Shown: piece by piece, positions 1 to 64,000 of the stretch
How positions within the stretch are numbered: the first letter of the stretch is position 1
How the letters are laid out: every line of letters begins with the position of its first letter
Source: a virus
Strand: one strand, 5' to 3'
DNA length: 64,000 bases
IMG/VR virus record: IMGVR_UViG_3300032144_000003
Span: 1 to 64,000 of that record
Position numbers and translations under genes: made by a program
Notes under the pieces: generated by a model
Database searches by the model: none
What the model was told of the DNA's origin: nothing
Seen by the model: the letters and a program-made list of their open reading frames with translations, nothing else

Positions 1-2
1 CA

Positions 3-173
3 ATGGCTGCGTGGATTCAGACGACCGCGACGGCCTCGAATCCGACGCTCTCGTGGGGTGCGAGCGGACAGGCGGCGGCTTCTCAGGTTGTATTCAAGTC
101 AGATTCTGGTGGTGGCGGCGGCGGAGTGACGCCTCTCGTCTCCAAGGGATTGCTTTTGGGAGTTGGAATCTAA
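3..173 (+). CDS. 3' end of an upstream phage gene (partial, enters from window edge)
   Basis: The frame is open from the window edge and ends ...VTPLVSKGLLLGVGI. TAA 171-173 overlaps the next ATG (TAATG coupling). Confidence 0.35.
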   Translation: MAAWIQTTATASNPTLSWGASGQAAASQVVFKSDSGGGGGGVTPLVSKGLLLGVGI

Positions 174-694
174 TGGCCGACAATATCACACTCAATTCAG
201 GTTCCGGCGGCGCGGTCCTCAAGACAGACGACGACGGCACGGCGCATTGGCAGGAAGTCAAGGTGGCGTTTGGCGCTGACGGCACGCAGACGCGCGTCAC
301 TGCGTCCGCCCCACTGCCAGTGACGGAGTACCCAGTCACAACCGGCGGACTGAGCGTCTTCAAGGGACTTGACGTTGACGAGTCCGAAGACGAAGTGAAA
401 GGCAGTGCCGGACAAGTCTACGGCATTCATGCCATGAACCTCGCGAACGCCAAGCGATATCTCAAATTCTACAACGACACAGCGGCGAACGTCTCCGTGG
501 GAACAACCACCCCGGTAATGACGATTCCCCTGCCAACTCAAGGGGACACAAACGGCGCGGGATTTACCTGGACTATCCCGCAAGGAATTGCCTTCTCTGC
601 CGCTATCTGCGTAGCCTGTACGACGGGCATTGCAGACAACGATACCGGTGCACCGGGGGCAAATGAATGCGTCGTAACCATCTTGTACAAGTAG
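173..694 (+). CDS. hypothetical virion-associated protein
   Basis: ATG 173 is preceded by GGGAG. The product is 173 aa and beta-rich (MADNITLNSGSGG...). It sits at the head of the structural block. No catalytic motif recognised. Confidence 0.45.
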   Translation: MADNITLNSGSGGAVLKTDDDGTAHWQEVKVAFGADGTQTRVTASAPLPVTEYPVTTGGLSVFKGLDVDESEDEVKGSAGQVYGIHAMNLANAKRYLKFYNDTAANVSVGTTTPVMTIPLPTQGDTNGAGFTWTIPQGIAFSAAICVACTTGIADNDTGAPGANECVVTILYK

Positions 695-1860
695 GTCTGG
701 CAACCGTAGCAGGAGTGTTTGTCTTGGCTGCGTTAGCCTGGCTCAACAATCTGGACAATGCGGGATCGGCGTCAGGTCCGGTGACAATCACCGTGGCCGA
801 CGCGGATGTCTTTTTCTCGCCGTACAACTGGTACAAGAGCGGCTCAACCTACGCCCTGACGAACACTCCCGGCGCATACATCAAGACGCGGTTTACGGGC
901 ACGTCGTTCAAGCTGAACGTGGATGTGTCGGAGTTGACGGGAGCCTCAACATCGGCGGGAGATTACCCGCGAATCCTGTACAGCGTGAACGGCGGGGCGT
1001 GGACGTCGCGGCTTCTCACCAGTGCCGACACTCAGATTACTCTGGCTACTGGACTCGCGGATTCCACGCACAACATTGAGATCACTTTCGCAGCGGTGGC
1101 GTGGGCATCTGAAGACCGCTGGACGACTCCAGTGATGGCCCTGAAGATCACAGGCTTTGAAGTCGATACCGGCAAGGACGTGGCCACACCGACGACGTTT
1201 GCCGGTCGCATGCTTGTCTACGGCGACAGCCATACTGAAGGACACGAAGCCCTCGCGGCGGGAGTGAGCGTCACGAATCAGGACGCATCGCAGGCGTTCC
1301 CGATTCTTCTCGCGAGAGCGTTTGAATGCGAAGTCGGGATTATCGGATTCGCGGGACAGGGATACACGGCGGCCATCGGCAGCAATCACAATCTGGTCGA
1401 TGTGGAAGCGGCATGGGATGAGTATTACAGCGGGCAGTCTCGACTGAGCGGCGGACTATTGGACCCGGCCCCGGATTACATCGTCACATCACACGGAACG
1501 AACGATTCCGGTGCCAGTGACGGTGATGTCACGACGGCGGTGGAGAACCTGATCGGAGCGTGGCGGACAGCCGCACCCGACGCCACGATCTTCGTTGCCC
1601 TGCCTCCCGCACTGATCAAGGAATCAGCCATCCGGAGCGGTGTGACGAATGCCGCCGACGCGAACACGTTCGTCATCGATCATGGGGAAGCGCTCAACGT
1701 CGGTCGGTACTACAACGGCGATCACCTGTCCGTCAGGGGCCATGCGTGGTATGGGGCGGCGTTGATCGGTCTGGCGAAAGACGAACTCAACACCGGCGGC
1801 GGGGGCGTGGCGACATCGCCCATTGGGGTCGGGTCAGCCGTGATTAGAGGAGTCAACTGA
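667..1860 (+). CDS. SGNH/GDSL-family hydrolase domain protein with N-terminal membrane/signal segment (putative receptor-glycan esterase)
   Basis: Hydrophobic N-terminus VGLATVAGVFVLAALAWL. SGNH blocks are present: YGDSHTEG (I), SHGTNDS (III), GDHLSVRGH (V). Confidence 0.6.
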   Translation: MRRNHLVQVGLATVAGVFVLAALAWLNNLDNAGSASGPVTITVADADVFFSPYNWYKSGSTYALTNTPGAYIKTRFTGTSFKLNVDVSELTGASTSAGDYPRILYSVNGGAWTSRLLTSADTQITLATGLADSTHNIEITFAAVAWASEDRWTTPVMALKITGFEVDTGKDVATPTTFAGRMLVYGDSHTEGHEALAAGVSVTNQDASQAFPILLARAFECEVGIIGFAGQGYTAAIGSNHNLVDVEAAWDEYYSGQSRLSGGLLDPAPDYIVTSHGTNDSGASDGDVTTAVENLIGAWRTAAPDATIFVALPPALIKESAIRSGVTNAADANTFVIDHGEALNVGRYYNGDHLSVRGHAWYGAALIGLAKDELNTGGGGVATSPIGVGSAVIRGVN

Positions 1861-4436
1861 TGCGTGTTCCAATTGACGAAGTCGTGACGTTCGACTGCAT
1901 CACTTCCAACCCCTCTACAAGCGAAGTGTCCGATGCAGATTCTACACCGACATTCGAAGTGTTTGAGGACACTACCGACACAGATATCGGCGTAGGCGGC
2001 AATCTGACGAAGCGAACGTCCAAGACCGGGAATTACCGAGGATCGTTTACCGCGTCTGGCGCAAATGGTTTCGAGGCCGGGAAGTGGTACAACGTAATTG
2101 CCAGTGCGACGGTGGACGGGGTGGCAGGTAAGGCTCGCGTGATGCACTTCATGTGCGTTCCGGCGGAAGTCTCTCCGGGAGTGCCGCAAGTTGCCGCCGT
2201 TGCCCCCACATCCAGCCTGACATTCTTCGCCCCCTACAGCGTTCAAAACACATTCGTGTTCCGGCTCGCCAAGGCGGACGGTTCGGGGCCAGCAACCAGT
2301 TCCGATTGGACTCCGGCATCTGGTGATGTGAAGATCACCAAGCACACGGGATCGGCACCGGGAGCCACGGCCAATGTGACGAACCTGCCAGTCTATCTGT
2401 CTGATAACCTGTGGTACATCACGCTCACGGCGGCAGAACTGACGACGGCCCGCATGGCCAGTGTGGCCATCAATGACGCGGCGGTACAACCGACGATTTT
2501 GAACATCGCGACGATCAATGGCGCGGGCAGCGGTTCGCTGATTGATTACTTCGTCTCTGATGTTGAGCGGCTGTCTGGGGGAACGCTGACTGAGACGGCG
2601 GGCGGACGCATCGCGGTCAACTTCTCCAGTTGGTTCGGGTCGGGTGCGGCCACGTCGCGCAACCTGGAAACGCAACACGCACTGATGGATGGGCTGATAG
2701 TCGCTAAAGGCACGATCGGCTCCACCGGCAACAGCACGACCGCATTGCACCTGACGGGACTGCCGTTCGGCGACGACGAGATCAACGATCTACTGCTGGT
2801 CGTCCGCGATGTGTCGGCGTCGGAATATCATCCCCGCTGGATTGCCGATTGGGCGGACACTGGGGACTTGGCGACGGTGGCGACGCTGCCGTTCACGCCT
2901 GAGAACGCGGTGGACACGTACACGATCTTCGCCATCCGGCGGGACGTGACGGGGAGCGGTGGCCTCGATGCAGCGGGAGTCCGTTCGGCCATCGGCATGG
3001 CTTCCGCCAACATGGACACCCAGCTAAGCGCGATTCAATCGACAGCAGACGATGTGGAGGCGGATACCCAAGACATTCAGTCCCGCCTGCCAGTAGCGTT
3101 GGTGTCTGGGCGAATCGACTCCAGTGTCGGGGCAATGGCGGCGAACGTCCTGACGGCAACGGCCATTGCCACAGACGCTATTACCGCTGCCAAGATCGCA
3201 GCCGACGCCATCGGGGCCAGTGAACTCGCTGCGGATGCTATCGCGGAGATTCAATCGGGACTGGCCACGGCGGCTTCCATTGCAGCACTAAACAACCTGT
3301 CCGCAGCAGAGGTCAACGCCGAAGTTGACGACGCACTCGTGGAAATCCACCTCGATCACCTGTTGGCCGCCACGTACGACCCGGCATCCAAGCCCGGTGC
3401 GGCAGACGCGCTGCTCAACGAACTGGTCGAGAGTGACGGGGGAGTCTCCCGGTACACGGCGAATGCCTTGGAGCAGGCACCATCCGGTGGGGCATCCGCA
3501 GCCGACATCGCCGATGCAGTCTGGGAAGAAGCCATTGCCGATCACAGTGGCACGGCGGGCAGCACGGCGGAAGCACTCAACGCCGCTGGCTCTGCCGGTG
3601 ATCCGTGGGTCACGGCGCTGCCTGGGGCATACGGTGCAGGTTCGGCGGGCAAGATCGTGGGCGACAACCTCAACGCGGCTGTCAGTAGTCGTTCGTCTCA
3701 CAGTGCGGCGGATGTGTGGGCCGTTGGGACTCGCGTTTTGACCGCTGCCACGAACATCACCAGCACGGGCGGGACGACTGTGCCGCAAACTGGGGACAGT
3801 TTTGCCAGGCTCGGCGCTCCCGCCAATGCGTCCGTCAGTGCGGATATCGCAGCGGTCAAGGTAGACACGGCGACGACGCTGGTGGACACCAACGAACTGC
3901 AAACCGATTGGACCAACGGCGGACGGTTGGACAACATCCTCGATTCGCGGGCCAGTCAGACCAGCGTGGACACGATCGACGATCTGATTGACACGGAGAT
4001 TGCCGCGATTCAAGCCGCCATTGCCGCCCTACCGACGCGGGCGCAAATCACCGGCGGCAACTACGCCCTCGACACCGACGCCAATGGACGTATCAGAATC
4101 GTGGACGGCACTGGCACCGGTGAACTCGATACGCTGTCCGGGACGGTGCTTCTCAGAGCGGCGACGGAAAGCCAGATCGACGCGATTGAAACCGCCGTCA
4201 ACGCACTGAACGACATCTCGATTGCCGACGTTCTTCAGACGCAACTCACCGAAAGCTATGCTGCCAACGGCGTCGCCCCGACGCTGACGCAGGCAATCCT
4301 GGCCATCCATCAGGCGTTGATGGATTTCAGCATCAGCGGCACGACGTGGCAGGTGAAGCGGCTCGACAGTTCGACCAACGCCTACGCCATGACTCTTAAC
4401 GACGCGACCAACCCAACAGCAGTGGAAAGGGTGTAA
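1860..4436 (+). CDS. phage fibre protein (tail or head fibre)
   Basis: 858 aa, rich in Ala/Thr/Gly/Asp, with a repetitive segment ATAIATDAITAAKIAADAIGASELAADAIAEIQ. Start is ATGA-coupled to the esterase gene. Composition is typical of fibres. Confidence 0.55.
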   Translation: MRVPIDEVVTFDCITSNPSTSEVSDADSTPTFEVFEDTTDTDIGVGGNLTKRTSKTGNYRGSFTASGANGFEAGKWYNVIASATVDGVAGKARVMHFMCVPAEVSPGVPQVAAVAPTSSLTFFAPYSVQNTFVFRLAKADGSGPATSSDWTPASGDVKITKHTGSAPGATANVTNLPVYLSDNLWYITLTAAELTTARMASVAINDAAVQPTILNIATINGAGSGSLIDYFVSDVERLSGGTLTETAGGRIAVNFSSWFGSGAATSRNLETQHALMDGLIVAKGTIGSTGNSTTALHLTGLPFGDDEINDLLLVVRDVSASEYHPRWIADWADTGDLATVATLPFTPENAVDTYTIFAIRRDVTGSGGLDAAGVRSAIGMASANMDTQLSAIQSTADDVEADTQDIQSRLPVALVSGRIDSSVGAMAANVLTATAIATDAITAAKIAADAIGASELAADAIAEIQSGLATAASIAALNNLSAAEVNAEVDDALVEIHLDHLLAATYDPASKPGAADALLNELVESDGGVSRYTANALEQAPSGGASAADIADAVWEEAIADHSGTAGSTAEALNAAGSAGDPWVTALPGAYGAGSAGKIVGDNLNAAVSSRSSHSAADVWAVGTRVLTAATNITSTGGTTVPQTGDSFARLGAPANASVSADIAAVKVDTATTLVDTNELQTDWTNGGRLDNILDSRASQTSVDTIDDLIDTEIAAIQAAIAALPTRAQITGGNYALDTDANGRIRIVDGTGTGELDTLSGTVLLRAATESQIDAIETAVNALNDISIADVLQTQLTESYAANGVAPTLTQAILAIHQALMDFSISGTTWQVKRLDSSTNAYAMTLNDATNPTAVERV

Positions 4437-4442
4437 CCAGCC

Positions 4443-4841
4443 ATGACAGTCCAGGAAGTCCAACAGACCATCGCCCAGAAACAGGCGCGGGCGGCGCAGC
4501 TCGAAACGGAAGCCCGCCAGAACGAACAGATCGCGCGGGAGAAGCGCACCGAGCGGGAGCAGCTACGGGCGGAACTCCAGCAACTGGGGACGCAATTGCA
4601 GGACGTGCAGTTGCTGACCAGTTCACAGGAAGCCCTCAAGGCCACCCGCACGGCGCAGGCCCACGCCGAACAGCACGCGGCCAGCCTTGTCGCCAGCCGT
4701 CAGGAGTTCGACGCTCTGACTCGTCGTCAGGGAGACGCGGTGTCCCGCATGGAGGCGGGGCTGCAAAAGCTGGACGAGAAGCTCCAGCAACTGGATGAAG
4801 CACTCAACGCGGTGCGTAGCGCACAAGCCCCGGAAGCCTAA
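4443..4841 (+). CDS. coiled-coil protein (fibre-associated?)
   Basis: 132 aa, Q/E/A/L-rich with heptad-like sequence (QLETEARQNEQIAREKRTEREQLRAELQQL). Confidence 0.45.
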   Translation: MTVQEVQQTIAQKQARAAQLETEARQNEQIAREKRTEREQLRAELQQLGTQLQDVQLLTSSQEALKATRTAQAHAEQHAASLVASRQEFDALTRRQGDAVSRMEAGLQKLDEKLQQLDEALNAVRSAQAPEA

Positions 4842-4856
4842 CGCAATAACCACACG

Positions 4857-5657
4857 ATGGCTCTGAATCGTTCTATTGTGACTCGCGGGTTCGGCGTCGC
4901 CGCCGGTGGGGGCGGCGTCCCTCCCACGTTGCCCACGATCACCGTCGTCAATAACGATGACGGCACGGCCACGGTCACGATTGCCGACAGCGAAGTCACG
5001 GCCACCAACGAGGTCCGGGTCATCCGGGTCGATACGCAGTGGACGTGGAACGAGTGGCTCGACACGGGAGCCACTCGAACAGGCGATGGAAACATCATCG
5101 TCACGCTTGATCCGGGGGTCTACTGGTTTCAGGTCACGAGCGTCGGCGGGGGGAGCGAAGCCAGTTCCCTGCCAGTCTACGCCTGGGTCAGCGACGGCAC
5201 CGATCCGATCCTGATGCAGATCGTGGATGCCGTGACCGCCAAGATTATTGGCCTGAATCTGACCAGCGTAGACTCCGATCAGGTCAAAGACTTGACGGCA
5301 GTAGACGTATCCGGGCTGGGGGAACTGTCGGCCAACACGATCATGGTCGCCCCATTGGACCGGCAGTCCGTTGACCCCGGCGGGCCGACGAACGCCGATT
5401 TCATCAACTATTCCGTGCTGGTCGCCATCGCCGCCCCGGCCAACCGCAGTCATACGCGGGCGAATCGCAAGCTCTGGCTGCTGTGGCACGAACGGGTCCG
5501 ACAGGCCCTCATCACGGACAAGCTGACGATTGCCAACGGCACGATTGTCTATACCAGGCTGATCGATTCACGCCCCTATGACCGGGACTACTGGCAACGC
5601 AACGGATTCGTGGGGGCGCTGGTGTTCGGCTTCGTCGCCAAGGAGCAGCGGACATGA
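4857..5657 (+). CDS. hypothetical structural protein (Ig-like N-terminal half, possible connector/neck C-terminal half)
   Basis: 266-aa ORF in the structural block. Assignment is by position only. Confidence 0.4.
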   Translation: MALNRSIVTRGFGVAAGGGGVPPTLPTITVVNNDDGTATVTIADSEVTATNEVRVIRVDTQWTWNEWLDTGATRTGDGNIIVTLDPGVYWFQVTSVGGGSEASSLPVYAWVSDGTDPILMQIVDAVTAKIIGLNLTSVDSDQVKDLTAVDVSGLGELSANTIMVAPLDRQSVDPGGPTNADFINYSVLVAIAAPANRSHTRANRKLWLLWHERVRQALITDKLTIANGTIVYTRLIDSRPYDRDYWQRNGFVGALVFGFVAKEQRT

Positions 5658-5775
5658 CCGATCGGCAGACTACTGGAGCAATCAGCACTTGCCGTGGGGG
5701 TAGGCCCCTACGTATTCTCACGTCTGGAATACTACGAAACGTAGTAACTGTCAGCCGTCCCGTGGAGGACCAGTG

Positions 5776-6123
5776 ATGCCCGGTACAACGCCCTTTATTC
5801 CCCAGCCGAAGTTTGACCCGCACATCAAGGTCACGTGGGAGGTCCGCTGCGGCATGTTGGGACGGCAACGGATCAAGAAACTGGCCTGCCCCACGCCGGA
5901 CAGCGCCGTGCGGTACTACGCCGCCGTCCATCGTCTGGAAGTCATCTCGCGGGGCGGGAGACTGTGGGGCCGTTGGTCAAGCGGAGATGTGCGACACGAA
6001 CACCCATTCTTCGTGAACGACGAAGAATCGGCGGAAGCCAAAGACAAGTTGCAGGTGATCGATGCCCCGGACGGTGACGACGGAAGCGGACGCGCTGGCG
6101 ATGATCGACCGGCTGGAGAATGA
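5776..6123 (+). CDS. hypothetical protein
   Basis: ATG 5776 lies 6 nt after GGAGG. The track ORF begins at GTG 5773. Confidence 0.35.
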   Translation: MPGTTPFIPQPKFDPHIKVTWEVRCGMLGRQRIKKLACPTPDSAVRYYAAVHRLEVISRGGRLWGRWSSGDVRHEHPFFVNDEESAEAKDKLQVIDAPDGDDGSGRAGDDRPAGE

Positions 6124-6586
6124 ACTCAAGACACCACGGCAGAAAGCGGCGCTGCAGCGGTGGGTGGATGAAGTGCAGGTCCGGATTGGCCAGACCTTTG
6201 AACAGGAACAAGACCCGACAGGCGCAGCATGGCCGCAGTGGCAACTCCGCAGCATTCACGTTTCCTCGTCCGGAAAAAAGACGCTGCAAAGCACCGGTCT
6301 GCTGTTGGCCTCCATCGTGCAGGACATCAGCGAGCACATCGAGGACGTGTCGGAATTCGAAGCGAAGATGGGGACCAGCGTCCCGTATGCCCACAAGCAT
6401 ATGACGGGAGGGATGTTCCCCTCCACGGAATGGCTGGCCCCGAGAAGCGGCACAGGCATGATCCCGCCGGGGACGAACATCCGCATTCCGCAGCGGGAGT
6501 TCATCGGGGTCACGCCGGAGTTCGCGGAACGGGCGGATGAGTTGATCGGCGACGGAATCATGGAGCGACTGGAAGCAGTCCTGTAA
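6062..6586 (+). CDS. tail completion / virion morphogenesis protein (Mu gpG / Phage_tail_S-like)
   Basis: Motifs resemble the virion-morphogenesis family: GTSVPYAHKHMTGG ... IPQREFIGVTPEFAERADELI. It lies upstream of the tube gene. Start is uncertain (alternative ATG 6101). Confidence 0.45.
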   Translation: MPRTVTTEADALAMIDRLENELKTPRQKAALQRWVDEVQVRIGQTFEQEQDPTGAAWPQWQLRSIHVSSSGKKTLQSTGLLLASIVQDISEHIEDVSEFEAKMGTSVPYAHKHMTGGMFPSTEWLAPRSGTGMIPPGTNIRIPQREFIGVTPEFAERADELIGDGIMERLEAVL

Positions 6587-6607
6587 GTCACCAATGGAGT
6601 ACAAGCG

Positions 6608-7522
6608 ATGGCCGAAACAGCCGGTTCACTGGCCCGCATGGCGGTTGATAGCGCCACGCCTTTTGACGTCAACAGTTTCTGGACGGAGTTCGACAGCGAG
6701 AACATCGTGTTCGATCAGCCGACGTTAGCGCGAGAGGGGATTCGCGGCACGCGCATGCGTGATTCTTCCGGTAACGTCCGGGGTGGCCTCCGGGTGGGCG
6801 GCTCCATCACCATGAACCTGACGCGATATGTTCTGGACAGCTTCCTGCCATTCGCGCTGGGGTCTGCTGAAGCTGCCAACGTGTTCGATGTGGCGGAAGC
6901 GCTGCCCGACTTCTACATGCTGCTGGACAAGAAGTTCGACATCTACTTGCTGAGTGAAGGCAAGATCGGCGGCATGACGCTGGCCGGGGAACAGAACCAA
7001 CTCGTCAAGGCCACGTTCGACACGGAGTTTGAGTCGTACACCGGCGGTCAGTCATGGCCGGGGACGTTGGTTCAGGCGGACCTGTCCAAGCCCTATTTCT
7101 TCGCCGACGCCGGGAAGATCAGTCTGCTATCCACGGACCGGGAAATCTTCGGGTTCGAAGTCAGGGTGGACAACGGCCTGTCGGCTGACCAGTGGGGGAC
7201 GAATCTCACGCGGGATGAGTTGATCATCCCCACGGACCGGATCGTGACGTGTACGCTCACCGTCTCCGGTGACAGTACCAACGCAGACCTGTTGGCGCAC
7301 ACGCTGGACGGCGAGCTAACGTCACTCGTGCTGACATCGGCCAATGAGGCCAGCAGCGTCATCACCATCACGTTCGGGCGGCTGCACATTCAGCGGGTGG
7401 TGCCGGTGATTACCAGCAAGGGTCCGATCCGGCATCAGTTGCAGGGCTTCTCCCAAGGCTACCTGCATCCCGGCCACGTGGATCACAAGCCGGACATCAA
7501 GATCACCAACGCGCATGCGTGA
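6608..7522 (+). CDS. putative major tail tube protein
   Basis: 304 aa, located between the completion protein and the chaperones. The N-terminal pattern ...EGIRGTRMRDSSGNVRGGLRVGGSITMNL... is typical of siphovirus tube proteins. No sheath gene is present. Confidence 0.45.
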   Translation: MAETAGSLARMAVDSATPFDVNSFWTEFDSENIVFDQPTLAREGIRGTRMRDSSGNVRGGLRVGGSITMNLTRYVLDSFLPFALGSAEAANVFDVAEALPDFYMLLDKKFDIYLLSEGKIGGMTLAGEQNQLVKATFDTEFESYTGGQSWPGTLVQADLSKPYFFADAGKISLLSTDREIFGFEVRVDNGLSADQWGTNLTRDELIIPTDRIVTCTLTVSGDSTNADLLAHTLDGELTSLVLTSANEASSVITITFGRLHIQRVVPVITSKGPIRHQLQGFSQGYLHPGHVDHKPDIKITNAHA

Positions 7523-7568
7523 TGACTACGAATCGTAGGGTTTATCGGCGTTACAAAGGGACATCGCA

Positions 7569-8204
7569 ATGGCAGTGCAAAGCACGACGTTGGCCGGGAT
7601 TCTGGAGATTCCAGCCGCCTCACTGACGGACGCGCACCTCTCTGGTAATGCCAACATCTCGCGCACCAAGCAGGCCCTCAACTCACAGGACTATTTCGGC
7701 ATCCCGGTGCATCTCTGGCGACAGGTGGCCGCTGGTCATCCTGTGCTGGGGACGGCGGGGTCCACGAATCTGGGGGTCGGGACTGCCGCAGCCGGGGCCA
7801 CCGGAGTAGATGTGCGCACATCCCCATCGAACGGGACGACGATCACCCAGACGGCGATGTTTGAGTTTTATTTGCCGCCGGAATATGCCGCGACGACGAA
7901 CATCTACGCCTCATTCTGGGCGGCGATGAACGTCATCTCGTCGGCGTCCTGCACACTGGACATCACCGCGTACAAGGTGGGGACGGATGGGGCGCACGGA
8001 TCGGACCTGAACTCGACATCCGCCATCGATATCCGCACGGTTACGTATGCCGAGCGAGTCTTCACGATCGACGGTTCCGGACTGTCGCCGGGAGACAAGC
8101 TGGAAATCTACGTGACGGTGGCCGCGACGGACGGCGGCGGCGCAGGGACCGACAAGTACGCCAAGATTGTCAAGACCGGCGTCAAATGTGATTGCCGGGG
8201 ATAA
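7569..8204 (+). CDS. hypothetical structural protein
   Basis: 211-aa ORF between the tube and chaperone genes. Confidence 0.4.
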   Translation: MAVQSTTLAGILEIPAASLTDAHLSGNANISRTKQALNSQDYFGIPVHLWRQVAAGHPVLGTAGSTNLGVGTAAAGATGVDVRTSPSNGTTITQTAMFEFYLPPEYAATTNIYASFWAAMNVISSASCTLDITAYKVGTDGAHGSDLNSTSAIDIRTVTYAERVFTIDGSGLSPGDKLEIYVTVAATDGGGAGTDKYAKIVKTGVKCDCRG

Positions 8205-8240
8205 GCACGGTTTTCAGTTCTCAGGAGCGACACGCACGCA

Positions 8241-8627
8241 ATGCCCATTCATCTGTTTATCGAGGACGGTCAGGTCTACGACGGCTGCATTTCCAATGTG
8301 CAGGGCCATCCGCTGACGCCGCCGCTGACGTTCAAGTTTCGGCCCGCCGACTACATGGACCTCAACCGGCACTATGACGCCGTGGCCAAAGATGAGGCGT
8401 TGGGCAAGCTGCCGGAGAGCGAGAAGGACGCGGCGGCGAATCTGAGACTGATTGCCGAGCGACTCCAGTCATGGAGCGCCGCCGGGCCTCTGAACGTGGA
8501 CCGTCTCCGCAGGCTGAATCCATTCGTGGCGTCACGTCTGTACCGGATCGTGATTGGCAACGATGCGAGCGATCCACTGCCGGACGGAACGACGCCTGAG
8601 ACGCCGGAGAACGCCGCAAAAAACTGA
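8241..8627 (+). CDS. tail assembly chaperone (gpG analogue)
   Basis: It lies immediately upstream of the tape measure and ends ...GCA AAA AAC TGA, with a slippery heptamer in the last codons. Confidence 0.6.
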   Translation: MPIHLFIEDGQVYDGCISNVQGHPLTPPLTFKFRPADYMDLNRHYDAVAKDEALGKLPESEKDAAANLRLIAERLQSWSAAGPLNVDRLRRLNPFVASRLYRIVIGNDASDPLPDGTTPETPENAAKN

Positions 8628-9031
8628 TCCTGGGGGTGGAACTGTTGCAGCTTCATCCCGAGGTCTACCGCCGCGACTGCTCACTGTGCCTGAAGTATGC
8701 GTGGGATGAAGAGAAGGGAGTGATGAACAAGGATGGACGGGGGAATCCGATTGAAAGGCCCCCCCTGACGTACGCTCCGTGCCGCAAGCCGAAGGGGAGC
8801 GAGTGCCCCAAGGGTTGCCCGGAAAAGCCCAACACGCTGACCAACCGCAGCCGGATGTTGTGGCGACGGTTTCAGGAGTGCAAGTTGACCGGACGCTGGC
8901 CGGAGGATCACTGGACGATTGCCTTGTACGCACAACTGGACGACCTCGTCAGGCGGTGCGATGAGATCAAGGCCAGCCGGTCGAGGACGGCGGAGATGCA
9001 GATCATCCTGGCGTCGGTCATTGGAAGATGA
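8241..9031 (+). CDS. tail assembly chaperone G-T fusion made by -1 programmed frameshift
   Basis: The -1 frame is open across the G stop. After a slip at A_AAA_AAC it reads K-K-L-I-L-G-V-E-L-L-Q..., joining the 8636-9031 ORF. This matches the conserved dsDNA-phage G/GT arrangement. Confidence 0.55.
8618..8624 (+). other. -1 ribosomal frameshift slippery heptamer A_AAA_AAC
   Basis: X_XXY_YYZ in the zero frame of the chaperone gene, 1 nt before its stop. The downstream ORF is in the -1 frame. Confidence 0.6.
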
Positions 9032-9263
9032 GTTGCCAGAAGTAGACCACGAGAAACCCCACACACCCCCAACCGATCATGTTCACCAGCGTTCTGAGTT
9101 CCTTGGCTTCTGCTGAGACGGGCGGTTCGGCGGGCTTTGATGACGACCCGTATTTCTTGTTGTGCCAGTAAGCGATGCCAGCGAACAGGCCACCAAAAGC
9201 AACCACAACCATGACAAGCACTGCAATGCCTTGATCGATGCCTTGTTGGTCTGCACCTTCCAT
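9018..9263 (-). CDS. small two-TM membrane protein (antisense moron between chaperone and tape measure)
   Basis: ATG (rc) at 9263 lies 8 nt after GGGAGA. Two hydrophobic spans are present (IAVLVMVVVAFGGLFAGIAYW; MIGWGCVGFLVVYFWQLIF). It fills an otherwise non-coding 250-bp gap. Confidence 0.5.
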   Translation of the reverse strand: MEGADQQGIDQGIAVLVMVVVAFGGLFAGIAYWHNKKYGSSSKPAEPPVSAEAKELRTLVNMIGWGCVGFLVVYFWQLIFQ

Positions 9264-9280
9264 TTTGAGAGTCTCCCGCG

Positions 9281-11308
9281 ATGGCAATTGAACGTGATGT
9301 AGTCATCACCCTGAAGCTGAAAAGCGACACGGCTGCCGCTGGCCAGTTCCGCAAAGAGATTCAGTCTGCCTATGGAGCGGCAGCAAAAGCAAGCGCACAG
9401 GCCGATAAGGGGACGGACGCGGTGAGCAAGCGCATCTCCAAGATGGAGAAGGACGCGACGAAGCTGGAGAAAGACCTCGACCGTATTCGGATCAATCGGG
9501 AAAAGAAAGAGGCGGCTGCGGCGCAGGCGGAAGAACGGCAATTGCAGCGGGTATTCGCGAACCGCATGAAGCTGTTGGACCGGATCGAGAAAGAGCGTCA
9601 GCAGAAACTGAAGCAGCAGGAGCGGGACGATGCCGCTGCGGCAAAATCTTGGGAGAAGCAGCAAAAGGATGCCGAGAAGAGTGCAACGCAGTCGATGAAG
9701 GCAATTGAGAAAGCGCAGCGGGATCGTGAAGCCGCGACCGCGCGGGCTGACGCCACGCATCAGCAGGCGACTGGCAAACTCCAGGCCGCGAACCAGAAGG
9801 TTATCACGTCCACCAGAGAAGCTGGTGAAGGCTTCCTGCGAATGGCCAGGGGACTGGCGATTCTCGGCATCTCCGGGGAAGAGAATCTGGCGATCTTCGC
9901 CAAGCACTTCGTGATGATCCAGGCCGGGTTCGACGTGTTCTCCGGCGGCCTCAAGGTGATCCTGAGCGTCAAGGACGCCTACGTGGCCCTGGCATCAGCG
10001 CAGAAGGCCGCAGCCATTGCCGGGGCGGCAGCGGCAGCGGCGGGGCTGGGTGGTGGCGCGGCGGGCGGCGCAGCCAGAGCGGGCGGGTCGATGCTGGGTA
10101 ACTTCGGAGCGGGAGCCGCCGGGGCTGGGGCGGCCACGTGGGGAGGTCGTCTGGCGGGAATGGCGTCTGGGGCTGGCGCTGGCCTTAAAGCCGCTGCCAC
10201 GGGAACCTTGGGGCTGGCGGGAGCAGGCTACGCCATCGGCTCATCGGTCAATCAGGTCACGGGCCGCATGGGCATGCCGAATATCGGTAACGCCATTTGG
10301 AAAGATCGCGGCGGCTCAAGTAACTCTGAACGCTTTGACGTCGCATTCATTTCAATGATCAAAGCCAAGTTCTTCGATCTCGCCAAAAGTGCGGACGCCG
10401 TGAAGGCCGCCGAACAAAAGCGGCTGGTGGTGATCGAAGCCGTGCGTCAGGCTGAACTGCAAATGGTCAATCTGCGGGGTCAGACGCAGGCCGGTCTGGA
10501 GAGCATCGCGTCACGGCGTGACCGGGCGCTGGGGCTGAGTGATGGAGAAGCGTCGGGCCGGGCGCGAGGCAGGCTGGCGTCGGCATTGGAGCGGGAAGAA
10601 GCCGCGATGGCCAACGCCCGGCGGGACAACCCCGATGCGATCCTGGCGCATCAGCAGAACATTCTGTCAATCAAGGAACAGATTGCCCAGGTGGATGAGT
10701 CGGCGGCGGAATCCGCCAAGCGCACCAAAGAGGAACTGACGCAGCAGCTTGACCGCGCCAATCAACTGTTGCAGGCCAGCCGGGAACGCATCCGGGCTGA
10801 AGAGGCGGGAGCCAAGTCCAATCTAGCGAAGTTCGGCGAACTCGACATCACGCAACAGCAGTCCCTGCGGAAGATCAGCGAGAAGCTGCAGTCAGGCGGC
10901 AAGCTCAATCAACCGGAAGCGGACATTCTGAAGAACAGCGGTTTGGGCGGTCGCTTTGCCGAAGACTTCTATGCCGACAAGGGCCGCGCCGCGGGTGGGG
11001 AAAATGTCCTGCGCGGGCTGGGAGAGATGGACGCTCTCGAAGCCGCCCGGCGTGACGAAGCCGAGAAGGTGGCCGAAGTCGCCCGGCTCCGGGTCGAAGA
11101 ACAGCAGGCGATTGAGCGGCACACGGAGACGACGAATCGGCTGGTGGAATCGCTGGGCCGCTTGGAAGCGGTGTTTCAGGAACTGGCCCGGTTGCAGGAA
11201 CAGCAGATCAACCGCCAGCGGGATCAGACGATCAACCCCGTTCAGGCTACGGCGGGAGCGCTGCAAGGTGGCGCGCGTCAGACGGGCATTCAACAGGTCT
11301 GGGAGTAA
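9281..11308 (+). CDS. tail tape measure protein
   Basis: 675 aa with long coiled-coil segments and a Gly/Ala-rich hydrophobic core (AAAAAGLGGGAAGGAARAGG...). It follows the G/GT chaperone. Confidence 0.8.
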   Translation: MAIERDVVITLKLKSDTAAAGQFRKEIQSAYGAAAKASAQADKGTDAVSKRISKMEKDATKLEKDLDRIRINREKKEAAAAQAEERQLQRVFANRMKLLDRIEKERQQKLKQQERDDAAAAKSWEKQQKDAEKSATQSMKAIEKAQRDREAATARADATHQQATGKLQAANQKVITSTREAGEGFLRMARGLAILGISGEENLAIFAKHFVMIQAGFDVFSGGLKVILSVKDAYVALASAQKAAAIAGAAAAAAGLGGGAAGGAARAGGSMLGNFGAGAAGAGAATWGGRLAGMASGAGAGLKAAATGTLGLAGAGYAIGSSVNQVTGRMGMPNIGNAIWKDRGGSSNSERFDVAFISMIKAKFFDLAKSADAVKAAEQKRLVVIEAVRQAELQMVNLRGQTQAGLESIASRRDRALGLSDGEASGRARGRLASALEREEAAMANARRDNPDAILAHQQNILSIKEQIAQVDESAAESAKRTKEELTQQLDRANQLLQASRERIRAEEAGAKSNLAKFGELDITQQQSLRKISEKLQSGGKLNQPEADILKNSGLGGRFAEDFYADKGRAAGGENVLRGLGEMDALEAARRDEAEKVAEVARLRVEEQQAIERHTETTNRLVESLGRLEAVFQELARLQEQQINRQRDQTINPVQATAGALQGGARQTGIQQVWE

Positions 11309-11317
11309 TCGAGTCCA

Positions 11318-12082
11318 GTGAAGTACGCGTACTCGACATATACGAGCGACAGCTACGAAGTCCTCAGTTCTCCGATCAGCTACACGGAGCTACTGTCAGG
11401 GACAGGCTTCATGTACGCCGTGGAACTCGTGCACCGGATCAATGGACGCATCATCCGTAGTACGCAGACGGAACTGATCACCCGCATTGACGACCTGTTG
11501 GATGCGTCGCGCGTGCGTGGCGGGAATCTGACCTACCTGACCAGCGACAACATCCCCGTCGGCCTGTCGCTCGACTCCGTGGACACGCTGGGGGGGATTG
11601 GATGCAGCGTCGTTTCACTTCCGCAAGCCATCGCCGGTGAGATGGGGCTGTTCGTCGATTACAGCCTGGAGTTCAACGCCATCATTCCCGTCGGCGCAGC
11701 GGCCAGCAACGGCAATCCAGTGGTGGAGTTCAGCGAAGAGGTCAGCGCCCGCAACCCGCATGGGCTGGGTGAATTCATCATGGTGCCCATCGAGGCTGAC
11801 CGTCCCCAGCGGCATGATACCTATCCGTTCTTATCGTCGTCGTACGTTCAGACCGGAAGAGTCGTCTGGCTGAGACAGGGACCGCCGGAGCCAATCGGAG
11901 TGATTCCACCCCCCTTGAGTCCGGTGGACGTGCACTGGAGCGAAGTCACCATCACGCGGCCTGTGTCCCTCAAGATCGTCAACGGCACGCGGATGTTCTT
12001 CGCGGTCGATTACAGCTACCCGATGGAACTGCGCCAGCCGCTGCCGGGATCGGCATGGCAGCCGCGACTAACGTACCCGTAA
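11318..12082 (+). CDS. putative distal tail protein
   Basis: GTG start. 254 aa, directly after the tape measure. Assignment is by position only. Confidence 0.4.
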   Translation: MKYAYSTYTSDSYEVLSSPISYTELLSGTGFMYAVELVHRINGRIIRSTQTELITRIDDLLDASRVRGGNLTYLTSDNIPVGLSLDSVDTLGGIGCSVVSLPQAIAGEMGLFVDYSLEFNAIIPVGAAASNGNPVVEFSEEVSARNPHGLGEFIMVPIEADRPQRHDTYPFLSSSYVQTGRVVWLRQGPPEPIGVIPPPLSPVDVHWSEVTITRPVSLKIVNGTRMFFAVDYSYPMELRQPLPGSAWQPRLTYP

Positions 12083-12086
12083 ACCT

Positions 12087-15000
12087 ATGGCGTTTCATTC
12101 GATTACTTATCCGGGATTCGATCAGCGCACGGGAAATGCGTCCGTGCCGTGGAGTCGAGGGACGGAACCGTCGATCATCCAGATTGACGTGGCCCCGGAC
12201 TACTCTCCTAACCCGGCGATCGGCAACGTCTCCTTGACGGTGGATGGCGTGCCCACCGTGACGTTTTACGACTGTGCTGGGGATGGCGTCAGCTACTCCA
12301 GCCAAGGTGGCATCTATTCGACGACGATCCTTGACCGGCGGTGGCGGTGGGTCAAGGCTGGGGGCTACATCAGCGGGCACTGGAACCGCCGGTTCACGGA
12401 CGGGTCGATTGTCACCGGGACGGAGAAGTCGCCCAAACAGTTGATTGAACTGCTGCTGGTGGCGCTGGGCGAAACCGGTTACGACACGTCGGCGGTCACG
12501 GCCTCACTGGACGATCCCCCGGAAGTGGTCTGGGATCATGTGCACGTCGTCGATGCACTGAGTTCGCTGCTTCAGGTGCTGGGTCTGGACCTCGTGCTAC
12601 GGCTGACGCCCGGCAACCCCGTCAGGATCGTCGTGCCGGGCGTGGGGGACTCGCTCCCCGTGGTGGCGAGACAGGACCGGCGGGTTACAACGGCGGGCAT
12701 TGCCATCCCCGCGGCTCTGGCGCTGATTGGCGGGGAAACGCAGGTCGAATGCCTGCTGGAGCTGGAGCCGGTCGGGATCGACGACGACGACCAATGGAAG
12801 CCGGTCGATGACCTCGACATGACTCCGTCAGGCGGCTGGCTACTGGAGAACCCGGAAACTTTCTCCGGCATCACCGGGGCGAGCGATGCCGCCAAGAAGC
12901 TCCGCGTGGACAAAGCCCGCTCTACGGTCTTCAAGGCATACCGCGTGGTCGGTCCGGCGCATGGTGGAACGGAGATTCCGGGCATCGGGTTCACCGTCGA
13001 TGAGGTGTGGCAGTACATCCTGTCGGATCAGCTTTTAGAGAAGATCGTCCGGGCCGACAACCAACTGCAACGCAAACCTGCCGAGTTGTTCGGCCTGTGG
13101 TGGCGCGGTGGCTTCAACATGGACAACGAGGTGTTCGGCACCAAGTACGACGGTTCAATCAGCGTACTCAGCGATCAGCCGATTGTGATGGTCGATAAGC
13201 CGCTCCGCCGGATCGTGACGCTCAGCGACACGGAGACGGAGTTCGGCTATGCCAAGCTGTACCTCAAGACCGCGTTCACGCTGCGGTACAACGTGACTCG
13301 TGCTCCGGTCCGGCATATCCGGTCATTGACGCTCAACAGCAACGGGTCAGGGTCATTGCCGATCCGGCATGAGGACGTTTATCGTCAGGTCCGGATCACT
13401 CACAGCGCCAACGTCGGCGCGGAAACGTGGTCACTCGGCACCGTCACGGATTCACTGGCCGATGCCAATGCCCAGGCGGATTATTACCTGACGGCGGAAG
13501 CGAGACTGATTCAGCCCGTCACGGGGGAGGACAACCCCTACGCTGGTTTTCTGCCGATCGAACTGGACGGCAAGATTGCGCAGGTGACATGGCAGTTGCA
13601 GGGGGGCGTGGCCACCACCAGGGCGTCCACAAGCAGCGAGCATTCCAACGTTATTCCCAAGCCCAACGCCCGGCGCAGGCTGCGGGCCAACAAGACGCGG
13701 GAGAAGCAGGAGCAGCCGGACAAGGCAGGCGTGAAGGCCCGGCCCGGCCAGGACAACGGCGGGGTATCTTCACCAGTAGCGGCGTCGGCAACCAGTCCGG
13801 AACTGTTGTCGGCGAAAGTCCAGTACCCATCCGAATCGGTGCGCGGACTCCAGTGTAAGAACGTGTCGGCGTCGATCGATATTCCGCCGTGGTGCCCGTT
13901 CAAGATGGTGGATGACTCCGCACCGGCGGATTCGAACGACGTGCGGGACAAGGTGCTCAAGGTCATCCCGCTGACTGAGACGACGGACGAGATCGGCGGC
14001 ATGGATGCGCAGGCCGTGGGGTTCGCTGGTCCGTTGGGGATTGCGTCCGGTGACATCGGGATCGGCACGTTCACGTTTCCGACGCTGGCGTTGATCGCAG
14101 GGTCCGTATCTCCGGGTCCGGTTTATGCGGGGCCGGATGAACTGCAATTGGTGACGGACGAGCCAGCCAGTTCGTACGCGCAGTTTCAGGCGATGCACAA
14201 GGTCGAGGACGTGGGCGACCATGAACTGTGGCTGGTCAATCAGTCCGCTCCAGGTGTCACGGACACGATCATCCAGCAGGGGGCCGGAACGTGCGGTTGC
14301 GGTGTGCAGTACCAGCGTGGTTCGCAGTCTGTGACGCTCAACAGCGTGGCGTATGAGCACGCGACGACGTACACGATTGGCACGGCGTGCTTTACCGGGA
14401 CGTGGCCGTTTCCTGAAGCGACGTTTGATTCGGGGTCTGACTGGACAACGCCGGAGGAAGAACTGCCTGGGTTCGAGTGCTACACCGGGTCTGTCGAGGG
14501 GCAGTTGACGCTGACGCCGTGCGGGTTCGAGACGATCTGCGGCGTGGATGTGCTGCAGGCGACGATTACGCTGGCGACGACGACGAACGATTGTCAGGAC
14601 GAGTCGGCGGAAGATGTGACGGACGACCCGGCGGCGGTGTGGGTCTGCCGGAACTGGAACCCGTTGGGGCCGACGAGCACGTTCGAGTTGGTAGGGGGGA
14701 CGAAGGCTGGGGAGTGGACGCTGCCGAAGTTCTTGTGCGTCCATCCGCAAGCACAGGAGGTGATCTGCCAGGATTTGGTAATGCCGCTGATATACGCGGA
14801 GGTTGGTGCTGGCAACGCCGGGACTTTTCTGTGCAGCGGAGGCACCTGCGAGGAGCCGCCGTTTTCAACATTTCTGGAATTTCCAAGCGCGCCGGCAAGC
14901 TGTGCGGGCGCATCGGCGCAGCTACCTGGCGAGTGTCACACACAACCTTCCACACAGTACGTTTCCGCACAATTGGCTATTATATCGGTAAACCAAGTGT

Positions 15001-15170
15001 GGGTCGAAGTGTCAGCTCAACCACGCTTTTCAGTGTCCGTGATGCTCGGGACGACAGAAGAATTACCAACTGTGCTAGACCGATGGGCTGCTGCAATGGG
15101 GGCGTATAGTCTCGTAGACGCAAATGGTCTGTGTGCGAACTTGAGCGTTACTCTATTTCAAGCGGTATGA
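12087..15170 (+). CDS. large tail tip / hub (host-specificity-like) protein
   Basis: 1027 aa, following the tape measure and distal tail genes, with a Cys-rich C-terminal region. Assignment is by size and position. Confidence 0.5.
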   Translation: MAFHSITYPGFDQRTGNASVPWSRGTEPSIIQIDVAPDYSPNPAIGNVSLTVDGVPTVTFYDCAGDGVSYSSQGGIYSTTILDRRWRWVKAGGYISGHWNRRFTDGSIVTGTEKSPKQLIELLLVALGETGYDTSAVTASLDDPPEVVWDHVHVVDALSSLLQVLGLDLVLRLTPGNPVRIVVPGVGDSLPVVARQDRRVTTAGIAIPAALALIGGETQVECLLELEPVGIDDDDQWKPVDDLDMTPSGGWLLENPETFSGITGASDAAKKLRVDKARSTVFKAYRVVGPAHGGTEIPGIGFTVDEVWQYILSDQLLEKIVRADNQLQRKPAELFGLWWRGGFNMDNEVFGTKYDGSISVLSDQPIVMVDKPLRRIVTLSDTETEFGYAKLYLKTAFTLRYNVTRAPVRHIRSLTLNSNGSGSLPIRHEDVYRQVRITHSANVGAETWSLGTVTDSLADANAQADYYLTAEARLIQPVTGEDNPYAGFLPIELDGKIAQVTWQLQGGVATTRASTSSEHSNVIPKPNARRRLRANKTREKQEQPDKAGVKARPGQDNGGVSSPVAASATSPELLSAKVQYPSESVRGLQCKNVSASIDIPPWCPFKMVDDSAPADSNDVRDKVLKVIPLTETTDEIGGMDAQAVGFAGPLGIASGDIGIGTFTFPTLALIAGSVSPGPVYAGPDELQLVTDEPASSYAQFQAMHKVEDVGDHELWLVNQSAPGVTDTIIQQGAGTCGCGVQYQRGSQSVTLNSVAYEHATTYTIGTACFTGTWPFPEATFDSGSDWTTPEEELPGFECYTGSVEGQLTLTPCGFETICGVDVLQATITLATTTNDCQDESAEDVTDDPAAVWVCRNWNPLGPTSTFELVGGTKAGEWTLPKFLCVHPQAQEVICQDLVMPLIYAEVGAGNAGTFLCSGGTCEEPPFSTFLEFPSAPASCAGASAQLPGECHTQPSTQYVSAQLAIISVNQVWVEVSAQPRFSVSVMLGTTEELPTVLDRWAAAMGAYSLVDANGLCANLSVTLFQAV

Positions 15171-17032
15171 CCTGCACCTACGCCTCCCCCGTCGGCTCCC
15201 GCGTCGCCTGCCATCACCCGCAGATTGCGAAAGGCAAGAAATACAGATTCGTTGCCGCCAGCCGCTGCGAGACATGCCAGTACCGGACGCATCCCGGCAC
15301 GCCAACGGAAGCCCCGCCTGTTGTCGAGTGCATGCACCGGGGCGAGGCGGAAGCCATCCTGGCGAACTGTGGCTGCCAAGGGATCAAGACGCTCGACCTG
15401 TACCAGTGCGAACTGCTGCATCAGCCATGCGCGAAGACGGTCCTCGACCATGAACGGATCAAGGAAACGCTCCGGCGGTCCCTGGATGAGAAATACGTCA
15501 TCTCCTGTCCCGGCTGTCCGCACCGTGCCGCTGTGGGACAGCGACCGCAGAACCTGCACGTTATCACCTGCCTGTTCAACCCGACGAACTCAGACCGTTT
15601 GCGTGCGAACTATCGGCGGTTTCTGGCGGGCATCAAAGTCCCGCTGCACACGGTGGAACTGCTGCTACCCGGACAGAAGCCCATCGCCGATCATGGCATC
15701 TACCTGTACGGGGATCCCCGGAAACACCTGTTGTGGCAGAAAGAACGGCTGCTGAACATTGCCCTGTCCCGGCTGCCGGGCGAAGCTGATGCTGTGGCAT
15801 GGATCGACGCCGACATTCTGTTCCCCGACGATACATGGGTGGACAAGACGCTCGACATGCTCAAGGACTACCACGTCGGCCAACTGTGGGCACAGGCGGA
15901 ATGGTTGGGTCCGGATGGCGAGCCGGTCGAACAGGACAAGTTCGTCATTGGCACGGTGTACAAGGCAGCCTCACGCATCCAGAAGCATGGGCATCCCGGC
16001 ATGGCGTGGGCGGCACGTCGTGAGTTCCTCGATGCCATCGGTGGGTTCTTCGACGCGGAAGCAGCCGTCGGCGGGGGCGATTCGTGGATGGCGGCGGCGT
16101 TCCGCGACGACGCTGAGATCCCAGCATGGCGAAACCCAACACCGGGACTGATGGCAGCCTACCAACCGTGGGCGGACAAGGTGCGCGCAATCACCCAGGG
16201 GCGAGTCGGCTACGTGCCGGTCACGATCCGGCACCTGTACCACGGACGCAAGGCAGACCGCCGGTATCAAGAGCGGTTCGAACAGCGGCACGGCTTTGAC
16301 CCGGCGACGGACCTGACAATCGACCACAACGGCCTGTGGGCCTGGACGGGCAACAACCCTGCGCTCGAACAGCACGCTCGCGACCACTTCAAGCGACGCC
16401 AGACTGACACGCTCCCGCACGTCATCGCCATCCGGGCCGCGTACACCGATGCCGAGTTGAGTCAACGGCGATTGGACCTGACCCGGCAGTGGTGCATCCC
16501 GTCCCTGAAGGCACAGACGGCCCCGTACACGCTGCTGATCAAGGTGGACGACTCCGACCCGCACCTGACAGACCGGAAGGCCATGTTCGAATCCGTGGGC
16601 GTTCCTGTGGAGTTTGTGACTCAATGGGGCGGCAATCCAGCGGCGTACATCACCCGCATGGACGACGACGACGCCATTTCGCCAGATTTTATGATCCGGC
16701 TGCAACGCGGCGTCGTTCAGAATCCGGACCACGAATGGTATCAGTTCACGGAGGGGTATCTCGTCAAGGACGGGAAGGCGTGGAACCGCACCTATCCGGC
16801 GAACCAGTTCGTGACAAGACGTTGCACCGCCGGGCAGTCGCCGTATGATAGGGATCACTCGACTGTCACCGGTCATCACGTCATCGACCGCAAACCCGCG
16901 TGGGTCTGGATTCGCCATGCCGACAACAAAAGCCCCGAAAAAGATGAGCACTTGGGCTGCTACGGCGAGCCTCAACGGGTGGACGATTACGCCGACATCT
17001 TCGGTCGCGAAGTGGCGGGGGACAGTCCTTGA
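15167..17032 (+). CDS. two-domain glycosyltransferase (GT-A-like plus rhamnosyltransferase-like)
   Basis: ATGA overlap with the hub gene. The first domain carries VAWIDADILFPDD (DxD). The second carries HVIAIRAAY...CIPSLKAQT... and ITRMDDDDAISPDF, as in putative rhamnosyl transferases. Confidence 0.55.
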   Translation: MTCTYASPVGSRVACHHPQIAKGKKYRFVAASRCETCQYRTHPGTPTEAPPVVECMHRGEAEAILANCGCQGIKTLDLYQCELLHQPCAKTVLDHERIKETLRRSLDEKYVISCPGCPHRAAVGQRPQNLHVITCLFNPTNSDRLRANYRRFLAGIKVPLHTVELLLPGQKPIADHGIYLYGDPRKHLLWQKERLLNIALSRLPGEADAVAWIDADILFPDDTWVDKTLDMLKDYHVGQLWAQAEWLGPDGEPVEQDKFVIGTVYKAASRIQKHGHPGMAWAARREFLDAIGGFFDAEAAVGGGDSWMAAAFRDDAEIPAWRNPTPGLMAAYQPWADKVRAITQGRVGYVPVTIRHLYHGRKADRRYQERFEQRHGFDPATDLTIDHNGLWAWTGNNPALEQHARDHFKRRQTDTLPHVIAIRAAYTDAELSQRRLDLTRQWCIPSLKAQTAPYTLLIKVDDSDPHLTDRKAMFESVGVPVEFVTQWGGNPAAYITRMDDDDAISPDFMIRLQRGVVQNPDHEWYQFTEGYLVKDGKAWNRTYPANQFVTRRCTAGQSPYDRDHSTVTGHHVIDRKPAWVWIRHADNKSPEKDEHLGCYGEPQRVDDYADIFGREVAGDSP

Positions 17033-17237
17033 CCGCTGGGAAGTGCTGTCGTTCTGTGCCGCGTTCACACTGGCGTTCGTGGTCACGATGGCCTGCCTCG
17101 ACTCCCGCATGATCCATGAGCGGCTGTTGCAGGACGAAGCGGAGCGGATGAACCGGAATACGAACCGGATGAACGCCGTGAGCAATGACGCGCTGGGGCT
17201 GCCGGACCAACGGTACGAAATCAAGTACAGGGAGTAA
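17028..17237 (+). CDS. possible small membrane protein
   Basis: TTG 17028 overlaps the glycosyltransferase stop. It contains a hydrophobic span VLSFCAAFTLAFVVTMACL. Support is weak. Confidence 0.25.
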   Translation, partial: LDRWEVLSFCAAFTLAFVVTMACLDSRMIHERLLQDEAERMNRNTNRMNAVSNDALGLPDQRYEIKYRE

Positions 17238-17239
17238 CG

Positions 17240-17584
17240 ATGCGAGCGCCCATTGAGGAACGCGAGATTGACTCGACCGACGCATTCTTGGCGCGATGCA
17301 CAAGCGCAGCACAAGCCGGACAACTACAGGCAGCAATCGTGAGTATTCACACGAGAATTGCCGAGCTTTGCATGTCAGGCAATTTCCGCGAGTGCGACGC
17401 CATGCTCAGGGCTATTGACCCCACAAAGATCGGAGGGGAAATGATGCTGTCGTTCTACATGGCGACGGCCAGTTGTAGCGATCTACTGGAATATCGCGCA
17501 GCATTCGCAGGCAAACTACGGGCGAAGCTGGAAGAGGAATTGGGAACCGAGGAAGCGAGCGAGATTTTAAGGTGCATCCGGTGA
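17240..17584 (+). CDS. hypothetical protein
   Basis: 114-aa helical ORF. Confidence 0.35.
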   Translation: MRAPIEEREIDSTDAFLARCTSAAQAGQLQAAIVSIHTRIAELCMSGNFRECDAMLRAIDPTKIGGEMMLSFYMATASCSDLLEYRAAFAGKLRAKLEEELGTEEASEILRCIR

Positions 17585-17586
17585 CG

Positions 17587-18276
17587 ATGCGTGACTACCA
17601 GCCCGTCCCATTCGCTGAAGCTGGCAAAGTACAGGTACGTTTGCAGGGCGTCTCGGAACTGAAACCCAGAGCGATCACCGTGGAGGACTGTGACGACATG
17701 CCGAAGCCGGAATGGATCATCGAGGCGACCAAGCACCGCACGGACTGGACGATCGAGGAACTCTACGATCTGGTCTGCGGCACGCCGTCGGATATCAGCG
17801 AGCATTTGCCGCTGCTGCGGGACCTTGTGATCGAGCACTGCGATTCCGTCACTGAGTTTGGCATGCGCCACGGCGTGTCAACGATTGCCCTGCTGGCTGG
17901 CGGGCCGTGCTGGTTGACAAGCTACGACCTCGTGCCGTCACCGATGGCCACGCTGCTGATGCGAGCCGACGAAGCGTTCTCTTTCATCGAGGGTGACTCC
18001 CGCAACGTCACGATTCGACCGACGGACCTGCTGTTTATCGACACAGTTCACACGTACGCGCAGCTCCACGCCGAACTCACCCGCCACGCCGACAAGGTGG
18101 CAAAGTACATCGTGCTGCATGACACCGCGACGTACGGCGAGGTCGGTGAAGACGGCGGGCCGGGACTGGACAAGGCCGTGTCCGAACTGATCGAGCGTGG
18201 GCGGTGGGAGGTGCAGGAGCACCACCGGAACAACAACGGGCTGACGGTGCTGCGGAGAACTGGCGGCACGCATTGA
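17587..18276 (+). CDS. class I SAM-dependent methyltransferase (Methyltransf_24/CmcI-like)
   Basis: Motifs SVTEFGMRHGVSTIALLAGG ... DLLFIDTVHTYAQLHAELTRHADKVAKYIVLHD. The track ORF begins at GTG 17572. Confidence 0.55.
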   Translation: MRDYQPVPFAEAGKVQVRLQGVSELKPRAITVEDCDDMPKPEWIIEATKHRTDWTIEELYDLVCGTPSDISEHLPLLRDLVIEHCDSVTEFGMRHGVSTIALLAGGPCWLTSYDLVPSPMATLLMRADEAFSFIEGDSRNVTIRPTDLLFIDTVHTYAQLHAELTRHADKVAKYIVLHDTATYGEVGEDGGPGLDKAVSELIERGRWEVQEHHRNNNGLTVLRRTGGTH

Positions 18277-18306
18277 CGCGGCAACGCCACGTGATACAGT
18301 GGGGGG

Positions 18307-18564
18307 ATGAAACCCACACTCTACGGCACGGCTGCGGCCACTGCTCTGATTTCTCAACTGCGCGGTGAGCCTGTTTCCCGCCGCACAGTCCAGCGGGCTG
18401 CGAAAGACCACGGCGTTGGCACGCGGGTTGGATCGACTCTCGCCCTCACGGAAGCCGACTGCAAGCGGCTGGCGAAGCTGATTCCGGGCGTTGAAGGACG
18501 ACACAAGTTCGAAGCCGGAAACGACTTGTGGAAACTCGGAAAAAACCAGAAGAATTCCCGCTAA
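18307..18564 (+). CDS. hypothetical protein (possible HTH)
   Basis: 85 aa. AATALISQLRGEPVSRRTVQRAAKDHG resembles a helix-turn-helix. Confidence 0.35.
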   Translation: MKPTLYGTAAATALISQLRGEPVSRRTVQRAAKDHGVGTRVGSTLALTEADCKRLAKLIPGVEGRHKFEAGNDLWKLGKNQKNSR

Positions 18565-18569
18565 ACTCA

Positions 18570-18597
18570 TTGACGCGGACGCGACGATAGGTATAAT
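18570..18597 (+). promoter_or_regulatory. near-consensus sigma70-type promoter
   Basis: TTGACG (18570-75), a 16-nt spacer, then TATAAT (18592-97). Confidence 0.6.
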
Positions 18598-18634
18598 ACA
18601 TCCATGACGCGAACGACTGATCGAGTGAATCAGC

Positions 18635-18669
18635 GACGCGGCCAACAGCCCTGGCAGGGGCAGGAGAAA
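18635..18669 (+). repeat. 35-nt leader repeat, copy 1 (GACGCGGCCAACAGCCCTGGCAGGGGCAGGAGAAA)
   Basis: 34 of 35 nt identical to 19137-19171. It ends in an AGGAGA SD just upstream of ATG 18673. Confidence 0.8.
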
Positions 18670-18672
18670 CGA

Positions 18673-19134
18673 ATGTACGTAGGCAACAGAGAAATAATCA
18701 GCAGTCCACGGGCAATCCTCACGCTCACCGCGTGGACTCCGAGTGGCGACGGATACCACATCGACGTGCAGTGCCCGGGTGAGTACGCCGGACGCGCTGG
18801 GGCGTGGGTCTATGATATCGGCGACTATACGGTCGCATCCGACGAGTCCTATCCTGACGAGGTGCAGGCAGCAGTGACGCGGCTGGCGGCAGTCGACTGG
18901 CATGCCAGTCGACCCGAGAAACTGGAGCAATATTACGAGGATGGCCGACGACAATGGGGGTGGACCCAATACACGGGGGACGAGGCTATCTCGCAGGCCC
19001 ACGCCGACCGCGCCGCTGCGATTGCAGCCGCCAAGGCGGACCCCGTGGCCATGCGGCTCGTCTCTCTGGCGATGGACCTGGTGCGACAGCACGATCACCC
19101 CACGCCGACAGTGTGCCGCTTGCTCGCCGACTGA
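18673..19134 (+). CDS. hypothetical moron protein 1
   Basis: ATG follows the AGGAGA of the repeated leader. 153 aa. The track ORF begins at 18604. Confidence 0.45.
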   Translation: MYVGNREIISSPRAILTLTAWTPSGDGYHIDVQCPGEYAGRAGAWVYDIGDYTVASDESYPDEVQAAVTRLAAVDWHASRPEKLEQYYEDGRRQWGWTQYTGDEAISQAHADRAAAIAAAKADPVAMRLVSLAMDLVRQHDHPTPTVCRLLAD

Positions 19135-19136
19135 CC

Positions 19137-19171
19137 GACGCGGCCAACAGCCCCGGCAGGGGCAGGAGAAA
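19137..19171 (+). repeat. 35-nt leader repeat, copy 2
   Basis: Same sequence as 18635-18669 with one T/C difference, just upstream of ATG 19176. Confidence 0.8.
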
Positions 19172-19175
19172 ACAG

Positions 19176-19358
19176 ATGGCTGTAAAACTTGTCACCAGAC
19201 GTGAATATGACCTCCTTGTCACCCGGTGCCAATCGTGGATGGAACGACATTGGCACGAGTATTCGCGACGCTGGTGCATTGGTGGCGTGTTCGTGTCAGG
19301 GCCAGCCCACGCAATTGAGAATCTGTTAATCCAGATCGATTGGGCTACGCAAGGTTAG
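19176..19358 (+). CDS. hypothetical moron protein 2
   Basis: 60 aa (MAVKLVTRREYDLLVTRCQSW...), preceded by the repeated SD-containing leader. Confidence 0.4.
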   Translation: MAVKLVTRREYDLLVTRCQSWMERHWHEYSRRWCIGGVFVSGPAHAIENLLIQIDWATQG

Positions 19359-19365
19359 TTCTCCT

Positions 19366-19422
19366 CCCCCGCCGCCTCCGGGATTTGCACCCCGGCTTGA
19401 ACGGGCGGCGGGGGTATCTTTC
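19366..19422 (+). terminator. strong stem-loop terminator closing the structural/moron transcription unit
   Basis: Perfect 11-bp GC stem CCCCCGCCGCC (19366-76) / GGCGGCGGGGG (19404-14), with a nested CCGGG/CCCGG hairpin, followed by TATCTTTC. Confidence 0.6.
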
Positions 19423-19534
19423 ACGCCCTGTGTAGCCTGCGTCCCGACCTGATGCCAACGGCGTAGCCCGCTGAAAACTGATCTGGCCCATCCCCTGCAA
19501 CGGCTCTGGCCGTCCAATCTCGAAAGGTTCTGCA

Positions 19535-20410
19535 ATGGTTCACACGCTCGAAAACAACCTGGTTCCCTATTCGACGGCCACGCAGCTTGCGGAAACCTAC
19601 GCCGAAACAACGGCCGCCATTCGGCAGGCGCTCGAAACCGTCCGCGACAACTGCGAGCAGCTGTCCCAGGCGTTCGCGTTCGAAGCGACAGAACACGACA
19701 CGACTCGCGCCAACTTTCGCCTGGAGGTCAAATACGGCTACCAGCAATCCCATTCACTGGGGGAGCTGGAGCGCGTGCTCAAGGAATTCAAGCGGGAAGC
19801 CTGGTCGCTGTTATTCGCCAAACTGGAATTGGGCAAGTTGCTCAGCACGAAACGGCGAGAGGAGTTGAACGAGGTCTTTTACTATGGCCGCCCGCGCTAC
19901 AATTCCGGACCCGATCCCATCGACACGCTGCCCGAGATCAACGGCGACAATATCGTTTCCGTCCTGCAGGGGATGCTGTCGAGCGCCGGCGACTTCCTGA
20001 CTGAAAAGATTCGGGAGGAATTCGACTACTTCCGGCCCGGCCTGTATTCGCGCAGCAAGTACAAGACGAATCAGAACGAATCGGCTGCCGTGGGCCGGAA
20101 GGTGATCAAAGGCTATGCCGTTCAATCCGGATACGGAACGCCGTTCAGATTTCACTACAAGGCCGAGCCGCATTTCCAGGCGCTCGACTCGATTTTCCAT
20201 GCCCTGGACGGCAAAGGACCATTGCCGGGAACATTCGGCCCGCTGGTGGACAGCGTGAAGACCATCCAGGAAGGCGAGGTGGGAGAAACCGATTATTTCC
20301 GCCTCCGCTGTTTCCGCAACGGCAACATTCATCTGGAATTCAAGCGGCTGGACTTGCTGGCCGAATTCAACCGCCTCGCCGGTGGCGCAGCGCTGGCCGC
20401 CCCGCTGTGA
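19535..20410 (+). CDS. DUF4942-like protein
   Basis: 291 aa. The C-terminus DYFRLRCFRNGNIHLEFKRLDLLAEFN resembles the DUF4942 signature. Recalled from memory, not searched. Confidence 0.4.
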   Translation: MVHTLENNLVPYSTATQLAETYAETTAAIRQALETVRDNCEQLSQAFAFEATEHDTTRANFRLEVKYGYQQSHSLGELERVLKEFKREAWSLLFAKLELGKLLSTKRREELNEVFYYGRPRYNSGPDPIDTLPEINGDNIVSVLQGMLSSAGDFLTEKIREEFDYFRPGLYSRSKYKTNQNESAAVGRKVIKGYAVQSGYGTPFRFHYKAEPHFQALDSIFHALDGKGPLPGTFGPLVDSVKTIQEGEVGETDYFRLRCFRNGNIHLEFKRLDLLAEFNRLAGGAALAAPL

Positions 20411-20470
20411 TGCTCCCGACAACGTCCCCTGAAACGCTCCTGAGCGTTCAATCTCCAAAGGAATCCCCTC

Positions 20471-21091
20471 ATGCCCACAACCCATCCCCAGCGGCCTGCC
20501 GCTCCCCTGTCTGATCTATCCGACGCCGCACTGATGCGTGGCGTGAAATCTGGCCTGCCCGGTGCGGACGCCGAACTGGCCAGCCGTTATCGATCCACGC
20601 TGGTCGGTCTGTTCGCATACTTTCTGCGCCGCTCCCGACTGCCAATGGATGACGCCGAAGACCTGGCGCATGAGGCGCTGCTGCGCGTCTTCACCCGCTG
20701 TCACCAGTTCGAAGGCGAGCGGTTCACGGCCTGGCTCAACGCGCTGGCCCGCAATCTGTTCGTGTCGTCCCTGCGGCGACGCCAGACCGACCCGCTGTAC
20801 GGAACGGTGCCGCTGGAGCACGCCGGAGACTGCCTGCGAGCGCGGGGGCAGCAGGCGACGGCTGACACGGACCCGGCAACACGGGAACTGCATTGCGACT
20901 TGCGGGCGGCGCTCGACAGCCTGCCGGAGCAGCAGCAACGCATCGTCCGCCTGCACGGCACGGGCTTGAGCCTGCGAGTGATTGCGGCAATGATCGGCCT
21001 GCCCGCCGGAACGGTCAAAGGCCGACTGCGGGCCGCCCATCAGCGACTGGGGCGACAACTCCGATACCGGGGATGGAATCCCACAACCTGA
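20471..21091 (+). CDS. ECF-type sigma-70 family sigma factor
   Basis: Region 2 (DAEDLAHEALLRVFTRCHQFEGERFTAWLNALARN) and region 4 HTH (QQQRIVRLHGTGLSLRVIAAMIGLPAGTVKGRLRAAHQRL). Confidence 0.85.
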   Translation: MPTTHPQRPAAPLSDLSDAALMRGVKSGLPGADAELASRYRSTLVGLFAYFLRRSRLPMDDAEDLAHEALLRVFTRCHQFEGERFTAWLNALARNLFVSSLRRRQTDPLYGTVPLEHAGDCLRARGQQATADTDPATRELHCDLRAALDSLPEQQQRIVRLHGTGLSLRVIAAMIGLPAGTVKGRLRAAHQRLGRQLRYRGWNPTT

Positions 21092-21110
21092 TCTGCCATC
21101 AAGGCTCGCC

Positions 21111-21521
21111 ATGCAATACCACCTGTCCAACCGCCAGAGATCTGCGCTGTTCGTCCGCTGCGAGACGCTGCCGCTCGCTCTGTTGCCCCCGTTCCCCACG
21201 CCGGTCGATCCGTTGACGTTCGCCCGGTCCGTGCTGCCGGTGGATGTGGCCGAGCGGGTCGCGAGTGCAGTCGAGACGACGCTTGTCGTGTACGCCATGC
21301 GGCCCGGCTGCGGTCCGGGGGAAAAACAGACCCTGACGCATCACCTGGGGGTGATCGTGCCCGATGACTCGCCCGACCTGACCCGGCCTGACATGCCGAT
21401 TCAGCGCGTGCCGGTGATCCTGGCGCTGTGCGTTCCCACGGCCCCCGCCGGTAAGACGCTCCCCGTACAGTGGCCCGTGTCGCTGGTGATGGGGCAACGC
21501 CGGTTTCCGGGGGCGGACTGA
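21111..21521 (+). CDS. hypothetical protein downstream of the sigma factor (anti-sigma role not supported)
   Basis: 136-aa ORF with no HxxxCxxC or TM anti-sigma hallmark. Confidence 0.3.
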   Translation: MQYHLSNRQRSALFVRCETLPLALLPPFPTPVDPLTFARSVLPVDVAERVASAVETTLVVYAMRPGCGPGEKQTLTHHLGVIVPDDSPDLTRPDMPIQRVPVILALCVPTAPAGKTLPVQWPVSLVMGQRRFPGAD

Positions 21522-21554
21522 TACCCACTGGACCAGCCTGTTCCGCTGCCTGTC

Positions 21555-21584
21555 TTGACGGACATTCAGACCGAATCGTAGTAT
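21555..21584 (+). promoter_or_regulatory. candidate promoter of the lysis operon
   Basis: TTGACG (21555-60), an 18-nt spacer, then TAGTAT (21579-84). It overlaps a CGAATCGTAG half-palindrome. Confidence 0.35.
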
Positions 21585-21620
21585 TCTGGCGTCGATCAAT
21601 CAGAATCGTGCGATCTTCTG

Positions 21621-21971
21621 ATGGAGTGGGGACCGGTGCTGACTCCGACTGCTTGGCTGTTTCTGCTCGCGCTGGCGGCTCTGGCCGTGCTGGCTGTCCG
21701 TGACTCCCGCACCGATCCTGTCAGCCGATATCGCCGATACGAATCGGAATCATCGTGTGGCTGTTCCGCCTGCCAGCCGGGCGACATACATCTGCATGCC
21801 GATATCCGCTCGATTCACCTGTGGCCCGAATCAGAAGCGGCGCTGCACGCCCCGACGGAGTCCTGTCACTGCGTCCCGGAAGTGGTGACGGAAGACGCCG
21901 AAACCGGCAGGCCGTTGTCGTACAAGGTCGTCCAGCATCGGGCGCTGCAGCTTTCGCGGGAGATCGTCTGA
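21621..21971 (+). CDS. membrane-anchored hypothetical protein
   Basis: N-terminal TM AWLFLLALAALAVLAV. 116 aa. Confidence 0.4.
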   Translation: MEWGPVLTPTAWLFLLALAALAVLAVRDSRTDPVSRYRRYESESSCGCSACQPGDIHLHADIRSIHLWPESEAALHAPTESCHCVPEVVTEDAETGRPLSYKVVQHRALQLSREIV

Positions 21972-22246
21972 TGAACAACAGCAAGCGGTTCACGCTGAAC
22001 GGGACGGACCTGCACAAGATTGCCGTCGGGGCGCTGATGGCGGCGCTGGGGGCACTGCTGACGTACCTCAACGCGTGGGTGATGGGGACGGACTTCACGT
22101 TCGACGTCGGCGGGACGGAACTCAACATGACGCCGGTCGTCGTCAGTGTGTGGGCGATCGTGGCCAACGCCATTCGCAAGCTGATTGCCGATCACTCCGG
22201 GGGTGAACCGGACCCGCCGCAACCGCCAAGTGAACCACGTGCATGA
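21971..22246 (+). CDS. holin-like two-TM protein
   Basis: 91 aa with two hydrophobic helices (IAVGALMAALGALLTYL; VVVSVWAIVANAI) and a charged C-terminal tail. It lies upstream of the putative endolysin. Confidence 0.4.
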   Translation: MNNSKRFTLNGTDLHKIAVGALMAALGALLTYLNAWVMGTDFTFDVGGTELNMTPVVVSVWAIVANAIRKLIADHSGGEPDPPQPPSEPRA

Positions 22247-22476
22247 CCGAGCAGACGACGGCGAAGCTGGATCGATACACCGCGCACCGGCTGACGTGGG
22301 AGTTCGGTGGGCTGCGGTATTCGGCATGGCGACCGACGCTGGATGAGGCGCTAGCGATGCAGCGGGAACTGTTGGAGGAATACGGCGTCGTCGCGGATGT
22401 GAATCAACTGCTTCTGCATCCGAGCACGACGATGCCTGGAGTCACGGTGAATGGCCACGCAAGTGGGACAGGGTGA
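22243..22476 (+). CDS. hypothetical protein
   Basis: 77 aa, ATGA-coupled. Confidence 0.3.
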   Translation: MTEQTTAKLDRYTAHRLTWEFGGLRYSAWRPTLDEALAMQRELLEEYGVVADVNQLLLHPSTTMPGVTVNGHASGTG

Positions 22477-22480
22477 ACGC

Positions 22481-23224
22481 ATGAAACCATTTCTCAAGTC
22501 GTGGCGGTGGCTATGCGTGCTGCCCGTGCTGTGCGGTCTGGCGTCGGTTGTCTCCGCTGCCGAGTCCCCGCCGCTGATTGTGACGCCCGCCGGTCACTGG
22601 CTGGTGATCGTGGGGGAAGATGGAATTCCGTGCCTGGAGAAGGTGGGGACGGTTTTGACGTTCACCGGTGCCAATGGAGGTCCGGGGGTAGGCTCTGATT
22701 CAGGTGGAGCAGGGAGTGCTCCAGTCGCACCGGTTCCGGAGCCTACCCCCGTTCCCCCCTCGGTGCCTGTTCCGCCTGCCGTGCCGGTCGTTCTCAATCA
22801 GCGGGTTGTGGACTGGTCGCGGGATGCTGCGGAGACGGTGGCCGGGTGGGACGATTGCCAGCGGATTGGGCTGGTGTATGACGCGATGGCGGATCACTTG
22901 CGGCGGGGGAATCTGACGCGGTCGAACGTGTGGAGTGCGGTCGTCAAGGGGACGGAGATCGTGACGGAAGCGAGCGGAACTCAGTCGGCGTGGAAGCCGT
23001 GGCGTCAGGAGATGGGTCGGCTGACAACGGAACTCAGCCAGGCCGGGAAGCTGGACGATGAGGATGAGATTTTCGTGTACCTCAAGAGCGTGACGGCAGG
23101 GCTACAACAGGCCGTGCCGCCAGAAGCCCCGAAGCTGGGACTGGGTGAGGGGGTCAAGGTGGTTGAGTTCAGCGGGCGGATTGTCGAGGCGTTGGTGACG
23201 GGGAGCAATGGAGGGGCGAACTGA
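22481..23224 (+). CDS. secreted protein with Pro-rich linker (lysis-cassette accessory?)
   Basis: Signal-like N-terminus MKPFLKSWRWLCVLPVLCGLASVVSAAE, and a linker PVAPVPEPTPVPPSVPVPPAVP. Confidence 0.4.
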   Translation: MKPFLKSWRWLCVLPVLCGLASVVSAAESPPLIVTPAGHWLVIVGEDGIPCLEKVGTVLTFTGANGGPGVGSDSGGAGSAPVAPVPEPTPVPPSVPVPPAVPVVLNQRVVDWSRDAAETVAGWDDCQRIGLVYDAMADHLRRGNLTRSNVWSAVVKGTEIVTEASGTQSAWKPWRQEMGRLTTELSQAGKLDDEDEIFVYLKSVTAGLQQAVPPEAPKLGLGEGVKVVEFSGRIVEALVTGSNGGAN

Positions 23225-24201
23225 TGCCAGCACTCACTGCACAGGACATCATCGGCGAACTGTTCCGGCTGGGACACTTTCGCAACCCGTCCACGCCAAC
23301 GGGCATCACGGAAGCGGACCTGCCCCGGCTGACACTGGCTGACGCGGAGGTGGTCACCGCCGTCAAGAGTTATCAAGACTTCAACCGCGTGGCGCTGACG
23401 CAGATTTACGCCCGCGAGAAGGGGCATGTGAATGTCGCGATTGATGGCGAAGTGGGGCCGCTCACTGCTCAGCTACTCGGCCTGGATCGCTGCGCGTGCC
23501 CGGACTTTCAGCCGCTTGAGGAAGTGGCGGAGGCGACGGGCAACGGGAGTTGGGTCCACTCGTGCGACGTGAAACGGCCCGGTGTGCATGTGATCCGGGT
23601 GTTCGTGGACAAGGACGGACTGGCCCGGCAGAACTCACCCCGCACCGTGCCGATGCCCGCGTTCCTGGAGCCGGTGTTCGAGTCGAAGGTCTGGCCGCTG
23701 GTGGTGGCGGCGTACCGGGACATTGGGGTCGATTTTGTCCGGGTGAACACTTATCAGGAATGCCAGATTGATCTGGGTTGGAAGATTCCGCAGCAGTACG
23801 CGGGAGGCGGAACAATCGGTCTGGCGGAACTGCCGGGATCGCCGCAGAGTTGTGCCAACCGTCGCTGGGGCCGGTTCAATGAACTCTACCAGCCTGGCGA
23901 CCTGATCAACATGCAGGCCCGGCTGATTGCGCACGAACTCGGCCACATCATGCGGCTGCAACACACGACCGGCGGGATCATGAATCCGAGCATCCTGTCG
24001 GGGCCATTCACGATGCAAGCATGGCGCGGCGATCCGAGCTTCGGCATTCTGGTCCGCTACTTTGGCGGCGAGTCAATCGTGGACCAGCCGGACGAACCGA
24101 ACCTGCCCGTGCCGCCGGTGATCAAGCCGTTCGACTACACGCGGGCCGTGATGGCGTACGACGGGCAACTGTTTGAACTCAAGCCGAAGGTGATGACATG
24201 A
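23224..24201 (+). CDS. peptidoglycan-binding domain + metzincin-type zinc peptidase (endolysin candidate)
   Basis: PG_binding_1-like segment VTAVKSYQDF...AIDGEVGPLTAQLL. Zinc site HELGHIMRLQH (HExxHxxxxxH). Confidence 0.6.
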   Translation: MPALTAQDIIGELFRLGHFRNPSTPTGITEADLPRLTLADAEVVTAVKSYQDFNRVALTQIYAREKGHVNVAIDGEVGPLTAQLLGLDRCACPDFQPLEEVAEATGNGSWVHSCDVKRPGVHVIRVFVDKDGLARQNSPRTVPMPAFLEPVFESKVWPLVVAAYRDIGVDFVRVNTYQECQIDLGWKIPQQYAGGGTIGLAELPGSPQSCANRRWGRFNELYQPGDLINMQARLIAHELGHIMRLQHTTGGIMNPSILSGPFTMQAWRGDPSFGILVRYFGGESIVDQPDEPNLPVPPVIKPFDYTRAVMAYDGQLFELKPKVMT

Positions 24202-25247
24202 AAGAACCCAAACTGTTCGACTGCGTGTTCTGGGCGATGGCCGCCCTGTTCATGGCGTTCGCGATTACCAGCCTGTGCAAGGCGCAGGAATTCAACGACG
24301 AGTCCTACGATGCCCGCCTTGAACGTGCCGTGCAAAACGCGCTGGGGGAACTGACGGGCCGCGTGGGAGTTGTCGAGACTCGTGTCGATTCATTGGAGCA
24401 GCGCGTGGCGGGGCTGGAGCAGAACACCCCAACCCCACTCGGTCCGGGGCAGACTGCACCGACAAGCCCAGTCCCCGCCACGTCGCATTCCGCCGCCAGT
24501 GTCAAGATCAACGAGGCCGACCTGCCGTGGCAAGCTAAGCCGACGCCCCGTGCGGAAGTGATCCGGATTCTGGGGACGCTCAAGCCGCGTGCCGACGAGA
24601 CGCTCGTGGATTTCGGCTGTGGGTTCGACGCCCGGTATCTGATTGAAGCGGTGAAGCGTTACGGCTGCCGTGGGATCGGCGTGGAGATTGATCATGCCCG
24701 TGCGGCATCGGCCCGGCAGTACGTCGCGGAAGCGGGGCTGTCGGATCAAATCGAGATCGTCGAGGGAGATGCCCGGACGGTGGAGGTCAATGCCGATGTG
24801 GGCGTGGTCTATCTTGAGCCAGGGATGCTGGATGAACTCAAGCCGCAACTGGTCAAGCTGAACCGGTTCGTCAGTTACCAGCATGCCATTCCCGGTCTGG
24901 CGATGACGAAGGGGCAGGATGCGTATTACTGGCAGCAATCGCAAGCGATGACCGTGGCCAGCGTCACTGTCTCATCCGGCAAGCGGGCGGTCTGGGACGG
25001 GCAGTTCTACTCCGGGCCGCTGTGCACGAGTCCCAACTGCGCAATGTGCAACTCCATCCGCTCGCAACTGGCGCGGAGCGTGGTCACGACTCAGGTGCAA
25101 CAGGTCCGTCAGGTCCAACCTGCCAAGCCGCAGCCCGTCGTGACCTACCAGCGGACCTACACAGCGAACTGCGTCGGCTGCCGGAACTGTGTCAACGGCA
25201 ACTGCCAACGCCCCGTGCGGCGGTTCTTTCGCAACGTGTTCAACTGA
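24198..25247 (+). CDS. membrane-anchored coiled-coil protein with SAM-methyltransferase-like domain and Cys-rich tail
   Basis: TM FWAMAALFMAFAITSL. Motif I-like LVDFGCGFDARYL...GIGVEID...EIVEGDA. C-terminal CxxC clusters. Confidence 0.45.
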   Translation: MKEPKLFDCVFWAMAALFMAFAITSLCKAQEFNDESYDARLERAVQNALGELTGRVGVVETRVDSLEQRVAGLEQNTPTPLGPGQTAPTSPVPATSHSAASVKINEADLPWQAKPTPRAEVIRILGTLKPRADETLVDFGCGFDARYLIEAVKRYGCRGIGVEIDHARAASARQYVAEAGLSDQIEIVEGDARTVEVNADVGVVYLEPGMLDELKPQLVKLNRFVSYQHAIPGLAMTKGQDAYYWQQSQAMTVASVTVSSGKRAVWDGQFYSGPLCTSPNCAMCNSIRSQLARSVVTTQVQQVRQVQPAKPQPVVTYQRTYTANCVGCRNCVNGNCQRPVRRFFRNVFN

Positions 25248-25375
25248 ATCACAGGTGCCTTATCGATACTTCTGATAGAAAACCAAACGTACACTTGCTT
25301 GTTTTTGCGGTGACGCTCGCTGGTGGCCCAGCACTGGGAGCGCTCGCTGGGTGGTGTACGCATTCACCGTGGGCA

Positions 25376-25600
25376 ATGTGTGTTCCATTGGCATTTATCG
25401 GTGCAGTGTTTTGTCGGTTCCAGATGGCCAATCGCGCGACACGTCACTTGCTGCTTGCGGCGACAAAGCTAGGGCGAGGGCAGTACGAGCGACTGCCCAG
25501 TTACAACGACACTCTCTGGTGCCTGTTTTGCGGCGAGTCTCAAGATCATTTACTGCTCCGCTGCGGACTCTCGCCGCAAGGAAAAAAACCGCATGTATGA
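25376..25600 (+). CDS. possible small protein upstream of the Clp_N gene
   Basis: ATG 25376 (or TTG 25295). The stop overlaps ATG 25593. Support is weak. Confidence 0.2.
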   Translation: MCVPLAFIGAVFCRFQMANRATRHLLLAATKLGRGQYERLPSYNDTLWCLFCGESQDHLLLRCGLSPQGKKPHV

Positions 25601-26552
25601 ACGCTTCACAGGCCGACTCCGCACGGTCATGCAACTGGCCAATCAGGAGGCCCAGCGGTTCCATCACGAATACATCGGCACCGAGCACATCCTGTTAGGG
25701 CTGGTCAAGGAGGGCACGGGCGCCGCGGGACTAATCTTCGCGTCGCGAAACATCGACCTTCAGGACGTGCGCCGTGAAGTCGAGAAGCTCATTCAGGCTG
25801 GCCCTGACCTGAACTTCGCTGGCAAGTTGCCGCAAACGCCGCGAGCCAAGAATGTGATCACCTTTGCGGCGGAAGAAGCCCGCAACCTTAACCACAACTA
25901 CATCGACACGGCTCACCTGCTGCTGGGCCTACTCCGGGAACAGGATGGCATTGGCGGTCACGTGCTGTCCAAGCTCGGTCTGGAATACGGCGAAGTCAAG
26001 GAAATCATTTGTGGCATCATTCACTCGTCAACCACACCATCCATCCAACCAAGGAACCCCATGAACCCCTTCGACCGCTTCGTTTCCGACGTGACCCTGA
26101 CCGCCAACCCCAACGCCTCATCGGCCATCATCTGGGGGCCGCTGCTGACGGACTTCCTGTCCCGGCTGATGGACTGCCTGTTCAGCCGCTTTGGCGGGGG
26201 TGGCACGGCCAATCCCAATGCCCCCGCGATCGATGACGAATGGCCGGAACCACTAGAGGTCGCTGCTGCCGACGATTGGATCAGCAAGGCGGAAGCGCTC
26301 CAGACCCGGCTGCGAAGAATGGAGTCGAACCGCCGCGTGCATTCGGACCAGTGGGGCGGATACAAGCCCGCCGGAGTGCGCCGGGGGATGGCGACGCTGC
26401 GGAGAACGGTGCGAGACAATGGCCAGCGGGCATCAGAGCAGGAAATCCGGCAGCACGTCATCGCTACCTACGACAACGCCAGCGGCATGCGGGTCGAGGA
26501 ACTGGCGGAAGTCCTCAAGAGTGAGAGCGAACGACACGCCGCGACCGCCTGA
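25593..26552 (+). CDS. Clp_N (ClpA/ClpC N-terminal repeat) domain protein lacking AAA+ modules
   Basis: MYERFTGRLRTVMQLANQEAQRFHHEYIGTEHILLGLVKEG plus a second repeat TPRAKNVITFAAEEARNLNHNYIDTAHLLLGLLREQDG. No Walker motifs in the remaining ~170 aa. Confidence 0.75.
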   Translation: MYERFTGRLRTVMQLANQEAQRFHHEYIGTEHILLGLVKEGTGAAGLIFASRNIDLQDVRREVEKLIQAGPDLNFAGKLPQTPRAKNVITFAAEEARNLNHNYIDTAHLLLGLLREQDGIGGHVLSKLGLEYGEVKEIICGIIHSSTTPSIQPRNPMNPFDRFVSDVTLTANPNASSAIIWGPLLTDFLSRLMDCLFSRFGGGGTANPNAPAIDDEWPEPLEVAAADDWISKAEALQTRLRRMESNRRVHSDQWGGYKPAGVRRGMATLRRTVRDNGQRASEQEIRQHVIATYDNASGMRVEELAEVLKSESERHAATA

Positions 26553-26581
26553 CGGTCCATCCAATCCCAGCGAGGCCAGTC

Positions 26582-26854
26582 ATGCTGCACGCCCATCATC
26601 CGATCTGGAAAACGATCAACGTCGCGGTGATTACGCTCTGCGCCGGGTTCGTCTTGTGGCTCAATGCGTCCCACTTCGACGAGACGGAATGGAAGGCCCT
26701 GGGTCAACTGGCTATCGCCCTGGGGGGCTGGCAGGGGATTCAGCACGTATTGGATGGACGGAAAGCGAAACGCGACAGGGAAGGAACTGGTTCAACTGGC
26801 CCATGCGCACCCGGCGCAGGCGACTCCACCGTTCACCGAACGGGCGGCGGATAG
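26582..26854 (+). CDS. small membrane protein
   Basis: 90 aa with TM VAVITLCAGFVLWL. Confidence 0.3.
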   Translation: MLHAHHPIWKTINVAVITLCAGFVLWLNASHFDETEWKALGQLAIALGGWQGIQHVLDGRKAKRDREGTGSTGPCAPGAGDSTVHRTGGG

Positions 26855-26983
26855 CCAACACGGGGCGGCGGCTGTCGTCCGCTCGACTTGCCTGACTTGC
26901 GAATTGGTCAGGACGATACCCCCACTTCGGCGACTCTTCCCGGCAGAGTGCAACGACAGCAGCTGGGTGTTTTTTCCTAGGGA

Positions 26984-27211
26984 TCAGCGTCTGACAACGT
27001 CTTTCGCACGCGGCGTGATATTTCTGCGGAGCCAGTCGATTCCCTGCTGAGTGAGCAGGTAGAAGCCGCGAGAAGTTCCGGGAAACTCGTGATACTCCGC
27101 TGGGCATTTCTTCGTCTGGCAGCAACGCGCAACAATGGCGCGGGACAAGCCAAGCTGCAAAGCAACTTCCCGGACGGTGTAGGTCTTCGGCGGAATCGTG
27201 GACACTCTCAT
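26984..27211 (-). CDS. excisionase/AlpA-like HTH DNA-binding protein
   Basis: MRVSTIPPKTYTVREVALQLGLSRAIVARC... It is divergent from and adjacent to the integrase. The track ORF extends to 27259. Confidence 0.5.
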   Translation of the reverse strand: MRVSTIPPKTYTVREVALQLGLSRAIVARCCQTKKCPAEYHEFPGTSRGFYLLTQQGIDWLRRNITPRAKDVVRR

Positions 27212-27487
27212 GTCTCCAGTTATAGCGAGGTGGTGAGATTTTTCAAGATTTTCTCTCAACTTGAGTTGACAGTCCGTAGCGACACGTCTACAACGGTCGC
27301 CAGTGGAGTCGTGAGTCGAAGCTCACAACCGTGCATTGCCCGACTAGGATTTGAATCCACGCGAGCAACGCACGGTCGAAACGGATAGGGGCGTTTACAA
27401 CGCCTCGTTGCAAACTGTCATCGTGAAAAACATGACAGCAAGCGCCGAAGGGACCGGGGATGTCTGGGTCGTGCCATAACATGAACT
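27212..27487. other. xis-int intergenic region, candidate attP/regulatory region
   Basis: Non-coding, with hairpins GTGAG-TCGAAG-CTCAC, GGCGTT-TAC-AACGCC and CTGTCAT-N10-ATGACAG. The core site cannot be defined without the host junction. Confidence 0.25.
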
Positions 27488-28435
27488 GTGCGAAATCGCT
27501 GGTTCATGGGGCATCGCGTGAACATTCTTGCGTATTTCGAAGAACGGTATGTGCCGTCCCGGCTCAACTTGTCGGAGGCGGGTGCGCTGCAGATGCGGAT
27601 TGCAATCCGGCAGTTTTCGGACCTGACGACGACAGCGGCAATAGCGGACTTAACCGACACAACCATCGTTTTGTATTTGCGGGCACTGCTGAAAAAAGGG
27701 CTGTCGCCAGCGACAGTCAACACGCGGCGCGGATACCTGTTGGTGCTTTGGACGCATGCCTTCAAAGCGGGGGTCAATCCGCACGATCCAAGGCTGGCGG
27801 ACGTGCAACGAGCAGTCGAGCCGAAACGGCAACCGAAGGCGTGGTCGGTCGGCGACGTGCGGGTCATGCTGGAGCAGGCAGAGAAAACAAGGCGGCGCGG
27901 GTCGTGCGGCTGGTCTGCCAAAGAATGGCAGGCGTTGATTCTGCTGGTGTACTACACGGGGTTGAGGATTGGTGCGGTTCTGCATCTGAGGCGGGAGCAC
28001 TTGCGGGGACACTTGCTATTTGTGCCTGCGGAGATTCAGAAGGATCGCGAAGAAATGGTCTTCCGCCTGCCGGAGCACCTCTGCCGGATGCTGTTGAGTA
28101 TGCCGCGACCACTACTGGTCAGGCATGGGCGAAACATTGGAGAGTACCTGCTGCCGTGGCCGTGGGCGTTTCACGATCCACAGGGCAAGTTCACGTATCA
28201 CATTTTGCGGCCCGCTGGTCTGCCGATCAGTCGGCACCTGAAGTTTCACGCGATTCGGCGAACCGTGGCGACTCTGGTCGATCATCACTGCGGACGCGAC
28301 GCGGCAATGCGAATCATGGGGCATTCATCGCAGAAGGTGACGGAGCGTTACCTCGCGGATGCTCACACGGTAGACCCGTCATTGCCTGGGCGGCTGTGCC
28401 CGGTGGACGTGCTGCCAATCTTGGAAGTTGGCTGA
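27488..28435 (+). CDS. int: tyrosine recombinase / phage integrase
   Basis: Catalytic signatures YYTGLRIGAVLHLRREHL, HAIRRTVATLV and MGHSSQKVTERYL. GTG 27488 or ATG 27506. Confidence 0.9.
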   Translation: MRNRWFMGHRVNILAYFEERYVPSRLNLSEAGALQMRIAIRQFSDLTTTAAIADLTDTTIVLYLRALLKKGLSPATVNTRRGYLLVLWTHAFKAGVNPHDPRLADVQRAVEPKRQPKAWSVGDVRVMLEQAEKTRRRGSCGWSAKEWQALILLVYYTGLRIGAVLHLRREHLRGHLLFVPAEIQKDREEMVFRLPEHLCRMLLSMPRPLLVRHGRNIGEYLLPWPWAFHDPQGKFTYHILRPAGLPISRHLKFHAIRRTVATLVDHHCGRDAAMRIMGHSSQKVTERYLADAHTVDPSLPGRLCPVDVLPILEVG

Positions 28436-28553
28436 ATCTGCGCATACTCGCGGCGGTGTTCTGGCCCGCATGCCGCCGTGGGCAGGGGGAGTCGGTTGCT
28501 ATTCCTACCGGCACCGGCTCCCCCGTCTTTGAAATCATCAACGGAGTTGTGCC

Positions 28554-28910
28554 GTGCTGAGAGAAACCTTCGACCGTTTCACCGTCGTACAGGAAGTCGC
28601 CGGGATGACGATCACCGTGGACAACGCCAGTAAAACCGGCGATGTGATGCTCACTGGAGAGGTCGCAGCGTCGTTTTCATTCGGCGAGTGGGACGAACTG
28701 CGGACGACCATTGAGCGGCTGATTGCCGAAGCCAAGCCCCGTGTGGTGGCGTTCGATGCATGGTATCGCGAGGCCATCGATGCGTACGGCAAGTCTGACA
28801 ATCTGGAGCGTGGTCGGTTCGACTGGTTCTGGCTGTTCCAACAGGGCCGTTCGCCACATGAGGCAGCAGCGATTATACGCGGGGATCGTCTGATTCCCGT
28901 TGAGGACTGA
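28554..28910 (+). CDS. hypothetical protein
   Basis: GTG start, 118 aa. Confidence 0.3.
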   Translation: MLRETFDRFTVVQEVAGMTITVDNASKTGDVMLTGEVAASFSFGEWDELRTTIERLIAEAKPRVVAFDAWYREAIDAYGKSDNLERGRFDWFWLFQQGRSPHEAAAIIRGDRLIPVED

Positions 28911-29233
28911 GAACAAAGTGAGGGTGCCCCGGACGTGGCTGCTGGCACACGGGGCGTCATAGCAATGGTCCGGCCCGGATCAAGACAGCAGCAGGGCAAT
29001 ATGTCGCGACGGAAGCCCAGGGATGTTTTTGAGCGGACCTTTCTGGGGAGGCCGACTTGGCGTTCGAGACGCCACGCGACTCCTGACAGTGTGAGTGAGA
29101 GAGCCGGGGTCAGCCGCAACTTGCTGGTCGGAGGCCAGTGTGGATCGACGACGGAGCGGTACATGAAGGAGCGTATCGGGACGGATCGAACGCGGCTGGC
29201 CCCGGATTCTACTCCGCACAGAGACGATGAGAG

Positions 29234-29262
29234 TTGACACGATGAGAACGATTCGTTCTATT
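29234..29262 (+). promoter_or_regulatory. candidate early promoter
   Basis: TTGACA (29234-39), a 17-nt spacer, then TCTATT (29257-62). The -10 region CGTTCTATT matches the conserved box of the four repeated promoter-like elements. Confidence 0.45.
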
Positions 29263-29330
29263 GGCAACTGGATGAAAACAAACTGAGTGTACAGAACTCA
29301 GAATGGAAACGGGGGCAACCCCGCACAAAG

Positions 29331-29368
29331 CCCGTCTCAGGTGTCTGTACCACCTGGGGCGGGTTTTT
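29331..29368 (+). terminator. intrinsic terminator/attenuator in the early leader
   Basis: 13-bp stem (29331-43 / 2951-63, 2 G-U pairs) with a 7-nt loop, followed by TTTTT (29364-68). It lies 20 nt upstream of ATG 29388. Confidence 0.55.
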
Positions 29369-29387
29369 CGTGTTTACGGAGTGGGTG

Positions 29388-29873
29388 ATGAAGACCTCTA
29401 AGCAGACATGGTACTCGCTGCTTTTGAAAGACCCCCGCTGGCAGAAGAAGCGATTGGACATTCTGTCCCGCGATGATTGGGCATGCCGCGAGTGTGGCAA
29501 TCGCGAAAAGACACTGAATGTGCATCACTGTTACTACATCTATGGGAAGAAGCCGTGGGAGTATTCGGACGATTCACTCATAACTCTTTGCGAGCCGTGT
29601 CACGAAGTGGCTCCACCTGCCCCACTGGTTCCAAGAGAAATCCCCGATTACATCAACGCAGCAACCGCCGAATTGAAAGTGATTCGTCCAGCACTTATGG
29701 AGTTGTATCAGGCGGCTCTTGGAAACCGTCCAGGGATGGATCGAAAGCAATTGGCGAACCTCATGGAAAGTGTGTGGTGTTACAGTGATGCAACTATTGA
29801 CGCCAGAGACGTGTTCTTAAGGCGATTTCTGCCAGTATTTGCGAGTCAAGACGAAAACTTCATGCATTGTTAA
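29388..29873 (+). CDS. HNH-like zinc-finger nuclease family protein
   Basis: DPRWQKKRLDILSRDDWACRECGNREKTLNVHHCYY...LITLCEPCHE. ATG is preceded by GGAG. Confidence 0.5.
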   Translation: MKTSKQTWYSLLLKDPRWQKKRLDILSRDDWACRECGNREKTLNVHHCYYIYGKKPWEYSDDSLITLCEPCHEVAPPAPLVPREIPDYINAATAELKVIRPALMELYQAALGNRPGMDRKQLANLMESVWCYSDATIDARDVFLRRFLPVFASQDENFMHC

Positions 29874-29968
29874 GTCAACTAAAAAAGGAGCAATAACGGC
29901 GATTGTGTTCGCCCCGCATCCCTGGCTCGGAAGTCAGAAGGGTGTGTGGTGTTCGGGACTGATAACTC

Positions 29969-30769
29969 ATGGTGGAGCGGATGAAAGTCATTGTGATTGT
30001 CGGTTGGGATGAACTCTTCGAAACCGGTGAATCTCGGAAGATCAAAGGTCCGTTGAAGTACGTTTGCATCCCTACAAAACATGACGGGAAGACCTACCGG
30101 AAGCTCTTGCGCCGCGCGGACGCGGACCGGGTATATGGAGCTTGGGTCATCCTTCTGAGCATCGCGGCAAAGTGCCCCCGGAGGGGCGTGCTGGCTGATG
30201 ATTCAGGTCCGCTCTCTGTGGAAGACTTGTCTCTCAAGACAGACTTTCCACAAGAGACGCTATCGCTGGCGATCGACACGCTGTCATCCCCGGAAATTGG
30301 GTGGCTTGCGCAGGTTGACTACAGCGAAAACGTCACTCGCGGAGGCCCCCGGATATCCCCGGATATCCCCGGAGATATGCCTGATAACGGAGAGGAGCGG
30401 AAAGGAGACGGAAGGAGATTGAATAAATCTCCGTCCGTCTCTCCGGAATCCGTCGCCCAGCCCTTTGGGGGCGGCGACGGTCCGTTGTCCGGTTCCGTTG
30501 TTCCGGGGTCCGCGGGAGCAGCCAAGGCCAGTGTCTTTGACCGGCTGACTGTCGAAGTCCTGCGAAACCGCGACAAGTTGCGGCGTTGGTTTGCGTGGCA
30601 ACAGGCGGCCCCGAATGTGCCGGTGTTCGGCAAGGAAGATTGGAATCACTGCGAGGCGCTGGCTGAGCAGGCCCTGGGAAAAGACAAGCCCGCGAATTGG
30701 TTTGCCAGTCGCGCTGGCCGGAAGCAGTCGAAGCGAACGGAAGTCCGGAATGGCCAAAAGCACGGATGA
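29969..30769 (+). CDS. putative replication initiator / helicase-loading protein
   Basis: It lies immediately upstream of and overlapping dnaB, and contains internal iterons and an inverted repeat. Function is inferred from position. Confidence 0.4.
   Translation: MVERMKVIVIVGWDELFETGESRKIKGPLKYVCIPTKHDGKTYRKLLRRADADRVYGAWVILLSIAAKCPRRGVLADDSGPLSVEDLSLKTDFPQETLSLAIDTLSSPEIGWLAQVDYSENVTRGGPRISPDIPGDMPDNGEERKGDGRRLNKSPSVSPESVAQPFGGGDGPLSGSVVPGSAGAAKASVFDRLTVEVLRNRDKLRRWFAWQQAAPNVPVFGKEDWNHCEALAEQALGKDKPANWFASRAGRKQSKRTEVRNGQKHG
30347..30380 (+). repeat. tandem iterons CCCCGGATAT x2 + CCCCGGAGATAT
   Basis: Direct tandem repeat inside the initiator-like gene. Confidence 0.7.
30404..30442 (+). 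repeat. 16-bp inverted repeat GGAGACGGAAGGAGAT-N7-ATCTCCGTCCGTCTCC
   Basis: 15 of 16 positions are complementary. It lies 24 nt downstream of the iterons. Confidence 0.7.
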
Positions 30770-32057
30770 GTTACACCTCCCCCCCCAAGACCTCGAAGCC
30801 GAGCGGAGCGTCTTGGGATCGATGCTGTTTCACCCGCCGTGCATCGACGAGGTGATTCAGAAAATCAAACCGGGGGACTTCTACGCGGAGTCGAACCGGC
30901 TGCTGTTCAGCGCGTTCGTGGAGATGCACAACGCGGGCCGGGCGCTGGACGTGGTGACGGCGGCGAATCTGCTTCAAACGAAGGGTCAGCTTGTCCAGGC
31001 TGGTGGCGTCGCGTACCTGAATCAGGTGATGGAATCCGTGCCGCACGCGGCGCACGCGGAATACTACGCGGGCATTGTTGCAGAAGCGGCGTTCCGTAGG
31101 CGGCTGGGGGAGACGGCGGAGCAACTCATCCGGCTGTCGCGAGACAAGTCGAAGGACTTTGAGTCGGTGCTGCAACAGTCGATGCAGTCGCTGACTGATC
31201 TGGCGGAAACACGGACGCGGGGCGACGCCACGGATATCACGTCGGTCCTGATGGGGGTGATGCAGGAGATTGAGTCCGGGACAGTGCAGGGCCGGAACGT
31301 CGGGCTGTGTGACGTGGATGAAATCACAGGCGGGATACGCGGCGGGGAGGTGATCATCATTGCTGCCCGACCGTCAGTGGGGAAGTCGGCATTGGCGACG
31401 ACGTTGGCGTATATCGGCGGGCAGGCGTTCCGACCGTCACTGCTGTTCAGCTTTGAGATGTCGCCGCTCCAGATCGGCGAACGGTTACTGGCGATGGAAA
31501 GTGGCATCTCGACTCACAACTTGCGGAGCGGGGATTTGACGCATGAGCAGCACGACAAATTGAACCGGGCGTCCAACCAGTTGTCGTCACTGCCGATCTA
31601 CATCAAGTGTGACCCGACGATGACGATGATCGACGTTCAGGGAGCGACGCGGACCTATCACCGCAAACACTCAATCGAGATGGTCGTGATCGACTATCTG
31701 CAACTCATTAGCCCGGCGGACAGGCGGATACCGCGTGAACAGCAGGTGTCAGAAATCAGCCGGGCGTGCAAGTGTCTGGCGCTATCACTCAATATCCCGA
31801 TTCTGTTGTTGTCACAACTGAACCGGCAGGCGGACGGGCGTGATCCTAAGTTGTCGGATTTGCGTGAGAGTGGATCGATCGAACAAGACGCCGACCAAGT
31901 CTGGTTGCTGCACCGCGAAGAAGACGGGCCAGTCGGCGAGATCGATCTCATCGTGGCGAAGAACCGTTCCGGCAAGCGGGGCCGCGCCAAACTCCAGTTC
32001 AACGAGCAGACCACCCAGTTCCGGAATCATGCCGCCGCCCATTTCGACAATTTTTGA
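30750..32057 (+). CDS. dnaB: replicative DNA helicase DnaB
   Basis: N-terminal PPQDLEAERSVLGSMLF. Walker A AARPSVGKSALA, plus SFEMS, VIDYLQL, SQLNRQ and LRESGSIEQDAD. Confidence 0.9.
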   Translation: MAKSTDELHLPPQDLEAERSVLGSMLFHPPCIDEVIQKIKPGDFYAESNRLLFSAFVEMHNAGRALDVVTAANLLQTKGQLVQAGGVAYLNQVMESVPHAAHAEYYAGIVAEAAFRRRLGETAEQLIRLSRDKSKDFESVLQQSMQSLTDLAETRTRGDATDITSVLMGVMQEIESGTVQGRNVGLCDVDEITGGIRGGEVIIIAARPSVGKSALATTLAYIGGQAFRPSLLFSFEMSPLQIGERLLAMESGISTHNLRSGDLTHEQHDKLNRASNQLSSLPIYIKCDPTMTMIDVQGATRTYHRKHSIEMVVIDYLQLISPADRRIPREQQVSEISRACKCLALSLNIPILLLSQLNRQADGRDPKLSDLRESGSIEQDADQVWLLHREEDGPVGEIDLIVAKNRSGKRGRAKLQFNEQTTQFRNHAAAHFDNF

Positions 32058-32096
32058 AAACTCCGTGATCCAACCAAGGCAACGCAGCGTTCTACT
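32052..32096 (+). promoter_or_regulatory. conserved promoter-like element, copy D (TGATCC-N16-CGTTCTACT)
   Basis: TTTTGAAAACTCCG TGATCC(32066-71) N16 CGTTCTACT(32088-96), 27 nt upstream of ATG 32123. Confidence 0.5.
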
Positions 32097-32122
32097 GGTG
32101 TCACGAACCGGGAGTCTGTTGC

Positions 32123-32374
32123 ATGCTGAAGGTAATGGAGTTGTCCAAACGCATCCGATCCGCCGTCGCCTGGGACCAGGAATTCCCCATCGGCACGCCG
32201 GTGTACTACATCGACCCCAAGAATCTCGTCTGGCAGACCCGCACGACCAGCGCCAGCTTCCTGGGGGCGAACCTGGAGCCGGAGGTCTTCATTGAGGGCC
32301 AGAGCGTTTCCATCCCGTGTGCAGTGCTGCGGAAGGTGGAGGACTTCACCCCGAGTGGACGTCTGGGTCGATGA
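32123..32374 (+). CDS. hypothetical protein
   Basis: 83-aa ORF. Confidence 0.35.
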   Translation: MLKVMELSKRIRSAVAWDQEFPIGTPVYYIDPKNLVWQTRTTSASFLGANLEPEVFIEGQSVSIPCAVLRKVEDFTPSGRLGR

Positions 32375-32407
32375 TGACCCGTGGGCAATTACTGGAGGGA
32401 AGAAACC

Positions 32408-32689
32408 ATGAGCACACGACGAGCATACCCGCTGGAAAACGTGACCGTCCAAGAAAAGATTCGTCTGCTGCAAACAGTCGAGGGGCTGAAGCATCTCGGT
32501 TTCTACGCCATCAAGCACGAGAGCAAAGACGCTCGCGTATGCGGTCGAGAGGCGACGTTGCCGTGCATGTCAGAGTCTGAGGCAAATGAACTGGCCACGA
32601 AACTGAACAAGGCCATTGAAGTCGTCTTGGCGGAGCACGCCGATCACCTGTTGGCGAAAGCCGCGAACTCAATGAGGAACTGGTTATGA
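32408..32689 (+). CDS. hypothetical protein
   Basis: ATG follows GGAGGG. 93 aa. Confidence 0.35.
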   Translation: MSTRRAYPLENVTVQEKIRLLQTVEGLKHLGFYAIKHESKDARVCGREATLPCMSESEANELATKLNKAIEVVLAEHADHLLAKAANSMRNWL

Positions 32690-32919
32690 GCAACGAGAGC
32701 ATGGAAGTCTTTCGCGAGGACTTACAGAACGCACTGAATCGTTTATTGGCGGCACGTGGGGTGGGGCCGGTACTTGTTTGTGGCGACGCGAGAATGACGA
32801 TTCAGGGCCACTTGGCGACTTTCAATCTTTTTAGCACCTACGAAGACGATGTAATCACGAAGTGGGACAGGGAGACTCTTAATGTGACAATCGCCTTTTC
32901 TACACACCCGGCAGAGTAG
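32686..32919 (+). CDS. hypothetical protein
   Basis: 77 aa, ATGA-coupled. Confidence 0.35.
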   Translation: MSNESMEVFREDLQNALNRLLAARGVGPVLVCGDARMTIQGHLATFNLFSTYEDDVITKWDRETLNVTIAFSTHPAE

Positions 32920-32944
32920 CCGCGAACTCAATGAGGAGCTGGTT

Positions 32945-33217
32945 ATGAGCAACGAAGACAAAAAACGCCTGTGTTCCGGATGCCGGGACGACTACTACAA
33001 CCAACCCGGAAACAGTCCAAACGGTGAATGTTGGGCGCTGGCCACGGCGAAAATCGTGGAGCGTACATCGGTAGGGTATTTCCAGAATCCGCCTTATGAG
33101 TGGATCCCGCAGAAGACGCTGTCGTGCCATTCACCGCCAGGGAAAACATGGATTGCTGCGGACGACTGCCGACTGACAAAGAATGGTGCAATCGACTATT
33201 GGAAGGAAACGCAATGA
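32945..33217 (+). CDS. hypothetical Cys-containing protein
   Basis: 90 aa. Its start lies inside the duplicated 37-nt junction. Confidence 0.35.
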   Translation: MSNEDKKRLCSGCRDDYYNQPGNSPNGECWALATAKIVERTSVGYFQNPPYEWIPQKTLSCHSPPGKTWIAADDCRLTKNGAIDYWKETQ

Positions 33218-33387
33218 CCACCAGCAACGAACATCCCGACATGAGCGGCAACCCCTGCGATGAGCCGGTTGAATGCGCCCACTGTTGCAAGATGATTCGC
33301 GACGGAGATGAGTACAGCGACGTGGACGAAGTTCTTTGTTACGACTGTGCGAAAGACGCAGGTTGGTTTGATGAGGATGACGAATAA
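33214..33387 (+). CDS. small zinc-ribbon-like acidic protein
   Basis: ATGA-coupled. CAHCC...CYDC. Confidence 0.35.
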   Translation: MTTSNEHPDMSGNPCDEPVECAHCCKMIRDGDEYSDVDEVLCYDCAKDAGWFDEDDE

Positions 33388-33426
33388 CGTCAAAGACAGT
33401 GATCCATTGTGGTGAAAGGAACTGAC

Positions 33427-33699
33427 ATGAGGGGAGTTACCGTAAAAGACATTCTATGCACGATATTTAGTCTTCGAACTATCGAAGCGATGACGACTAT
33501 CGACGTTGAAATATGTCCATCCGGTCCACAGAACTGGCGTCAGAAACCCGTCAAGGCAAAGCAAACATGGTTGACTATCTTGGGAATTTCGTTCCTCTTG
33601 CGTGAAGTTCCAGAATACACAGGAGAAACACATCCGGATTCGTGGCAGTCGCAATTCGCGGCGGGCAAATGCCCGGATTGGTGGTTTTACGACGCTTAG
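33427..33699 (+). CDS. hypothetical protein
   Basis: ATG follows the conserved TTGTGGTGAAAGGAA box. Confidence 0.3.
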   Translation: MRGVTVKDILCTIFSLRTIEAMTTIDVEICPSGPQNWRQKPVKAKQTWLTILGISFLLREVPEYTGETHPDSWQSQFAAGKCPDWWFYDA

Positions 33700-33730
33700 A
33701 CACTGACCCGTTGTGGTGAAAGGAAACGTG

Positions 33731-33958
33731 ATGTTACTTAGCCAAGAACACAAACAGATATTCATCGACTACCTGTCCCGACAGGCGGAGTCCTGCCGGT
33801 TGATGATTCAGCAGTTGGAAAAGCTGAATCATCCGGCAGTAGTCGAAAACGAGAAGCGGAAGTGTGCAGCGTTTCTGATAGTCCTGAAATACTTGACGGA
33901 CGCGGAGACGATGACGATTGGAAGCAGCAGCGAACCTGAACCAGAAAGGAAAGAATGA
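33731..33958 (+). CDS. hypothetical protein
   Basis: ATG follows the second TTGTGGTGAAAGGAA box. Confidence 0.3.
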   Translation: MLLSQEHKQIFIDYLSRQAESCRLMIQQLEKLNHPAVVENEKRKCAAFLIVLKYLTDAETMTIGSSSEPEPERKE

Positions 33959-34179
33959 TGAACGAGCAAGCGACGACGGTGAACGAAGAACGCATGTTGA
34001 AGTGGTTCGAGTACGCCCACTTACCGGAGAAGTTGCAGAACATTTCCCGGCCATTCGGCGAACTCGCCAAGGCACTGTGCGACGTGATTGAACGCGGCCC
34101 GGAGCGGACGGTGTTTCTGCGGAAGCTCCTAGAGGCGAAAGACGCTGCTGTGCGGGCGGCATTGAACCCAGGCGGCTGA
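33955..34179 (+). CDS. hypothetical protein
   Basis: 74 aa, ATGA-coupled. Confidence 0.35.
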   Translation: MMNEQATTVNEERMLKWFEYAHLPEKLQNISRPFGELAKALCDVIERGPERTVFLRKLLEAKDAAVRAALNPGG

Positions 34180-34278
34180 GCAAATCCCGTTGAACACGAA
34201 TGGGCTGGGCAACCAGCGGTAAAAGGCAGCCGGAGTGAACCATTCGCACGCCCGGTATTTTCAACCAAGGAAAGAACT

Positions 34279-34509
34279 ATGCATTACAAGAACGGACGAG
34301 AAGCGAAGAACGGCGACAAGGTTGTGCTGGTCGAGGGCTACGGTGCTCCGATGACTGGCATTCTGTACGACGCGACGCCCGGCAACGATTACTGCAACGG
34401 CAAGTTGGCGGCGATCAAGCCGAACGATCCGACGCCGAATCTGAAAGAATGCCTGCACTGGGATGATGTGAAAGAGGCGTTGACGCCCCCGACAAAAGAG
34501 GATGCATGA
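34279..34509 (+). CDS. hypothetical protein
   Basis: 76 aa, with AAGGAAAG upstream. Confidence 0.35.
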   Translation: MHYKNGREAKNGDKVVLVEGYGAPMTGILYDATPGNDYCNGKLAAIKPNDPTPNLKECLHWDDVKEALTPPTKEDA

Positions 34510-34721
34510 GTCCAGTGTTGTTTTCCGGCGTCAGTGAACTGTTGAAATCACGAAAACCGGAGGTGTCGTTCCCCAGTGAACGGAGCGGGTGGCCGGTAGC
34601 TCTCAATCGCGGCCCAGTCATGTCGGACATAAAGCGACCGAGACACATGCGAAGTTGTGTGGCTTGCGGGAAAGAAGGTTCCCGACAAAGTGGATCGGCT
34701 CCAATTGGAATGCGTTGCTAA
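34506..34721 (+). CDS. possible small protein
   Basis: ATGA-coupled 71-aa ORF with weak composition. Confidence 0.2.
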   Translation: MSPVLFSGVSELLKSRKPEVSFPSERSGWPVALNRGPVMSDIKRPRHMRSCVACGKEGSRQSGSAPIGMRC

Positions 34722-34776
34722 AAGTCCACCAGCCGGGATGACCCAAGCTAGGCCCGGTAATTTCAAGGAACAAACA

Positions 34777-35109
34777 ATGAACAACATCGCGGACACGATA
34801 AAACAACTCGAAGACCGGGAGGCGGCCTACGCGGAGTTGCTCGGCGAAATCATTGCCACGTTCAGCATCGAACGAAACCGAGAGATGATTTCCAAGTGGG
34901 AGCATGGCCACTTATTACTTGGGCATGCTGATCGATGGACCGACCGCTACGAAAGAATCAAAGGTCCGCAGTGCACGGATACTTCCGCGAACTGGTGTCC
35001 GATTCACGGCGACTGTTGCTGCAAGAATCCAGAAGAGGCTAAGGCTGACGACGAATGTCCGTTGCATTCTCCATTGAGCCAGCACGGACAGGGAGGGGAT
35101 GGAACATGA
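34777..35109 (+). CDS. hypothetical Cys-rich protein
   Basis: ATG follows AAGGA. 110 aa. Confidence 0.35.
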   Translation: MNNIADTIKQLEDREAAYAELLGEIIATFSIERNREMISKWEHGHLLLGHADRWTDRYERIKGPQCTDTSANWCPIHGDCCCKNPEEAKADDECPLHSPLSQHGQGGDGT

Positions 35110-35636
35110 AACACGGCACCTACATACGCGGTTGGCAATACGACTGGGACGAGGGCAGGAAGGACTACGACCGCCTGATGGCCGCTGGTCGCGATATCGC
35201 CGCGTCGTTCTGTGCCGATCCGGGCGTGACAATGTGTCCCGTCTGCGGCGAGCATCACTGGAATGAATTCGAAGTCTATCTCTGCTCACGCTGCGGAGCG
35301 GAAGTGGACACGAAGAATAAGACGGCGAGCGAGCCTGTGAAGCCAGAGAAAGTCAGGCCCAAACTGTTTGATGGCATGCGAGTGCGGTTCGTCTCGCACG
35401 ACATGACTGGCATCGACGGCAAGCCGAAGAAAAGGCCGGGTATATGGTTTGCTGGAAAGATTGCTCTTGGCACATTGGGAACGATTCGCAAACACGACGA
35501 CCCAGAGAACAGGCTCACCGGCTGGCGAATCGACTTCGACGGCATCACGCCGAAACCGGGCTACATCTTCGGCGTGTTTGGCCCGTTCCTGGATGACGAT
35601 TTTGAAGTGATCAACACCCCAACAGGAGCCCTATGA
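35106..35636 (+). CDS. zinc-ribbon-containing hypothetical protein
   Basis: ATGA-coupled. CPVCGEHHW...CSRCG. Confidence 0.4.
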   Translation: MKHGTYIRGWQYDWDEGRKDYDRLMAAGRDIAASFCADPGVTMCPVCGEHHWNEFEVYLCSRCGAEVDTKNKTASEPVKPEKVRPKLFDGMRVRFVSHDMTGIDGKPKKRPGIWFAGKIALGTLGTIRKHDDPENRLTGWRIDFDGITPKPGYIFGVFGPFLDDDFEVINTPTGAL

Positions 35637-36127
35637 AGATTTATCTCGCAGCCCGTTACTCACGTCGCATGGAACTCTGCGGATACCGAGAGCAGTTACA
35701 GGCGCTGGGCCACACTGTCACCAGCCGCTGGTTGAACGGTAATCATCAGATCGACACGAGTGGCAAGCCCATCGGCGAGACGGGAGAGGCACTAGTTGAA
35801 GGTGATGACGGTTCGCAGGACGCACGGGCGACGCAACTGCGAGAGTCGTTTGCACGGGAAGACATGAACGACGTGGCCGCCGCAGACCTGTTGATCGCTT
35901 TCACGGAACCGCCCCGCTCCAACGCCAGTCGGGGCGGGCGTCACGTCGAACTGGGGATCGCCCTTGGCATGGGAAAGGATGTGACCGTCATCGGCCATCG
36001 TGAGAACATTTTCTGCTGGTTGCCGGAGGTGGTGTTTTACGACACGTTCGAGGACATGTTGGCGACATGGGCCGTCATGGGGGCGGCATCAGACGCGATT
36101 GCTGCCAGTTTGGAAAGTGATGACTAA
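35633..36127 (+). CDS. nucleoside 2-deoxyribosyltransferase-like protein
   Basis: MKIYLAARYSRR... and GGRHVELGIALGMGKDVTVIG, typical of the Nuc_deoxyrib_tr/DUF4406 fold. Confidence 0.45.
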   Translation: MKIYLAARYSRRMELCGYREQLQALGHTVTSRWLNGNHQIDTSGKPIGETGEALVEGDDGSQDARATQLRESFAREDMNDVAAADLLIAFTEPPRSNASRGGRHVELGIALGMGKDVTVIGHRENIFCWLPEVVFYDTFEDMLATWAVMGAASDAIAASLESDD

Positions 36128-36332
36128 ACCCCAGACCATCCTGATTGGCGAGGCCCGCGACTGTGAAGGCTGTCGGCATCTCCGCGTCTCGACCCGCCGC
36201 GAGTACCTGCCCCAAGTCACGGACTACTGGTGCGTCGCCAATGGTCAGGAGTGGCTGGGGTTCCTGCCGGTGTTCAGTGAGACGTGTCAGGGTGAGCAGT
36301 ATGAACCCACCCCGCCAACGGAGCCTGTTTGA
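36120..36332 (+). CDS. hypothetical protein
   Basis: 70-aa ORF overlapping the upstream stop. Confidence 0.3.
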   Translation: MTKPQTILIGEARDCEGCRHLRVSTRREYLPQVTDYWCVANGQEWLGFLPVFSETCQGEQYEPTPPTEPV

Positions 36333-36335
36333 ACG

Positions 36336-36587
36336 ATGACCAAGCAACAACAGCAGCCAGATAACGACCCATTCCTGAAAATCCGCCTCGATGGTCGCGT
36401 ACTCCGCATTAGGAGAAGCGCATACGTGGCGGCGAGGAGGCGGACTCTCTTAGAGAGCTACCCCGATCTGACAGAAGCGGAGATTGAGCATCAACTTGAT
36501 CGGCTACTGTCCGGAAAACAGTGGACAGATGTGGTCGGTGCGGTTATCGAGGGTGATTTAGTCTTAGACGACAAGGACCGTCAATGA
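36336..36587 (+). CDS. hypothetical protein
   Basis: 83-aa ORF. Confidence 0.35.
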   Translation: MTKQQQQPDNDPFLKIRLDGRVLRIRRSAYVAARRRTLLESYPDLTEAEIEHQLDRLLSGKQWTDVVGAVIEGDLVLDDKDRQ

Positions 36588-36856
36588 CCGAGCAACAAAA
36601 GCAACGATTCGACGCCGCGTGCAAGGTGCTTGATTACGGGGCTTTCATTCCTCCGACTGGCCACTTTATCCAAGTGGCATTGCCGTGGCTCTCCCAGAAC
36701 ACGGAAGGTTTCGACCTGTCATGCAACCGCATTCCATCCAAGGGGCATGAATGGCGGCTGTCGCTCAACGCCGCCAACAGATTCACCGGCCCCGACCTCG
36801 TGAGCGTGCTAGTCGATGCCGTGCTGAAAGTGGCGGAAAAGAAAGGTGATCCATGA
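36584..36856 (+). CDS. hypothetical protein
   Basis: 90 aa, ATGA-coupled. Confidence 0.35.
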   Translation: MTEQQKQRFDAACKVLDYGAFIPPTGHFIQVALPWLSQNTEGFDLSCNRIPSKGHEWRLSLNAANRFTGPDLVSVLVDAVLKVAEKKGDP

Positions 36857-37014
36857 TCCCCAAGAGTGAGCGACAATTCGGCACGGGCGGTGGCGGACAA
36901 TCAAAGTCTGGAAAGACGGTCCCGTTTTTCTGCAAGCGGTGCGGGAAGATTGTCTCGCGAAAAATGGTTCTCCAGTACGTAGACGTGTGCCGGAAATGCC
37001 GGACAACCAAATGA
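36853..37014 (+). CDS. small zinc-ribbon protein (below ORF-track cutoff)
   Basis: ATGA-coupled 53-aa ORF read by hand: ...FFCKRCGKIVSRKMVLQYVDVCRKCRTTK. Confidence 0.3.
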   Translation: MIPKSERQFGTGGGGQSKSGKTVPFFCKRCGKIVSRKMVLQYVDVCRKCRTTK

Positions 37015-37024
37015 GGAAATAGCA

Positions 37025-37429
37025 ATGAGCCGCAGTAACTACAGCGACGAGCTTTATGATAAAGAGGTGAACCACTGGCGAAGAAAAGTGAACAGAGCCA
37101 TCCGCAGTAAGCGGGGGCAGAAGTTCCTGGCCGAATTGGCAGCGGCGCTAGATGCCATGCCAAATCGGAGGCTGATAACCGGCACGCTCGCCACTGAAGC
37201 GGGCGAATGCTGCGCGCTGGGGGCAGTCTGTCTCGCACGCGGAATAGACGCTGATGAGATACCTCAATACGACCCCAAGGCTGTTGGCAATGCCCTTGGC
37301 ATTTCCGAAGCGATGGCGGCGGAGATCGCATATCTGAACGACGAAGATTTCGATTCCGAGACGCCGCAGCAGAGATGGTCTTCGATGCGTGAATGGGTCG
37401 CGAAGCAAATCAAGGAGCACAACCAATGA
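37025..37429 (+). CDS. hypothetical protein
   Basis: 134-aa ORF. Confidence 0.4.
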   Translation: MSRSNYSDELYDKEVNHWRRKVNRAIRSKRGQKFLAELAAALDAMPNRRLITGTLATEAGECCALGAVCLARGIDADEIPQYDPKAVGNALGISEAMAAEIAYLNDEDFDSETPQQRWSSMREWVAKQIKEHNQ

Positions 37430-37929
37430 CTGACGACAGAATCCCGCAGCGGTTTCGGTATAAAAGGAATAACATCGTGCAATGGGGCGTGGCAAGCCCA
37501 TTGCCGGGGTCCGTCGATTGGATTGTTCGTCGGCTATCAGAGAAAGGCTGGAGCGATCAATGCGGCGAGAAAAGAATTAACGTCCTGCTGGAAAGCATAG
37601 GCTGCATCGAGATCAAATGGCTCGACCACGACTACGACTGGTCCGGCAAGCCAACGGACCCTGAGCCGCCGGTGAAGCTGTACAGCGTGGCGGTCACATA
37701 CGAGCGAGTCCTGATGATCGCCGCCGTCAGCGAGCAGGACGCACTGGAGTGTACCGAGAAGTGGTATGAATCGGCGATCACCAAATATGCCGTGCGTTCA
37801 GACACAGTGACCGGCGCGGAACCTATGCCGCCGGGGCCTTTCGATTCTCACGCGGACGACTGCACGGGCAAGGCTGCTCACTACTTCAAGGACGGCGTGT
37901 ACTCACCGCAGGGGGCAACCAATGGCTGA
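37426..37929 (+). CDS. hypothetical protein
   Basis: ATGA-coupled, 167 aa. Confidence 0.4.
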   Translation: MTDDRIPQRFRYKRNNIVQWGVASPLPGSVDWIVRRLSEKGWSDQCGEKRINVLLESIGCIEIKWLDHDYDWSGKPTDPEPPVKLYSVAVTYERVLMIAAVSEQDALECTEKWYESAITKYAVRSDTVTGAEPMPPGPFDSHADDCTGKAAHYFKDGVYSPQGATNG

Positions 37930-38899
37930 GCAGACCAAGATTCAGTGGTGCGATCACACGCTTAACCCTTGGCGTGGATGTTCGCACGTCCATGCTGGTT
38001 GCGACAACTGCTACGCCGAAGCACTGGGCAAGCGATTTCCGCAGACGCTCGGGGCGTGGGGCGACAATGGAACACGCGTCGTCGCTGCCGAGAGCTACTG
38101 GAAGCTGCCAGAGAAGTGGAACCGTCAGGCCGAACAGGTGGGCGTTCGCCGCAAGGTGTTCTGCGCGTCGCTGGCGGACGTGTTCGAGGATTGGTGTGGG
38201 CCGATGCTCGACAATAGGGGACGCGAACTGTTTGTGGATGGAGACGAATGGTTCGCGCCAGGCAAGGATTTCTTTGCCATGAGTCCAGGGGTGACTATGC
38301 ACGACGTGCGGTATCGACTGTTCAGCGTCATTGACGCCACTCCGCATCTTGATTGGCTGCTGGTGACGAAGCGACCAGAGAACATTCGGCGGATGTGGCC
38401 GCTGCTGTTTCCGAATGGGGCTGAGACGCATGGTTGCCCGCATTGCCTGGGCGCGGGATGCAGTGGATGCCACGACGGGGAAACCGCGCACCGTCCCAAC
38501 GTCTGGCTGCTGACCAGCGTGTCCGACCAAGCGACGGCAGACAAGATGATCCCCGACTTGCTCCAGTGCCGCGACCTGTCGCCCGTGCTGGGGATCAGTG
38601 CCGAGCCGCTGCTATCGGAGATTGACCTGTCGCGGTGGCTGCAATTCCAAGGCCCGTCGTGGCGATTCACCAAGGATGGCATCGGGTATCCGCCCCTCGG
38701 CTGGGTCATCATCGGCTGCGAGTCCGGCCCCAACCGCCGCCCAACTCCTGACGGGGCCATCGAGTCCATTGTGGACCAATGCGCCGCCGCCGGAGTGGCC
38801 TGTTTCGTCAAGCAGATCGAGGTTCACGGCAAAGTCACCGGCGACATCGACCAGTTCCCCCAGCGGCTGCAAGTCAGACAGTACCCAGAGGTGAAGTGA
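37922..38899 (+). CDS. phage Gp37/Gp68 family protein (DUF5131)
   Basis: The N-terminus MAEQTKIQWCDHTLNPWRGCSHVHAGCDNCYAEALGKRF matches the family hallmark (IEWT..TWNP..GC...S.GC.NCYA). Confidence 0.75.
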   Translation: MAEQTKIQWCDHTLNPWRGCSHVHAGCDNCYAEALGKRFPQTLGAWGDNGTRVVAAESYWKLPEKWNRQAEQVGVRRKVFCASLADVFEDWCGPMLDNRGRELFVDGDEWFAPGKDFFAMSPGVTMHDVRYRLFSVIDATPHLDWLLVTKRPENIRRMWPLLFPNGAETHGCPHCLGAGCSGCHDGETAHRPNVWLLTSVSDQATADKMIPDLLQCRDLSPVLGISAEPLLSEIDLSRWLQFQGPSWRFTKDGIGYPPLGWVIIGCESGPNRRPTPDGAIESIVDQCAAAGVACFVKQIEVHGKVTGDIDQFPQRLQVRQYPEVK

Positions 38900-39102
38900 T
38901 GTGGCAGAGAATCGTGAACTGGTACGACTGGAAAATCTACAAGCTGGCAGGCTACTCGCTCCGGCGACTGGCTCGCAGCGACGGTGGCGGATTCGTCTAC
39001 CTGTTGAAACTCCGCTTGGACAACTGGTTGGAAGAACACCCCGTCAGCGACAGCCTGAAGCGGGCGACGGAAGAATTTCACAACGCGCTGAGGAAGAAGT
39101 GA
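38899..39102 (+). CDS. hypothetical protein
   Basis: ATG overlaps the upstream TGA. 67 aa. Confidence 0.3.
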   Translation: MWQRIVNWYDWKIYKLAGYSLRRLARSDGGGFVYLLKLRLDNWLEEHPVSDSLKRATEEFHNALRKK

Positions 39103-39488
39103 TGTGGATAACCATTGACCGCACGAATGATGAAACGCTGAAGGCCACGCTGCCGACTGAGGCGGATGCTGATGAACATGGGGAAGTGTTGTGGATGACA
39201 CCGCACCTCGGCTCTGTAGCATGTACATGGGACGACGGAGGCTGGCACAGAGCCCCAGTTGCCTGGATGCCGATTCCGCCGCTCGTCCAATGGCCGTTCC
39301 CATTCAACCGCTCTCCAAGCACTTTGTACACGGTGGTCACGCGACAGGGAGCACTCACCACACAATCGTCGCCGACACTAGAAAGCGCACGGACGATGGT
39401 GAAATTGCAGGATCGATTTTTCCCACAAGGTGCCCCTCACGTTGTCGTCGAATATCGTCCCTACCGAATCATGGAGAAGCCAGAATGA
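39102..39488 (+). CDS. hypothetical protein
   Basis: 128 aa, coupled start. Confidence 0.35.
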   Translation: MWITIDRTNDETLKATLPTEADADEHGEVLWMTPHLGSVACTWDDGGWHRAPVAWMPIPPLVQWPFPFNRSPSTLYTVVTRQGALTTQSSPTLESARTMVKLQDRFFPQGAPHVVVEYRPYRIMEKPE

Positions 39489-39901
39489 GCACGCACAAAG
39501 AAACAATCATGTTCACCATCGATGTACCTGATGAGTATACAGCGGATTTGGATGGCAAGGGGAACGGTGAGTTCAGGCCGTGGGAGGTGGGAGAGTCGTT
39601 TCTTACCTCCATCGGGGCTGTTTGCAAGTACACCCACTGCGGCAGTAAAGGTGATAGTCGCATTATCCTCAAACCCAAGCCTCACCCTTGGCCGGAGTGC
39701 CCGGAGAAGCTGAAGGGGAAGGGTTGGCGGCTGAGACGAAACAAACACACAAAGGACACGTTCCTCGAATCCAAAGCCGCGCCCGCGCTTCCGGTTATAT
39801 TTTTGGAGCGGTCCGGAAAACAGACTCTAATATGCGAAGACCTCGGTATCGACCCATCCACCATCCCAACCAACATCCCGCCAGAAGGGATTGAATTATG
39901 A
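39485..39901 (+). CDS. hypothetical protein
   Basis: 138 aa, ATGA-coupled. Confidence 0.35.
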   Translation: MSTHKETIMFTIDVPDEYTADLDGKGNGEFRPWEVGESFLTSIGAVCKYTHCGSKGDSRIILKPKPHPWPECPEKLKGKGWRLRRNKHTKDTFLESKAAPALPVIFLERSGKQTLICEDLGIDPSTIPTNIPPEGIEL

Positions 39902-40362
39902 ACAACACGCAAACACTCCAACTGATCATTCCAGGGTACGTGCAGATTCCCGCAGACTGCGAGCCGATAGCCAAAGCAAAGCTGGCAGAGAAGGGCGACA
40001 CATTCCTGGGCGTGGAACCGGGCACAGGCCGCACGCACTTCAGCGTCGCCATCAACCGGGAGGACATCGGCTCTATTCGCGTCGTCCTCCGCAAAAAACG
40101 CCAGTACCCGGACTTCCTTCGCGGCAAGGGGCTGTGGATTGCGGAGGATAAGTGCGGGAACGTGTCTGTCTACGACGACAAGCCAGAGGCAAATAACTAT
40201 CAATGGCTACAGACTCCGCCTGGCAAACTCCACTCAAACGATCCGAATAATGTTCGTCGTGGCGACAAGTGGTCCGCACTCGCCGTGAAACTCGGCTTCG
40301 ACTTCACCCCGCCGGAGTGGGAAGGCCGTCCCTGGACTGAACGCTGCACGGAGATTGTGTGA
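39898..40362 (+). CDS. hypothetical protein
   Basis: 154 aa, ATGA-coupled. Confidence 0.35.
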   Translation: MNNTQTLQLIIPGYVQIPADCEPIAKAKLAEKGDTFLGVEPGTGRTHFSVAINREDIGSIRVVLRKKRQYPDFLRGKGLWIAEDKCGNVSVYDDKPEANNYQWLQTPPGKLHSNDPNNVRRGDKWSALAVKLGFDFTPPEWEGRPWTERCTEIV

Positions 40363-40760
40363 TGACCGACCCCGCAACCCTAACCGAAGACCACGTGCGG
40401 ACCCTGACCGGCGAAGACCTCGACCGGGCCGTGGAGTATTGGGTGTACGGCGACGAATGGCTGTCCTTCGCCCGCGAGTGCGACGCCAAGCTCCGTGCCG
40501 TGCTGTCGCAGGTGGCCACCACTGTGACGGACGCGGACGCACGCCCCCGCCGGTTCCACGCCGACGCCAACCTGTGCCTGCCGTGGTTTGAGAAGGGCGG
40601 GCCATTGCACATAGCGGCATTAGACTGCTACCCGGAGTGGGCCATCGCGGTCTACGGCTTAACTCGCCCGGTACGACTGGCGGACAGCACGTTCATGGAA
40701 GCCGCCTGCCGCGCGGCGGTGCTGGTGAAGATGCGCGAGAAGGCAAAGGAAGCGACGTGA
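40362..40760 (+). CDS. hypothetical protein
   Basis: ATG 40362 (or GTG 40359) overlaps the upstream stop. Confidence 0.35.
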   Translation: MTDPATLTEDHVRTLTGEDLDRAVEYWVYGDEWLSFARECDAKLRAVLSQVATTVTDADARPRRFHADANLCLPWFEKGGPLHIAALDCYPEWAIAVYGLTRPVRLADSTFMEAACRAAVLVKMREKAKEAT

Positions 40761-40776
40761 CGGCGTGCGGAACGAT

Positions 40777-40837
40777 TTTCAGAAAATCCGCAAATCACAT
40801 GATCCAACCATCAGTACCGTGCGTTCTATTGATGTCT
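40777..40837 (+). promoter_or_regulatory. conserved promoter-like element, copy A
   Basis: TTTCAGAAAATCCGCAAATCACA TGATCC(40800-05) N16 CGTTCTATT(40822-30), 40 nt upstream of ATG 40870. Confidence 0.5.
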
Positions 40838-40869
40838 GTCCGCTTCACCAATTCACGGGAGCATCACAA

Positions 40870-41289
40870 ATGTCAGCCATCTACGAACACGACTTCAGCG
40901 ACTCGGAAATCAATCCCGGCCCGGACACGCGCGACGAGCACCTGTACGCCATCTACGTCGCGGAGCGGAATTCCCTTGCCGGATGGGTCATGGTGGATGA
41001 TGACGACGAACGGACCAATGCCAGTGACAAGCTGGCGGCATGGCTGTTTACGCACGCTCCGTTGGACTTCAGCGACGGGTATCTGCTTGATCTGACCTGG
41101 GACGTGCGGCTGACGGCGCATCCTCAAGAGGCGTCCACGGACCGGGGCACGATGCGCTGGACGGACTGGGACACCGAGATCATCGGGCTGACCGTGAAGA
41201 TGGGCGACAAGTCCGTCAAGGTCCGGGACTGCGATCTGGAAGCGTTCGAGGAACTGCTGCCGGAGGGATGGGAGCAGCGGCTGCTGTAA
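40870..41289 (+). CDS. hypothetical acidic protein
   Basis: First ATG downstream of element A. 139 aa. Confidence 0.35.
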   Translation: MSAIYEHDFSDSEINPGPDTRDEHLYAIYVAERNSLAGWVMVDDDDERTNASDKLAAWLFTHAPLDFSDGYLLDLTWDVRLTAHPQEASTDRGTMRWTDWDTEIIGLTVKMGDKSVKVRDCDLEAFEELLPEGWEQRLL

Positions 41290-41382
41290 TGAATCTCAGA
41301 AATTGTGTGATCCATGCAAGACTCCGCTGCGTTCTGATTGTGTCCTGTCCATTTCAACCACAATCAGACACGAGGGAAATAG

Positions 41383-42894
41383 ATGCCCGCTTACATCGAC
41401 CAGTTTCGAGCCGTTCGCCGCGTTGGGGTGCCCATCGTGGCGCTCAACACGCCAGACCCAGCAGCGGCAATGAACACCCTGACGCCGTACTGCAATGGTC
41501 GCCAGGACGGCCAGGAAAGCGACCCGCCGCGAATCGAATGGGACTTGGTTCGCGGCATGACGGGCCGCAACAAAGAGGGGCGGGACTGGGTGTCCCAGCA
41601 CGCCAATCCCCTCGACGCCACGAAGAATAATCCGGTGGCGCTGGCCACGCTGATTCGCGAGAAGCTGGACGCCGGTGGCATCGTGTTCATGCACATGGGC
41701 CATCGCTTCATCGAGAATCCGGGAGTCATCCAAGCGATCTGGAACCTGCGAGATGTCTTCAAGCAGGACCATCGCACGCTCATCATTCTGACCCGCGGCC
41801 TGAAGCTGCCTGTGGAATTGCAGGACGATGTGATCGTGTTGGAGGAAGAACTGCCGGACGCTGCCAAGCTGACGTTGATCGTCAACGAGATGCACGAGGC
41901 GGCAGACTTGGAGGTGCCGAGCGAAGATCAGACCGGCAAGGCAATCGAGGCGTTGCGTGGTTTGTCGGCGTTCGCCGCAGAACAAGTGACGGCCATGAGC
42001 CTGACCCCGCAGGGACTCGACATGGCCAACCTGTGGAAGCGAAAGAAGCAGCAGGTGGAGCAGTGTCCGGCGCTCAAGGTGCTGGATGACCCAGAAGCCC
42101 GGTTTGAAAACATTGGCGGATGCGCTGTGGTGAAGGACTTTACCAGCCGCATCATGCGTGGCAACGGACGGCCCAACGCCATCGTGTTTGTGGACGAGAT
42201 TGAAAAGTCGCTGGCCGGTCAGGGCGACACGTCGGGCGTGTCTCAGGATCAACTGGGGGTGATCCTGTCCTACATGCAGGATCAGAAGTCAACAGGCATG
42301 ATTTTTGTGGGACCACCCGGAGCCGCCAAGTCGGCCATCGCCAAGGCAATGGGCACTGAGGGGGGGGTGCCGACGCTCCAGTTGGACCTGGGTGGAGCGA
42401 AAGGGTCTTTGGTGGGACAGAGCGAAGCGCAGATTCGTCAGGCGCTGAGCGTTGTTACGGCGGTCAGCAACGGTAAGGCTATGTGGGTCGCGACGTGCAA
42501 CAGCATTGCAGACCTGCCACCGGAATTGCGGAGGCGGTTCACGCTGGGGACATACTTTTTCGACCTGCCGACCGCTGACGAGAGGGCCAAGATTTGGGCC
42601 ATCTACCTGAAGCAGTTCGAGATCGAATATGCGAACGTGGCTGATGAAGGGTGGACTGGCGCGGAGATCAAGCAGTGCTGCGAGATCGCGTGGCGGTTGG
42701 GGTGTTCTCTGAAAGAGGCGGCGGCGTTCATTGTTCCGGTCGCAAAAAGCGCTGGCGACAAGATTAGCGACCTGCGGAAACAGGCCAGCGGGCGGTTTCT
42801 CTCCGCGAGCTACGCTGGCGTCTACGAGCAGGACCGTAAACAGGACGGTAAGGCGGAAGGAAGTACGCGGGCACGGAAGCTGGCCATCGGATAG
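41383..42894 (+). CDS. AAA-family ATPase (Ycf46-like) with unusual motif order
   Basis: GPPGAAKSAIAKAMG (Walker A), AIVFVDEIEK (Walker-B-like), VATCNSIADLPPELRRRF (sensor / Arg finger region). Confidence 0.75.
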   Translation: MPAYIDQFRAVRRVGVPIVALNTPDPAAAMNTLTPYCNGRQDGQESDPPRIEWDLVRGMTGRNKEGRDWVSQHANPLDATKNNPVALATLIREKLDAGGIVFMHMGHRFIENPGVIQAIWNLRDVFKQDHRTLIILTRGLKLPVELQDDVIVLEEELPDAAKLTLIVNEMHEAADLEVPSEDQTGKAIEALRGLSAFAAEQVTAMSLTPQGLDMANLWKRKKQQVEQCPALKVLDDPEARFENIGGCAVVKDFTSRIMRGNGRPNAIVFVDEIEKSLAGQGDTSGVSQDQLGVILSYMQDQKSTGMIFVGPPGAAKSAIAKAMGTEGGVPTLQLDLGGAKGSLVGQSEAQIRQALSVVTAVSNGKAMWVATCNSIADLPPELRRRFTLGTYFFDLPTADERAKIWAIYLKQFEIEYANVADEGWTGAEIKQCCEIAWRLGCSLKEAAAFIVPVAKSAGDKISDLRKQASGRFLSASYAGVYEQDRKQDGKAEGSTRARKLAIG

Positions 42895-42901
42895 GGCGAC
42901 A

Positions 42902-42961
42902 TTTCAGAAAATCTACAAATCACGTGATCCAATCATTAGTACCGTGCGTTCTATTAGTGTC
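42902..42961 (+). promoter_or_regulatory. conserved promoter-like element, copy B
   Basis: TTTCAGAAAATCTACAAATCACG TGATCC(42925-30) N16 CGTTCTATT(42947-55), 42 nt upstream of ATG 42997. Confidence 0.5.
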
Positions 42962-42996
42962 CTCAGTCACACACCCACACACCTCAGGAGACAATC

Positions 42997-44037
42997 ATGT
43001 CGGCCGATCTTTTTCCGATGCAGACAGACGACCAAGTTGACGACAGCATCATTGACGCGGAGTTTGAATTCACGGACGAGCCGGTCAACGAGTTCGCTCC
43101 TGTCTCGCAGGCGACGCCGTCTGGACCGGCTCCTGATTTCGTCCGGCAGTTGCGGGAGGAGACGCTGGGGTGCAAGATCACCATTCACCGCTTCGGGACG
43201 TCGCGGCAACTGCCCACGGAACAGGTCCGCCAGGCAGCGGAGACGTTCCATGCGTCAGCGGGAATGATGAGTGCCAGTAAGAAGCTTTTGGACCGGCGCG
43301 ACCCACGGGTGAAGCGGGTGGCGGCTGTGCTGTCTCAGGCGTCGCAGTTCTGGTACGCATCCACGATTGATTTCCCAGTCAATGGCATCCGCCTGATCAA
43401 CAAGAAACGCATCGGGACATTCAACAGCCGCATTCAGGAGATGCAGGAGACACTCGCGGAAGCCTGTGCGGACCTGCAAGCGGCATGGGACGAGATCAAG
43501 GCCAATGCCCGAAACACGCTGGGCGATCTGTACAACGAACTGGATTACCCTCCGAACATCGCGTCGATGTTTTCCATCGAGGTGGACTATCCCAGTGTCG
43601 AGCCGCCGAACCACCTCAAGGAACTCAACCCCGAACTGTATGAGGCGCAGCAGCAGAAAATCGCGGCGCGTTTCCAGGAGGCGCTGGCGGAAGCCGAAGA
43701 GGCGTTGACGACCTCTCTGGCGGACATGGTAAATCATCTAGTGGAGAAGCTGTCGCCGGAAGATGATGGCAAGAAGAAGGTGCTGTACGAGTCGAGCGTC
43801 GGCAACTTGATGGCGTTCTTTGACGACTTCGAGTCGGTCAACATCCGCTCGAATGAGCAGCTAAACCACGTTGTCGCCCAAGCCAAGAGCATTCTGAGCG
43901 GCGTGGACGTGAAAGAGATTCGCAAGGATGGCAGTCTCCGCCAGAAACTGCTGGACACACTGGCCCCCGTGAAAGAGTCACTGGACGGCATGGTTGCTAC
44001 CAAGCCCAGCCGAGCAATCAGCTTTGACCTGAACTGA
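42997..44037 (+). CDS. hypothetical protein (possibly DUF3150-like)
   Basis: 346 aa. The family guess is from memory of ...LGDLYNELDYPP... type motifs only. Confidence 0.35.
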   Translation: MSADLFPMQTDDQVDDSIIDAEFEFTDEPVNEFAPVSQATPSGPAPDFVRQLREETLGCKITIHRFGTSRQLPTEQVRQAAETFHASAGMMSASKKLLDRRDPRVKRVAAVLSQASQFWYASTIDFPVNGIRLINKKRIGTFNSRIQEMQETLAEACADLQAAWDEIKANARNTLGDLYNELDYPPNIASMFSIEVDYPSVEPPNHLKELNPELYEAQQQKIAARFQEALAEAEEALTTSLADMVNHLVEKLSPEDDGKKKVLYESSVGNLMAFFDDFESVNIRSNEQLNHVVAQAKSILSGVDVKEIRKDGSLRQKLLDTLAPVKESLDGMVATKPSRAISFDLN

Positions 44038-44073
44038 GTCCATCAAGTTTCCAGAAACCAAGCGAGCAGGCCT

Positions 44074-44550
44074 ATGTCTCACATTGCACAAGTCGCGGTC
44101 GAAATCAAATCGCTGGAAGCGCTCAAGGTGGCAGCCGCCCGGTGCGGTCTTGAGTTTCGCGAAGGGAAGCAGACGTACAACTGGTACGGACGCAGCGTCG
44201 GGGACTACCCACTCCCGATGGGATTCACGGCCAGCGAACTGGGGAAGTGCGAGCACGCCATCGGCATACCGGGTTGTCACGCGACAGGCCGTTACGAGCC
44301 TTACGAATTGGGCGTCGTGCGGCGGCGGGACGGCGGAGAAGGGTACACGCTGCTGTGGGATTTCTGGGACGGCGGGCACGGACTGGAGGCGCTGGTGGGG
44401 CAAGACGCCTGCAAGTTGCGACAGGCTTACGCCATCGAAGCTGCCAAGCTGGAATGTCCGGCGGGGTTCTCGTTCTTTGAAACCGTTCTGGCCGACGGAA
44501 CGGTGGAACTCCAGATGGTAGAGCAGGTGTCAATGGGCGCTGGCTGGTAG
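44074..44550 (+). CDS. DUF1257 (Ycf35-like) protein
   Basis: MSHIAQVAVEIKSLEALKVAAARCGLEF...YELGVVRR...GYTLLWDFW. Typical partner of Ycf46-like ATPases. Confidence 0.5.
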   Translation: MSHIAQVAVEIKSLEALKVAAARCGLEFREGKQTYNWYGRSVGDYPLPMGFTASELGKCEHAIGIPGCHATGRYEPYELGVVRRRDGGEGYTLLWDFWDGGHGLEALVGQDACKLRQAYAIEAAKLECPAGFSFFETVLADGTVELQMVEQVSMGAGW

Positions 44551-44609
44551 GCGGCTGGTCGTCGTTACTGAACTGCAAAACAACAACGCAAGGCGAAGGA
44601 ACATGAGCA

Positions 44610-44837
44610 ATGCCACAACCATTTCAGATGCCACGCAAGATCGTCGTCACGGCGAAGCCGGACGGGAGTACCTCAATCCGAGTGGAGGGATCACCGGGGG
44701 CGACGTGCAAAGACCTGACGAAGGCCCTGGAGCAATCGCTGGGAGCCGTTACCGCCGACACGCCAACGGCGGAAATGCACGAACAACCACAGGGGCAGTA
44801 TGCCGGTCAGTCTTCGTTGGCCCAGATGGGTCAGTGA
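44610..44837 (+). CDS. DUF2997-like small protein
   Basis: KIVVTAKPDGSTSIRVEGSPGATCKDLTKALEQSLGAV. Start may be ATG 44628. Confidence 0.45.
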   Translation: MPQPFQMPRKIVVTAKPDGSTSIRVEGSPGATCKDLTKALEQSLGAVTADTPTAEMHEQPQGQYAGQSSLAQMGQ

Positions 44838-45046
44838 AGTTCATCTGGGCGGATGACCTCCGCGACATGCTGTCTCTTGGAGCGGGCGAAATCAGGCGTG
44901 CGTCACACGTGGAACCTACTGTGGACAACCGGTGGGGAGCAGACCTGACGCCGTTCGGGGGGCCAATCCTGGGTCCATTCGAGACTCATGGTGAAGCCAT
45001 CCGGGCAGAGGTTGCGTGGATTCAGAATAAGCTGAGAGGACTGTAA
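44834..45046 (+). CDS. possible small protein
   Basis: GTGA overlap with the upstream stop. 70 aa. Confidence 0.25.
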   Translation: MKFIWADDLRDMLSLGAGEIRRASHVEPTVDNRWGADLTPFGGPILGPFETHGEAIRAEVAWIQNKLRGL

Positions 45047-45145
45047 GGGGTCACGGCGGACCGACGACAACACCCCCGCCCCGTGGTATCGTGACTGTTC
45101 GCGCACTTCGCCGAACATCACCACAAACCCTGGGGCATTTCGAAG

Positions 45146-45664
45146 ATGGCACAACACTTGTCTGAAGACGATCTGACAACACCTGAAGGGCGATTCGCGG
45201 CCAACCTGCGGCGACTGCGATTGCGGGCTGGTATCCGCACTCAACAGGAACTGGCGGACAAGCTGGGCGTCGCACAGAAGGCCGTGTCGCACTGGGAAGT
45301 GGGGCGTCAGCGGCCCGGTACGCTGGCGATGGAATTCCTGCTGTCCGATGCGCTCGGCGTCGCGATTACTGACCTGTATGGGGACTGGCTGCGGAGCGAC
45401 GATCCCGCGAAGTGGCCGATAGACCTGGAGGTCTACGGCTACATGCGGGATGTGCAGGACGTGGCGCTGGACGTGGTGCGGAGACTGCCGGACCGCGCCC
45501 CGGTGACGCGGCTGGTGCAGGACGTGCTGGTGTTGGATCGCAAGCCGGTGGGGGTCACGGAGAAGCTGAAGGCGGAAGCGGTGGAGCAGTTGCAGGAAGT
45601 CCTGCCCAAGCGGACGGACCCGGCCATTGCGCGGTATCTGGTGAGAAAGTTGAGGGAAGCATGA
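45146..45664 (+). CDS. XRE-family (Cro/CI-type) HTH transcriptional regulator
   Basis: FAANLRRLRLRAGIRTQQELADKLGVAQKAVSHWEVGRQRP. Confidence 0.75.
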   Translation: MAQHLSEDDLTTPEGRFAANLRRLRLRAGIRTQQELADKLGVAQKAVSHWEVGRQRPGTLAMEFLLSDALGVAITDLYGDWLRSDDPAKWPIDLEVYGYMRDVQDVALDVVRRLPDRAPVTRLVQDVLVLDRKPVGVTEKLKAEAVEQLQEVLPKRTDPAIARYLVRKLREA

Positions 45665-45951
45665 AGGGCGACATTCTGGAGATCATCGTCAGCGTCGGGG
45701 ACAAGGAACTGCGGATGGGCGCAATGATGCCGGACGATACGCCACTGGATGCGGTGTTCGGGTGCATCAAGGGGGCTGTGGCCGCGACGCTCGGCACGCC
45801 GCTGGAGACTGAGGATGAGGCGGAAGAACGGCAGGTCATCGCGGGCGATTTTCTCAAGCGACTTCGCTGTGCCATCGGGGAGATTTCCCAGGATGACTGG
45901 CGAGTCAATGATGAGCATGTTGCCACGCCAGCACCGGAGTCTGACGCATGA
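45661..45951 (+). CDS. hypothetical protein
   Basis: ATGA-coupled, 96 aa. Confidence 0.35.
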   Translation: MKGDILEIIVSVGDKELRMGAMMPDDTPLDAVFGCIKGAVAATLGTPLETEDEAEERQVIAGDFLKRLRCAIGEISQDDWRVNDEHVATPAPESDA

Positions 45952-47129
45952 CCCCCACCCTACTCACCACTGCCCCCGCCGGTTCCCCGGACTGGCTCGC
46001 CGCCCGTCGGACTGGGATCGGTGCCAGCGAATGCGCCGCCGCCTGTACCGGCTGGTACGGCACGGGGGACAACGCCGTCTATCGGCAGTTCGATCCCCGC
46101 CGCCAGCCGCGCGACCTGTACCACCTGCTGCGGGGCGAGATCGAACCGACCGAGGACAACGACTACATGGCCTGGGGCCGGTTCATGGAGCCGTCCGTGG
46201 TGCAGTTCTACGAATGGAAGCACGGCGTCAAGCTCCAGTACCCGCTGGGAGTCTATCAGCATCCGCAGTATGACTGGATGGTCGCGTCGCCAGATGCCGC
46301 GTTTGATAACCGGCGGGGCATGGAGATCAAGCACACGGGATACCAGAAGATCAAGGCCATCGAGGAATGCGGGCTGGATGCCGTCGTGCCGGAGTACGTT
46401 CTGCAATGCACGCATCAGATGGCTGTCATGGGATGGGAGTCCGTGGAACTGGTGTTCCTGGCCGAACGGCAGTTGTATCCGTTCACGATTGAGCGGAACG
46501 AGCGGCTGATTGACCTGATTATTGAGCGGGAGTCGGAGTTCTGGAGTAGAGTGGAGCGGGGTGATCCCCCGCCCATCCAGCCGGAGCATGAGAACGTATC
46601 CGTCTCATTGCGGCACGCCTACCCAGAGATGGAGTCCCATGCGGTTCGGCTGTCGCCGGTGGCCGTGGCGGCATGGCGCGAGGCGCAGACCCTGAAAGAG
46701 CAGATTGCCGCCCTGGAGCGTCGCCGGGGCCGGTCTGAGGCAATTGTCGCTGCCGAGATTGGAGCAGCGTCAGCGGGCATTCTGGGGGACGGACGGGCCG
46801 TCAGGCGGAAGATCAACCGGGAATCGGTCAGCCTGCGGGAAACGAGTGACGCTGGGTTGTCTGTGGTCGATTCGGCGGACGGACCGCAGGAACGGCTGGA
46901 AACGCTGCGGCGATACTTGTCACAGCACGGATTCATGGGGACCAGCACGACTCCGGACCGGGCGGAATTCGTCCACGTGCGGAGCGGGCAGCGGGTCGCG
47001 GCGCTGCTGGCCGGGGAGCATGAGAACGGAGCGTTGGAAAAATCTGGAGAAACTTTGATCCACTTGGGATCATCCAGCGTTCATCCATTAGACGCGGCGA
47101 AACTGATTCTCGACACGATGGGAGTGTGA
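45948..47129 (+). CDS. YqaJ-type (lambda Exo-like) recombination exonuclease with C-terminal extension
   Basis: SPDWLAARRTGIGASECAAA..., MAWGRFMEPSVVQFYE..., ASPDAAF...GMEIKH (PD-(D/E)xK). Confidence 0.7.
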   Translation: MTPTLLTTAPAGSPDWLAARRTGIGASECAAACTGWYGTGDNAVYRQFDPRRQPRDLYHLLRGEIEPTEDNDYMAWGRFMEPSVVQFYEWKHGVKLQYPLGVYQHPQYDWMVASPDAAFDNRRGMEIKHTGYQKIKAIEECGLDAVVPEYVLQCTHQMAVMGWESVELVFLAERQLYPFTIERNERLIDLIIERESEFWSRVERGDPPPIQPEHENVSVSLRHAYPEMESHAVRLSPVAVAAWREAQTLKEQIAALERRRGRSEAIVAAEIGAASAGILGDGRAVRRKINRESVSLRETSDAGLSVVDSADGPQERLETLRRYLSQHGFMGTSTTPDRAEFVHVRSGQRVAALLAGEHENGALEKSGETLIHLGSSSVHPLDAAKLILDTMGV

Positions 47130-47132
47130 GCG

Positions 47133-47630
47133 ATGGGGCTGGATATCACGGCATACGGCAAGCTGATCCCAATTCCCGGAGAGCGTGTCGGCGATTGGAT
47201 CGCAGAGGCGCGCGACGTGGTTATTCTGACGCAGAAAATCAACACATCATCTGTGTTCCCAGGTCGAACCGAGGGGCTGGAGCCTCCGGGGACGTATTGG
47301 TGGCGCGCGGCTAGAAAGTTCAAGGCAGGCAGTTACACCGGATACAGAGAGTGGCGGCATTCGCTGTCCTTGTTGGCTGGATACAAGTCTCTGGAAGACT
47401 GCTGGGAGAACCATACCAGCGGTCCATTCTGGGAACTGATCAACTTCACGGACAGTGATGGCGTCATCGGCCCGGTGGTCAGTCGCAAGCTGCTCGCAGA
47501 TTTTCTGGAATATCGACCGAAGCTGGATGCGTGCGAACACCCCGACAAGGAGTGGTTCGCGGAACTGTACGACGAATGGCAGCGGGCATTTGAGGTGGGC
47601 TCTGATAGCGGCGCGGTGGTGTTTCACTAA
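47133..47630 (+). CDS. hypothetical protein
   Basis: 165-aa ORF. Confidence 0.4.
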   Translation: MGLDITAYGKLIPIPGERVGDWIAEARDVVILTQKINTSSVFPGRTEGLEPPGTYWWRAARKFKAGSYTGYREWRHSLSLLAGYKSLEDCWENHTSGPFWELINFTDSDGVIGPVVSRKLLADFLEYRPKLDACEHPDKEWFAELYDEWQRAFEVGSDSGAVVFH

Positions 47631-47652
47631 ACCATGAGAACGGAGCGGAGCA

Positions 47653-47775
47653 ATGACGGAACTCTTGGCGTTGAATCACGCAATCCTGGGCCTGCTGTCG
47701 TTTGGCGGCGGCGTGGCCATCGGTCTGACACTGGCGATTGTCTGCGGACACTTGCTTCTGGATGAGGATGGGTGA
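47653..47775 (+). CDS. possible 40-aa single-TM peptide (below ORF-track cutoff)
   Basis: Read by hand: MTELLALNHAILGLLSFGGGVAIGLTLAIVCGHLLLDEDG. Confidence 0.25.
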   Translation: MTELLALNHAILGLLSFGGGVAIGLTLAIVCGHLLLDEDG

Positions 47776-47779
47776 TGAC

Positions 47780-48076
47780 ATGACAGACACGATCAACGAT
47801 TGCGACGAAGTGGAACCAGACGTTCAGCAGCGAGCGGACACGCTGATGGCGACCATGCGAGTGATTGTCACGAACATCGAGGGCGTCGCTGGTCCTCAAG
47901 CCGCTCGCGACTACCTGTGCGGAGTCATCCGCCGCATGACACGCTGTCCGGGCTGCGAGCGAATGGAGGTCGCCCTTGGCGGATGGCTCGGATCAGTGGA
48001 CGCAGACCGCCTGTTGAGACACATCGAATCCTATGCCATCGACGCGATGGATCGTGGAGGATACTTTGATACGTGA
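47780..48076 (+). CDS. hypothetical protein
   Basis: 98 aa. Other in-frame starts at 47738, 47762 and 47768. Confidence 0.35.
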   Translation: MTDTINDCDEVEPDVQQRADTLMATMRVIVTNIEGVAGPQAARDYLCGVIRRMTRCPGCERMEVALGGWLGSVDADRLLRHIESYAIDAMDRGGYFDT

Positions 48077-48085
48077 GAAGCGAAC

Positions 48086-49018
48086 ATGAAAAAGAAAACA
48101 ATTAAAACTGTTATCGCGAAGAAGATGAGTGAATGGTGGAAGACGATCGACGATCCGCGAGTGCAGGAGTTGGCGGCCTCATCGACGATTGTTACCGGCG
48201 GGTGCATTGCAAGCATGCTGCTGCGAGAGCGGGTAAACGACTACGATATTTATCTGCGCACAAAAGAGGCGGCCAAAGCGCTCGCTGAATACTACGTGAA
48301 GAGATTCGAAATCAAGGACAAGGAAGGAATCCCTTGTGGGATCTACGTGCACGACGAGAACGATAGAGTCAAAATCGTCGTGAAGTCGGCTGGAATTGCC
48401 AGCGAAAATGGCACGGCCCGTCCCTACGAGTATTTCGAGTCTTCGGAAGAGGGGCAGGCGGGTGAGTATGTGCATGAAGTGATGCAGGACCCTGGGGCAA
48501 TCCAAGATGCAGCCGACGCGATTAAAGATACTGAGGTGGCCGATGACGGACTGCCGTATCGCCCCGTGTTCCTGTCCACGAATGCCATCACGCTCTCCAA
48601 GGGCGTTCAAATTGTGATCCGGTTCTACGGGGAACCGGATGAAATCCACAAGAACTATGACTTTGTGCATTGCACGAATTACTGGACAAGCTGGGACGGC
48701 GAGTTGGTGCTCAGGCAGCCTGCGCTCGAATCTCTACTATCCAAAGAGTTGCAATACGTGGGCAGTAAGTATCCGATCTGTTCGTTGTTTCGGCTGCGGA
48801 AGTTTATTAAGCGGAATTGGACCGTTAATGCTGGCCAGATTTTGAAAATTGCATTGCAGGTCAGCGAGTTGGACTTGAAGGACCACAACGTACTGGAAGA
48901 TCAACTGATCGGGGTTGACGTGGCTTATTTCATCGAGGTGGTCAACAAGGTGAGAGAGCATGACCCAGAGAAGGTGAATGCTGCGTATCTTGTGGAAATA
49001 CTTGATCGAATGTTTTAG
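48086..49018 (+). CDS. hypothetical protein with Pol-beta-type nucleotidyltransferase-like N-terminal motif, lower GC than neighbours
   Basis: IVTGGCIASMLLRERVNDYDIYL resembles GGxVRDxLLxxxxxDxD of CCA-adding and poly(A) polymerase heads. The gene looks visibly more AT-rich. Confidence 0.35.
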   Translation: MKKKTIKTVIAKKMSEWWKTIDDPRVQELAASSTIVTGGCIASMLLRERVNDYDIYLRTKEAAKALAEYYVKRFEIKDKEGIPCGIYVHDENDRVKIVVKSAGIASENGTARPYEYFESSEEGQAGEYVHEVMQDPGAIQDAADAIKDTEVADDGLPYRPVFLSTNAITLSKGVQIVIRFYGEPDEIHKNYDFVHCTNYWTSWDGELVLRQPALESLLSKELQYVGSKYPICSLFRLRKFIKRNWTVNAGQILKIALQVSELDLKDHNVLEDQLIGVDVAYFIEVVNKVREHDPEKVNAAYLVEILDRMF

Positions 49019-49579
49019 GCCCGCCGGTGCCAGAAACCGGCCACGTGCCTGCCCGTGTCACGAGAGAAGACGGCCACTCATCTGAGAGACAGGCAAAAAT
49101 CCCCCTGTGTGAGGTGAGCAGGAATCGAGCGACCGAAGCCCAATGGCAGGGCGGGCAGTCCTGAAGGGTCATCCGCAGTCGGCACGCTGGTCGTCGCCGT
49201 GCCATCCAACGGGAGACTGAGATGTAGACCTGACGAGAGTGTGAAGGAATGAGACCGGACTACAGCAGGGATAGACCTGCCGTGGGGAACCCGCAAGAAA
49301 GTTCCACGTAAAAGCACCGTTGCGGGCTGGCGGATGATGAATCCGCCAGAACATGGATCGGCGGCGTGGACAAGTGACACGCAGGCAACTGTCCTCGGCT
49401 CACACTGGGGGCAGCTACTTGAGGCGGCGAGCCGGGAGTGATGGGCGTTCAGGAGCAGTGCTCGACACTGACGAAGAACCCGATAACCGGGCCGAAATAA
49501 TTCACCGCGAATGACCTCAGCAGGTGCAAGTCCTGTCCGATCCACTGGACGTCAACAACCCCCAACAAGGAGTCAAAGC
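49019..49579 (+). ncRNA. long non-coding gap with multiple stable hairpins (candidate structured RNA or cis element)
   Basis: No + strand ORF of 60 aa or more. The - strand ORFs are Arg/Ser/Leu-rich shadow ORFs. Hairpins at 49023-41, 49181-203 and 49327-49 (9-bp stem). Confidence 0.3.
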
Positions 49580-51787
49580 ATGGCCACTGAAATCGCACAA
49601 CCTGGCACTGAACGTCGCCCGCAAGCCAATCTCCCGTCCATTCGCCCGGAACGTCTTCCATACCACCCTGCATTGCAGGAGAAGTTCAACATCGGGAGAT
49701 CAGAATGGCGGGCATTGGTCGAGGCCGTATTTCCTCTGGCACAGTCTATCGATTCGGTGATCCTGGCACTGTCGTACTGCAAGGCCCGCCGGTTGGACCC
49801 TTTCAAGCGAGTCGTGCACATCGTGCCGATCTGGGATTCCAAGCAGCGGTGCACTGTGGACACGATCTGGCCTGGCATCGGAGAACTGAGAACGACTGCC
49901 ATGCGGACGAAAGAGTACGCCGGACGCGACAAAACGGAGTTCGGTCCGGATGTCACGCGGCGGGTCGGCACGCTGGAAATCACATTTCCTGAGTGGGCAC
50001 AGGTCACGGTGTATCGGATGGTGAACGGGCAGCGAGTGGCGTTCGCTGGTCCGCAGGTGTACTGGCTGGAGACGTACGCAGAGCGGGGCGGCAAAGACCA
50101 CGACAGGACTCCCAACAGCATGTGGGCGAAGCGAACGCGGGGGCAACTCGACAAATGCTTTGATGAGCACACCGAGGTACTAACAACCGAAGGATTCCAG
50201 AGATTTTCGGAAGTGACCGGACTGATTATGCAGGTCACGGACCACGGCCTAGAGCCAACCAACGCCGTTCCGTTCGCTCGCGAATACGACGGCCCGATGG
50301 TGACATGCGACGGAAACGTGCTGAACTTCAGTGTCACGCCGAATCACGACATGGTCACCACGAATGGAAAGGTAGAGGCGGCAGAAGTTGTCGCCAAAAG
50401 CACAAGCACCGGGGGATTCGATATCCCGCTGGTAATTGATGGGTCTGGCCCGGACGCCAACTTTACTGACAGGCAGATCATGGTGGCCGCAGCACTCGCC
50501 TGCGATGGGTATCGACATGGAGGTGAACTGTGCATTGCCGTCAGCAGGAAGCGGAAGGTTCAATTCCTTCGGCAGATTGGAATGCACAAGTCAATGCACG
50601 TGCGGCAGTGTGCTGGGGAGGACACAGTCTCGTCATCAGGGCGGGTCATCACAACGACGGCCAATAAGATGGTGTTCGGCTACCGCAGGGACGTTGCTGG
50701 TGATTTATTGATTGAAGGAACGAAGCTGCTCGACAGCGCGCAGGTGGTTCGCCTGAGCAGACGACAGGCAAGGCTGCTTGTTGATTCAATGCTCCAGTGT
50801 GATGGGCACGAATCCCGAACGGCCAGACGATTCTTTGCCTCGTCGCGGTCGATCCTGGCCGCCTTCGAGGTTGCAGCCTGCGTTGCGGGGTACGCGATCA
50901 GTTACCGACGAGTACGGAAATCTGACATTGGCGGCAAGAACTACTACGTGACGGTGAGCACAAAGACGACGGCCCGTACCATGAGAGCAAGTCGTAGCCA
51001 ATCCAGGCTGAAAGGTGGTCTACGGCACACGCTCAATGAGTCAGGCATTGTCTGGTGCTGCACGGTGCCGACTGGACAAATCGTCGTGCGACGTAAAGGG
51101 CTGTCGATGATCTGCGGCAATTGCGCCGAGGCCGCCGCCCTGCGAGCGGCTTTCCCAGAAGAGATCGGAAACGAGTACATCGCAGAAGAGGCGCATGCGC
51201 CGTCCGGATCAGAGGCGAGACAGGTACAGTCCATCGTCAAGGTGTCCGGAGCATCGGCCACGGAGAACCTTGCACAAATGATGCAGGGTGAAGCCAGAGA
51301 AGAGTCCCAGGTTGACCAAGAGGCAGTAGGACCGCATGATCCGGATGTCAACGCCGACGAACCCCTCGAATCCGCCGACGTTCTGGAGATCATCAGCGAC
51401 CCGCCCGCGGACCAGACGCAGTCCAGCCAGCCTCAAACGGACGAACCAGCGGCGGAAACGAAGCCCGCCCGCAAGCCCGCCAAGCAGCAGAAAACACTGA
51501 CGGATGCGCCGCCGCAAACGCAGTCCGCCAGTCCGCCACCTGTCGATCCCCGCGAATGGGCGAAGTACGGCAGTGTCGGAACGGACAACCCGCAGCGGTA
51601 CTGCAACCGAATCAAGATTGCCGTCGGCAAAGCCAAGACTGCCGAGCATCTGGCAATTCTCAACGAGGCGCTGAACACCGCCTGTCAGGTCGGAGATGTG
51701 ACGGCGGAGCACGCGGACCCCGTGTACGCCGCCATCGACGCCGCCCATGCTGGTCTGGAAATGGAATCGTCCCAGGCCGCGTCCTGA
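49580..51787 (+). CDS. recT: RecT-family single-strand annealing protein interrupted by an intein
   Basis: AAGGAG precedes ATG 49580. RecT-like CKARRLDPFKRVVHIVPIWD ... NSMWAKRTRGQLDK / CAEAAALRAAFPEE flanks a 322-aa insert. Confidence 0.8.
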   Translation: MATEIAQPGTERRPQANLPSIRPERLPYHPALQEKFNIGRSEWRALVEAVFPLAQSIDSVILALSYCKARRLDPFKRVVHIVPIWDSKQRCTVDTIWPGIGELRTTAMRTKEYAGRDKTEFGPDVTRRVGTLEITFPEWAQVTVYRMVNGQRVAFAGPQVYWLETYAERGGKDHDRTPNSMWAKRTRGQLDKCFDEHTEVLTTEGFQRFSEVTGLIMQVTDHGLEPTNAVPFAREYDGPMVTCDGNVLNFSVTPNHDMVTTNGKVEAAEVVAKSTSTGGFDIPLVIDGSGPDANFTDRQIMVAAALACDGYRHGGELCIAVSRKRKVQFLRQIGMHKSMHVRQCAGEDTVSSSGRVITTTANKMVFGYRRDVAGDLLIEGTKLLDSAQVVRLSRRQARLLVDSMLQCDGHESRTARRFFASSRSILAAFEVAACVAGYAISYRRVRKSDIGGKNYYVTVSTKTTARTMRASRSQSRLKGGLRHTLNESGIVWCCTVPTGQIVVRRKGLSMICGNCAEAAALRAAFPEEIGNEYIAEEAHAPSGSEARQVQSIVKVSGASATENLAQMMQGEAREESQVDQEAVGPHDPDVNADEPLESADVLEIISDPPADQTQSSQPQTDEPAAETKPARKPAKQQKTLTDAPPQTQSASPPPVDPREWAKYGSVGTDNPQRYCNRIKIAVGKAKTAEHLAILNEALNTACQVGDVTAEHADPVYAAIDAAHAGLEMESSQAAS
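50156..51121 (+). mobile_element. intein with LAGLIDADG-type homing endonuclease domain
   Basis: Block A CFDEHTEVLTTEG, block B VTPNHDMVT, two LAGLIDADG-like motifs (IMVAAALACDGY; LLVDSMLQCDGH), blocks F/G VWCCTVPTGQIVVRRKGLSMICGN followed by +1 Cys. Confidence 0.75.
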
Positions 51788-51835
51788 AAAATCTGAAAAC
51801 TCTGTGATCCACCGATTAGAACCGAGCGTTCTATT
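51785..51835 (+). promoter_or_regulatory. conserved promoter-like element, copy C
   Basis: TGAAAAATCTGAAAACTCTG TGATCC(51805-10) N16 CGTTCTATT(51827-35), 58 nt upstream of ATG 51893. Confidence 0.5.
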
Positions 51836-51892
51836 CGCAGCCACGGGGACTCGCCCCGGACAACAACCGCGACACCAGCAAGGGTTACCACA

Positions 51893-53215
51893 ATGACAGC
51901 AGCGACAGCGACTCCCAAGACCGCCCCCAAGGCCAATCACCTCAAGTCTGCCGAGGTCCACAACTTCAAGGGGCTGCATCAGGCCAAGGTGACGTTTCCT
52001 GGCAGCGGGGTGATCATCATTGGCGGTCGCAATGGCAGCGGCAAGACGTCGTTCACGGATGCCATCTGGGCCGCGTTGGGAGGTGCATCCGCACTGGACG
52101 ACGTGCCGGTGATGCAGGGGCAGGAAGAGGCGACGATCCGGCTGGAGATTGATACCGATCCCCCGTTGATTGTGGAGCGGACGATCAAGTCCTCCGGCGG
52201 TTCCCCAGCGCTCAAGGTCTACACGGAGATGCCTGGCCCGACGGGCAAGCCGATCAAGTCTAACCTGTCCGGTCCGCAGTCCGTGCTCAATACGCTGGTG
52301 GGCAAGGTCGCGTTCGACCCACTGGAGTTCATCCGCCTCAAGCCCGCCGATCAGGTCAAGCTGCTGGCGGAACTGGTGGGGGTCGATGTGTCGAGGCTGG
52401 ACGGCGAGATTGCCGCTCTGATGCAGGAACGCCAGTCGGTCAAGAAAGAGCGGGACAAGCTGTCCGCCGTGGTCGAGGGGATGCCGCACCATACCGACGC
52501 CCCATCAGAGATCGTCAGTACCGAGGCACTCGTCAAGGAACTGTCCCATGCGGAAGCGGCGAACACCAAGCGGGCGCAGTTGGAACACCGCGCCAAAGAG
52601 CAGACGACGCAGAAAGCGAGTCTGGAGAAGCGGGAGCAGGAACTGCTGGCACAACTGGAGAAAGTGCGGTTCGATATTCAGGCGGCGGCGCAGGCCGTAA
52701 CGGAATTCTCAGCGCAGGCGGAACAATCTCCGGTCATCGACGTGGAGCCGATCAAGCAACGGATCAGCATGGCGTCCAGCATCAACCGCAAGGTGGAGGA
52801 CAACCGGCAGCGGGCCACGTCGCAACAGGCACTGGAGAACAAGGACACGGAAGTCACGGTGTTGACCAACGAGATCGAAGCCAAGCGCCAGGCCCGGCTC
52901 AAGATGATGGAGGAAGCGGAGTGGCCTGTGCCGGGGCTGGGGTTCAGCGACGCGGGCGTGACGTACAACGATCTGCCGATCGGCCAGATTTGCAGCGCCG
53001 AGAAGATCAAAGTGTCCACCGCCATCGGGCTGGGACAGAATCCGCAACTCAAGCTGATGTTCATCCACGATGGATCGCTGCTGGACGATGAGGGTCTGGC
53101 GATCATCGAGGAACTGGCGGTCGCGCACGATGCCCAGGTGTTCGTGGAGCGAGTCGGGACCGGTGACGAAGGGGCGATCATCATCGAGGAAGGGTACGTC
53201 AGGCAGGCGGTGTGA
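51893..53215 (+). CDS. SMC/SbcC/RecF-like AAA ATPase
   Basis: VHNFKGLHQAKVTFPGSGVIIIGGRNGSGKTS (Walker A), a central coiled coil, and C-terminal KLMFIHDGSLLDDEG (Walker B). Confidence 0.7.
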   Translation: MTAATATPKTAPKANHLKSAEVHNFKGLHQAKVTFPGSGVIIIGGRNGSGKTSFTDAIWAALGGASALDDVPVMQGQEEATIRLEIDTDPPLIVERTIKSSGGSPALKVYTEMPGPTGKPIKSNLSGPQSVLNTLVGKVAFDPLEFIRLKPADQVKLLAELVGVDVSRLDGEIAALMQERQSVKKERDKLSAVVEGMPHHTDAPSEIVSTEALVKELSHAEAANTKRAQLEHRAKEQTTQKASLEKREQELLAQLEKVRFDIQAAAQAVTEFSAQAEQSPVIDVEPIKQRISMASSINRKVEDNRQRATSQQALENKDTEVTVLTNEIEAKRQARLKMMEEAEWPVPGLGFSDAGVTYNDLPIGQICSAEKIKVSTAIGLGQNPQLKLMFIHDGSLLDDEGLAIIEELAVAHDAQVFVERVGTGDEGAIIIEEGYVRQAV

Positions 53216-53476
53216 TGCGAATCAATGAACACAATGAATTCATCGGGGTGCTTGCAGCCCCATGAGAGGCGAGAAGTGGCGACCAGCACGAACGAGAACA
53301 GGTGCGACAACGGGTGAACACACGCCCGCTCCGGAATGGGCAACCAGACCGGCCCCTGCGTTCAGCGACGCGCAAACACTCGCAGAAGGCTCCCGAAACG
53401 ATGGCCCGGATATGCAGTGAGCCTGGGCCGCACACGCTTTTTCACTTTTGGTTCTGTTCACTTAGGAGAATGACTG
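53216..53476 (+). other. 260-bp non-coding region upstream of the CRISPR module
   Basis: It contains GCGACAACGGGTGAAC (53304-19), identical to the start of the terminal repeat of array 2, and GCCGCACACGCTTTTTC (53427-43), partly complementary to the repeat 3' handles. Confidence 0.4.
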
Positions 53477-54073
53477 ATGGTCACGAGCAAGGAGAAGATG
53501 GTGGGACTCAAGCAGTTGTCGAAGGACGGGAACAGCAACGTGTTCCGCCGGGTGCAACTGGCGGCAGAGATTCTGGCGGACAGGGAGTTCGTCTCGTCGG
53601 AGTGGGGGGATGAGTTCCGGGCGTGGTCGGCGATGGAGGATGAGTGTTTCTCGATGCTCAAAGGACTCATGCCGTTCGCCCGGTTGCTCCAGATTCACCA
53701 GCGGTTTCCGACGGAGCGGCATTGGCTGGAGTACAACTACAACCTGGCCGTGATGGACGACCTGTGCTGTCAGGCGGAAGCGGAAGAGCGCGCCAAGGCC
53801 GGTGAGGTCCAACCTGTGGCGACGCGCCGCCGGGCGACGCTGGAACAGGTCGAGAAGCTGGAGGCGGAGAACCAGGCACTGGCGGTGCAGGTGCAGGAAC
53901 TCAGGCAGAAGGTCACGCCGGACGATCTCGACCGGGTCGAGGTGCTGGAGCAGGAGAACGCCCGGCTGCATCAGGAGCTTGGAAAACTGCGTCAGGAGAA
54001 CCTGGAACTGCGCCGTCAGGTTCAGAAACTCCGCGTGGGATCGTCGCGAACTCCGGAGCCTGTCGCGTGTTAG
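53477..54073 (+). CDS. coiled-coil protein directly upstream of CRISPR array 1
   Basis: AGGAGA lies 7 nt upstream. It has an N-terminal ~100-aa domain and a Leu-zipper-like C-terminal half (LEQVEKLEAENQALAVQVQELRQK...). The stop is 10 nt before the first repeat. Confidence 0.45.
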   Translation: MVTSKEKMVGLKQLSKDGNSNVFRRVQLAAEILADREFVSSEWGDEFRAWSAMEDECFSMLKGLMPFARLLQIHQRFPTERHWLEYNYNLAVMDDLCCQAEAEERAKAGEVQPVATRRRATLEQVEKLEAENQALAVQVQELRQKVTPDDLDRVEVLEQENARLHQELGKLRQENLELRRQVQKLRVGSSRTPEPVAC

Positions 54074-54082
54074 GTTCGTGGA

Positions 54083-54313
54083 GTTGTAAGGCCACCGGAA
54101 ATGAAGTGTGTGCGCAAGTGGTCGAGTCCCTCGTCCGTCGACTTGCGGTTGTAAGGCCACCGGAAATGAAGTGTGTGCGCAAGGCTCGAATTCTTCCGTG
54201 GTGATGGCCCGGCGCTGTAAGGCCACCGGAAATGAAGTGTGTGCGCAAGTTCACAGGGCCATGCAACTGGCCAATATGGGGTGTAACAGACCGTGAAGCG
54301 AAGTGTGTGCAAG
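54083..54313 (+). CRISPR. mini-CRISPR array 1 (3 repeats + degenerate terminal repeat, 3 spacers)
   Basis: 36-nt repeats at 54083-118, 54148-183 and 54214-249 (GTTGTAAGGCCACCGGAAATGAAGTGTGTGCGCAAG). Degenerate copy at 54280-313. Unique spacers of 29/30/30 nt. Confidence 0.8.
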
Positions 54314-54326
54314 AAAGGTCAAAAGA

Positions 54327-55637
54327 ATGCCCAAAGCAGTGATCGAAATTAAGCTCGGTGCGTGCCTCACCAGCCGCACGGAAGCGTTTCATCGTGAACT
54401 GATGAAACTCGCCGTCGGATGTCGGCAGATTCGTAACGGGGCGATGTCGGCCTGGCTGCAATGGATCGACGCCAATCCAGACTATCAGCCACAACAACGC
54501 AAGGACCGCAATGGGAAACTCAAGGTCACAAAAGATGGCACGCCAATTATGGAGTCGGCGTGGCTCCCGCAGCACGTCCAGAAGCTGCTGTATGATTCCG
54601 GACGCAAGGCGAACATCGCCGTTAGTTCCCACGTCGCATCACACTGTGTGAATGCGGTGATGCAGTATCTCGCCGGAGACCTGCCGTACAACCAGATCGA
54701 ACGCGGCGCGCCACGCTGCAAGGTCTGGCAGGCCATCCGTGACAGGCACATCAACGCCCCGTCCTACAGTGCGCTGGTGATCCCCGTCCCCAAGGCCAAT
54801 AGCGACCTGTGTTACAACGGCCAGACGACGAGCCGCAACGCCCTGCTGAAAGAGTGTGGGAAATCGTCGGCTGTGGTTTCCATTCCAATGTGGTCGCGCG
54901 AGGCGGGCCGGGAGAAGACAACCGCTATCTGCCGGATCGAGACGCGGCAACTCTCGCGCGGCAACCGGCAACTGCTGCAACGCATCGCACGCGACAAGGA
55001 CATGCACAGGGACAGCCAGATTGTCCTCAAGGATGGCCGCTGGCAGTTCCAACTCACGTATCAGGTGGAGCAGGAACTCTACCAGTTCGATCCGGCGCGG
55101 CAGGCCCGGCTGGTGATCTGCGACGGCACATCCGGCACGCCGTTCCGCCTGGAACTGCCCGGTGTCCCCGACTGGTCGATCTGTCGTGAGGAATCCAAGT
55201 TGCTGGTCAATGAACTGGCCCGCCTCGAAACCCGCCGCAAGACGATTGGCAAGTTCTACCGTGAGGGTCGCGGCCACGGTCACGGACGGCGGAAGGCGAT
55301 GGCCAACGCGAAGCGGATTGGAGCGCACGAAACCGGCCTGCGGCTCAACTTCATGCGGAAGACGATTGCGGAAGTGGTCAAGGCCGTGACCCGCTTCGAG
55401 TGCGGCACGCTGATTGTCGAGTCACCGAATCTGTTCGTGAAGAACTGCCGGAACAGGCCCACGTGGTTCAGCGACCGGGGTGTCACGTTCGCCTGGCATC
55501 AGGTGGTCAACACGTTGGGGCAGAAGTTGCCGGGCGTGCAGGTCGATCAACTCAGAATAGGGAAGGAAGAATGGCTCGGTTCAATTGCGAATGCGGAAAC
55601 TGCAAACGCCCCATGCGAGTCAGCAAGTCCCGCCTGA
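54327..55637 (+). CDS. TnpB/Cas12f-like RuvC-domain CRISPR effector candidate (N-terminal ~420 aa of the fold)
   Basis: SD AAAGG lies 8 nt upstream. TnpB-like order of elements: IVLKDGRWQFQLTYQVE, LVICDGTSG (RuvC-I Asp), RRKTIGKF...RRKAMANAKR, NFMRKTIAEVVKAVTRFECGTLIVESPNL (RuvC-II Glu). Flanked by arrays on both sides. Confidence 0.6.
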   Translation: MPKAVIEIKLGACLTSRTEAFHRELMKLAVGCRQIRNGAMSAWLQWIDANPDYQPQQRKDRNGKLKVTKDGTPIMESAWLPQHVQKLLYDSGRKANIAVSSHVASHCVNAVMQYLAGDLPYNQIERGAPRCKVWQAIRDRHINAPSYSALVIPVPKANSDLCYNGQTTSRNALLKECGKSSAVVSIPMWSREAGREKTTAICRIETRQLSRGNRQLLQRIARDKDMHRDSQIVLKDGRWQFQLTYQVEQELYQFDPARQARLVICDGTSGTPFRLELPGVPDWSICREESKLLVNELARLETRRKTIGKFYREGRGHGHGRRKAMANAKRIGAHETGLRLNFMRKTIAEVVKAVTRFECGTLIVESPNLFVKNCRNRPTWFSDRGVTFAWHQVVNTLGQKLPGVQVDQLRIGKEEWLGSIANAETANAPCESASPA

Positions 55638-55909
55638 AGGTGATTGCACGGGACAGGATCGTGCCGTTGTGCGAGACGTGCCGTCCATTCCGGAGCTACT
55701 TGATTGGACTCACAGAAGTCGAGCGGTTGCAGGCTGCAACATTGGCCGGGACCGATCGCAGAAAGGAAGAGGTGACATGTCAGGGACTTACGAACGACGG
55801 GTTGATACGGGATAGGGCGAAAGGTGGCCAGCATTCCGGACCTCTCGCAGGCGGACGCCTAACGTGTGTGACAGACAGGCGATGCATTGCGGGCGGTGAC
55901 AATACCTGA
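55571..55909 (+). CDS. zinc-ribbon module (TnpB/Cas12 C-terminal-like) in the -1 frame relative to the effector ORF
   Basis: GGAAGGAAG precedes ATG 55571. MARFNCECGNCKRPMRVSKSRLKVIARDRIVPLCETC. It overlaps the effector ORF end by 67 nt and runs into the first repeat of array 2. Confidence 0.45.
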   Translation: MARFNCECGNCKRPMRVSKSRLKVIARDRIVPLCETCRPFRSYLIGLTEVERLQAATLAGTDRRKEEVTCQGLTNDGLIRDRAKGGQHSGPLAGGRLTCVTDRRCIAGGDNT

Positions 55910-56145
55910 GAAAGCGAAGTGTGTGTGCAAGTTGATGCCTATTATCGCCGCCGGGGAATACCGGCGTGTGACAATACCTGAGAAAGCGAAGTGTGTGTGC
56001 AAGTTGATCTGGTTGTTCGCATCAATGCGGCCTCGGGTGGTGACAATACCTGAGAAAGCGAAGTGTGTGTGCAAGATCACCGCCGAACCCAACGGCACCC
56101 CGGATAGGTTGCGACAACGGGTGAACGAAAGAAAGTGTGTGCAAC
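55896..56145 (+). CRISPR. mini-CRISPR array 2 (3 identical repeats + degenerate terminal repeat, 3 spacers)
   Basis: 36-nt repeats at 55896-931, 55968-56003 and 56040-075 (GTGACAATACCTGAGAAAGCGAAGTGTGTGTGCAAG). Degenerate copy at 56111-145. Unique spacers of 36/36/35 nt. Confidence 0.8.
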
Positions 56146-56495
56146 GCTGGCTATACCACCAACTGACCGCCCTCGCGACAGCCATCGCCGTCGTGGCGTA
56201 CCTGTCGCTGCGGTTCATTCGCCGGGAACTGCTCCGACTGGAGCGGGACAGCCAGCACCGGCAAGAACAACTGGACGAGGCGCAGCGACGCATGAGCGAC
56301 CCTGAACAACGCGACACGATCCCCTGCGAACCGGGTGAGGTCTGCTGCATGTGCAAGGCTCCCGCCACCAAGATCACCTATTCCAAACACCACACGGACG
56401 TCCGGATCAAGTTCGTCATGCTCTGCGACGCCTGCGCCCGCGAAGCAGACGAGATGCATCTGGCGTATTTTGAGCACCAACCCCCAACGGAGTGA
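56139..56495 (+). CDS. small TM + zinc-ribbon protein downstream of array 2
   Basis: GTG 56139 (or 56121). TM LTALATAIAVVAYLSL. CCMCK...CDAC. The upstream part of the track ORF is array-encoded and is not counted. Confidence 0.35.
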   Translation: MQRWLYHQLTALATAIAVVAYLSLRFIRRELLRLERDSQHRQEQLDEAQRRMSDPEQRDTIPCEPGEVCCMCKAPATKITYSKHHTDVRIKFVMLCDACAREADEMHLAYFEHQPPTE

Positions 56496-56502
56496 ACCGA
56501 CG

Positions 56503-57000
56503 ATGAGTCACCGGAAGGCCAACGCAGCCCGCACAACCGCCACGGATGGACAGGACGCCCCTGCCGCCCAGCGCGTCAAGCTGCACCTGCAATGCAACGA
56601 TCATTGGGGCCGGGCGGACACCCTGATTGCCCTGGAAGTGCTCAACATCGCGGGACAGGTCGTCATCGAACTGGAGGGGGATGAAGCCGCCGGGGAACGG
56701 ATCAGCTTCGAACAGGCCCCTCGCTACTGGCGGCTGCATCTGTTCGCCTCCGGCGTAGACATGTTCGACGATCCCGCGACCGCCGAAGTCCATTGCAGGA
56801 TGGCGGACTACGTCCCCAGGTACGGCAACAACAACAGTTGGGCACTGGTCGAGGTGGACCTCGCGGACGCCAGCCGGATCGTCACGGCTCTGCTGCAATT
56901 CAAGCACTGGGTTGTCGTCCAGGCCCCGGCGCACGACGCGGATAGCGTCTCCCGGTTGCGGTCGATCAGCCCGGACGAACTGTGGAGGGTGGTCGAATGA
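56503..57000 (+). CDS. hypothetical protein
   Basis: 165-aa ORF. Confidence 0.4.
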   Translation: MSHRKANAARTTATDGQDAPAAQRVKLHLQCNDHWGRADTLIALEVLNIAGQVVIELEGDEAAGERISFEQAPRYWRLHLFASGVDMFDDPATAEVHCRMADYVPRYGNNNSWALVEVDLADASRIVTALLQFKHWVVVQAPAHDADSVSRLRSISPDELWRVVE

Positions 57001-57170
57001 ACGCCGTCGCCACGATCCCGGAAGTCATCACGTTCACCGTCCCGGCGAGCCCTAGCGACATCGAGGGATTCGGCGAATCAAAAGTGACGAAGATCACTGA
57101 CAATCTGCTTGAGTTCCGCAAGGCCATTCCCGTGTCTGAAGAGGTAGACACGCCAGCCGCAAAGGAGTAG
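56997..57170 (+). CDS. hypothetical small protein
   Basis: ATGA-coupled, 57 aa. Confidence 0.3.
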   Translation: MNAVATIPEVITFTVPASPSDIEGFGESKVTKITDNLLEFRKAIPVSEEVDTPAAKE

Positions 57171-57175
57171 CACGA

Positions 57176-57733
57176 ATGGAATCGACCATGCTGTTCATCG
57201 GCATCGACCCCGGCAAGACGGGCGGCATTGCGGTCATTGATTACGAATCAGTGATCGTGGCCGTGCTGCATTCCGAGAAGGCGACCGAGCGTGACATGTT
57301 CGCGTTCTTCGACGACCTCGATGAACGGTTCGGCACCGTGCCGCGACGGGCTGTGATTGAGCAGGTCGCATCGTCTCCGCAGATGGGAGTTGTGTCGGCG
57401 TTCGCGTTTGGGCAGTCGTTCGGCTTCCTGCGCGGGCTGCTGACAGGGACAGAGACACCATTCGAACTGGCGAGACCTCAAAAATGGCAAAAGGCAATGG
57501 GCTGCCTAAGCAAGGGTGACAAGAACGTGACGAAGGCAGCGGCACAGCGACTGTGGCCACAGTGGAAGATCACACACGCCAATGCGGACGCGTTATTGAT
57601 TGCGGAGTTTTGCCGTCGCCAGTGGTGGAATTCGGCCACATTCGAGAAATGGATTGCCGCCGGAGACGAGCAGCCGCACGCCGTCGTGACCATCACTCCC
57701 CTGTCCATCAACTCCGGAGCTTCCTCCCCATGA
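57176..57733 (+). CDS. ruvC: RuvC-like Holliday junction resolvase
   Basis: MLFIGIDPGKTGGIAVID ... VIEQV ... HANADALLIAEF. Confidence 0.75.
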   Translation: MESTMLFIGIDPGKTGGIAVIDYESVIVAVLHSEKATERDMFAFFDDLDERFGTVPRRAVIEQVASSPQMGVVSAFAFGQSFGFLRGLLTGTETPFELARPQKWQKAMGCLSKGDKNVTKAAAQRLWPQWKITHANADALLIAEFCRRQWWNSATFEKWIAAGDEQPHAVVTITPLSINSGASSP

Positions 57734-57966
57734 TCACTATCCCCGTCTGGCTGCTGATCTATCTGCTGCTGTCCGTGCTATTCACGGCACACTTCGCCTA
57801 CCGGATGCTGACCGATCCACCTGACGACGCGTCGCCATTGCAGAGACCACTGCTGTTTCATTTCGTGCTGGCCGGTATCGGTCTGTCGTGGCTATTGATT
57901 CTGGTCCTTGAGGTCATCGCCAGAATCCTGTTTCCGGCACATCCCAAGCACCCGAAGGATCGCTAA
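57730..57966 (+). CDS. small two-TM membrane protein
   Basis: ATGA-coupled. IPVWLLIYLLLSVLF and FVLAGIGLSWLLILVL. Confidence 0.4.
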   Translation: MITIPVWLLIYLLLSVLFTAHFAYRMLTDPPDDASPLQRPLLFHFVLAGIGLSWLLILVLEVIARILFPAHPKHPKDR

Positions 57967-57969
57967 CCC

Positions 57970-58239
57970 ATGCGGGCACGAGCCAGCAAAACCAAGCCGC
58001 AATCCGCGAACGGCGCAGCCAAGACGCTGGACACCGCGACAACGCAGGAACTGATCGCCGCGCTGCAAGACCGCGTGGGGAGCCTGTTGTGCGGGTACAC
58101 CGATCTGTCCCGGTCCGGAGCCGATGACATCTGCGTCGCCACCCACGGCAACGCGGCCACGCTGTACGGCCTGTCGCGCGTGCTCCAGGCCACGGCAGCG
58201 ACGGCGCTGCATGAAGTTCTGACGGGAGGTGAACAGTGA
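57970..58239 (+). CDS. hypothetical protein
   Basis: 89-aa ORF. Confidence 0.35.
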   Translation: MRARASKTKPQSANGAAKTLDTATTQELIAALQDRVGSLLCGYTDLSRSGADDICVATHGNAATLYGLSRVLQATAATALHEVLTGGEQ

Positions 58240-58389
58240 CATAGACCTAGACCAGACTCAACGTGACCAGACTGGACGCGACATGACTCGACTCGACTCG
58301 ACATGACGTGACAGGACAAGATTCGACGGGACGTGACAAGACCGGACAAGACAAGATTCCTCTCCAGTAGGCGGGAACAGGCAGACGCA
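58240..58389 (+). repeat. GAC-rich repeat region with three ACGTGACNAGAC boxes
   Basis: Boxes at 58261-72, 58306-17 and 58331-42. Also GACTCGACTCGACTCGAC, and GACAAGATT twice. Non-coding. Confidence 0.6.
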
Positions 58390-58719
58390 ATGACCAAGCA
58401 GGAACAGGACGACATTCTCCGCGAGTGGCTGCATCAGGCTATGCGCGACCTAAGCGAAGAGGCGTACTGCGCTGGGTGGATACACAGCAACGAGTACCAC
58501 ATCTGGAACGGAATTCAGCAACTGCCGGGCGACTGGCGGTACGGCATGTCCACTGTCCCTGCGGAATACCTGCGCCGGATCAAGTCGTGTGCTGAAGCAC
58601 TAGGGCAGTGGCTGTGGTGGAGCGACGACAGCGATGAAGTTGAACCGATCCCGTTGGACCAGTGGCGAGCGAAGTACGCCGCTTGGTTGGCGAAAGGAAA
58701 TACTACATGCTCGCCATAG
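58390..58719 (+). CDS. hypothetical protein
   Basis: ATG 58390. The track ORF starts at GTG 58333, inside the repeat region. Confidence 0.4.
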   Translation: MTKQEQDDILREWLHQAMRDLSEEAYCAGWIHSNEYHIWNGIQQLPGDWRYGMSTVPAEYLRRIKSCAEALGQWLWWSDDSDEVEPIPLDQWRAKYAAWLAKGNTTCSP

Positions 58720-59243
58720 ACGACCTGCTCGACACCGACGAACTGCAACTGACCGTCACGGCCACGATTACCGATGCCATGATTCAGGCGGTCCGCGAGG
58801 ACATGATCCCCGCCATCAGCCACGCCATCGAACTCGGCTGGCTGGCCCGTACGGCCTGTCTGTCCACGCTCCGCAGTCAATGCGACTGCCCCCTTGAGTC
58901 AGAACCGTGGCGGCGGCTATGGCAACTCGGATGGAACTACGCCCAGGCCCGGATCGAAGCCGCGCACTGGCTGCACCGGGCGGCGACACTGGAACAGCAA
59001 CGGGAGCAACGAGCCATGCAACAACCCCACGCAGAGCCTCAAGGCTGGACGACAACGATGCCTGACGAGACGACGACTGGAAACCTGTACTGGCTGTGGG
59101 AAGCAGGACGCCCTTTCCCGCGCTCCGTGTTCGTGCAACGCTGTGCGTTCCTGGGGGACATTGTGGTGTTCGATCCCAAGGGCGGACCGCGACAGGCTGC
59201 CCAGTACAAGGACGCGAAGTGGAAAGGACCGGTGGTGCCGTGA
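58707..59243 (+). CDS. hypothetical protein
   Basis: ATG follows AAAGGAAA. 178 aa. Confidence 0.4.
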   Translation: MLAIDDLLDTDELQLTVTATITDAMIQAVREDMIPAISHAIELGWLARTACLSTLRSQCDCPLESEPWRRLWQLGWNYAQARIEAAHWLHRAATLEQQREQRAMQQPHAEPQGWTTTMPDETTTGNLYWLWEAGRPFPRSVFVQRCAFLGDIVVFDPKGGPRQAAQYKDAKWKGPVVP

Positions 59244-59300
59244 GTAGCCGTCACAACGCCTACCGCGACGGCAAGGTCCACGTCTGCCGCGAGATGTGAA

Positions 59301-59492
59301 ATGACATTTCCAACCGTCAAATCATCGCCATACGGACGACGTGCAAGCCCCAAGATGGCACACATCTGGAGCGAGGCAGAGTGGAGGCGTAAGGTGTTGG
59401 ACGTGCTGCTGACGTTGTCACCAGTGGAGCGGCGATTCCAGATTGCAACAGCGGGGTCGTTTCGGTTTACGTCAAGCGAACTAGAGGGATAG
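59301..59492 (+). CDS. hypothetical protein
   Basis: 63-aa ORF. Confidence 0.3.
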   Translation: MTFPTVKSSPYGRRASPKMAHIWSEAEWRRKVLDVLLTLSPVERRFQIATAGSFRFTSSELEG

Positions 59493-59525
59493 GAGTGATC
59501 GAAACGACGCCGCTGCGGGTGGCAG

Positions 59526-60878
59526 TCAGGCTGGTGGTGGTGCGGGAGGTGACGGTGGGACAGCCTGTGGATTGAGCAGGACGGGAGCAGTCCCAGTTGC
59601 ATCCATGAATCGCTGTAGAATGACCGCCGCAAACCCTGGATCGATCTCTATAGCGCGGCAAGCCCTGCCGACCTGCTCACTGGCGATAATAGCCGTGCCT
59701 GATCCACAGTAAGGATCAAAAGTGATATCCCCGTGATCGGAATGATTCAGGTACGCGTTGATGTAAAGGTCCACGGGCTTCATTGTCGGGTGCACGTCAC
59801 ACGTTCGTGGTTTATCCACTTCCCAAACGCTCGTCTGGTATAAGCCATTCCTCAGACGCTTGTGCCGTTGTCCCCAGGTCATCAGGATCGGCTCGTGCTG
59901 GTAGTCGTAATCCAGGCGATTTATGGAGAATGTGGGCTGGTTCTTTTTCCAAACCAGGACATGACGTGGACGCAGGCATGCGTTTTGCATCATCATCATC
60001 ATCATCATCGATAGCTCGCCTACTTGTGGAGAACAGACGAAGACTGTGGCATCGTCCGCCATTGTGTCTCTGATGTTCTCGAATGCAGGGAGCAAATAAG
60101 CTGCCAGTTGATCCGGGGAAAGGTCGTCAGAAGCAAGAGACTCTAAACACCTTCCAGAAGGATGGAACGTGTTTAGAGTCTCGTTCTTGTGGCCGATCGA
60201 CACCCCATATGGTGGGTCAGTAAAGATGACCGTTGGCCGGTCGCCACGCAACACTGCGTCTACATGCACTCTCTGAGCGGAGTCGCCACACAGTAACCGA
60301 TGGCGTCCCAACTCCCAGAGTTGACCAACGCCAGTACCCCATTTCTGGGCGAGGATGTCTTTCTCAGAGACTCTCGGTTCAGCATCGTCACCAGTTGGGA
60401 CAACAGGTTCTTCGCCAGCCAGTTCCGCCAGTTCTTCCTCACTGAACCCCAAGTCCACGTCCAGATCAAACCCCTCATCGGCCAGCGCATCAAGCTGGCG
60501 CAGCAGGGCCGCGTCGTCGAACTCGGAGAACTGAGCGGACCGGTTCAAGGCGATCGCCAGGGCCGTCGCTTCCGACTTCGTTCCCGGATATTCGTGCACA
60601 TCACAGTGCGTCCAGCCAAGCTGACGCATGGCCCGCAAGCGACCATTGCCGCCAATCACAATCCCCCGGTGGACCACCAGCGGTTCCACCTGCCCGAACC
60701 GTTTCAGTGATCCCGCAATCGCAGTAATCGACCGTTCAGGATGCTGATTGACGTTGGCCGGGTCTTCCGTCAGAGAATCCAGCGGCACGCGAATCACACT
60801 CAGGCCCGTCGTCACAGGTGGCGTGGCTATCACGTCAGGCAGCGGTGAATCAGGCACTACGGCAGGTTGCTTCTTCAT
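59526..60878 (-). CDS. ParB-like nuclease domain fused to a DNA (N6-adenine/N4-cytosine) methyltransferase
   Basis: ParB N-terminal domain LTEDPANVNQHPERSITAIAGSLKRFGQVEPLVV...GNGRLRAMRQLGW. Motif IV VIFTDPPYGV. Motif I FDPYCGSGTAIIASE. Start at 60878 or 60923. Confidence 0.8.
   Translation of the reverse strand: MKKQPAVVPDSPLPDVIATPPVTTGLSVIRVPLDSLTEDPANVNQHPERSITAIAGSLKRFGQVEPLVVHRGIVIGGNGRLRAMRQLGWTHCDVHEYPGTKSEATALAIALNRSAQFSEFDDAALLRQLDALADEGFDLDVDLGFSEEELAELAGEEPVVPTGDDAEPRVSEKDILAQKWGTGVGQLWELGRHRLLCGDSAQRVHVDAVLRGDRPTVIFTDPPYGVSIGHKNETLNTFHPSGRCLESLASDDLSPDQLAAYLLPAFENIRDTMADDATVFVCSPQVGELSMMMMMMMQNACLRPRHVLVWKKNQPTFSINRLDYDYQHEPILMTWGQRHKRLRNGLYQTSVWEVDKPRTCDVHPTMKPVDLYINAYLNHSDHGDITFDPYCGSGTAIIASEQVGRACRAIEIDPGFAAVILQRFMDATGTAPVLLNPQAVPPSPPAPPPA
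59988..60008 (-). repeat. (CAT)7 / (ATG)7 microsatellite encoding seven consecutive Met
   Basis: catcatcatcatcatcatcat on the + strand, giving ...ELSMMMMMMMQNA... inside the methyltransferase. Confidence 0.9.
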
Positions 60879-61224
60879 CGGCTTACGACAGTCATCCAGC
60901 GGGTTGAGGTTGACAAACGGCATGAGAACGCAACAGTATGAATACCAACACGGACTGATTCCGAACAGGGCGACACGGTTCCCCGGCCCAGTGGTTGAGA
61001 CCGACAACGGGGGGACGGACCATCCGGAGCGGCGGCATCCTCAACTCATCGAGGGGCTGTCAGGCCGGACACGGACCACGGGTGTAGGACTCCCCTGATG
61101 AGGGCAACCGGATACGGGGAGCGATTGCGGCCCAGCCTTGATCGGCAAATACGCGGTGGGTTCGGGGAAGGTACGGATTGAGGGTTATCAGAATGCGATC
61201 TGTAATGGAGAATGGTTCCCCAAT

Positions 61225-61704
61225 ATGACAGAATCAGCCATGCCGATGGATCAGATTGGGGGGCAAGGGGGAGCCAATATGCTCCCCGCTTCGATTTCTC
61301 CCGGTGGTCAGACCAGCGACACTCGCCTGCTGGCGCGAGCGATCAAAGAGCGCTGGCCGATGACAGATGCTCTTCGCAAAGCGGTCGTCTCGTGCCTGTC
61401 TCGCATCATTCTGGATAGCGGCCTAGCTCCCCGTGAACGTGTCTCCGCCGCGAAAGCCTTGTTGCTCGCAGACAGAATCAATCTTGCCGAACAACAAGGC
61501 CCTGCCAAAGAACAACACAGCCACTTGCATTTGCATGGAAATCCTGACTCAATCCGATCGTCTCTGGCTGCACTCTCGGATCGCTACGGACTTTCAGGCA
61601 GTTCAGGAGTGGATGGATCAGCAGGCCCCACGAACACGGACTTCGCTAATTCGTCAGTTGATAGCGGAATCGAATCCGGGGACGCCGGGCCTGAGTCTGC
61701 ATGA
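61225..61704 (+). CDS. putative terminase small subunit
   Basis: It lies directly upstream of and overlapping terL. Helical segment TRLLARAIKERWPMTDALRKAVV...RERVSAAKALLLADRINLAEQQ. Assignment is by position. Start is uncertain (61138 TTG / 61225 ATG). Confidence 0.4.
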   Translation: MTESAMPMDQIGGQGGANMLPASISPGGQTSDTRLLARAIKERWPMTDALRKAVVSCLSRIILDSGLAPRERVSAAKALLLADRINLAEQQGPAKEQHSHLHLHGNPDSIRSSLAALSDRYGLSGSSGVDGSAGPTNTDFANSSVDSGIESGDAGPESA

Positions 61705-63148
61705 ATTTTTAATTGGCATTTGGCCAACGCTGGAGCCAGCGCATCCGTTTAATGATTCGTGGCACGTCCGTGCGATCTGCGATCACGCGCAGGAATGTGT
61801 TATCGGGCACAGCTTCAAGAGGCTGCTTGTCAACATTCCACCGGGTATGTCGAAATCGCTGATTGCTTCGGTAGTGCTGCCGTGCTGGTCTTGGACGTTC
61901 CGACCGTGGTTCCGTTGGCTATGCGCGAGCTATGATCAGCCGACTGCGGACGATTTTTCGACGAAGCGCCGCAACGTTCTCTTGAGTGAATGGTATCGCG
62001 AGCGATGGCCGGAAGCGGCGAATCTCCAGACAACCAAAGAATCCAAAAAGCGGGACACGATCCGGCTGATTCAGAATGCAACCGGCGGGGAAATGTTGGC
62101 CACCTCACCGAAGGGGAGGGCGCTTGGAAAACACCCGATGGGGGTTGTAATAGACGATCCCCACAATCCCAAGGTTGACGAAGCATTGGGCGATGTGAGC
62201 CTACGTGATGTTCGTAACTGGATTGATGGCGTACTCTCGACTCGCGGCGTGGCGGTCGATGTTGATGTGCGACTGTTGCTTATCATGCAAAGACTGTCGG
62301 AAGATGATGCTTCGCAAGTCATGCTGAATTACGGCGACTGTGAGCACCTTTGCCTGCCGATGGAATACGATCCGGATCATCCTGTAAGAAACCCCAGGCA
62401 GCCGACTACGCTGGGATTCACCGATCCCCGAACGACGCGGGGAGAGCTACTTTGTCCGGAGCGGTTCCCGGCACATGTGGTCGATGGGATGCAACGCCGC
62501 CTGCGGTCGCGGGCTGCGGGCCAGCTACAGCAAATGCCCAAAGACCCCGAAGGAGATCGGTTCAAGCGAGCGTGGTTCACGACTGTGACGCGGGCTGCGT
62601 TACCCAAAGATATCAATCAAAAAGGCGTGGCCGTTCGTTATTGGGATAAGGCGGGAACTGAAGGTGGCGGTGACTGGACTGCCGGTGTGCTGTTAGTCCG
62701 GCACGAAGGACTGTACTACGTTGTCGATGTGGAGCGGGGGCAATGGTCAGCGGCCAATCGCAAAATGCACATGGAGAGAGTCGCGAAATACGATGCCGAG
62801 ATTTGGAAAAACTACACGATCTGGCAGGAGCAGGAGCCTGGTTCCGGTGGCAAAGAGTCTGCGGAAAATACAGTACGGGAGCTCTCCAGCTTCAGCGTTC
62901 GCACCGAGCGGGTCACAGGACCGAAGTCGGCCCGCTACAATAACTGGGAAGAAGAGCTTGATTCGACAACCAATACCCGCGTACCCACTGTACTGCTAGT
63001 GGACGCACACTGGAACCGGCCATTTATCGAAGAACATTGTGAGTGGCGCTGGGAAGACAAGAGTCCGACGGACGATCAGATTGACGCGGCAGCGGGAGCG
63101 TACATGAAACTGAAAAAGCAGCGTTCCTTTGTGGCGGCGTGCAGTTAA
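61535..63148 (+). CDS. terL: terminase large subunit
   Basis: FLIGIWPTLEPAHPFNDSWHVRAICDHAQE...RLLVNIPPGMSKSLIASV (Walker A-like), LLIMQRLSEDD, and C-terminal nuclease DDQIDAAAGAYM. Alternative start at 61613. Confidence 0.85.
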   Translation: MEILTQSDRLWLHSRIATDFQAVQEWMDQQAPRTRTSLIRQLIAESNPGTPGLSLHEFLIGIWPTLEPAHPFNDSWHVRAICDHAQECVIGHSFKRLLVNIPPGMSKSLIASVVLPCWSWTFRPWFRWLCASYDQPTADDFSTKRRNVLLSEWYRERWPEAANLQTTKESKKRDTIRLIQNATGGEMLATSPKGRALGKHPMGVVIDDPHNPKVDEALGDVSLRDVRNWIDGVLSTRGVAVDVDVRLLLIMQRLSEDDASQVMLNYGDCEHLCLPMEYDPDHPVRNPRQPTTLGFTDPRTTRGELLCPERFPAHVVDGMQRRLRSRAAGQLQQMPKDPEGDRFKRAWFTTVTRAALPKDINQKGVAVRYWDKAGTEGGGDWTAGVLLVRHEGLYYVVDVERGQWSAANRKMHMERVAKYDAEIWKNYTIWQEQEPGSGGKESAENTVRELSSFSVRTERVTGPKSARYNNWEEELDSTTNTRVPTVLLVDAHWNRPFIEEHCEWRWEDKSPTDDQIDAAAGAYMKLKKQRSFVAACS

Positions 63149-63187
63149 ACTACGATTCGTTCTGATTCGACAGGGAGAGTACCGCCG

Positions 63188-64000
63188 ATGGCCAGACCCA
63201 AGACCAGCAAAGCCGCACCGGCCCGGAAGCCAGCCAAAGCCGCCCCCCGTCCGACTGCCAAGCGTGTGGCGGGTACGCCAGTCAGCGCCCTGGAGCGGAC
63301 GACGTTCCACGCGGTGAGCGGTTTGCGTCAGGCGTTGTCCGCGAATCAGCCCGGCAATTGGGCGACGGATCACCGGCGGGAAGCGGAGCACTGTACGGAT
63401 TGGGTGGCCATCGCCCTCAAAGCGATCTGCTTGCAGGCCATGCAGGCCACGGTCAACGTGTTCGATGATTCCGGTATGACCGGGCCGGTGCGGAAGTCAC
63501 ACCGGCAGCACGACCGCACCCTGTGGCGGGACTCGCCGTCGCTGCGATTGGGGAATCGCCCATACTGGAAACGACTCAAGGGACTGTACGGGCAGGAGCA
63601 GCAGAAGACGGACCCCTTGCCGGAAGACTCACGAATCGTCCGGTTGATGCGATATCCCAACCCCGCGCAGTCCGGGGCGCTGTTCCGCTACGAGCAGTCG
63701 ATGCAGATTCAACTGACGGGGACGTGCATCGTGTGGAACATCCCCAACAAGGCGGGAGCCACGGTGGAACGGCATGTGATCCCCACAGCCTGCGCTGCGC
63801 CCGTGCTGCCCAGCCGGGAACTCCCACGCGGCGGGTATCGCATTGACCCAATGTCGAGCCGCTTTTACTCGCCCGTGGATGAGCAGGGGTTTGTGGAGAT
63901 GAGCGGGTATTTCAACGCCATCGGTCGGGTGATCCCGGCGGAGCAATGTCAGGTCATTCGCTGGCCACATCCAATCCTGAAGGACGATGGCCTGTCGATG
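63188..64000 (+). CDS. portal protein (5' part, runs off the window)
   Basis: Hand-translated open frame with no stop up to position 64000. RLMRYPNPAQSGALFRYEQSMQIQLTGTCIVWNIP resembles the HK97-family portal motif. It follows terL. Confidence 0.65.
   Translation, partial: MARPKTSKAAPARKPAKAAPRPTAKRVAGTPVSALERTTFHAVSGLRQALSANQPGNWATDHRREAEHCTDWVAIALKAICLQAMQATVNVFDDSGMTGPVRKSHRQHDRTLWRDSPSLRLGNRPYWKRLKGLYGQEQQKTDPLPEDSRIVRLMRYPNPAQSGALFRYEQSMQIQLTGTCIVWNIPNKAGATVERHVIPTACAAPVLPSRELPRGGYRIDPMSSRFYSPVDEQGFVEMSGYFNAIGRVIPAEQCQVIRWPHPILKDDGLSM

Follow-up and report, generated by a model that had tools for sequence, protein, structure and literature searches.

A probable mobile intein with a LAGLIDADG homing endonuclease domain in the RecT/Redβ-family annealase of a tailed phage

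The window analysed here, 64,000 nucleotides of a viral record, carries a gene for a single-strand annealing protein that is interrupted by a long in-frame insert, and this raises the question of whether the insert is an intein that is spliced out of the recombination protein or a domain that stays in it. An earlier note had read positions 50156-51121 as an intein with a LAGLIDADG domain, and this reading is borne out by the predicted fold of the insert, its homology to inserts in the ribonucleotide reductase NrdA, the conservation of its junctions and the existence of an empty site; the peptides quoted in that note all lie where it had placed them. Based on sequence comparisons and structure models, we consider it very probable that the locus encodes a class 1-type mobile intein with a LAGLIDADG homing endonuclease in the RecT/Redβ annealase of a tailed phage. 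Its features are the following:

45948..47129, plus strand: YqaJ/RecE-like 5'-3' exonuclease gene (Pfam YqaJ E=1.5e-24; phrog_434 RecE-like exonuclease E=3.9e-56)
49567..49572, plus strand: Shine-Dalgarno-like AAGGAG, 7 nt 5' of the likely start ATG 49580
49580..51787 (likely), plus strand: annealase gene with intein (ATG start, AAGGAG and profile matches)
49580..50155, plus strand: N-extein, first 192 aa of the RecT/Redβ-family single-strand annealing protein, ending in ...NSMWAKRTRGQLDK (profile matches)
50156..51121, plus strand: putative intein of 322 aa (35.2 kDa), a split Hint domain with an inserted LAGLIDADG homing endonuclease domain (fold, empty site)
50156..50419, plus strand: N-terminal Hint half, residues 1-88 (blocks A and B by conservation and profile alignment)
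50420..51013, plus strand: LAGLIDADG homing endonuclease domain, about residues 89-286 (fold matches, conserved motifs)
51014..51121, plus strand: C-terminal Hint half, residues 287-322 (blocks F and G by conservation and profile alignment)
51122..51787, plus strand: C-extein of 221 aa plus stop, with Cys at +1 (51122-51124) in CAEAAALRAAFPEE (profiles resume)

The ATG at 49580 is a more likely start of the gene than 49511 because it is preceded by the AAGGAG motif and because the N-terminus, MATEIAQPGTERRPQANLPSIRPERLPYHP, then runs parallel to that of the homologue P0018. With this start, the precursor would be 735 aa long; the intein would occupy residues 193-514, and 413 aa would remain after splicing (computed masses of 80.5 kDa for the precursor and 45.4 kDa for the spliced annealase). 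Matches to the Pfam RecT and NCBIfam bet_lambda models extend to profile position 164 at the N-extein boundary. While the insert is present, the Pfam RecT match is truncated (profile positions 19-164 of 198, E=4.8e-11), and its removal restores a continuous alignment of the spliced extein to PF03837 (19-190, E=3e-17), just as had been predicted from the letters; likewise, two separate stretches of bet_lambda similarity merge into one (30-187 of 188, E=1.9e-32). The spliced protein scores 63.3 bits against PF03837 (cut-off 24) and 112.7 bits against TIGR01913 bet_lambda (cut-off 76.95), and it matches the PHROGs annealase family phrog_2449 at E=2.4e-65. The earlier designation of the host as RecT thus holds at the level of the Pfam family, but NCBIfam places the protein nearer to λ Bet/Redβ within that family. 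Downstream of CAEAAALRAAFPEE, the C-extein continues with an acidic, proline-rich linker and a C-terminal helical region. The YqaJ exonuclease gene lies 2.4 kb upstream of the annealase gene and encodes the expected annealase partner in a two-component phage recombination module, a pairing of exonuclease and annealase also found in the contigs L001 and L004.

The insert itself comprises 966 nt, that is, 322 codons in frame and without stops; it begins with CFDEHTEVLTTEG, includes VTPNHDMVT and ends in ...VVRRKGLSMICGN, with CAEAAALRAAFPEE directly after it. Cys1 of block A is encoded at 50156-50158 and the TPNH of block B at 50336-50347 (Thr61 = B:7, His64 = B:10). Two LAGLIDADG motifs follow, IMVAAALACDGY at residues 108-119 (50477-50512, Asp117) and LLVDSMLQCDGH at residues 207-218 (50774-50809, Asp216), both of which terminate in a metal-binding Asp-Gly. 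Block F is VWC with Cys301 at F:4 (51050-51058), and block G reads ...SMICGN with Cys320 at G:5, Gly321 at G:6 and Asn322 at G:7 (codon 51119-51121). A profile alignment of the Hint-only family to the mini-inteins Npu DnaE, Ssp DnaB and Mxe GyrA, which is of modest significance (E=0.0016) and used manually entered reference sequences, places Cys1 at A:1, Thr61 at B:7, His64 at B:10, Cys301 at F:4 (opposite the block F Asp of the mini-inteins) and Asn322 at G:7. Canonical class 1 inteins, according to the InBase consensus, have a penultimate His and usually an Asp at F:4 (PMC4031507). The insert carries Cys at F:4 where Asp is usual and Met at B:12, and it is devoid of both histidines that usually assist Asn cyclisation, with Gly at G:6 and no conserved His after F:4.

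The fold of the insert points clearly to an intein. Its AlphaFold model (pLDDT 89.7, pTM 0.88) shows secondary structure with two alpha/beta repeats, and a fold search of the PDB with this model returned solved intein-LAGLIDADG endonucleases as all of its best 16 matches, including 7qsu (E=1.6e-11, the top match), 7qst, 1vde, 1dq3 and 2cw7; the free-standing LAGLIDADG enzymes I-DmoI, I-SceI and bI3 maturase as well as the WhiA N-domain ranked after the inteins. The best structural matches, PI-SceI (the yeast VMA1 intein), TliVMA, PhoVMA, PI-PfuI and PI-TkoII (E=1.6e-11 to 3.9e-4), share with the insert a Hint domain that is split around a two-repeat LAGLIDADG enzyme and a Cys1 to Asn layout with Cys, Ser or Thr across the junction, but differ from it in sequence (8-14% identity) and from its compact size of 322 aa. 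Several of them are presumably larger, with an extra DNA-recognition region. Searching BFVD gave 208 fold matches at E<=1e-3; the top-ranked of these, with TM-scores of ~0.7 (normalised by query length), are inserts that interrupt portal, polymerase, ribonucleotide reductase and terminase proteins of phages. The model and the fold matches in both databases thus agree that the N-terminal and C-terminal parts of the insert together make up a Hint fold, and the domain between them shows two alpha-beta-beta-alpha-beta-beta-alpha repeats in which each LAGLIDADG helix ends in an acidic residue.

Curated sequence models, by contrast, miss the element. The earlier note had proposed a comparison to Hint/intein and LAGLIDADG HMMs and would have counted the lack of a Hint-domain match against an intein; we found no significant match of any such Pfam or NCBIfam model on the insert, and 71 relatives likewise gave no Pfam match to intein, Hint or LAGLIDADG families at E<=1e-3, with LAGLIDADG_3 reaching at best E=0.032 in two of ten relatives. 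The lone PHROGs match on the insert is a weak one to the ribonucleotide reductase family phrog_12229 at residues 281-322. Sequence searches of the PDB detected no intein with either the insert or a 10-sequence profile; matches to betaine aldehyde dehydrogenase (E=0.0027) are spurious and were dismissed as chance. The missing matches to curated models reflect limited model sensitivity and do not define the family. Our assignment as an intein instead rests on structure, remote homology to ribonucleotide reductase inteins and the conservation of junction residues, which together support it.

The nearest sequence relatives from isolated phages are inserts in NrdA of T5-like phages (Shigella phage SHSML-45 and Salmonella phages Shivani and SP3) and of Vibrio phage 424E50-1. 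End to end, the insert aligns to those of SHSML-45 (E=1e-16) and 424E50-1 (E=1e-13) with 25-26% identity, and its first 67 aa are 45% identical to the NrdA inserts of T5-like phages. The NrdA inserts have about 305 aa and the same two-domain layout; like the present intein they start with C[FY]..(D)TE[VI]LT, carry Cys at F:4 and end in VVR..G...VCGN, so that V.C...VVR..G...VCGN forms a C-terminal signature common to both. They differ in their host, a ribonucleotide reductase, and in their insertion site, and the Vibrio phage insert is followed by Thr at +1. The entry of Vibrio phage 424E50-1 is labelled 'hint domain protein', and we found no experimental characterisation of the NrdA inserts in the literature.

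Beyond these phages, the insert belongs to a sizeable family of 192 cluster representatives at E<=1e-30, with more than 100 of those examined residing in RecT (Pfam RecT is present in 70 of 71 representatives scanned). In a set of 110 representatives of clusters formed at 50% identity, Cys1 is invariant (110/110), TPNH is found in ~100, VWC in 107 and the terminal CGN in 99, Cys occupies F:4 in every representative, and the final residue is always Asn or Gln. The junctions are equally constrained, with Lys at -1 in 106 representatives and either Cys (108/110) or Ser (2/110) at +1. The Asp-Gly of the endonuclease is retained in 106 of the 110 for motif 1 and in at least 94 for motif 2. A nucleophile at position 1, a Thr-x-x-His block B, a terminal Asn or Gln and a Cys, Ser or Thr at +1, the residues expected of an intein, are therefore all in place; the block A Cys1, block B TxxH, paired LAGLIDADG motifs and Cys +1 recognised earlier in the single sequence are near-invariant in the family. 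The 110 clusters are only 36-57% identical overall, yet their splicing positions hardly vary, which argues for selection on splicing. The same in-frame architecture with the same junctions recurs in NCBI, JGI, ENA and Logan assemblies, in 27 IMG/VR contigs and at six loci in five GTDB genomes, including that of a cultured strain, Glutamicibacter creatinolyticus JCM 10102, where the relative lies in a prophage region at about 63-69 kb of NZ_BAAAGL010000019.1. A six-frame HMM search of the window revealed no further inteins of this family.

Comparison to intein-less homologues, as the earlier note had suggested for locating the homing site, indeed uncovered an empty site. The syntenic phage contig L001 encodes an uninterrupted annealase that is 81% identical, and its DNA alignment to the window ends at 50158 and restarts at 51118, at the boundaries claimed for the insert; once the flanks of the window are joined, 44 of 60 nt are identical. 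The empty site of L001 reads CTAAAACGTCCGCGCGGACAACTAGCCAAG directly followed by TGCAGCGAGGCCGCCGCCCTGCGGGCCGCG, and intein-less homologues run uninterrupted through this junction as K-C(A/S)EAAALRAAFPEE. Empty sites are seen in P0018 and L001 and in the 120 closest host homologues, which measure 287-429 aa and all lack the insert. We are thus dealing with an in-frame insertion whose removal restores a contiguous host protein and for which intein-less alleles exist. Over its first 100 aa, the insert shows 40-73% identity between hosts whose N-exteins share just 22-30% identity or cannot be aligned, and the family includes endonuclease-deleted variants, as expected from a homing cycle.

Taken together, we think that this is a genuine and probably active class 1-type homing intein, a reading that draws on the sequence comparisons and the fold model. 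Translation would yield the 80.5-kDa precursor, in which Cys1 would attack the Lys(-1)-Cys1 peptide bond, the N-extein would be transferred to Cys+1, cyclisation of Asn322 would release the intein, and rearrangement of the thioester to a peptide bond would complete the annealase, now reading ...GQLDK-CAEAAALR... across the junction, next to the free 35.2-kDa intein. The latter would then, as a site-specific endonuclease, cut intein-less alleles at the conserved site ...AAR-TGC GCN GAR GCC GCC... (a candidate target derived from L001 and the joined flanks of the window, with the hyphen at the junction), and recombinational repair would copy the intein into the cut alleles. The class 1 residues, Cys1, a +1 nucleophile and a terminal Asn, are present and invariant, with Cys1 as the presumed nucleophile; His at G:6 and Asp at F:4 are typical of class 1 but not defining, and here they are Gly and Cys.

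The earlier note had called the Gly-Asn end non-canonical. The penultimate Gly is real, but it is ordinary for phage inteins, as mycobacteriophage inteins have Gly, Lys or Ser at this position (Kelley et al. 2016, PMC5050341). The Gly-Asn intein in gp51 of phage Bethlehem splices, and mutating its Gly to His leads to accumulation of the precursor (PMC5050341). This intein resembles the present one in being phage-borne, in its LAGLIDADG domain, in its penultimate Gly and in sitting beside an invariant functional motif of its host (PMC5050341); it differs in that its host is a recombination directionality factor of the metallophosphoesterase type.

An improbable alternative is that the first attack on the N-terminal junction comes from Cys301 at F:4 rather than from Cys1, giving a branched intermediate at block F, or that both routes are used. 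This idea draws on the invariance of Cys301 across all representatives in alignment with the class 3 nucleophile position, the absence of the usual F:4 Asp and of both assisting histidines, and the phage origin proposed for class 3 inteins (PMC4031507, PMC5050341); class 3 inteins such as Bethlehem DnaB and M. smegmatis DnaBi1 share an invariant Cys at F:4 and phage association with the one described here. They are, however, defined by the lack of a position-1 nucleophile together with Trp at B:12, Cys at F:4 and Thr at G:5 (PMC5222942, PMC5050341), whereas the present family has an invariant Cys1 and Cys at G:5 in 99 of 110 representatives, with Met at B:12. In addition, Ser or Thr is the usual +1 residue of class 3 inteins (PMC5222942), whereas the present family has Cys there, and among inteins at large only one residue occurs more often at F:4 than Cys (PMC4031507). 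Class 3 membership was considered because of Cys at F:4 and rejected because the three other signature positions do not fit. There is still a small chance that the invariant Cys at F:4 and the loss of both assisting histidines reflect a splicing mechanism intermediate between those of classes 1 and 3.

The insertion point bears on whether the insert could simply stay in the mature protein. In the predicted model of the spliced protein, the junction lies inside helix 163-179, and a fold search with this model gave just two matches, one to λ Redβ (7UJL, E=1.4e-5) and one to Listeria phage RecT (7UB2, E=4.3e-3). No solved annealase was found by sequence in the PDB with a single host sequence or a 36-sequence profile, and only the N-terminal part of the host profile aligned to λ Bet. 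An ungapped motif alignment, weak with a score of 20, equates the junction with H153/K154 of Redβ. Both residues, along with R161, contact phosphates of the template strand in the structure of Redβ (PMC9512822), and the K154A mutation abolishes DNA binding in gel shifts (PMC8303780). By this motif alignment, the helix restored by removing the insert appears to be the counterpart of the H153/K154-R161 region through which λ Redβ contacts DNA; since the insert splits this helix, the precursor is probably inactive.

We regard it as quite unlikely, even more so than splicing through Cys301, that the insert remains in place, either as an intein that has degenerated or as a Hint-endonuclease domain that has been domesticated; the gene would then be a pseudogene or code for an annealase with one additional domain. 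Such a reading could appeal to the failure of curated intein models to recognise the insert, to the absence of the canonical penultimate His and to the presence of the insert in more than 100 RecT clusters. The last point touches on the earlier note, for which RecT homologues carrying the same 322 aa as a conserved non-splicing domain would have spoken against an intein: many homologues do carry the insert, but it is sporadic and decoupled from its host, and its splicing residues are invariant. This pattern of sequence conservation and distribution points to a mobile intein rather than a conserved non-splicing domain. All four nucleophile and junction positions and block B are near-invariant in the 110 clusters, the insert breaks a confidently predicted helix that is apparently the counterpart of a DNA-contacting region of λ Redβ (PMC9512822), the closest host homologues do without it, the phylogenies of insert and host are decoupled, and the open reading frame is intact here, as it is in each of the 29 parsable related loci. 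An artefact of chimeric assembly or of fusion between two adjacent genes has nothing in its favour beyond a small difference in GC content (56.4% in the insert vs 61.7% in the extein) and is, with a vanishingly small probability, effectively refuted by the recurrence of the in-frame architecture with identical junctions in independent assemblies.

Terminases, polymerases, helicases and ribonucleotide reductases of phages are well-documented intein hosts, as are cellular RecA and RadA. The earlier note had considered a recombinase of the SSAP type an unusual insertion site, and this impression has held up: an intein in a RecT/Redβ annealase appears unreported, as we found no published case in a search that ran without most subscription journals and the intein databases, and no annealase host is listed in the mycobacteriophage intein table of Kelley et al. 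(PMC5050341). The locus thus appears to combine a familiar type of element with a host family for which we found no published precedent. The inteins in RecA of M. tuberculosis and RadA of Pyrococcus horikoshii likewise break a homologous recombination protein at a functionally critical site, but RecA and RadA are cellular ATP-dependent strand-exchange ATPases whereas RecT/Redβ is an ATP-independent phage annealase of unrelated fold. In practical terms, Pfam and NCBIfam leave a blind spot in which genes of this kind are labelled 'recombinase RecT' or 'hypothetical', and surveys of annealase length and domains will misread them. RecT/Redβ proteins are mined as recombineering tools, and an overlooked intein alters what must be cloned and expressed.

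A more speculative reading, which we think has a small but appreciable chance of being correct, is that the intein acts as a post-translational switch on phage recombination and not just as a passive parasite. By analogy to M. smegmatis DnaBi1, for which redox gating of splicing has been shown for the block F cysteine (PMC6195587), splicing could be gated by redox state through the four conserved cysteines around the active site, at position 1, F:4, G:5 and +1. A second option is that splicing could be set off when the split annealase binds ssDNA; the RadA intein offers a model for this, as its splicing is stimulated by ssDNA, the substrate of its host protein (PMC5238726). In either case, annealase activity would be available only under defined infection conditions, and if homing used the phage's own exonuclease-annealase pair, the spread of the intein would depend on its own excision. 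Because of its apparent DNA-contacting insertion point and a cysteine-rich active site without the usual histidines, this intein offers a compact model for testing whether DNA or redox state affects how a recombination protein is spliced, and it allows the role of Cys at F:4 to be tested in an intein that keeps Cys1. Such experiments are made feasible by the relative in cultured G. creatinolyticus JCM 10102.

The window is a tailed-phage genome in which a YqaJ/RecE-like exonuclease gene precedes a RecT/Redβ-family annealase gene, an arrangement that constitutes a classic two-component recombination module. The same exonuclease-annealase pairing is found in L001, a syntenic phage contig with an uninterrupted annealase, and at L004, another locus with a RecT intein.

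667-1860: neck protein
45948-47129: YqaJ/RecE-like exonuclease, ca. 2.4 kb upstream of the annealase gene
directly downstream of the annealase gene: SbcC-like ATPase
61433-63148: terminase large subunit

The open reading frame at 49511-51787 (+) contains all peptides that the earlier note had quoted for an intein-interrupted recT, and the 322 codons at 50156-51121 run without a stop from CFDEHTEVLT to VVRRKGLSMICGN, directly followed by CAEAAALRAAFPEE, so the interruption is real. ATG 49580 is the most likely start codon because AAGGAG is found at 49567-49572 and the resulting N-terminus parallels that of P0018, an insert-free homologue of the host protein; the precursor would then comprise 735 aa (192 + 322 + 221 aa). 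With the insert in place, the Pfam RecT match covers only profile positions 19 to 164 of 198 and the NCBIfam bet_lambda match is split into two stretches. When the insert was deleted in silico, as had been suggested, the RecT match became continuous (positions 19-190, E = 3e-17) and the bet_lambda match single (30-187 of 188; 112.7 bits at a cut-off of 76.95), while the spliced protein matched the PHROGs annealase family phrog_2449 with E = 2.4e-65. Beyond the conserved annealase core, the C-extein (51122-51787) continues into a long acidic, Pro/Gln-rich low-complexity linker and a short helical C-terminal region, a layout similar to that of P0018 when the unaligned sequence is read by eye. 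The C-terminal domain of λ Redβ binds exonuclease and SSB (PMC8303780).

The insert is a genuine homing intein in a host family that is new for such elements, with splicing and homing as predicted activities. No Hint, intein, or LAGLIDADG model of Pfam or NCBIfam matches the insert, 10 of its relatives, or 71 relatives, and PDB searches with its sequence and profile returned chance matches only. The earlier note had held that a missing Hint-domain match would speak against an intein; the match is indeed missing from these two libraries, but the call is upheld by structure, remote sequence homology, and block mapping, three lines of independent evidence that were required because the curated models are silent. 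An AlphaFold model built from a 10-sequence alignment is confident (pLDDT 89.7, pTM 0.88), and its best 16 PDB fold matches are all solved intein-LAGLIDADG endonucleases, including TliVMA (E = 1.6e-11), PhoVMA, PI-SceI, PI-PfuI, and PI-TkoII, followed in rank by the free-standing LAGLIDADG enzymes I-DmoI and I-SceI. Among predicted viral structures, 208 match the model at E ≤ 1e-3, and the top-ranked ones are insert-bearing portal, polymerase, ribonucleotide reductase, terminase, and methylase proteins (query-length-normalised TM-score ca. 0.7).

When 50,697 phage records were searched in translation, no close relative of the insert emerged; there were full-length matches at 23-25% identity and, inside NrdA genes, matches that are 45% identical over the first 67 aa. 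In pairwise alignments, the insert matches end to end with residues 152-459 of a "hint domain protein" of Vibrio phage 424E50-1 (E = 1e-13), which is a ribonucleotide reductase large subunit, and also with residues 292-595 of Shigella phage SHSML-45 NrdA (E = 1e-16). Both of these inserts share a C[FY]..TE[VI]LT start and a V.C...VVR..G...VCGN end. Finally, a Hint-only family profile was aligned to Npu DnaE, Ssp DnaB, and Mxe GyrA as references (modestly significant, E = 0.0016), which mapped the intein blocks as follows.

Cys1: A:1
Thr61 and His64: B:7 and B:10
Met66: B:12
Cys301: F:4
Cys320-Gly321-Asn322: G:5-G:7

The best-supported reading of these positions is a class 1-type intein in which Cys1 would perform the N-S acyl shift, the N-extein would be transferred to Cys+1, Asn322 would cyclise, and the thioester would rearrange. 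The 35-kDa protein thus released is predicted to act as a LAGLIDADG homing endonuclease, and both catalytic Asp residues of this domain are intact. The non-canonical Gly-Asn C-terminus emphasised in the earlier note is present but was given too much weight, since mycobacteriophage inteins show little conservation of the penultimate His and can have Gly, Lys, or Ser in its place (Kelley et al., PMC5050341). More unusual is the combination of an invariant Cys F:4 with Cys G:5 and the lack of a conserved His beyond block F. A hybrid splicing mechanism might be considered given that class 3 inteins use Cys F:4 as nucleophile, yet we regard it as quite improbable: Class 3 is defined by the lack of a nucleophile at position 1 together with Trp B:12 and Thr G:5 (PMC5222942, PMC5050341), all of which fail in the insert, and at F:4 of inteins in general, only one residue is more common than Cys (PMC4031507). 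For the same reasons, assignment to class 3 itself was rejected.

The intein of the window belongs to a sizeable lineage that current domain libraries miss. A word-indexed search returned 17 relatives of the insert. When 1.84 billion cluster representatives were searched exhaustively with a profile, 192 matched at E ≤ 1e-30, with totals of 4,594 and 11,374 at the looser thresholds of 1e-10 and 1e-3. Pfam RecT is present in 70 of 71 scanned representatives, so the insert is common to many RecT proteins and invariably found at one point. All 29 parsable related loci in genomes and viral contigs are single intact open reading frames with the same junctions, and conservation was counted across 110 representatives with both junctions parsed.

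Lys at -1: 106/110
Cys at position 1: 110/110
TPNH in block B: ca. 100/110
First LAGLIDADG motif ending in Asp-Gly: 106/110
Second LAGLIDADG motif ending in Asp-Gly: at least 94/110
VWC at block F: 107/110
Cys at F:4: 110/110
Terminal CGN: 99/110
C-terminal Asn or Gln: 110/110
Cys at +1: 108/110

Several proteins of 1,000-2,500 aa (P0256-P0277) match the intein profile in three to six separate stretches and may be large proteins with several related inteins or cases of split matches.

That many RecT proteins carry the insert would fit a conserved domain of these homologues, an objection raised in the earlier note, but its distribution is sporadic and the closest host homologues are free of it. 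As proposed there, intein-less homologues were compared: The 120 closest (55-81% identical, 287-429 aa) have an uninterrupted KC(A/S)EAAALRAAFPEE, with the junction between Lys and Cys, and the 81% identical annealase of L001 has no insert. The DNA alignment of window and L001 stops at 50158 and restarts at 51118, and the joined flanks are identical at 44 of 60 nt. Between hosts whose N-exteins share 22-30% identity or cannot be aligned, identity over the insert's first 100 aa is 40-73%; compared to the protein match P0001, for example, the insert is 63% identical while the N-extein aligns with E = 9.5. Taken together with the closest intein-bearing relative, L060, which shares 66% identity in the extein and 56% in the intein, this decoupling suggests that the RecT intein is passed on both by vertical descent and laterally. 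As expected from the homing cycle, variants of 284-310 aa with a partly deleted endonuclease exist (P0010, P0248, P0249, and P0246) and appear to be decaying; in P0010, the deletion takes out ca. 47 alignment columns, beginning where the first LAGLIDADG motif ends, and the Hint blocks are retained.

When the spliced host fragment is modelled (pLDDT 80.8), the ligated Lys-Cys junction falls in the middle of helix 163-179; significant fold matches of this model in the PDB are limited to λ Redβ bound to DNA (7UJL, E = 1.4e-5) and RecT of a Listeria phage (7UB2, E = 4.3e-3). Residues were paired with λ Redβ by a weak ungapped motif alignment, with the λ Bet sequence verified against 7UJL.

Trp of SMW: W143 of λ Redβ
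Lys at -1: H153 of λ Redβ
Cys at +1: K154 of λ Redβ
Arg of ALR: R161 of λ Redβ

In the Redβ structure, these four residues hydrogen-bond template-strand phosphates (PMC9512822), and the K154A mutant no longer binds DNA in gel shifts and has a 19-fold higher Kd for ssDNA (PMC8303780). The register that we infer from the weak alignment is compatible with the matches of both proteins to one NCBIfam model as far as position 164; should it be correct, the intein would split the DNA-binding groove, and the precursor should be inactive. Sites of this kind are usual for inteins.

The nearest sequence relatives of the insert are the uncharacterised NrdA inserts of T5-like and Vibrio phages, its nearest solved structures the VMA-type, PI-PfuI, and PI-TkoII inteins, and its nearest functional analogies the RecA and RadA recombinase inteins, of which the latter is triggered to splice by ssDNA (PMC5238726). 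In literature that omits most subscription journals, we found no published precedent for an intein in a RecT, Redβ, or annealase protein, in line with the annealase having been seen as an unusual host, and a survey of mycobacteriophage inteins does not list it among the hosts (PMC5050341). A phage DNA-metabolism intein as such will not greatly surprise the specialist, and a short experimental follow-up is warranted by the host family, the gap in annotation, and an active site rich in cysteine and poor in histidine within what appears to be a DNA-contacting helix.

Close relatives, with a full-length identity of at least 37%, were found at six loci, which belong to five of 185,579 species-representative genomes (Zavarzinia, Panacagrimonas, one proteobacterial metagenome-assembled genome, a Microcoleus metagenome-assembled genome, and Glutamicibacter creatinolyticus JCM 10102) and on ca. 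27 IMG/VR contigs, counts that are lower bounds because the scans rely on exact patterns. Microcoleus sp. MAG WFFMC_MAG_631 carries two copies on separate contigs (L008 and L009) with identical junction sequences, 39% and 37% identical to the window intein. The cultured actinobacterium G. creatinolyticus JCM 10102 (NZ_BAAAGL010000019.1, ca. 63-69 kb) would be a tractable experimental source; its 322-aa relative lies in a 701-aa RecT ORF and ends in VVGN before CAE, so without the G:5 Cys. At L004, a separate 95-aa ORF (7710-7997) is called for the N-terminal portion of RecT, immediately followed by a 534-aa intein-containing ORF (8001-9605); a frameshift, stop codon, or sequencing error could be the cause. 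Ca. 40 genomes of Halobacteria and Hadarchaeota (L016-L059) have matches restricted to the initial 67-106 aa of the insert, at 25-37% identity, presumably in further inteins whose N-terminal Hint half is related.

Upstream of the annealase gene, the stretch at 47504-49017 has a low GC content (0.48-0.53 compared to ca. 0.60 in its surroundings) and is absent from the syntenic position of L001, whose flanks align on either side. Its 310-aa ORF at 48086-49018 (+) has no Pfam match and belongs with PHROGs phrog_4400 of unknown function (E = 1.9e-68); the stretch looks like an accessory gene inserted between exonuclease and annealase genes. The adjoining ca. 560 nt up to the annealase gene (49019-49579) hold no convincing ORF on the + strand and are strongly AT-skewed (0.2-0.26); alignment to L001, where the interval has two small called genes, is limited to their first 200 nt.

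Follow-up and report, generated by a model that had tools for sequence, protein, structure and literature searches.

The window, by which we refer to the whole 64,000-nt stretch of viral DNA that was analysed, contains a locus that we interpret, with a probability of about 55%, as a phage-encoded and interference-incompetent derivative of type V-F CRISPR systems, acting by non-cleaving RNA-guided DNA binding and silencing. A narrower description, of a nuclease-dead Cas12f-like effector that goes together with true guide arrays and a pair of conserved accessory proteins, is very probably correct. An earlier note on this DNA had described a virus-carried effector-plus-guides system at the small end of known CRISPR effectors, and the locus was indeed phage-borne, compact, type V-F-like and without adaptation genes, but the active nuclease was not borne out.

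CRISPR arrays at the locus

Both arrays at the window locus are genuine. Mini-array 1 (54083..54315, + strand) consisted of 3 full 36-nt repeats at positions 54083-54118, 54148-54183 and 54214-54249 and a degenerate copy at 54280-54313, which were separated by unique spacers of 29, 30 and 30 nt (54119-54147, 54184-54213 and 54250-54279). The first 2 repeats were identical, and the copy at 54214, which starts with GCTG, contained 1 mismatch. Mini-array 2 (55896..56145, + strand) likewise contained 3 full 36-nt repeats, all identical (55896-55931, 55968-56003 and 56040-56075), a degenerate copy at approximately 56111-56145, and unique spacers of 36, 36 and 35 nt (55932-55967, 56004-56039 and 56076-56110). 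The repeat positions and spacer lengths given in the earlier note were thereby recovered, and the arrays contain, as expected of bona fide arrays, at least 3 near-identical direct repeats in the range of 23 to 50 nt with unique spacers similar in length. Array 1 started 10 nt past the stop codon of the upstream partner gene and ended 13 nt before the start codon of the effector gene (54327-55637). The 2 arrays flanked the effector gene on either side in the same orientation, all on the + strand, as had been claimed.

A 16-nt core at the 3' end of the repeat, GAAGTGTGTG(C/T)GCAAG, was common to both arrays. Between arrays 1 and 2, conservation was confined to ~15 nt at the 3' end of the repeat, and the same held among the units within the related loci L006 and L002, a pattern consistent with type V crRNAs, in which a 5' handle derived from the repeat precedes the guide. 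The repeats contained no stable hairpin that we could find. Their termini, GTTGCA...TGCAAG, look V-F-like when set against the repeat of Un1Cas12f1.

Co-oriented arrays adjoining the effector gene were also identified in L001, L012 and L006, with 11, 15 and 5 repeats, respectively, and the guide units in L002 and L004 were of half-period. The arrays available for comparison were those of distant relatives and differed completely, and the arrays in L012 to L014, which represent one phage in 3 samples, were identical.

The effector and its family

The effector gene (54327..55637, + strand) encodes a protein of 436 aa that appears to be nuclease-dead and is truncated at the C-terminus, and the open reading frame was identical in an independent assembly (L016). 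The profile searches suggested in the earlier note yielded matches to Cas12 models in PADLOC (Cas12u3, E-value 1.5e-6; Cas12f, 2e-5) but not to the TnpB/OrfB models of Pfam and NCBIfam. A profile of the effector family matched Cas12f chains in PDB with E-values down to 1.4e-14. Structure prediction followed by a Foldseek search, also suggested there, gave an AF2 model with a pLDDT of 80, for which the best match was AsCas12f (7wju, E-value 2.3e-16, TM-scores of 0.54 to 0.60); a structural match was also obtained to 9n9c (E-value 1e-10). The match to Cas12f spanned the WED, REC, RuvC-I and RuvC-II segments, and the GHGR motif of the bridge helix was conserved. Thus, the description of the gene as a RuvC gene of TnpB/Cas12f size held for the homology and fold to Cas12f, as judged by PADLOC, the PDB profile and Foldseek, but not for an intact nuclease, since the RuvC-I aspartate and RuvC-III were gone.

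A profile alignment to solved Cas12f structures placed the catalytic RuvC-I position on a valine. The aspartate in LVICDGTSG, which had been taken for the RuvC-I site, is located 3 residues further downstream. Residue columns were counted in at least 151 cluster representatives of the family: the RuvC-I column contained T, E, V, W, R and other residues but never a conserved aspartate in the 151 representatives, and the RuvC-II glutamate, correctly read by the earlier note in the window protein, was replaced by arginine in most relatives (87/151). All homologues in this set ended before the Zn-ribbon and RuvC-III. At the window locus, the RuvC-III motif was absent in every reading frame, and no Zn ribbon was found in frame with the effector. 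The protein is, by its alignments, a Cas12f relative without an intact D-E-D triad, and the family-wide loss of the RuvC-I aspartate and of the Zn-ribbon/RuvC-III segment suggests that it acts by binding rather than cutting.

The CxCxxC...CxxC ribbon that the earlier note had placed inside the effector belongs to a gene of its own, which overlaps the effector gene in the -1 frame. A frameshift or assembly error that split the ribbon from the effector was considered and rejected: the independent assembly was identical, none of the homologues contained an in-frame ribbon, the ribbon was a free-standing gene elsewhere in the module in L001, L002, L004 and L021, and a canonical slippery heptamer was not seen. 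A pseudogene remnant was ruled out by the large conserved family with full-length matches.

The family comprised 792 matches (E < 1e-3), or 158 with the stricter threshold of E < 1e-30, and almost all were 370 to 550 aa long. The members were deeply diverged, with 28% to 35% sequence identity, and the repeats diverged with them. A search for related loci gave one further phage (L012 to L015) and returned none from the GTDB genomes. The order of the genes in the module was permuted between loci, with guide arrays interleaved with the genes. By the alignments, loss of the RuvC-I aspartate and of the C-terminal segment is universal in this metagenomic family of considerable size, which may sit among the uncharacterised phage type V families (Al-Shayeb 2022 Cell) or the V-U branches (PMC10691335).

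Accessory genes

The partner gene immediately upstream of array 1 (53477..54073, + strand) encodes a protein of 198 aa with a predicted all-alpha N-terminal domain and a C-terminal leucine-zipper or bZIP-like coiled coil, in which a basic stretch precedes the leucine zipper. Homologues adjoined the dCas12f gene in L001, L002, L004, L007 (partial), L008 and L012, with blastp E-values of 1e-9 to 1e-27. The AF2 model of the partner had a pLDDT of 82 and gave no Foldseek match in PDB or BFVD, and the N-terminal domain is, as modelled, probably novel. Searches against Pfam, PHROGs and PDB profiles gave only noise of the coiled-coil/bZIP type, the bZIP matches being at E-values of about 1e-3 to 1e-4, below the Pfam cut-offs and at the level of coiled-coil noise. 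No homology to sigma factors, HTH domains or RNA polymerase-binding proteins was detected in the Pfam, profile and Foldseek searches.

The second accessory gene encodes a small Zn-ribbon protein (55571..55909, + strand, 112 aa). Its reading frame is -1 relative to the effector gene, whose final 67 nt it overlaps. It starts at an ATG of its own, which follows GGAAGGAAG, and its stop codon falls inside array 2, in the first repeat. A profile HMM of the corresponding open reading frames in L001, L004 and L002 identified the window gene with an E-value of 1.9e-8 and the equivalent in L012 with 1.7e-5; these ranked at the top among 2484 six-frame segments, and the next match had an E-value of 0.014. 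A homologue was also present at L021. In the alignment of the co-occurring, roughly 50-residue Zn-ribbon protein, the motif C..C...C..CR was invariant and the second CxxC had the consensus CxxCRPY, after which no RuvC-III aspartate motif was found.

In L012, the Zn-ribbon gene overlapped the 3' end of the effector gene and the stop codon of the partner gene overlapped the effector start, which suggests translational coupling. The motif G.GKRGHxxAPLAT was fused to the C-terminal tail of dCas12f in about 10 of the 151 representatives and was located on the Zn-ribbon protein in L012 (E-value 3e-8), indicative of a link by fusion or fission; the similar GH..APLA motif in the window ribbon is a likeness by eye and not significant. 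Judging from their conservation, both the partner and the Zn-ribbon gene seem to be accessories of dCas12f, which had not been described before and which the first reading had overlooked.

Phage setting

The genes for TerL, a neck protein, RecT, YqaJ, an SbcC-like ATPase, a RuvC resolvase and DnaB were identified with Pfam and PHROGs, which agrees with the phage surroundings described in the earlier note. Cas1, Cas2 and Cas4 were, also as stated there, absent among the best 25 of 81 PADLOC families for the 150 window ORFs of at least about 90 aa. The window module was embedded in a recombination gene cluster and the module in L012 adjoined a RecE/YqaJ-like exonuclease; no such neighbours were seen in L001, L002 and L004. 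The GC content of the locus was the same as that of its flanks. No transposase was found among the larger neighbouring genes tested against Pfam and PHROGs, which were those for YqaJ, RecT, the SbcC-like protein, RuvC and DnaB, and the called genes around the homologues included no transposition genes except for an unrelated TnpB in L001. An association with Mu-like or CAST elements was ruled out, since the larger neighbouring genes tested are those of recombination and replication.

Guide targets and RNA components

Spacer 3 of array 1 was matched in part at 25618..25647 on the + strand, with 24 of 30 identical positions and an exact 16-nt core at 25628-25643. The matched stretch covers codons 9 to 18 at the 5' end of a phage gene with a Clp_N domain (25593-26552), and a match of 16 nt arose by chance in 12 of 3000 shuffled spacer sets. 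The true target of this spacer probably lies elsewhere, with the site in the phage gene being a homologue of it. A clpC/Clp_N gene carrying TTCACAGGGCCATGCAACTGGCCAATATGG would be a candidate.

Beyond this imperfect match, the 64 kb of the window contained no matches to the guides. Protospacers for the spacers of the window, L012 and L001 were not found in GenBank phages, IMG/VR, JGI metagenomes or GTDB genomes, where the results were negative or at chance level; the protospacer scans covered few spacers and exact matches only, and the BLAST searches against GenBank phages were performed with the window locus, the L012 array and the L001 array as queries.

No tracrRNA or anti-repeat with at least 14 of 16 pairs was detected at 52.5 to 57.5 kb outside the arrays, using RNAduplex and a G:U-aware complement scan, and the one anti-repeat candidate (674-688) was observed in L006. 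A search of the window locus against Rfam yielded no matches and no omega-RNA-like scaffold, and no sigma-70-like promoter was found at the locus.

Proposed function and alternative explanations

We propose that the operon transcript would give rise to crRNAs with a handle of ~15 nt, taken from the 3' end of the repeat, ahead of the downstream spacer. The crRNAs would load dCas12f, probably as a dimer like Cas12f, and the complex would bind complementary DNA without cutting it. The zipper and Zn-ribbon proteins may stabilise the bound complex or couple the binding to an output. During infection, the most likely output would be that genes of the host or of competing mobile elements are transcriptionally silenced or occluded, and such a silencing module would represent a natural CRISPRi of viral origin, for which Cas12m provides the analogy.

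The accessory proteins could also mean an output other than repression. We entertain, with less than even odds, a broader reading in which a phage-encoded, self-contained and programmable DNA binder with its own arrays and three proteins, namely a natural dCas12f of 436 aa, a leucine-zipper adaptor with a new fold and a detached Zn-ribbon subunit, reprograms transcription in the host or rival elements, by silencing or by recruitment of partners, or feeds R-loops to the recombination genes, as a viral CRISPRi/CRISPRa and an exaptation of Cas12f independent of dCas12f-sigmaE. Recruitment in the strict sense, whereby the dCas12f-crRNA complex positions both accessory proteins at target sites and the partner then brings in RNA polymerase or some other factor, or redirects it, for activation or takeover, has a precedent in dCas12f-sigmaE (PMC13472631), and 2 dedicated and co-evolving proteins are hard to explain by a simple roadblock. 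The basic stretch, the leucine zipper and the weak bZIP-like profile matches of the partner would suit such a role, but these matches are at the level of coiled-coil noise, the partner shows no sigma-factor, HTH or RNA polymerase-binding homology, and the 64 kb of the phage's own DNA contain one imperfect guide match only; we consider this unlikely. A link to the neighbouring recombination genes, with dCas12f R-loops feeding the YqaJ/RecE exonuclease, RecT, the SbcC-like ATPase and the RuvC resolvase as an aid to recombination or homing, is suggested by the gene contexts in the window and L012. It is highly improbable, given that L001, L002 and L004 have no such neighbours, that clustering of early genes is explanation enough, and that no transposase or integrase is linked.

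Rather than silencing genes, the module might protect the phage as an anti-CRISPR decoy, in which the dead Cas12f and the repeat RNAs sequester the tracrRNA or crRNAs of a host V-F system or poison its Cas12f dimers. Inactivated phage Cas9 and repeat-RNA anti-CRISPRs are documented (PMC11656645), a dead subunit could be dominant-negative in a dimeric protein, and no phage-encoded tracrRNA was found. However, a decoy would need neither up to 15 distinct spacers nor 2 dedicated accessory proteins, the large and diverged family (28% to 35% identity) with co-diverging repeats points to a self-contained guide system, and a host V-F system could not be identified, for which reasons we regard a decoy as improbable. 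The least probable explanation is an active hypercompact RuvC nuclease that cuts the DNA of rival elements or the host, perhaps completed by the Zn-ribbon protein encoded alongside. The Cas12f-like fold, the retained RuvC-II glutamate and the aspartate 3 residues past the RuvC-I position speak for it. It is largely refuted by the alignments, in which the 151 relatives have no conserved RuvC-I aspartate and stop before RuvC-III, 87 of them have arginine at RuvC-II, and CxxCRPY in the Zn-ribbon is not followed by a RuvC-III aspartate motif; the TnpB/OrfB models of Pfam and NCBIfam also had no match.

If the silencing reading is correct, viruses join cells and plasmids in the use of non-cleaving RNA-guided gene control, with the participation of accessory proteins that match no known fold, and Cas12f has been disarmed and repurposed in a further, apparently independent case. 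A natural dCas12 of 436 aa with a 15-nt handle and guides of about 20 nt would also offer a scaffold of very small size for tools in CRISPRi and base editing. What role the lost C-terminal parts of Cas12f play, and how binding is coupled to output, are testable questions raised by the zipper partner and the detached Zn-ribbon.

Comparison with known systems

The Cas12f nucleases (AsCas12f, SpCas12f1, OsCas12f and Un1Cas12f1/Cas14a) gave the best sequence and structure matches and resemble the window system in protein size and in having repeats of 36 to 38 nt. Unlike these, the window effector lacks the catalytic RuvC-I aspartate, RuvC-III and a Zn-ribbon (TNB) within its own chain. Cas12f nucleases need a tracrRNA, whereas none was detected at the window locus, which is also phage-borne, contains 2 extra proteins and has no adaptation genes.

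Binding-only type V effectors have precedents in Cas12m and dCas12f (PMC11013384, PMC13472631). The dCas12f-sigmaE systems of Bacteroidota contain an exapted nuclease-dead dCas12f (structures 9n9c/9n9m; Hoffmann et al., Nature 2026, PMC13472631), and one cluster of dCas12f linked to CRISPR arrays has kept these and is a proposed transcription repressor (PMC13472631). The Bacteroidota protein, a Cas12f derivative, binds without cutting and, like the window effector, is truncated at the C-terminus so that part of the RuvC site is lost. The family profile matched 9n9c with an E-value of 1e-5, far weaker than the match to active Cas12f (1e-14), which suggests independent inactivation. Unlike dCas12f-sigmaE, the window module has no rpoE or HTH partner (no sigma or HTH matches in Pfam) but zipper and Zn-ribbon proteins instead, takes its guides from arrays rather than from chimeric single gRNAs, and is located in a phage rather than on a chromosome.

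Cas12m (type V-M), which silences by binding, is carried on mobile elements without adaptation genes (PMC11013384, PMC11656645), and would by this likeness be the best functional analogy. It belongs to another type V lineage: the effector drew no PADLOC matches other than Cas12u3 and Cas12f, and no Cas12m structure was present among the top 50 listed Foldseek matches in PDB. Cas12m is also larger and mainly plasmid-borne, and is not known to have obligatory accessory proteins. Cas12k (V-K CAST) and the TnpB-like nuclease-dead repressors TldR are, like the window effector, RuvC-inactivated relatives of TnpB/Cas12 that bind DNA under RNA guidance, but no Tn7 or Mu transposition genes (TnsB/C/TniQ or MuA/MuB) adjoin the window module among the larger neighbours tested, and the guide of TldR is an omega-RNA, for which Rfam gave no similar match here, rather than an array.

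The compact type V systems of phages (CasPhi/Cas12j, Cas-lambda, Cas12r of Thermus phages and the Cas12p 'hacker') are likewise virus-borne and adaptation-less with small arrays, and such nucleases are presumed to serve in conflicts between elements (bioRxiv 10.64898/2026.04.20.719267; 10.1101/2025.01.20.633832). These are active RuvC nucleases of 560 to 800 aa, whereas the window effector is apparently dead, 436 aa long and accompanied by 2 accessory proteins. The window module is best read as a new variant on the nuclease-dead type V theme represented by dCas12f, Cas12m, Cas12k and TldR.

Two mini-arrays in a phage genome

The window was identified as a phage, and its neighborhood of phage genes was borne out by genes for a large terminase, a neck protein, a RecT-like annealing protein, a YqaJ exonuclease, an SbcC-like ATPase, a RuvC resolvase, DnaB, and a Clp_N-domain protein. 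The GC content of the locus equaled that of its flanks, and no tRNAs were found. No Cas1, Cas2, or Cas4 was present among the PADLOC matches listed for the 150 window ORFs (best 25 of 81 families), in agreement with the previously noted lack of adaptation genes. PADLOC also recorded several DNA methyltransferases (best E 3e-74), and a DUF5131 (phage Gp37/Gp68-like) protein was encoded at 37922-38899. The module was located inside a recombination cluster (45948-53215 and 57176-57733) with the order YqaJ exonuclease, RecT-like protein, SbcC-like/phrog_1499 ATPase, and then RuvC resolvase.

Repeat analysis recovered both mini-arrays with the positions and spacer lengths proposed in the earlier note. 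Array 1 comprised three 36-nt repeats, starting at 54083, 54148, and 54214, of which the last deviated at 1 position, and a degenerate fourth unit at 54280. In array 2, the 3 repeats (36 nt; 55896, 55968, and 56040) were all identical, and a degenerate fourth unit extended to 56145. The spacers, of 29/30/30 nt in array 1 and 36/36/35 nt in array 2, were all unique, and both arrays were co-oriented (+) with the 436-amino acid effector ORF at 54327-55637. The repeats of the 2 arrays were unlike in their 5' 20 nt but shared the 3' core GAAGTGTGTG(C/T)GCAAG. Two sets of 3 perfect, regularly spaced 36-mers cannot have arisen by chance. An independent Logan assembly (L016) was 100% identical to the window over 54221-55924.

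The window repeats were unstructured, with no stable hairpin, the Rfam search gave no match at the locus, and a search of 52.5-57.5 kb outside the arrays revealed neither a tracrRNA nor an anti-repeat of at least 14/16 pairs. The sole candidate anti-repeat in any locus, CTGGCGTCACCTGTT at 674-688 in L006, pairs at 14 of 15 positions with the repeat handle and is separated from the downstream array by about 220 nt, within 600 nt of sequence in which no ORF was convincing.

The effector is a predicted disarmed relative of Cas12f

The effector had previously been related to TnpB and Cas12f. It had no match in Pfam and an E-value of only 0.17 to the NCBIfam TnpB model. Its kinship with Cas12f was upheld by PADLOC, profile, and structure searches. 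PADLOC matched it to Cas12u3 (E 1.5e-6, residues 17-368 versus model positions 15-305 of 398) and Cas12f (E 2e-5). A family profile built from the effector and 7 homologs (alignment A1) matched the solved Cas12f proteins SpCas12f1 (9i8y), OsCas12f (9nzq), AsCas12f, and Un1Cas12f1 with E-values of 1.4e-14 to 1e-9, and the sigmaE-type dCas12f 9n9c with an E-value of 1e-5. In Foldseek searches with the AlphaFold2 model (pLDDT 80), the best match was AsCas12f (E 2.3e-16, TM 0.54-0.60), and the top matches were Cas12f, dCas12f, or TnpB without exception. We regard the predicted protein as a Cas12f relative.

The family retrieved by an exhaustive HMM search comprised 792 proteins at a threshold of E<1e-3 (158 at E<1e-30), nearly all of 370 to 550 amino acids, and residue columns were counted over 151 representatives. 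The catalytic RuvC-I Asp of Cas12f (GVDLG) aligned to profile position 278, which is Val in the effector and T/E/V/W/R/M/L/S across the representatives, with no conserved Asp. The Asp in LVICDGTSG, to which this role had been assigned, was placed 3 residues downstream by the profile-to-Cas12f alignments. At the RuvC-II position 380, 87 of the 151 representatives had Arg and just 5 had Glu, the window effector among them. A Y-R-E-P motif spanned positions 379-382, with Glu in 122/151 and Pro in 147/151; its Glu is one residue off from the RuvC-II Glu site of Cas12f. All family proteins ended soon after the post-RuvC-II strand (median tail 27 residues), and an in-frame Zn-ribbon or RuvC-III was absent from all of them. 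Since the RuvC-I Asp is lost, the RuvC-II Glu is mostly lost, and the proteins stop early, the family is best described, as judged from sequence, as disarmed, truncated Cas12f (dCas12f-like).

Two accessory genes accompany the effector

The CxCxxC...CxxC segment, earlier read as part of the effector, is instead encoded outside it, in the -1 frame relative to the effector, by a separate ORF (ZnR, 55571-55909) that shares 67 nt with the 3' end of the effector gene and starts at an ATG of its own, preceded by GGAAGGAAG. The same arrangement was found in L012, a 37.7-kb IMG/VR phage genome. Homologous small ORFs were located directly upstream of the leucine-zipper partner gene in L001, L004, and L002, and directly 3' of it in L021, where the partner is a closer homolog of the window partner (75% identical along roughly half its length). 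An HMM built solely from the L001, L004, and L002 copies retrieved the window ORF (E 1.9e-8) and the L012 ORF (1.7e-5) as the 2 best of 2484 six-frame segments, the next being 0.014. The consensus, LPCxxCGxPVxxSxxRYL...PLCxxCRPYxxxL, was not followed by an acidic RuvC-III-like motif. These comparisons argue that ZnR is a separate conserved gene. Furthermore, about 10 of the 151 representatives carried the motif G.GKRGHxxAPLAT fused to the dCas12f C-terminus, and in L012 this motif was located at the C-terminus of ZnR (E 3e-8), which links the 2 proteins; a similar-looking stretch in the window ZnR was not significant. A small ORF directly 3' of array 2 (56163-56495) encoded an N-terminal hydrophobic helix and CxxC-(22)-CxxC, with weak similarity to ZnR (blastp E 0.11), and may be a paralog or unrelated.

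The partner gene (53477-54073, 198 amino acids) was located just upstream of array 1, and its homologs adjoined the effector gene in L001, L002, L004, L007 (partial), L008, and L012 (blastp E 1e-9 to 1e-27). Its AlphaFold2 model (pLDDT 82) consisted of an all-alpha N-terminal domain and a long C-terminal coiled coil, with no match to the fold in PDB or BFVD. Sequence profiles gave leucine-zipper/bZIP-type matches only, all under curated cut-offs. We regard the partner as a second conserved accessory gene.

Guide units are interleaved with the module genes

The order partner-array 1-dCas12f-ZnR-array 2 in the window was permuted elsewhere. In L012, a catalogued viral genome, the order was partner-dCas12f (start overlapping the partner stop)-ZnR-15-repeat array, and the module adjoined a RecE/YqaJ-like exonuclease gene (7505-8536). 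One spacer was present twice in this array (5705-5741 and 5849-5885), and L012 to L014 represent one 37.7-kb phage with an identical array, assembled from 3 different samples. The order was 11-repeat array-ZnR-partner-dCas12f-lone handle at the stop codon in L001, units-dCas12f-units-ZnR-partner-units in L002, ZnR-partner-units-dCas12f-units in L004, and ZnR-like ORF-5 repeats-dCas12f in L006. The permuted synteny and interleaved guide units point to a functional module. At 3.4 kb upstream of its module, the 126-kb L001 contig also encoded a canonical TnpB (5260-6564), in which Pfam identified HTH_OrfB_IS605, OrfB_IS605, and Zn-ribbon domains.

The L002 units had a 15-nt core, GGTGAATAGGGGAAC, recurring every 36-38 nt, and conservation in the L006 repeats was confined to the 3' ~15 nt. 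This pattern singles out the 3' ~15 nt of the repeat, adjoining each spacer on its upstream side, as the part that matters, and is consistent with a type V crRNA, in which the handle is 5' and the guide 3'. It was also noted that L002 and L004 lacked 72-nt repeat-spacer units and contained a 10-15-nt core every 34-38 nt, clustered between the module genes (L002: 9646-9969, 11276-11504, 12284-12476; L004: 80-158, 1044-1315, 2793-2820). A handle copy overlapped the dCas12f stop codon in L001 (11375-11390) and L002 (11276-11290), so that transcripts of the gene end would run straight into a guide unit.

Candidate targets and proposed function

Exact-match searches with a few spacers of the window, L012, and L001 found no protospacers in GenBank phages, IMG/VR, JGI metagenomes, or GTDB genomes. 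The one lead was spacer 3 of array 1, which was identical at 24 of 30 positions, with a 16-nt exact core, to 25618-25647, at codons 9-18 of the Clp_N gene of the phage itself (25593-26552); a 16-nt match was reached by just 12 of 3000 shuffled spacer sets. The gene product contains Clp_N, the domain that forms the N-terminus of ClpA/B/C chaperones, in two copies (Pfam E 3.6e-30). Because the mismatches were non-synonymous and on the repeat-proximal (seed) side, a clp homolog in the host or a rival phage is a more likely true target than the phage's own copy.

We propose that a crRNA would guide the effector onto DNA, which would be bound without cleavage. By analogy with Cas12m, the most likely output would be silencing of target genes, and the zipper and Zn-ribbon proteins would add stability to the complex or connect it with an output. 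Cleavage by an active RuvC nuclease, as the earlier note had it, is contradicted by positions 278 and 380 and by the missing RuvC-III in the family, and is essentially excluded. We also considered partner-mediated recruitment in the style of sigmaE, an anti-CRISPR decoy, and coupling to recombination, next to silencing by guided binding.

Comparison with known systems

In full-text literature searches, no phage dCas12f accompanied by zipper and Zn-ribbon partners was found to have been described. The family may be hidden among the phage type V families reportedly described by Al-Shayeb et al. in 2022. It may also belong to the uncharacterized V-U branches (PMC10691335).

The closest known systems are V-F Cas12f, as the ancestor, the Bacteroidota dCas12f clusters (PMC13472631), Cas12m, Cas12k, TldR, and active phage type V nucleases. 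The family differs from V-F Cas12f by the lack of the catalytic triad and in-chain Zn-ribbon, and from the published dCas12f (PMC13472631) by the lack of the sigmaE/HTH feature. Its A1 profile is nearer to active Cas12f (E to 1.4e-14) than to 9n9c (1e-5), which suggests a disarming event separate from that of the 9n9c-type dCas12f.

Follow-up and report, generated by a model that had tools for sequence, protein, structure and literature searches.

The 64,000-nt stretch of phage DNA analysed here (the window) carries two CRISPR mini-arrays, at 54083-54313 and 55896-56145, which lie on either side of a single effector gene. The locus is a phage-borne variant of the known dCas12f/type V-F kind, and we consider it likely, from sequence comparison and structure prediction, that it encodes a tracrRNA-dependent, nuclease-dead Cas12f-like system. 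The parts of the system are all on the + strand, in the order tracrRNA candidate, partner gene, array 1, effector gene, Zn-ribbon gene and array 2. Among the phage genes of the window are a terminase and a RecE-like exonuclease. The phages that carry this effector family have a G+C content of about 60%, and the host is probably a member of the Planctomycetota.

Two mini-arrays with a common repeat handle

Array 1 (54083-54313, + strand) consists of three copies of a 36-nt repeat, R1 (GTTGTAAGGCCACCGGAAATGAAGTGTGTGCGCAAG; 54083-54118, 54148-54183 and 54214-54249, the third with a T2C substitution), followed by a degenerate terminal repeat, T1 (54280-54313), whose handle end lies 13 nt before the effector start codon. 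Its spacers (54119-54147, 54184-54213 and 54250-54279) are 29, 30 and 30 nt long, with a period of 65-66 nt. Array 2 (55896-56145, + strand) contains three identical copies of the 36-nt repeat R2 (GTGACAATACCTGAGAAAGCGAAGTGTGTGTGCAAG; 55896-55931, 55968-56003 and 56040-56075) and a degenerate terminal repeat, T2, with best bounds of 56108-56145; its spacers (55932-55967, 56004-56039 and 56076-56107) are 36, 36 and 32 nt long, with a period of 72 nt. The T2 5' half and the interior of the tracrRNA candidate have an exact 17-mer in common. The first-pass annotation had assigned the arrays to spacer classes of about 30 and about 36 nt, which describes array 1 and the first two spacers of array 2 but not the 32-nt third; both of these first two spacers do start with TTGAT, as it had stated. 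Arrays are also found in the related loci L001, L007 and L075. Spacers in other loci of the family measure 34-41 nt, as derived from periods of 70-77 nt, which makes the spacers of array 1 atypical.

The two repeats differ over their first 20 nt (9/20 identical) and agree over the rest (15/16), where they have the handle GAAGTGTGTG(C/T)GCAAG in common at the 3' end, as had been described from the sequence alone. The 16-mer GAAGTGTGTGYGCAAG is found at only six sites in the 64 kb, all of them in the arrays and on the + strand (six with at most three mismatches, against 1.2 expected; none of 100 shuffles attains six). No hairpin or pseudoknot potential was found in the handle itself.

A tracrRNA candidate with an anti-repeat tail

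A tracrRNA candidate of about 220 nt (53236-53460, ends approximate; + strand) lies in the gap between the end of an SMC-like ORF (53215) and the start of the partner ORF (53477). The candidate was identified by comparing the upstream regions among loci, and is defined by cross-locus conservation, fold and an anti-repeat tail. In a scan of duplex energies alone, the unmasked pass is dominated by the trivial antisense of the repeats, and the masked candidates are individually non-significant in the window. The element comprises a 5' hairpin (about 53245-53261), conserved block 1 (CCATGAGAGGCGAG, 53260-53273), conserved block 2 (CTCGCAGAAGGCTCCCGAAAC, 53379-53399) and the 3' anti-repeat tail (GCCGCACACGCTTTTTCACTTTTGG, 53427-53451). 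Each block occurs once in the window and both are kept in L001, L002, L007 and L075, and the blocks lie upstream of the arrays in all five loci. RNAalifold predicts the 5' hairpin, with compensatory changes, together with a helix between blocks 1 and 2. An 11/12 match to a sigma-70 promoter is present on the + strand directly upstream of the corresponding element in L001.

The tail shows complementarity to R1, R2, T1 and T2, the four repeat variants of the window, and the duplexes of R1 and R2, at -23.7 kcal/mol each, involve the same tracrRNA segment. The 3' segment would be shared by R1 and R2 because both pair with this one tracrRNA-like element. In L001, L002, L007 and L075 the element is conserved while its tail differs, and each tail matches the repeat 3' end of its own locus. 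Tail 9-mers with a highly repeated reverse complement occur in these four loci only at 49-70 nt past block 2, and the reverse complements are present in 4-15 copies on the gene strand and in at most one copy on the opposite strand. When handles and tracrRNA tails are paired across loci, the cognate duplex is the best in 6/6 rows, with a small margin in L002 (-17.8 vs -16.3). The predicted anti-repeat thus covaries with the handle across five loci. Shuffled tails equal the observed energy in at most 4/1000 cases for any repeat of the window (the observed tail beats at least 99.6% of them), in 0-1/1000 in L001, L007 and L075, and in 24/1000 in L002, where the duplex is short (9-12 bp, P = 0.024).

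The duplex of the window contains a bulge and G:U pairs. Taken alone, it is not exceptional in a two-strand scan of 5 kb, where about 4/10 region shuffles reach a similar energy; it carries weight because of its homologous position and the shuffle test of the tail itself. The tail site is the best non-trivial match over the 5-kb region on both strands and occupies the position homologous to that in the relatives. The first-pass annotation had proposed that a type V effector reads the repeat 3' end. The repeat 3' end does appear functional and constrained, but it is most likely read through pairing with the anti-repeat of the tracrRNA, as in type V-F, and probably not by the protein alone, because the handle has no hairpin. 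The suggestion that both arrays serve one type V effector is supported, since the window contains one effector gene and one tracrRNA-like element, and the four repeat variants all pair with a single tail.

A 14-mer probe from the element returned mostly chance matches in IMG/VR, and one phage (L031/L035/L075) passed the filter for the second block. A two-block probe of metagenomes and genomes retrieved six loci, with an effector homolog only in L134, which is the L075 phage; the other matches (L131, L132, L133, L135 and L136) have no effector homolog and appear unrelated. No Rfam family matches anywhere in the window.

A truncated Cas12f-fold effector

The effector gene (54327-55637, + strand) encodes a 436-aa protein with a Cas12f fold, as judged by PADLOC, AF2, Foldseek and a family profile. 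PADLOC matches it to Cas12u3 (1.5e-6) and Cas12f (2e-5), and the match stops near position 305 of the ~398-position profile. The AF2 model (pLDDT 80) has AsCas12f (7wju) as its best Foldseek match, with an E value of 1.7e-16 and a TM score of 0.57-0.60; the top 20 matches are all Cas12f, and the natural dCas12f 9n9c is matched at 6e-11. When the family profile is compared with PDB sequences, Cas12f is found at 1.4e-14 and the solved sigmaE-dCas12f at 1e-5.

The effector is without the Zn finger/TNB region, RuvC-III and the RuvC-I aspartate. A frameshift or an assembly error behind the short protein is ruled out, since all relatives are equally short. All eight of eight close homologs end past the RuvC-II region, and nearly all members of the 792 clusters found in the profile search are 380-550 aa long and end at the end of the profile. 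At E<=1e-30 the family still comprises at least 158 clusters. None of 133 full-length family members has two or more CxxC motifs in its last 160 aa, and the family has no conserved Asp at the RuvC-I column; a Glu in a YREP motif near RuvC-II is conserved. The effector is probably a nuclease-dead, RNA-guided DNA binder, because the Zn finger and RuvC-III are missing here and in the whole family. Residual or novel catalysis is just conceivable, given the conserved YREP Glu. The TnpB that neighbours the locus in L001 was considered as an active paralog and rejected. No family member was found in 50,697 deposited phage genomes, and this phage family of predicted dead Cas12f-type RNA-guided binders is largely undescribed.

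The partner gene and the Zn-ribbon ORF

The conserved partner gene (53477-54073, + strand) encodes 198 aa, with a helical domain at the N terminus and a coiled coil at the C terminus. Its homologs adjoin the effector gene in L001, L004, L008, L075, L006 (partial) and L002, where the homolog lies downstream. Pfam gives coiled-coil-type matches only. The AF2 model, which was built from P0152 and P0153, is all-helical (pLDDT 78) and has no significant match among PDB folds (sigmaE 1or7 at E 9.7). No sigma or HTH Pfam match was found in the flanking ORFs or in the neighbourhoods of the homologs.

A small Zn-ribbon ORF (CxCxxC...CxxC; 55571-55909, + strand) overlaps the 3' end of the effector gene in another reading frame and has no Pfam match. 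Its homolog in L137 lies immediately after the partner gene and differs by synonymous-type changes; a weak counterpart occurs in L075 and none in the other loci. The ORF is a real gene, as judged from these substitutions, and its membership of the system is uncertain. L137 contains the partner and Zn-ribbon genes and no tracrRNA, effector or array within its 1 kb, which suggests that the partner may act independently of the effector.

Spacer matches

One of the six spacers resembles a gene of the phage that carries it. Array 1 spacer 3 is identical at 24/30 positions to 25618-25647 (+ strand), an imperfect protospacer-like site located 25 nt into a Clp_N-domain gene (25593-26552; Pfam Clp_N 3.6e-30); the best score of 60 shuffled trials is 21/30. 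The mismatches fall at guide positions 2, 4, 7, 10, 27 and 28. This resemblance to the phage's own gene suggests that the target is the homolog of a relative or of the host. The spacers have no match in INPHARED and spacer 3 no exact match in IMG/VR, and none of the 120 Clp_N homolog sequences listed contains the peptide encoded by the spacer (LHRAMQLANM). When 73 guides from six loci were compared, no cross-targeting was seen. Over its first 16 nt, array 2 spacer 2 matches the effector antisense (54685-54700) at 14/16 positions, which is probably due to chance (about 0.03 per guide by our own estimate).

Origin of the two arrays

The first-pass annotation regarded the 5' halves of the two repeats as unrelated, held that the terminal repeats keep only their 3' part, and suggested capture from different host arrays. 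Comparison with the other loci does not bear this out. The 5' halves of R1 and R2 each match the repeat consensus of the other loci at 11/20 positions (P about 0.005-0.008, both below 0.01), the terminal repeats still match the family consensus at 9-11/20 positions in their 5' halves, and in T1 R1-like features are mixed with R2-like ones. The repeat 5' half varies inside one array of L007, and it is lost in L002 and L004, which have half-repeats of about 14 nt and guides of 22-24 nt. Divergence in place under relaxed constraint would be a simpler reading of the 5'-half difference than capture. An origin of the two arrays from separate sources, with at least one acquired through recombination with a host array or a different element, whose repeat was by chance compatible with the resident tracrRNA or became so, appears rather unlikely. 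It is favoured by the difference in spacer length (29-30 nt against 32-36 nt), which would then stem from different adaptation machineries, by the unusual shortness for the family of the array 1 spacers, and by the different registers in which R1 and R2 pair with the tracrRNA tail. The two spacer-length classes may stand for two functions or for two histories of acquisition. In the close relative L137 the partner gene is joined straight to the Zn-ribbon gene, without the effector and array 1, so that these two form an insertion/deletion module and array 1 may have arisen by recombination. A foreign source is nevertheless at odds with the family resemblance of both 5' halves, the mixed features of T1 and the drift within the single array of L007. 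A search of the IMG/VR arrays for an outside source retrieved neither 5' half, nor the handle, in any other array, and no Cas1, Cas2 or Cas4 gene was found near the locus.

Proposed mechanism and competing explanations

We propose that the arrays are co-transcribed with the genes, and that every repeat pairs through its 3' part with the tail of the one tracrRNA, as predicted in silico and as suggested by the covariation in the relatives. The pairing would span GAAGTGTGTG(C/T)GCAAG and a few purine-rich bases upstream. By homology with type V-F, this duplex and the downstream spacer would load into the effector as a dual guide. Constraint would act on the tracrRNA-pairing segment only, so the repeat 5' half would be free to drift, which would explain the difference between the two arrays in this part, the variation of repeats within the array of one relative and the bare 14-nt half-repeats of some other relatives. 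The effector is expected to bind guide-complementary DNA without cutting it, because the Zn finger, RuvC-III and the RuvC-I aspartate are missing, and would silence or mark its targets, possibly together with the partner protein. The informative spacer would direct it to a Clp_N-domain gene of a related phage or of the host, probably a planctomycete; the phage's own copy has seed mismatches.

Three other explanations of the locus are less consistent with these observations. In a crRNA-only system like Cas12a or Cas12m, the effector would read the single-stranded 3' segment of the repeat as a 5' handle, and the conserved upstream element would be a leader, a regulator or a riboswitch-like RNA. 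L002 and L004 make do with half-repeat units of about 14 nt, the predicted duplex of L002 with its tracrRNA tail is short, and sigmaE-linked dCas12f systems are reported to have no tracrRNA (PMC13472631). We nevertheless regard this explanation as unlikely, since the handle lacks the hairpin or pseudoknot potential of known crRNA-only Cas12 handles, the nearest relatives in sequence and structure are tracrRNA-dependent Cas12f proteins, and a tail that shifts in step with the handle locus by locus is hard to explain without pairing. Less probable still is a decoy or anti-CRISPR mimic, in which the dead Cas12f and tracrRNA sequester or mis-programme the type V-F RNAs of the host, or the arrays feed a host nuclease. 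An inactivated Cas9 that a phage encodes together with a tracrRNA has been put forward as a case of biomimicry (PMC10910872), and some phages have mini-arrays that make use of host effectors (PMC11656645), but the present locus is complete, with tracrRNA, effector and arrays with unique spacers. It belongs to a large conserved family in which handle and anti-handle co-evolve per locus, as expected for a working ribonucleoprotein, and Planctomycetes are poor in TnpB according to a PNAS survey (PMC10691335). The least probable explanation, which we consider very unlikely, is a split or recoded nuclease, in which the Zn-ribbon ORF, joined by frameshifting or acting in trans, rebuilds an active enzyme. 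This ORF overlaps the effector 3' end in the -1 frame, where Cas12f has its zinc finger; the frame is open from 55400 to 55909, the CxCxxC...CxxC motif is at the expected distance past the last RuvC strand, and the ORF shows conservation at the protein level. However, a RuvC-III motif (D.NAA.NI) is lacking in the ORF, which has no TNB/OrfB_Zn_ribbon Pfam match either, the RuvC-I Asp of the effector is missing as well, most related loci are without the ORF, and in L137 it occurs without the effector.

Within the preferred reading of a tracrRNA-dependent, nuclease-dead system, a further possibility, put forward tentatively, is that these loci represent an extant halfway form between the CRISPR array and the single-guide (omega-type) RNA. 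The dead Cas12f may keep a separate tracrRNA and need only a half-repeat of ~14 nt per guide, so that guides could reside in full, drifting arrays, in compressed arrays with units of ~38 nt, or alone by a gene start or stop. The partner may add a new output to the DNA-bound complex, for instance a block on host machinery, or its recruitment, at genes of the Clp type or of competitor phages. If true, this would be a second, independent kind of Cas12f-derived RNA-guided regulator, with a partner comparable to sigmaE in the dCas12f systems of Bacteroidota.

The proposed pairing offers a concrete and testable account of how repeats so dissimilar can both work with a single effector, as only the tracrRNA-pairing segment would matter. 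Natural arrays cut to the tracrRNA-pairing minimum would be useful in the design of compact multiplexed guide arrays for miniature dCas12f tools. The analysis also reveals a sizeable phage-borne and apparently nuclease-dead Cas12f family (the clusters counted above). Its loci bring a tracrRNA candidate together with a conserved partner protein that has yet to be characterised, and the family could represent a novel mechanism of RNA-guided regulation or inter-phage competition.

Comparison with known systems

The system resembles type V-F Cas12f (AsCas12f, Un1Cas12f1 and SpCas12f1) in its miniature effector of ~400-500 aa with the same fold, in a guide on the 3' side of the repeat, in a separately encoded tracrRNA that has an anti-repeat at its 3' end and pairs through it with the 3' portion of the repeat (here in silico), and in adjacent short arrays with repeats of ~36-37 nt, often without an adaptation module. 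Type V-F proteins have an intact RuvC D-E-D triad and a Zn-finger/TNB insert at RuvC-II/RuvC-III; in contrast, the phage family is without the Zn-finger/TNB, RuvC-III and the RuvC-I Asp throughout and is probably not a nuclease. It further differs in being phage-borne, with a conserved coiled-coil partner, and in relatives that use bare half-repeats. Type V-F effectors work as homodimers on a single guide RNA.

Natural dCas12f proteins have been described in which a truncation at the C terminus takes away part of the RuvC site and leaves the Cas12f fold in place (Hoffmann et al., PMC13472631). The sigmaE-linked dCas12f systems have in common with the phage system this truncation and a predicted RNA-guided DNA binding for gene control. 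They are operonic with an ECF sigma (rpoE) and an HTH gene, neither of which is linked to the phage locus, and use a single chimeric guide (a scaffold and a 14-16-nt guide) without a tracrRNA and usually without an array, whereas the phage system keeps a separate tracr-like element and true arrays. The phage effector is far from the solved sigmaE-dCas12f (1e-5) and nearer to active Cas12f (1e-14). The sigmaE-linked systems reside on Bacteroidota chromosomes, and the present one in phages of ~60% G+C, probably of Planctomycetota. A 'distinct cluster' of array-associated dCas12f has been mentioned beside the sigmaE-linked systems (PMC13472631; Altae-Tran et al., PMC10691335), and the phage family may overlap with it. 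The published evolutionary scenario includes a stage of minimised arrays or 'half DRs' beside a tracrRNA (PMC13472631; PMC10691335), and the phage loci supply extant examples of this proposed stage of dCas12f guide evolution.

With Cas12m (type V-M) and TldR the system has in common carriage on mobile elements and a binding without cutting (predicted for the phage system), presumably for interference with transcription or replication. Cas12m and TldR are RuvC-inactive, RNA-guided repressors of plasmids and prophages. Cas12m, from a different branch of Cas12, works with a crRNA alone, and PADLOC gives no Cas12m match here. TldR uses a cis omega-RNA that overlaps the 3' end of its gene, with one guide and no array, in contrast to the arrays and trans RNA of the phage system. 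An omega-RNA-like layout, as in TnpB and TldR, is approached in L001, L002 and L004, where a guide unit or a short copy of the handle lies at the effector stop codon; no clear handle copy lies over the effector stop codon in the window.

Virus-borne mini-arrays in inter-virus conflicts (Medvedeva et al. 2019, reviewed in PMC11656645) are likewise very short. One spacer of the present phage resembles a gene of its carrier with mismatches, a pattern that fits a target in a close relative, although here the target could equally be the Clp_N gene of the host. Those mini-arrays depend on a host effector and have repeats identical to those of the host, whereas this phage carries its own effector and tracrRNA.

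Two arrays with a common repeat 3´ segment flank a truncated Cas12f-like gene

Array 1 (54083–54313) contains three 36-nt repeats on the + strand (R1, GTTGTAAGGCCACCGGAAATGAAGTGTGTGCGCAAG; starts 54083, 54148 and 54214, the third being a T2C variant) and a degenerate terminal repeat (T1; 54280–54313, +), with spacers of 29, 30 and 30 nt. Array 2 (55896–56145) contains three identical 36-nt repeats on the + strand (R2, GTGACAATACCTGAGAAAGCGAAGTGTGTGTGCAAG; starts 55896, 55968 and 56040) and a degenerate terminal repeat (T2; best delimited as 56108–56145, +), with spacers of 36, 36 and 32 nt. R1 and R2 are identical at 9 of 20 positions in the 5´ half and at 15 of 16 in the remainder. The common 16-mer GAAGTGTGTGYGCAAG, with up to three mismatches allowed, occurs at only six sites in the 64-kb window, all on the + strand and all within the two arrays (1.2 expected; 0 of 100 shuffles reach six). 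These values bear out the layout described in the first-pass annotation, in which two repeats differ at the 5´ side and share a 3´ segment. Its division into two spacer-length classes stands for array 1 (29–30 nt) and most of array 2 (36 nt), but not for the 32-nt third spacer of array 2. Because the degenerate repeats are at the right-hand ends and almost every gene lies on the + strand, both arrays are read from left to right, with the shared 3´ segment (the handle) adjoining the spacer. Two spacers of array 2 (55932–55936 and 56004–56008) and one spacer of the related locus L001 (~4874) start with TTGAT, which could reflect coincidence, duplication of a repeat edge, or an acquisition- or seed-linked preference.

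The window is a phage genome, which encodes a terminase large subunit (61433–63148) that is at most 33% identical to those of known phages, together with a RecE-like exonuclease, RecT and an SMC-like ATPase. The effector ORF between the arrays (54327–55637, +; 436 aa) has no Pfam match and weakly matches the PADLOC Cas12u3 and Cas12f profiles, the match stopping near position 305 of a profile of ~398 positions. An AlphaFold prediction (five models, 8-sequence alignment) has a pLDDT of 80, and in the PDB it is matched best by Cas12f proteins only: AsCas12f (7wju) at the top (E 1.7e-16, TM 0.57–0.60), followed by SpCas12f1, OsCas12f and Un1Cas12f1, with the natural dCas12f 9n9c at 6e-11. The family profile matches Cas12f sequences at 1e-14 and sigmaE-type dCas12f at only 1e-5. 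The protein ends shortly past the RuvC-II region and thus lacks the zinc finger and RuvC-III. A frameshift artefact was ruled out as the cause, since the relatives end alike: all seven homologs from a word search stop at the same place, and an exhaustive profile search yielded 792 family clusters (158 at E<=1e-30), nearly all of 380–550 aa and matching through the end of the profile. Two CxxC motifs within the last 160 residues are found in none of the 133 full-length members. The RuvC-I aspartate column is not conserved in the family, while the Glu in the YREP motif near RuvC-II is kept. From these sequence features we infer that the effector is a predicted nuclease-dead DNA binder. A set of 50,697 deposited phage genomes contains no gene for a related protein.

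A conserved upstream element is predicted to pair with the repeat handle

In the contigs of effector homologs, the recurring unit is a short purine-rich, C-poor 3´ motif that is always on the gene strand and differs by locus (GGGTGAGTAGTGAAAG in L001, GGTGAATAGGGGAAC in L002, GGTAGTAGCAG in L004 and ACAGGTGATGCAAG in L007). L001 has an array of 12 repeats plus lone motif copies, and L007 has five repeats, no two of which share the same 5´ half. Bare motifs occur in series in L002 and L004, spaced 28–44 nt (typically 36–39) and 33–63 nt apart, respectively; the typical L002 unit is a 14-nt half-repeat with ~22–24 nt of unique sequence.

Since the repeat 3´ motif contains no hairpin, a complementary partner was sought. 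When the upstream regions were compared, the window, L001, L002 and L007 proved to share a conserved non-coding element, in each case on the same strand, and a DNA probe placed it also in the IMG/VR phage L075 (the same phage as L035 and L134). The element comprises a 5´ hairpin that shows compensatory changes, an invariant block 1 (CCATGAGAGGCGAG), a block 2 (CTCGCAGAAGGC....GAAAC) whose CUCUC/CACUC pairs with GAGAG of block 1, and a locus-specific tail 49–70 nt past the start of block 2. In L001, an 11/12 sigma-70 promoter immediately precedes the element on the + strand, and T-runs lie just past the tail in L001, L002 and L075.

In L001, L002, L007 and L075, the only tail 9-mers with a highly repeated reverse complement sit at the tail position. 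These reverse complements have 4–15 copies on the gene strand; on the opposite strand there is one in L007 and none in L001, L002 and L075. The tail and handle are GCTACTCACCC and GGGTGAGTAGTG in L001, CTATTCACC and GGTGAATAG in L002, GCGTCACCTGTT and AACAGGTGATGC in L007, and GCGTCATTCCTGT and ACAGGAATGATGC in L075. The window tail (GCCGCACACGCTTTTTCACTTTTGG; 53427–51) pairs with R1, R2, T1 and T2 at -23.7, -23.7, -22.8 and -23.4 kcal/mol, and no more than 4 of 1000 shuffles of the tail equal this with any repeat. This site is the best non-trivial match in a 5-kb region scanned on both strands, although it is not significant on the scale of that scan alone; its weight comes from its homologous position. 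In a cross-matrix the cognate handle:tail pair is best in 6 of 6 rows, with a small margin in L002 (-17.8 versus -16.3), and the duplex always ends 1–3 nt before the spacer. The element has the signature of a type V-F-like tracrRNA, in which a predicted 3´ anti-repeat would pair with the 3´ part of the repeat.

The predicted pairing accounts for the common 3´ segment: both arrays would have to keep the tracr-pairing segment, the rest of the repeat being free of that constraint. Beyond the 16-mer, R1 and R2 pair in different registers: GAGAAAGCG of R2 pairs with CGCUUUUUC, and CCGGAAAUG of R1 pairs further 3´ with CACUUUUGG. The constrained region is thus slightly longer than the 16-mer and is met differently by the two repeats. 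The window holds one copy of the element, and every locus has a single effector-family member, which upholds the proposal that a functional 3´ segment serves one effector. A TnpB near the effector in L001 is unrelated and was ruled out as a family member. We regard the reading of the locus as a tracrRNA-dependent dCas12f system as probable.

In five of the six loci, the effector start codon is preceded at 4–46 nt by a handle copy that covers or adjoins the ribosome-binding site, and in three loci a further copy overlaps the stop codon (window 54300–54313; L007 1217–1227; L004 1318–1328 and 2740–2750; L002 5956–5969 and 7277–7290; L001 5941–5954 and 7376–7389). These copies could mediate autoregulation through tracr/effector binding to mRNA or DNA, or reflect array read-through; those at the stop codon are reminiscent of how TnpB omega-RNAs are arranged.

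The tracr candidate interior (53303–53319) and the T2 5´ half (56110–56126) have an exact 17-mer in common, TGCGACAACGGGTGAAC, in the same orientation; 0 of 100 shuffles give two matches. Sense-oriented segments resembling the repeat 5´ side (GCAACGGG) are also present within or close to the tracr in L001 and L007, where their positions are not homologous; L075 has none. The 17-mer may indicate a tracr born from a repeat, or a protein-binding motif common to both. Between tracr and array, L001 and L007 have two further conserved non-coding elements, which may serve as a leader or in processing: a hairpin CTCGCGAGCGGT...ACCGCTCGCGAG whose loop contains handle-like AGGTGGTG (L001 4080–4114, L007 729–763), and GGCTCTCGCGGAATG just before the first repeat (L001 4191–4205, L007 840–854). 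The window has no equivalent of either. In near-identical segments of L131 (2387–2498) and L136 (6722–6833; a MAG labelled Methanoregula), both tracr probe blocks are matched with correct spacing; the segments differ in their block-2 continuation, and the DNA fetched encodes no effector homolog. These matches may be chance or a distant relative of the tracr RNA.

Origin of the two repeats and the neighboring genes

The 5´ halves had been called unrelated, with capture from different host arrays as a possible origin. When 12 repeat variants from four loci are aligned, the family consensus is GTTGCAACG.CTGG.GAAA.AAAG.GGGTG.TGCAAG, and the 5´ halves of R1 and R2 are each identical at 11 of 20 positions to a consensus built from the non-window repeats (shuffle P 0.005 and 0.008). 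T1 is a mosaic with an R1-like start (GGTGTAA) and an R2-like middle (GAAGCGAAG), and the T2 5´ half (GTTGCGACAACGGGTGAAC) is similar to the L001 repeat. The consensus matches, the mosaic and the likeness to L001 argue that R1 and R2 are diverged descendants of one repeat type, which leaves unrelated 5´ halves unsupported. Capture is not supported either: when both repeats were searched in the IMG/VR arrays, neither 5´ half nor the handle was found in any other array. No adaptation genes are near the arrays in the window or its relatives. An exactly duplicated 108-nt repeat-spacer-repeat unit within a 15-repeat array of L075 (2541–2648 and 2685–2792) indicates that at least some array growth occurs by duplication rather than new-spacer acquisition.

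The array 1 spacers (29–30 nt) are short for the family, whose periods of 70–77 nt imply 34–41 nt. A 198-aa coiled-coil protein without a recognisable fold is encoded by a partner gene (53477–54073, +) that lies beside the effector in every locus with enough flank and may supply the output function. A Zn-ribbon ORF (55571–55909) overlaps the effector 3´ end in the -1 frame, at the very site of the zinc finger in Cas12f, and could be a remnant of that lost domain. In the close relative L137 (partner protein 75% identical), the Zn-ribbon gene (820–1001) directly follows the partner gene, and the 1 kb of L137 contains no effector, array or tracr. The junction, GTGTGCGCAAAC, resembles the R1 handle GTGTGTGCGCAAG and is possibly a deletion scar. 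The short array 1 spacers and the L137 layout would also fit a recombinational history, as a less probable alternative.

A possible spacer target and a proposed function

Only one of the six spacers has any relative in the data searched. Spacer 3 of array 1 is identical at 24 of 30 positions to window 25618–25647 (best shuffled score 21/30), on the same strand and 25 nt into a Clp_N-domain gene (25593–26552). The mismatches are at guide positions 2, 4, 7, 10, 27 and 28, the first four of which fall in the PAM-proximal seed of Cas12 enzymes. Because of the seed mismatches, the guide would probably spare the copy carried by the phage itself, and its real target would be a diverged homolog. Among 120 listed homologs, the closest are chromosomal Planctomycetota proteins (Planctomyces sp. 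SH-PL14, Gemmataceae and Tepidisphaeraceae), which hints at a Planctomycetota host and a host-derived gene. None of these 120 encodes the spacer 3 peptide, and the phage collections searched contain no perfect protospacer. The first 16 nt of spacer 2 of array 2 match the effector antisense at 14 of 16 positions (54685–54700, - strand), probably by chance (~0.03 per guide by our own estimate), though a self-regulatory guide could be involved.

By analogy with Cas12m, TldR and published dCas12f systems, we propose that the effector would act by RNA-guided binding without cleavage, aimed at a competitor phage or a host gene. Our confidence in this role is lower than in the tracrRNA-dependent dCas12f reading.

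Other features of the window

In a 758-aa ORF (49511–51787), the RecT domain occupies only residues 78–216, and a long insertion that starts CFDEHTEV... and ends ...ICGN/C looks intein-like from its sequence. Short tandem repeats of GACNN pentamers with 10-, 15- and 20-nt periods (58264–58356; intergenic or ORF-start region) are unrelated to the arrays.

Relation to known systems

A literature search found no published description of this phage effector family. Natural truncated nuclease-dead Cas12f proteins of Bacteroidota recruit sigmaE, and an array-associated cluster is also mentioned (PMC13472631). The TnpB/Cas12 classification proposes that RuvC-III was lost from Cas12f first, that the arrays were then reduced to a 'half DR' next to the tracrRNA, and that half DR and tracrRNA fused later (PMC10691335); the loci studied here fit the 'half DR' intermediate stage. 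Points of difference are that they reside in phages, still possess true arrays along with a separate tracrRNA, lack a sigma or HTH partner, and resemble active Cas12f more closely in sequence than they do the sigmaE type. Known type V-F logic explains the common 3´ handle, and the system is a variant, itself new, within the known dCas12f/type V-F framework.
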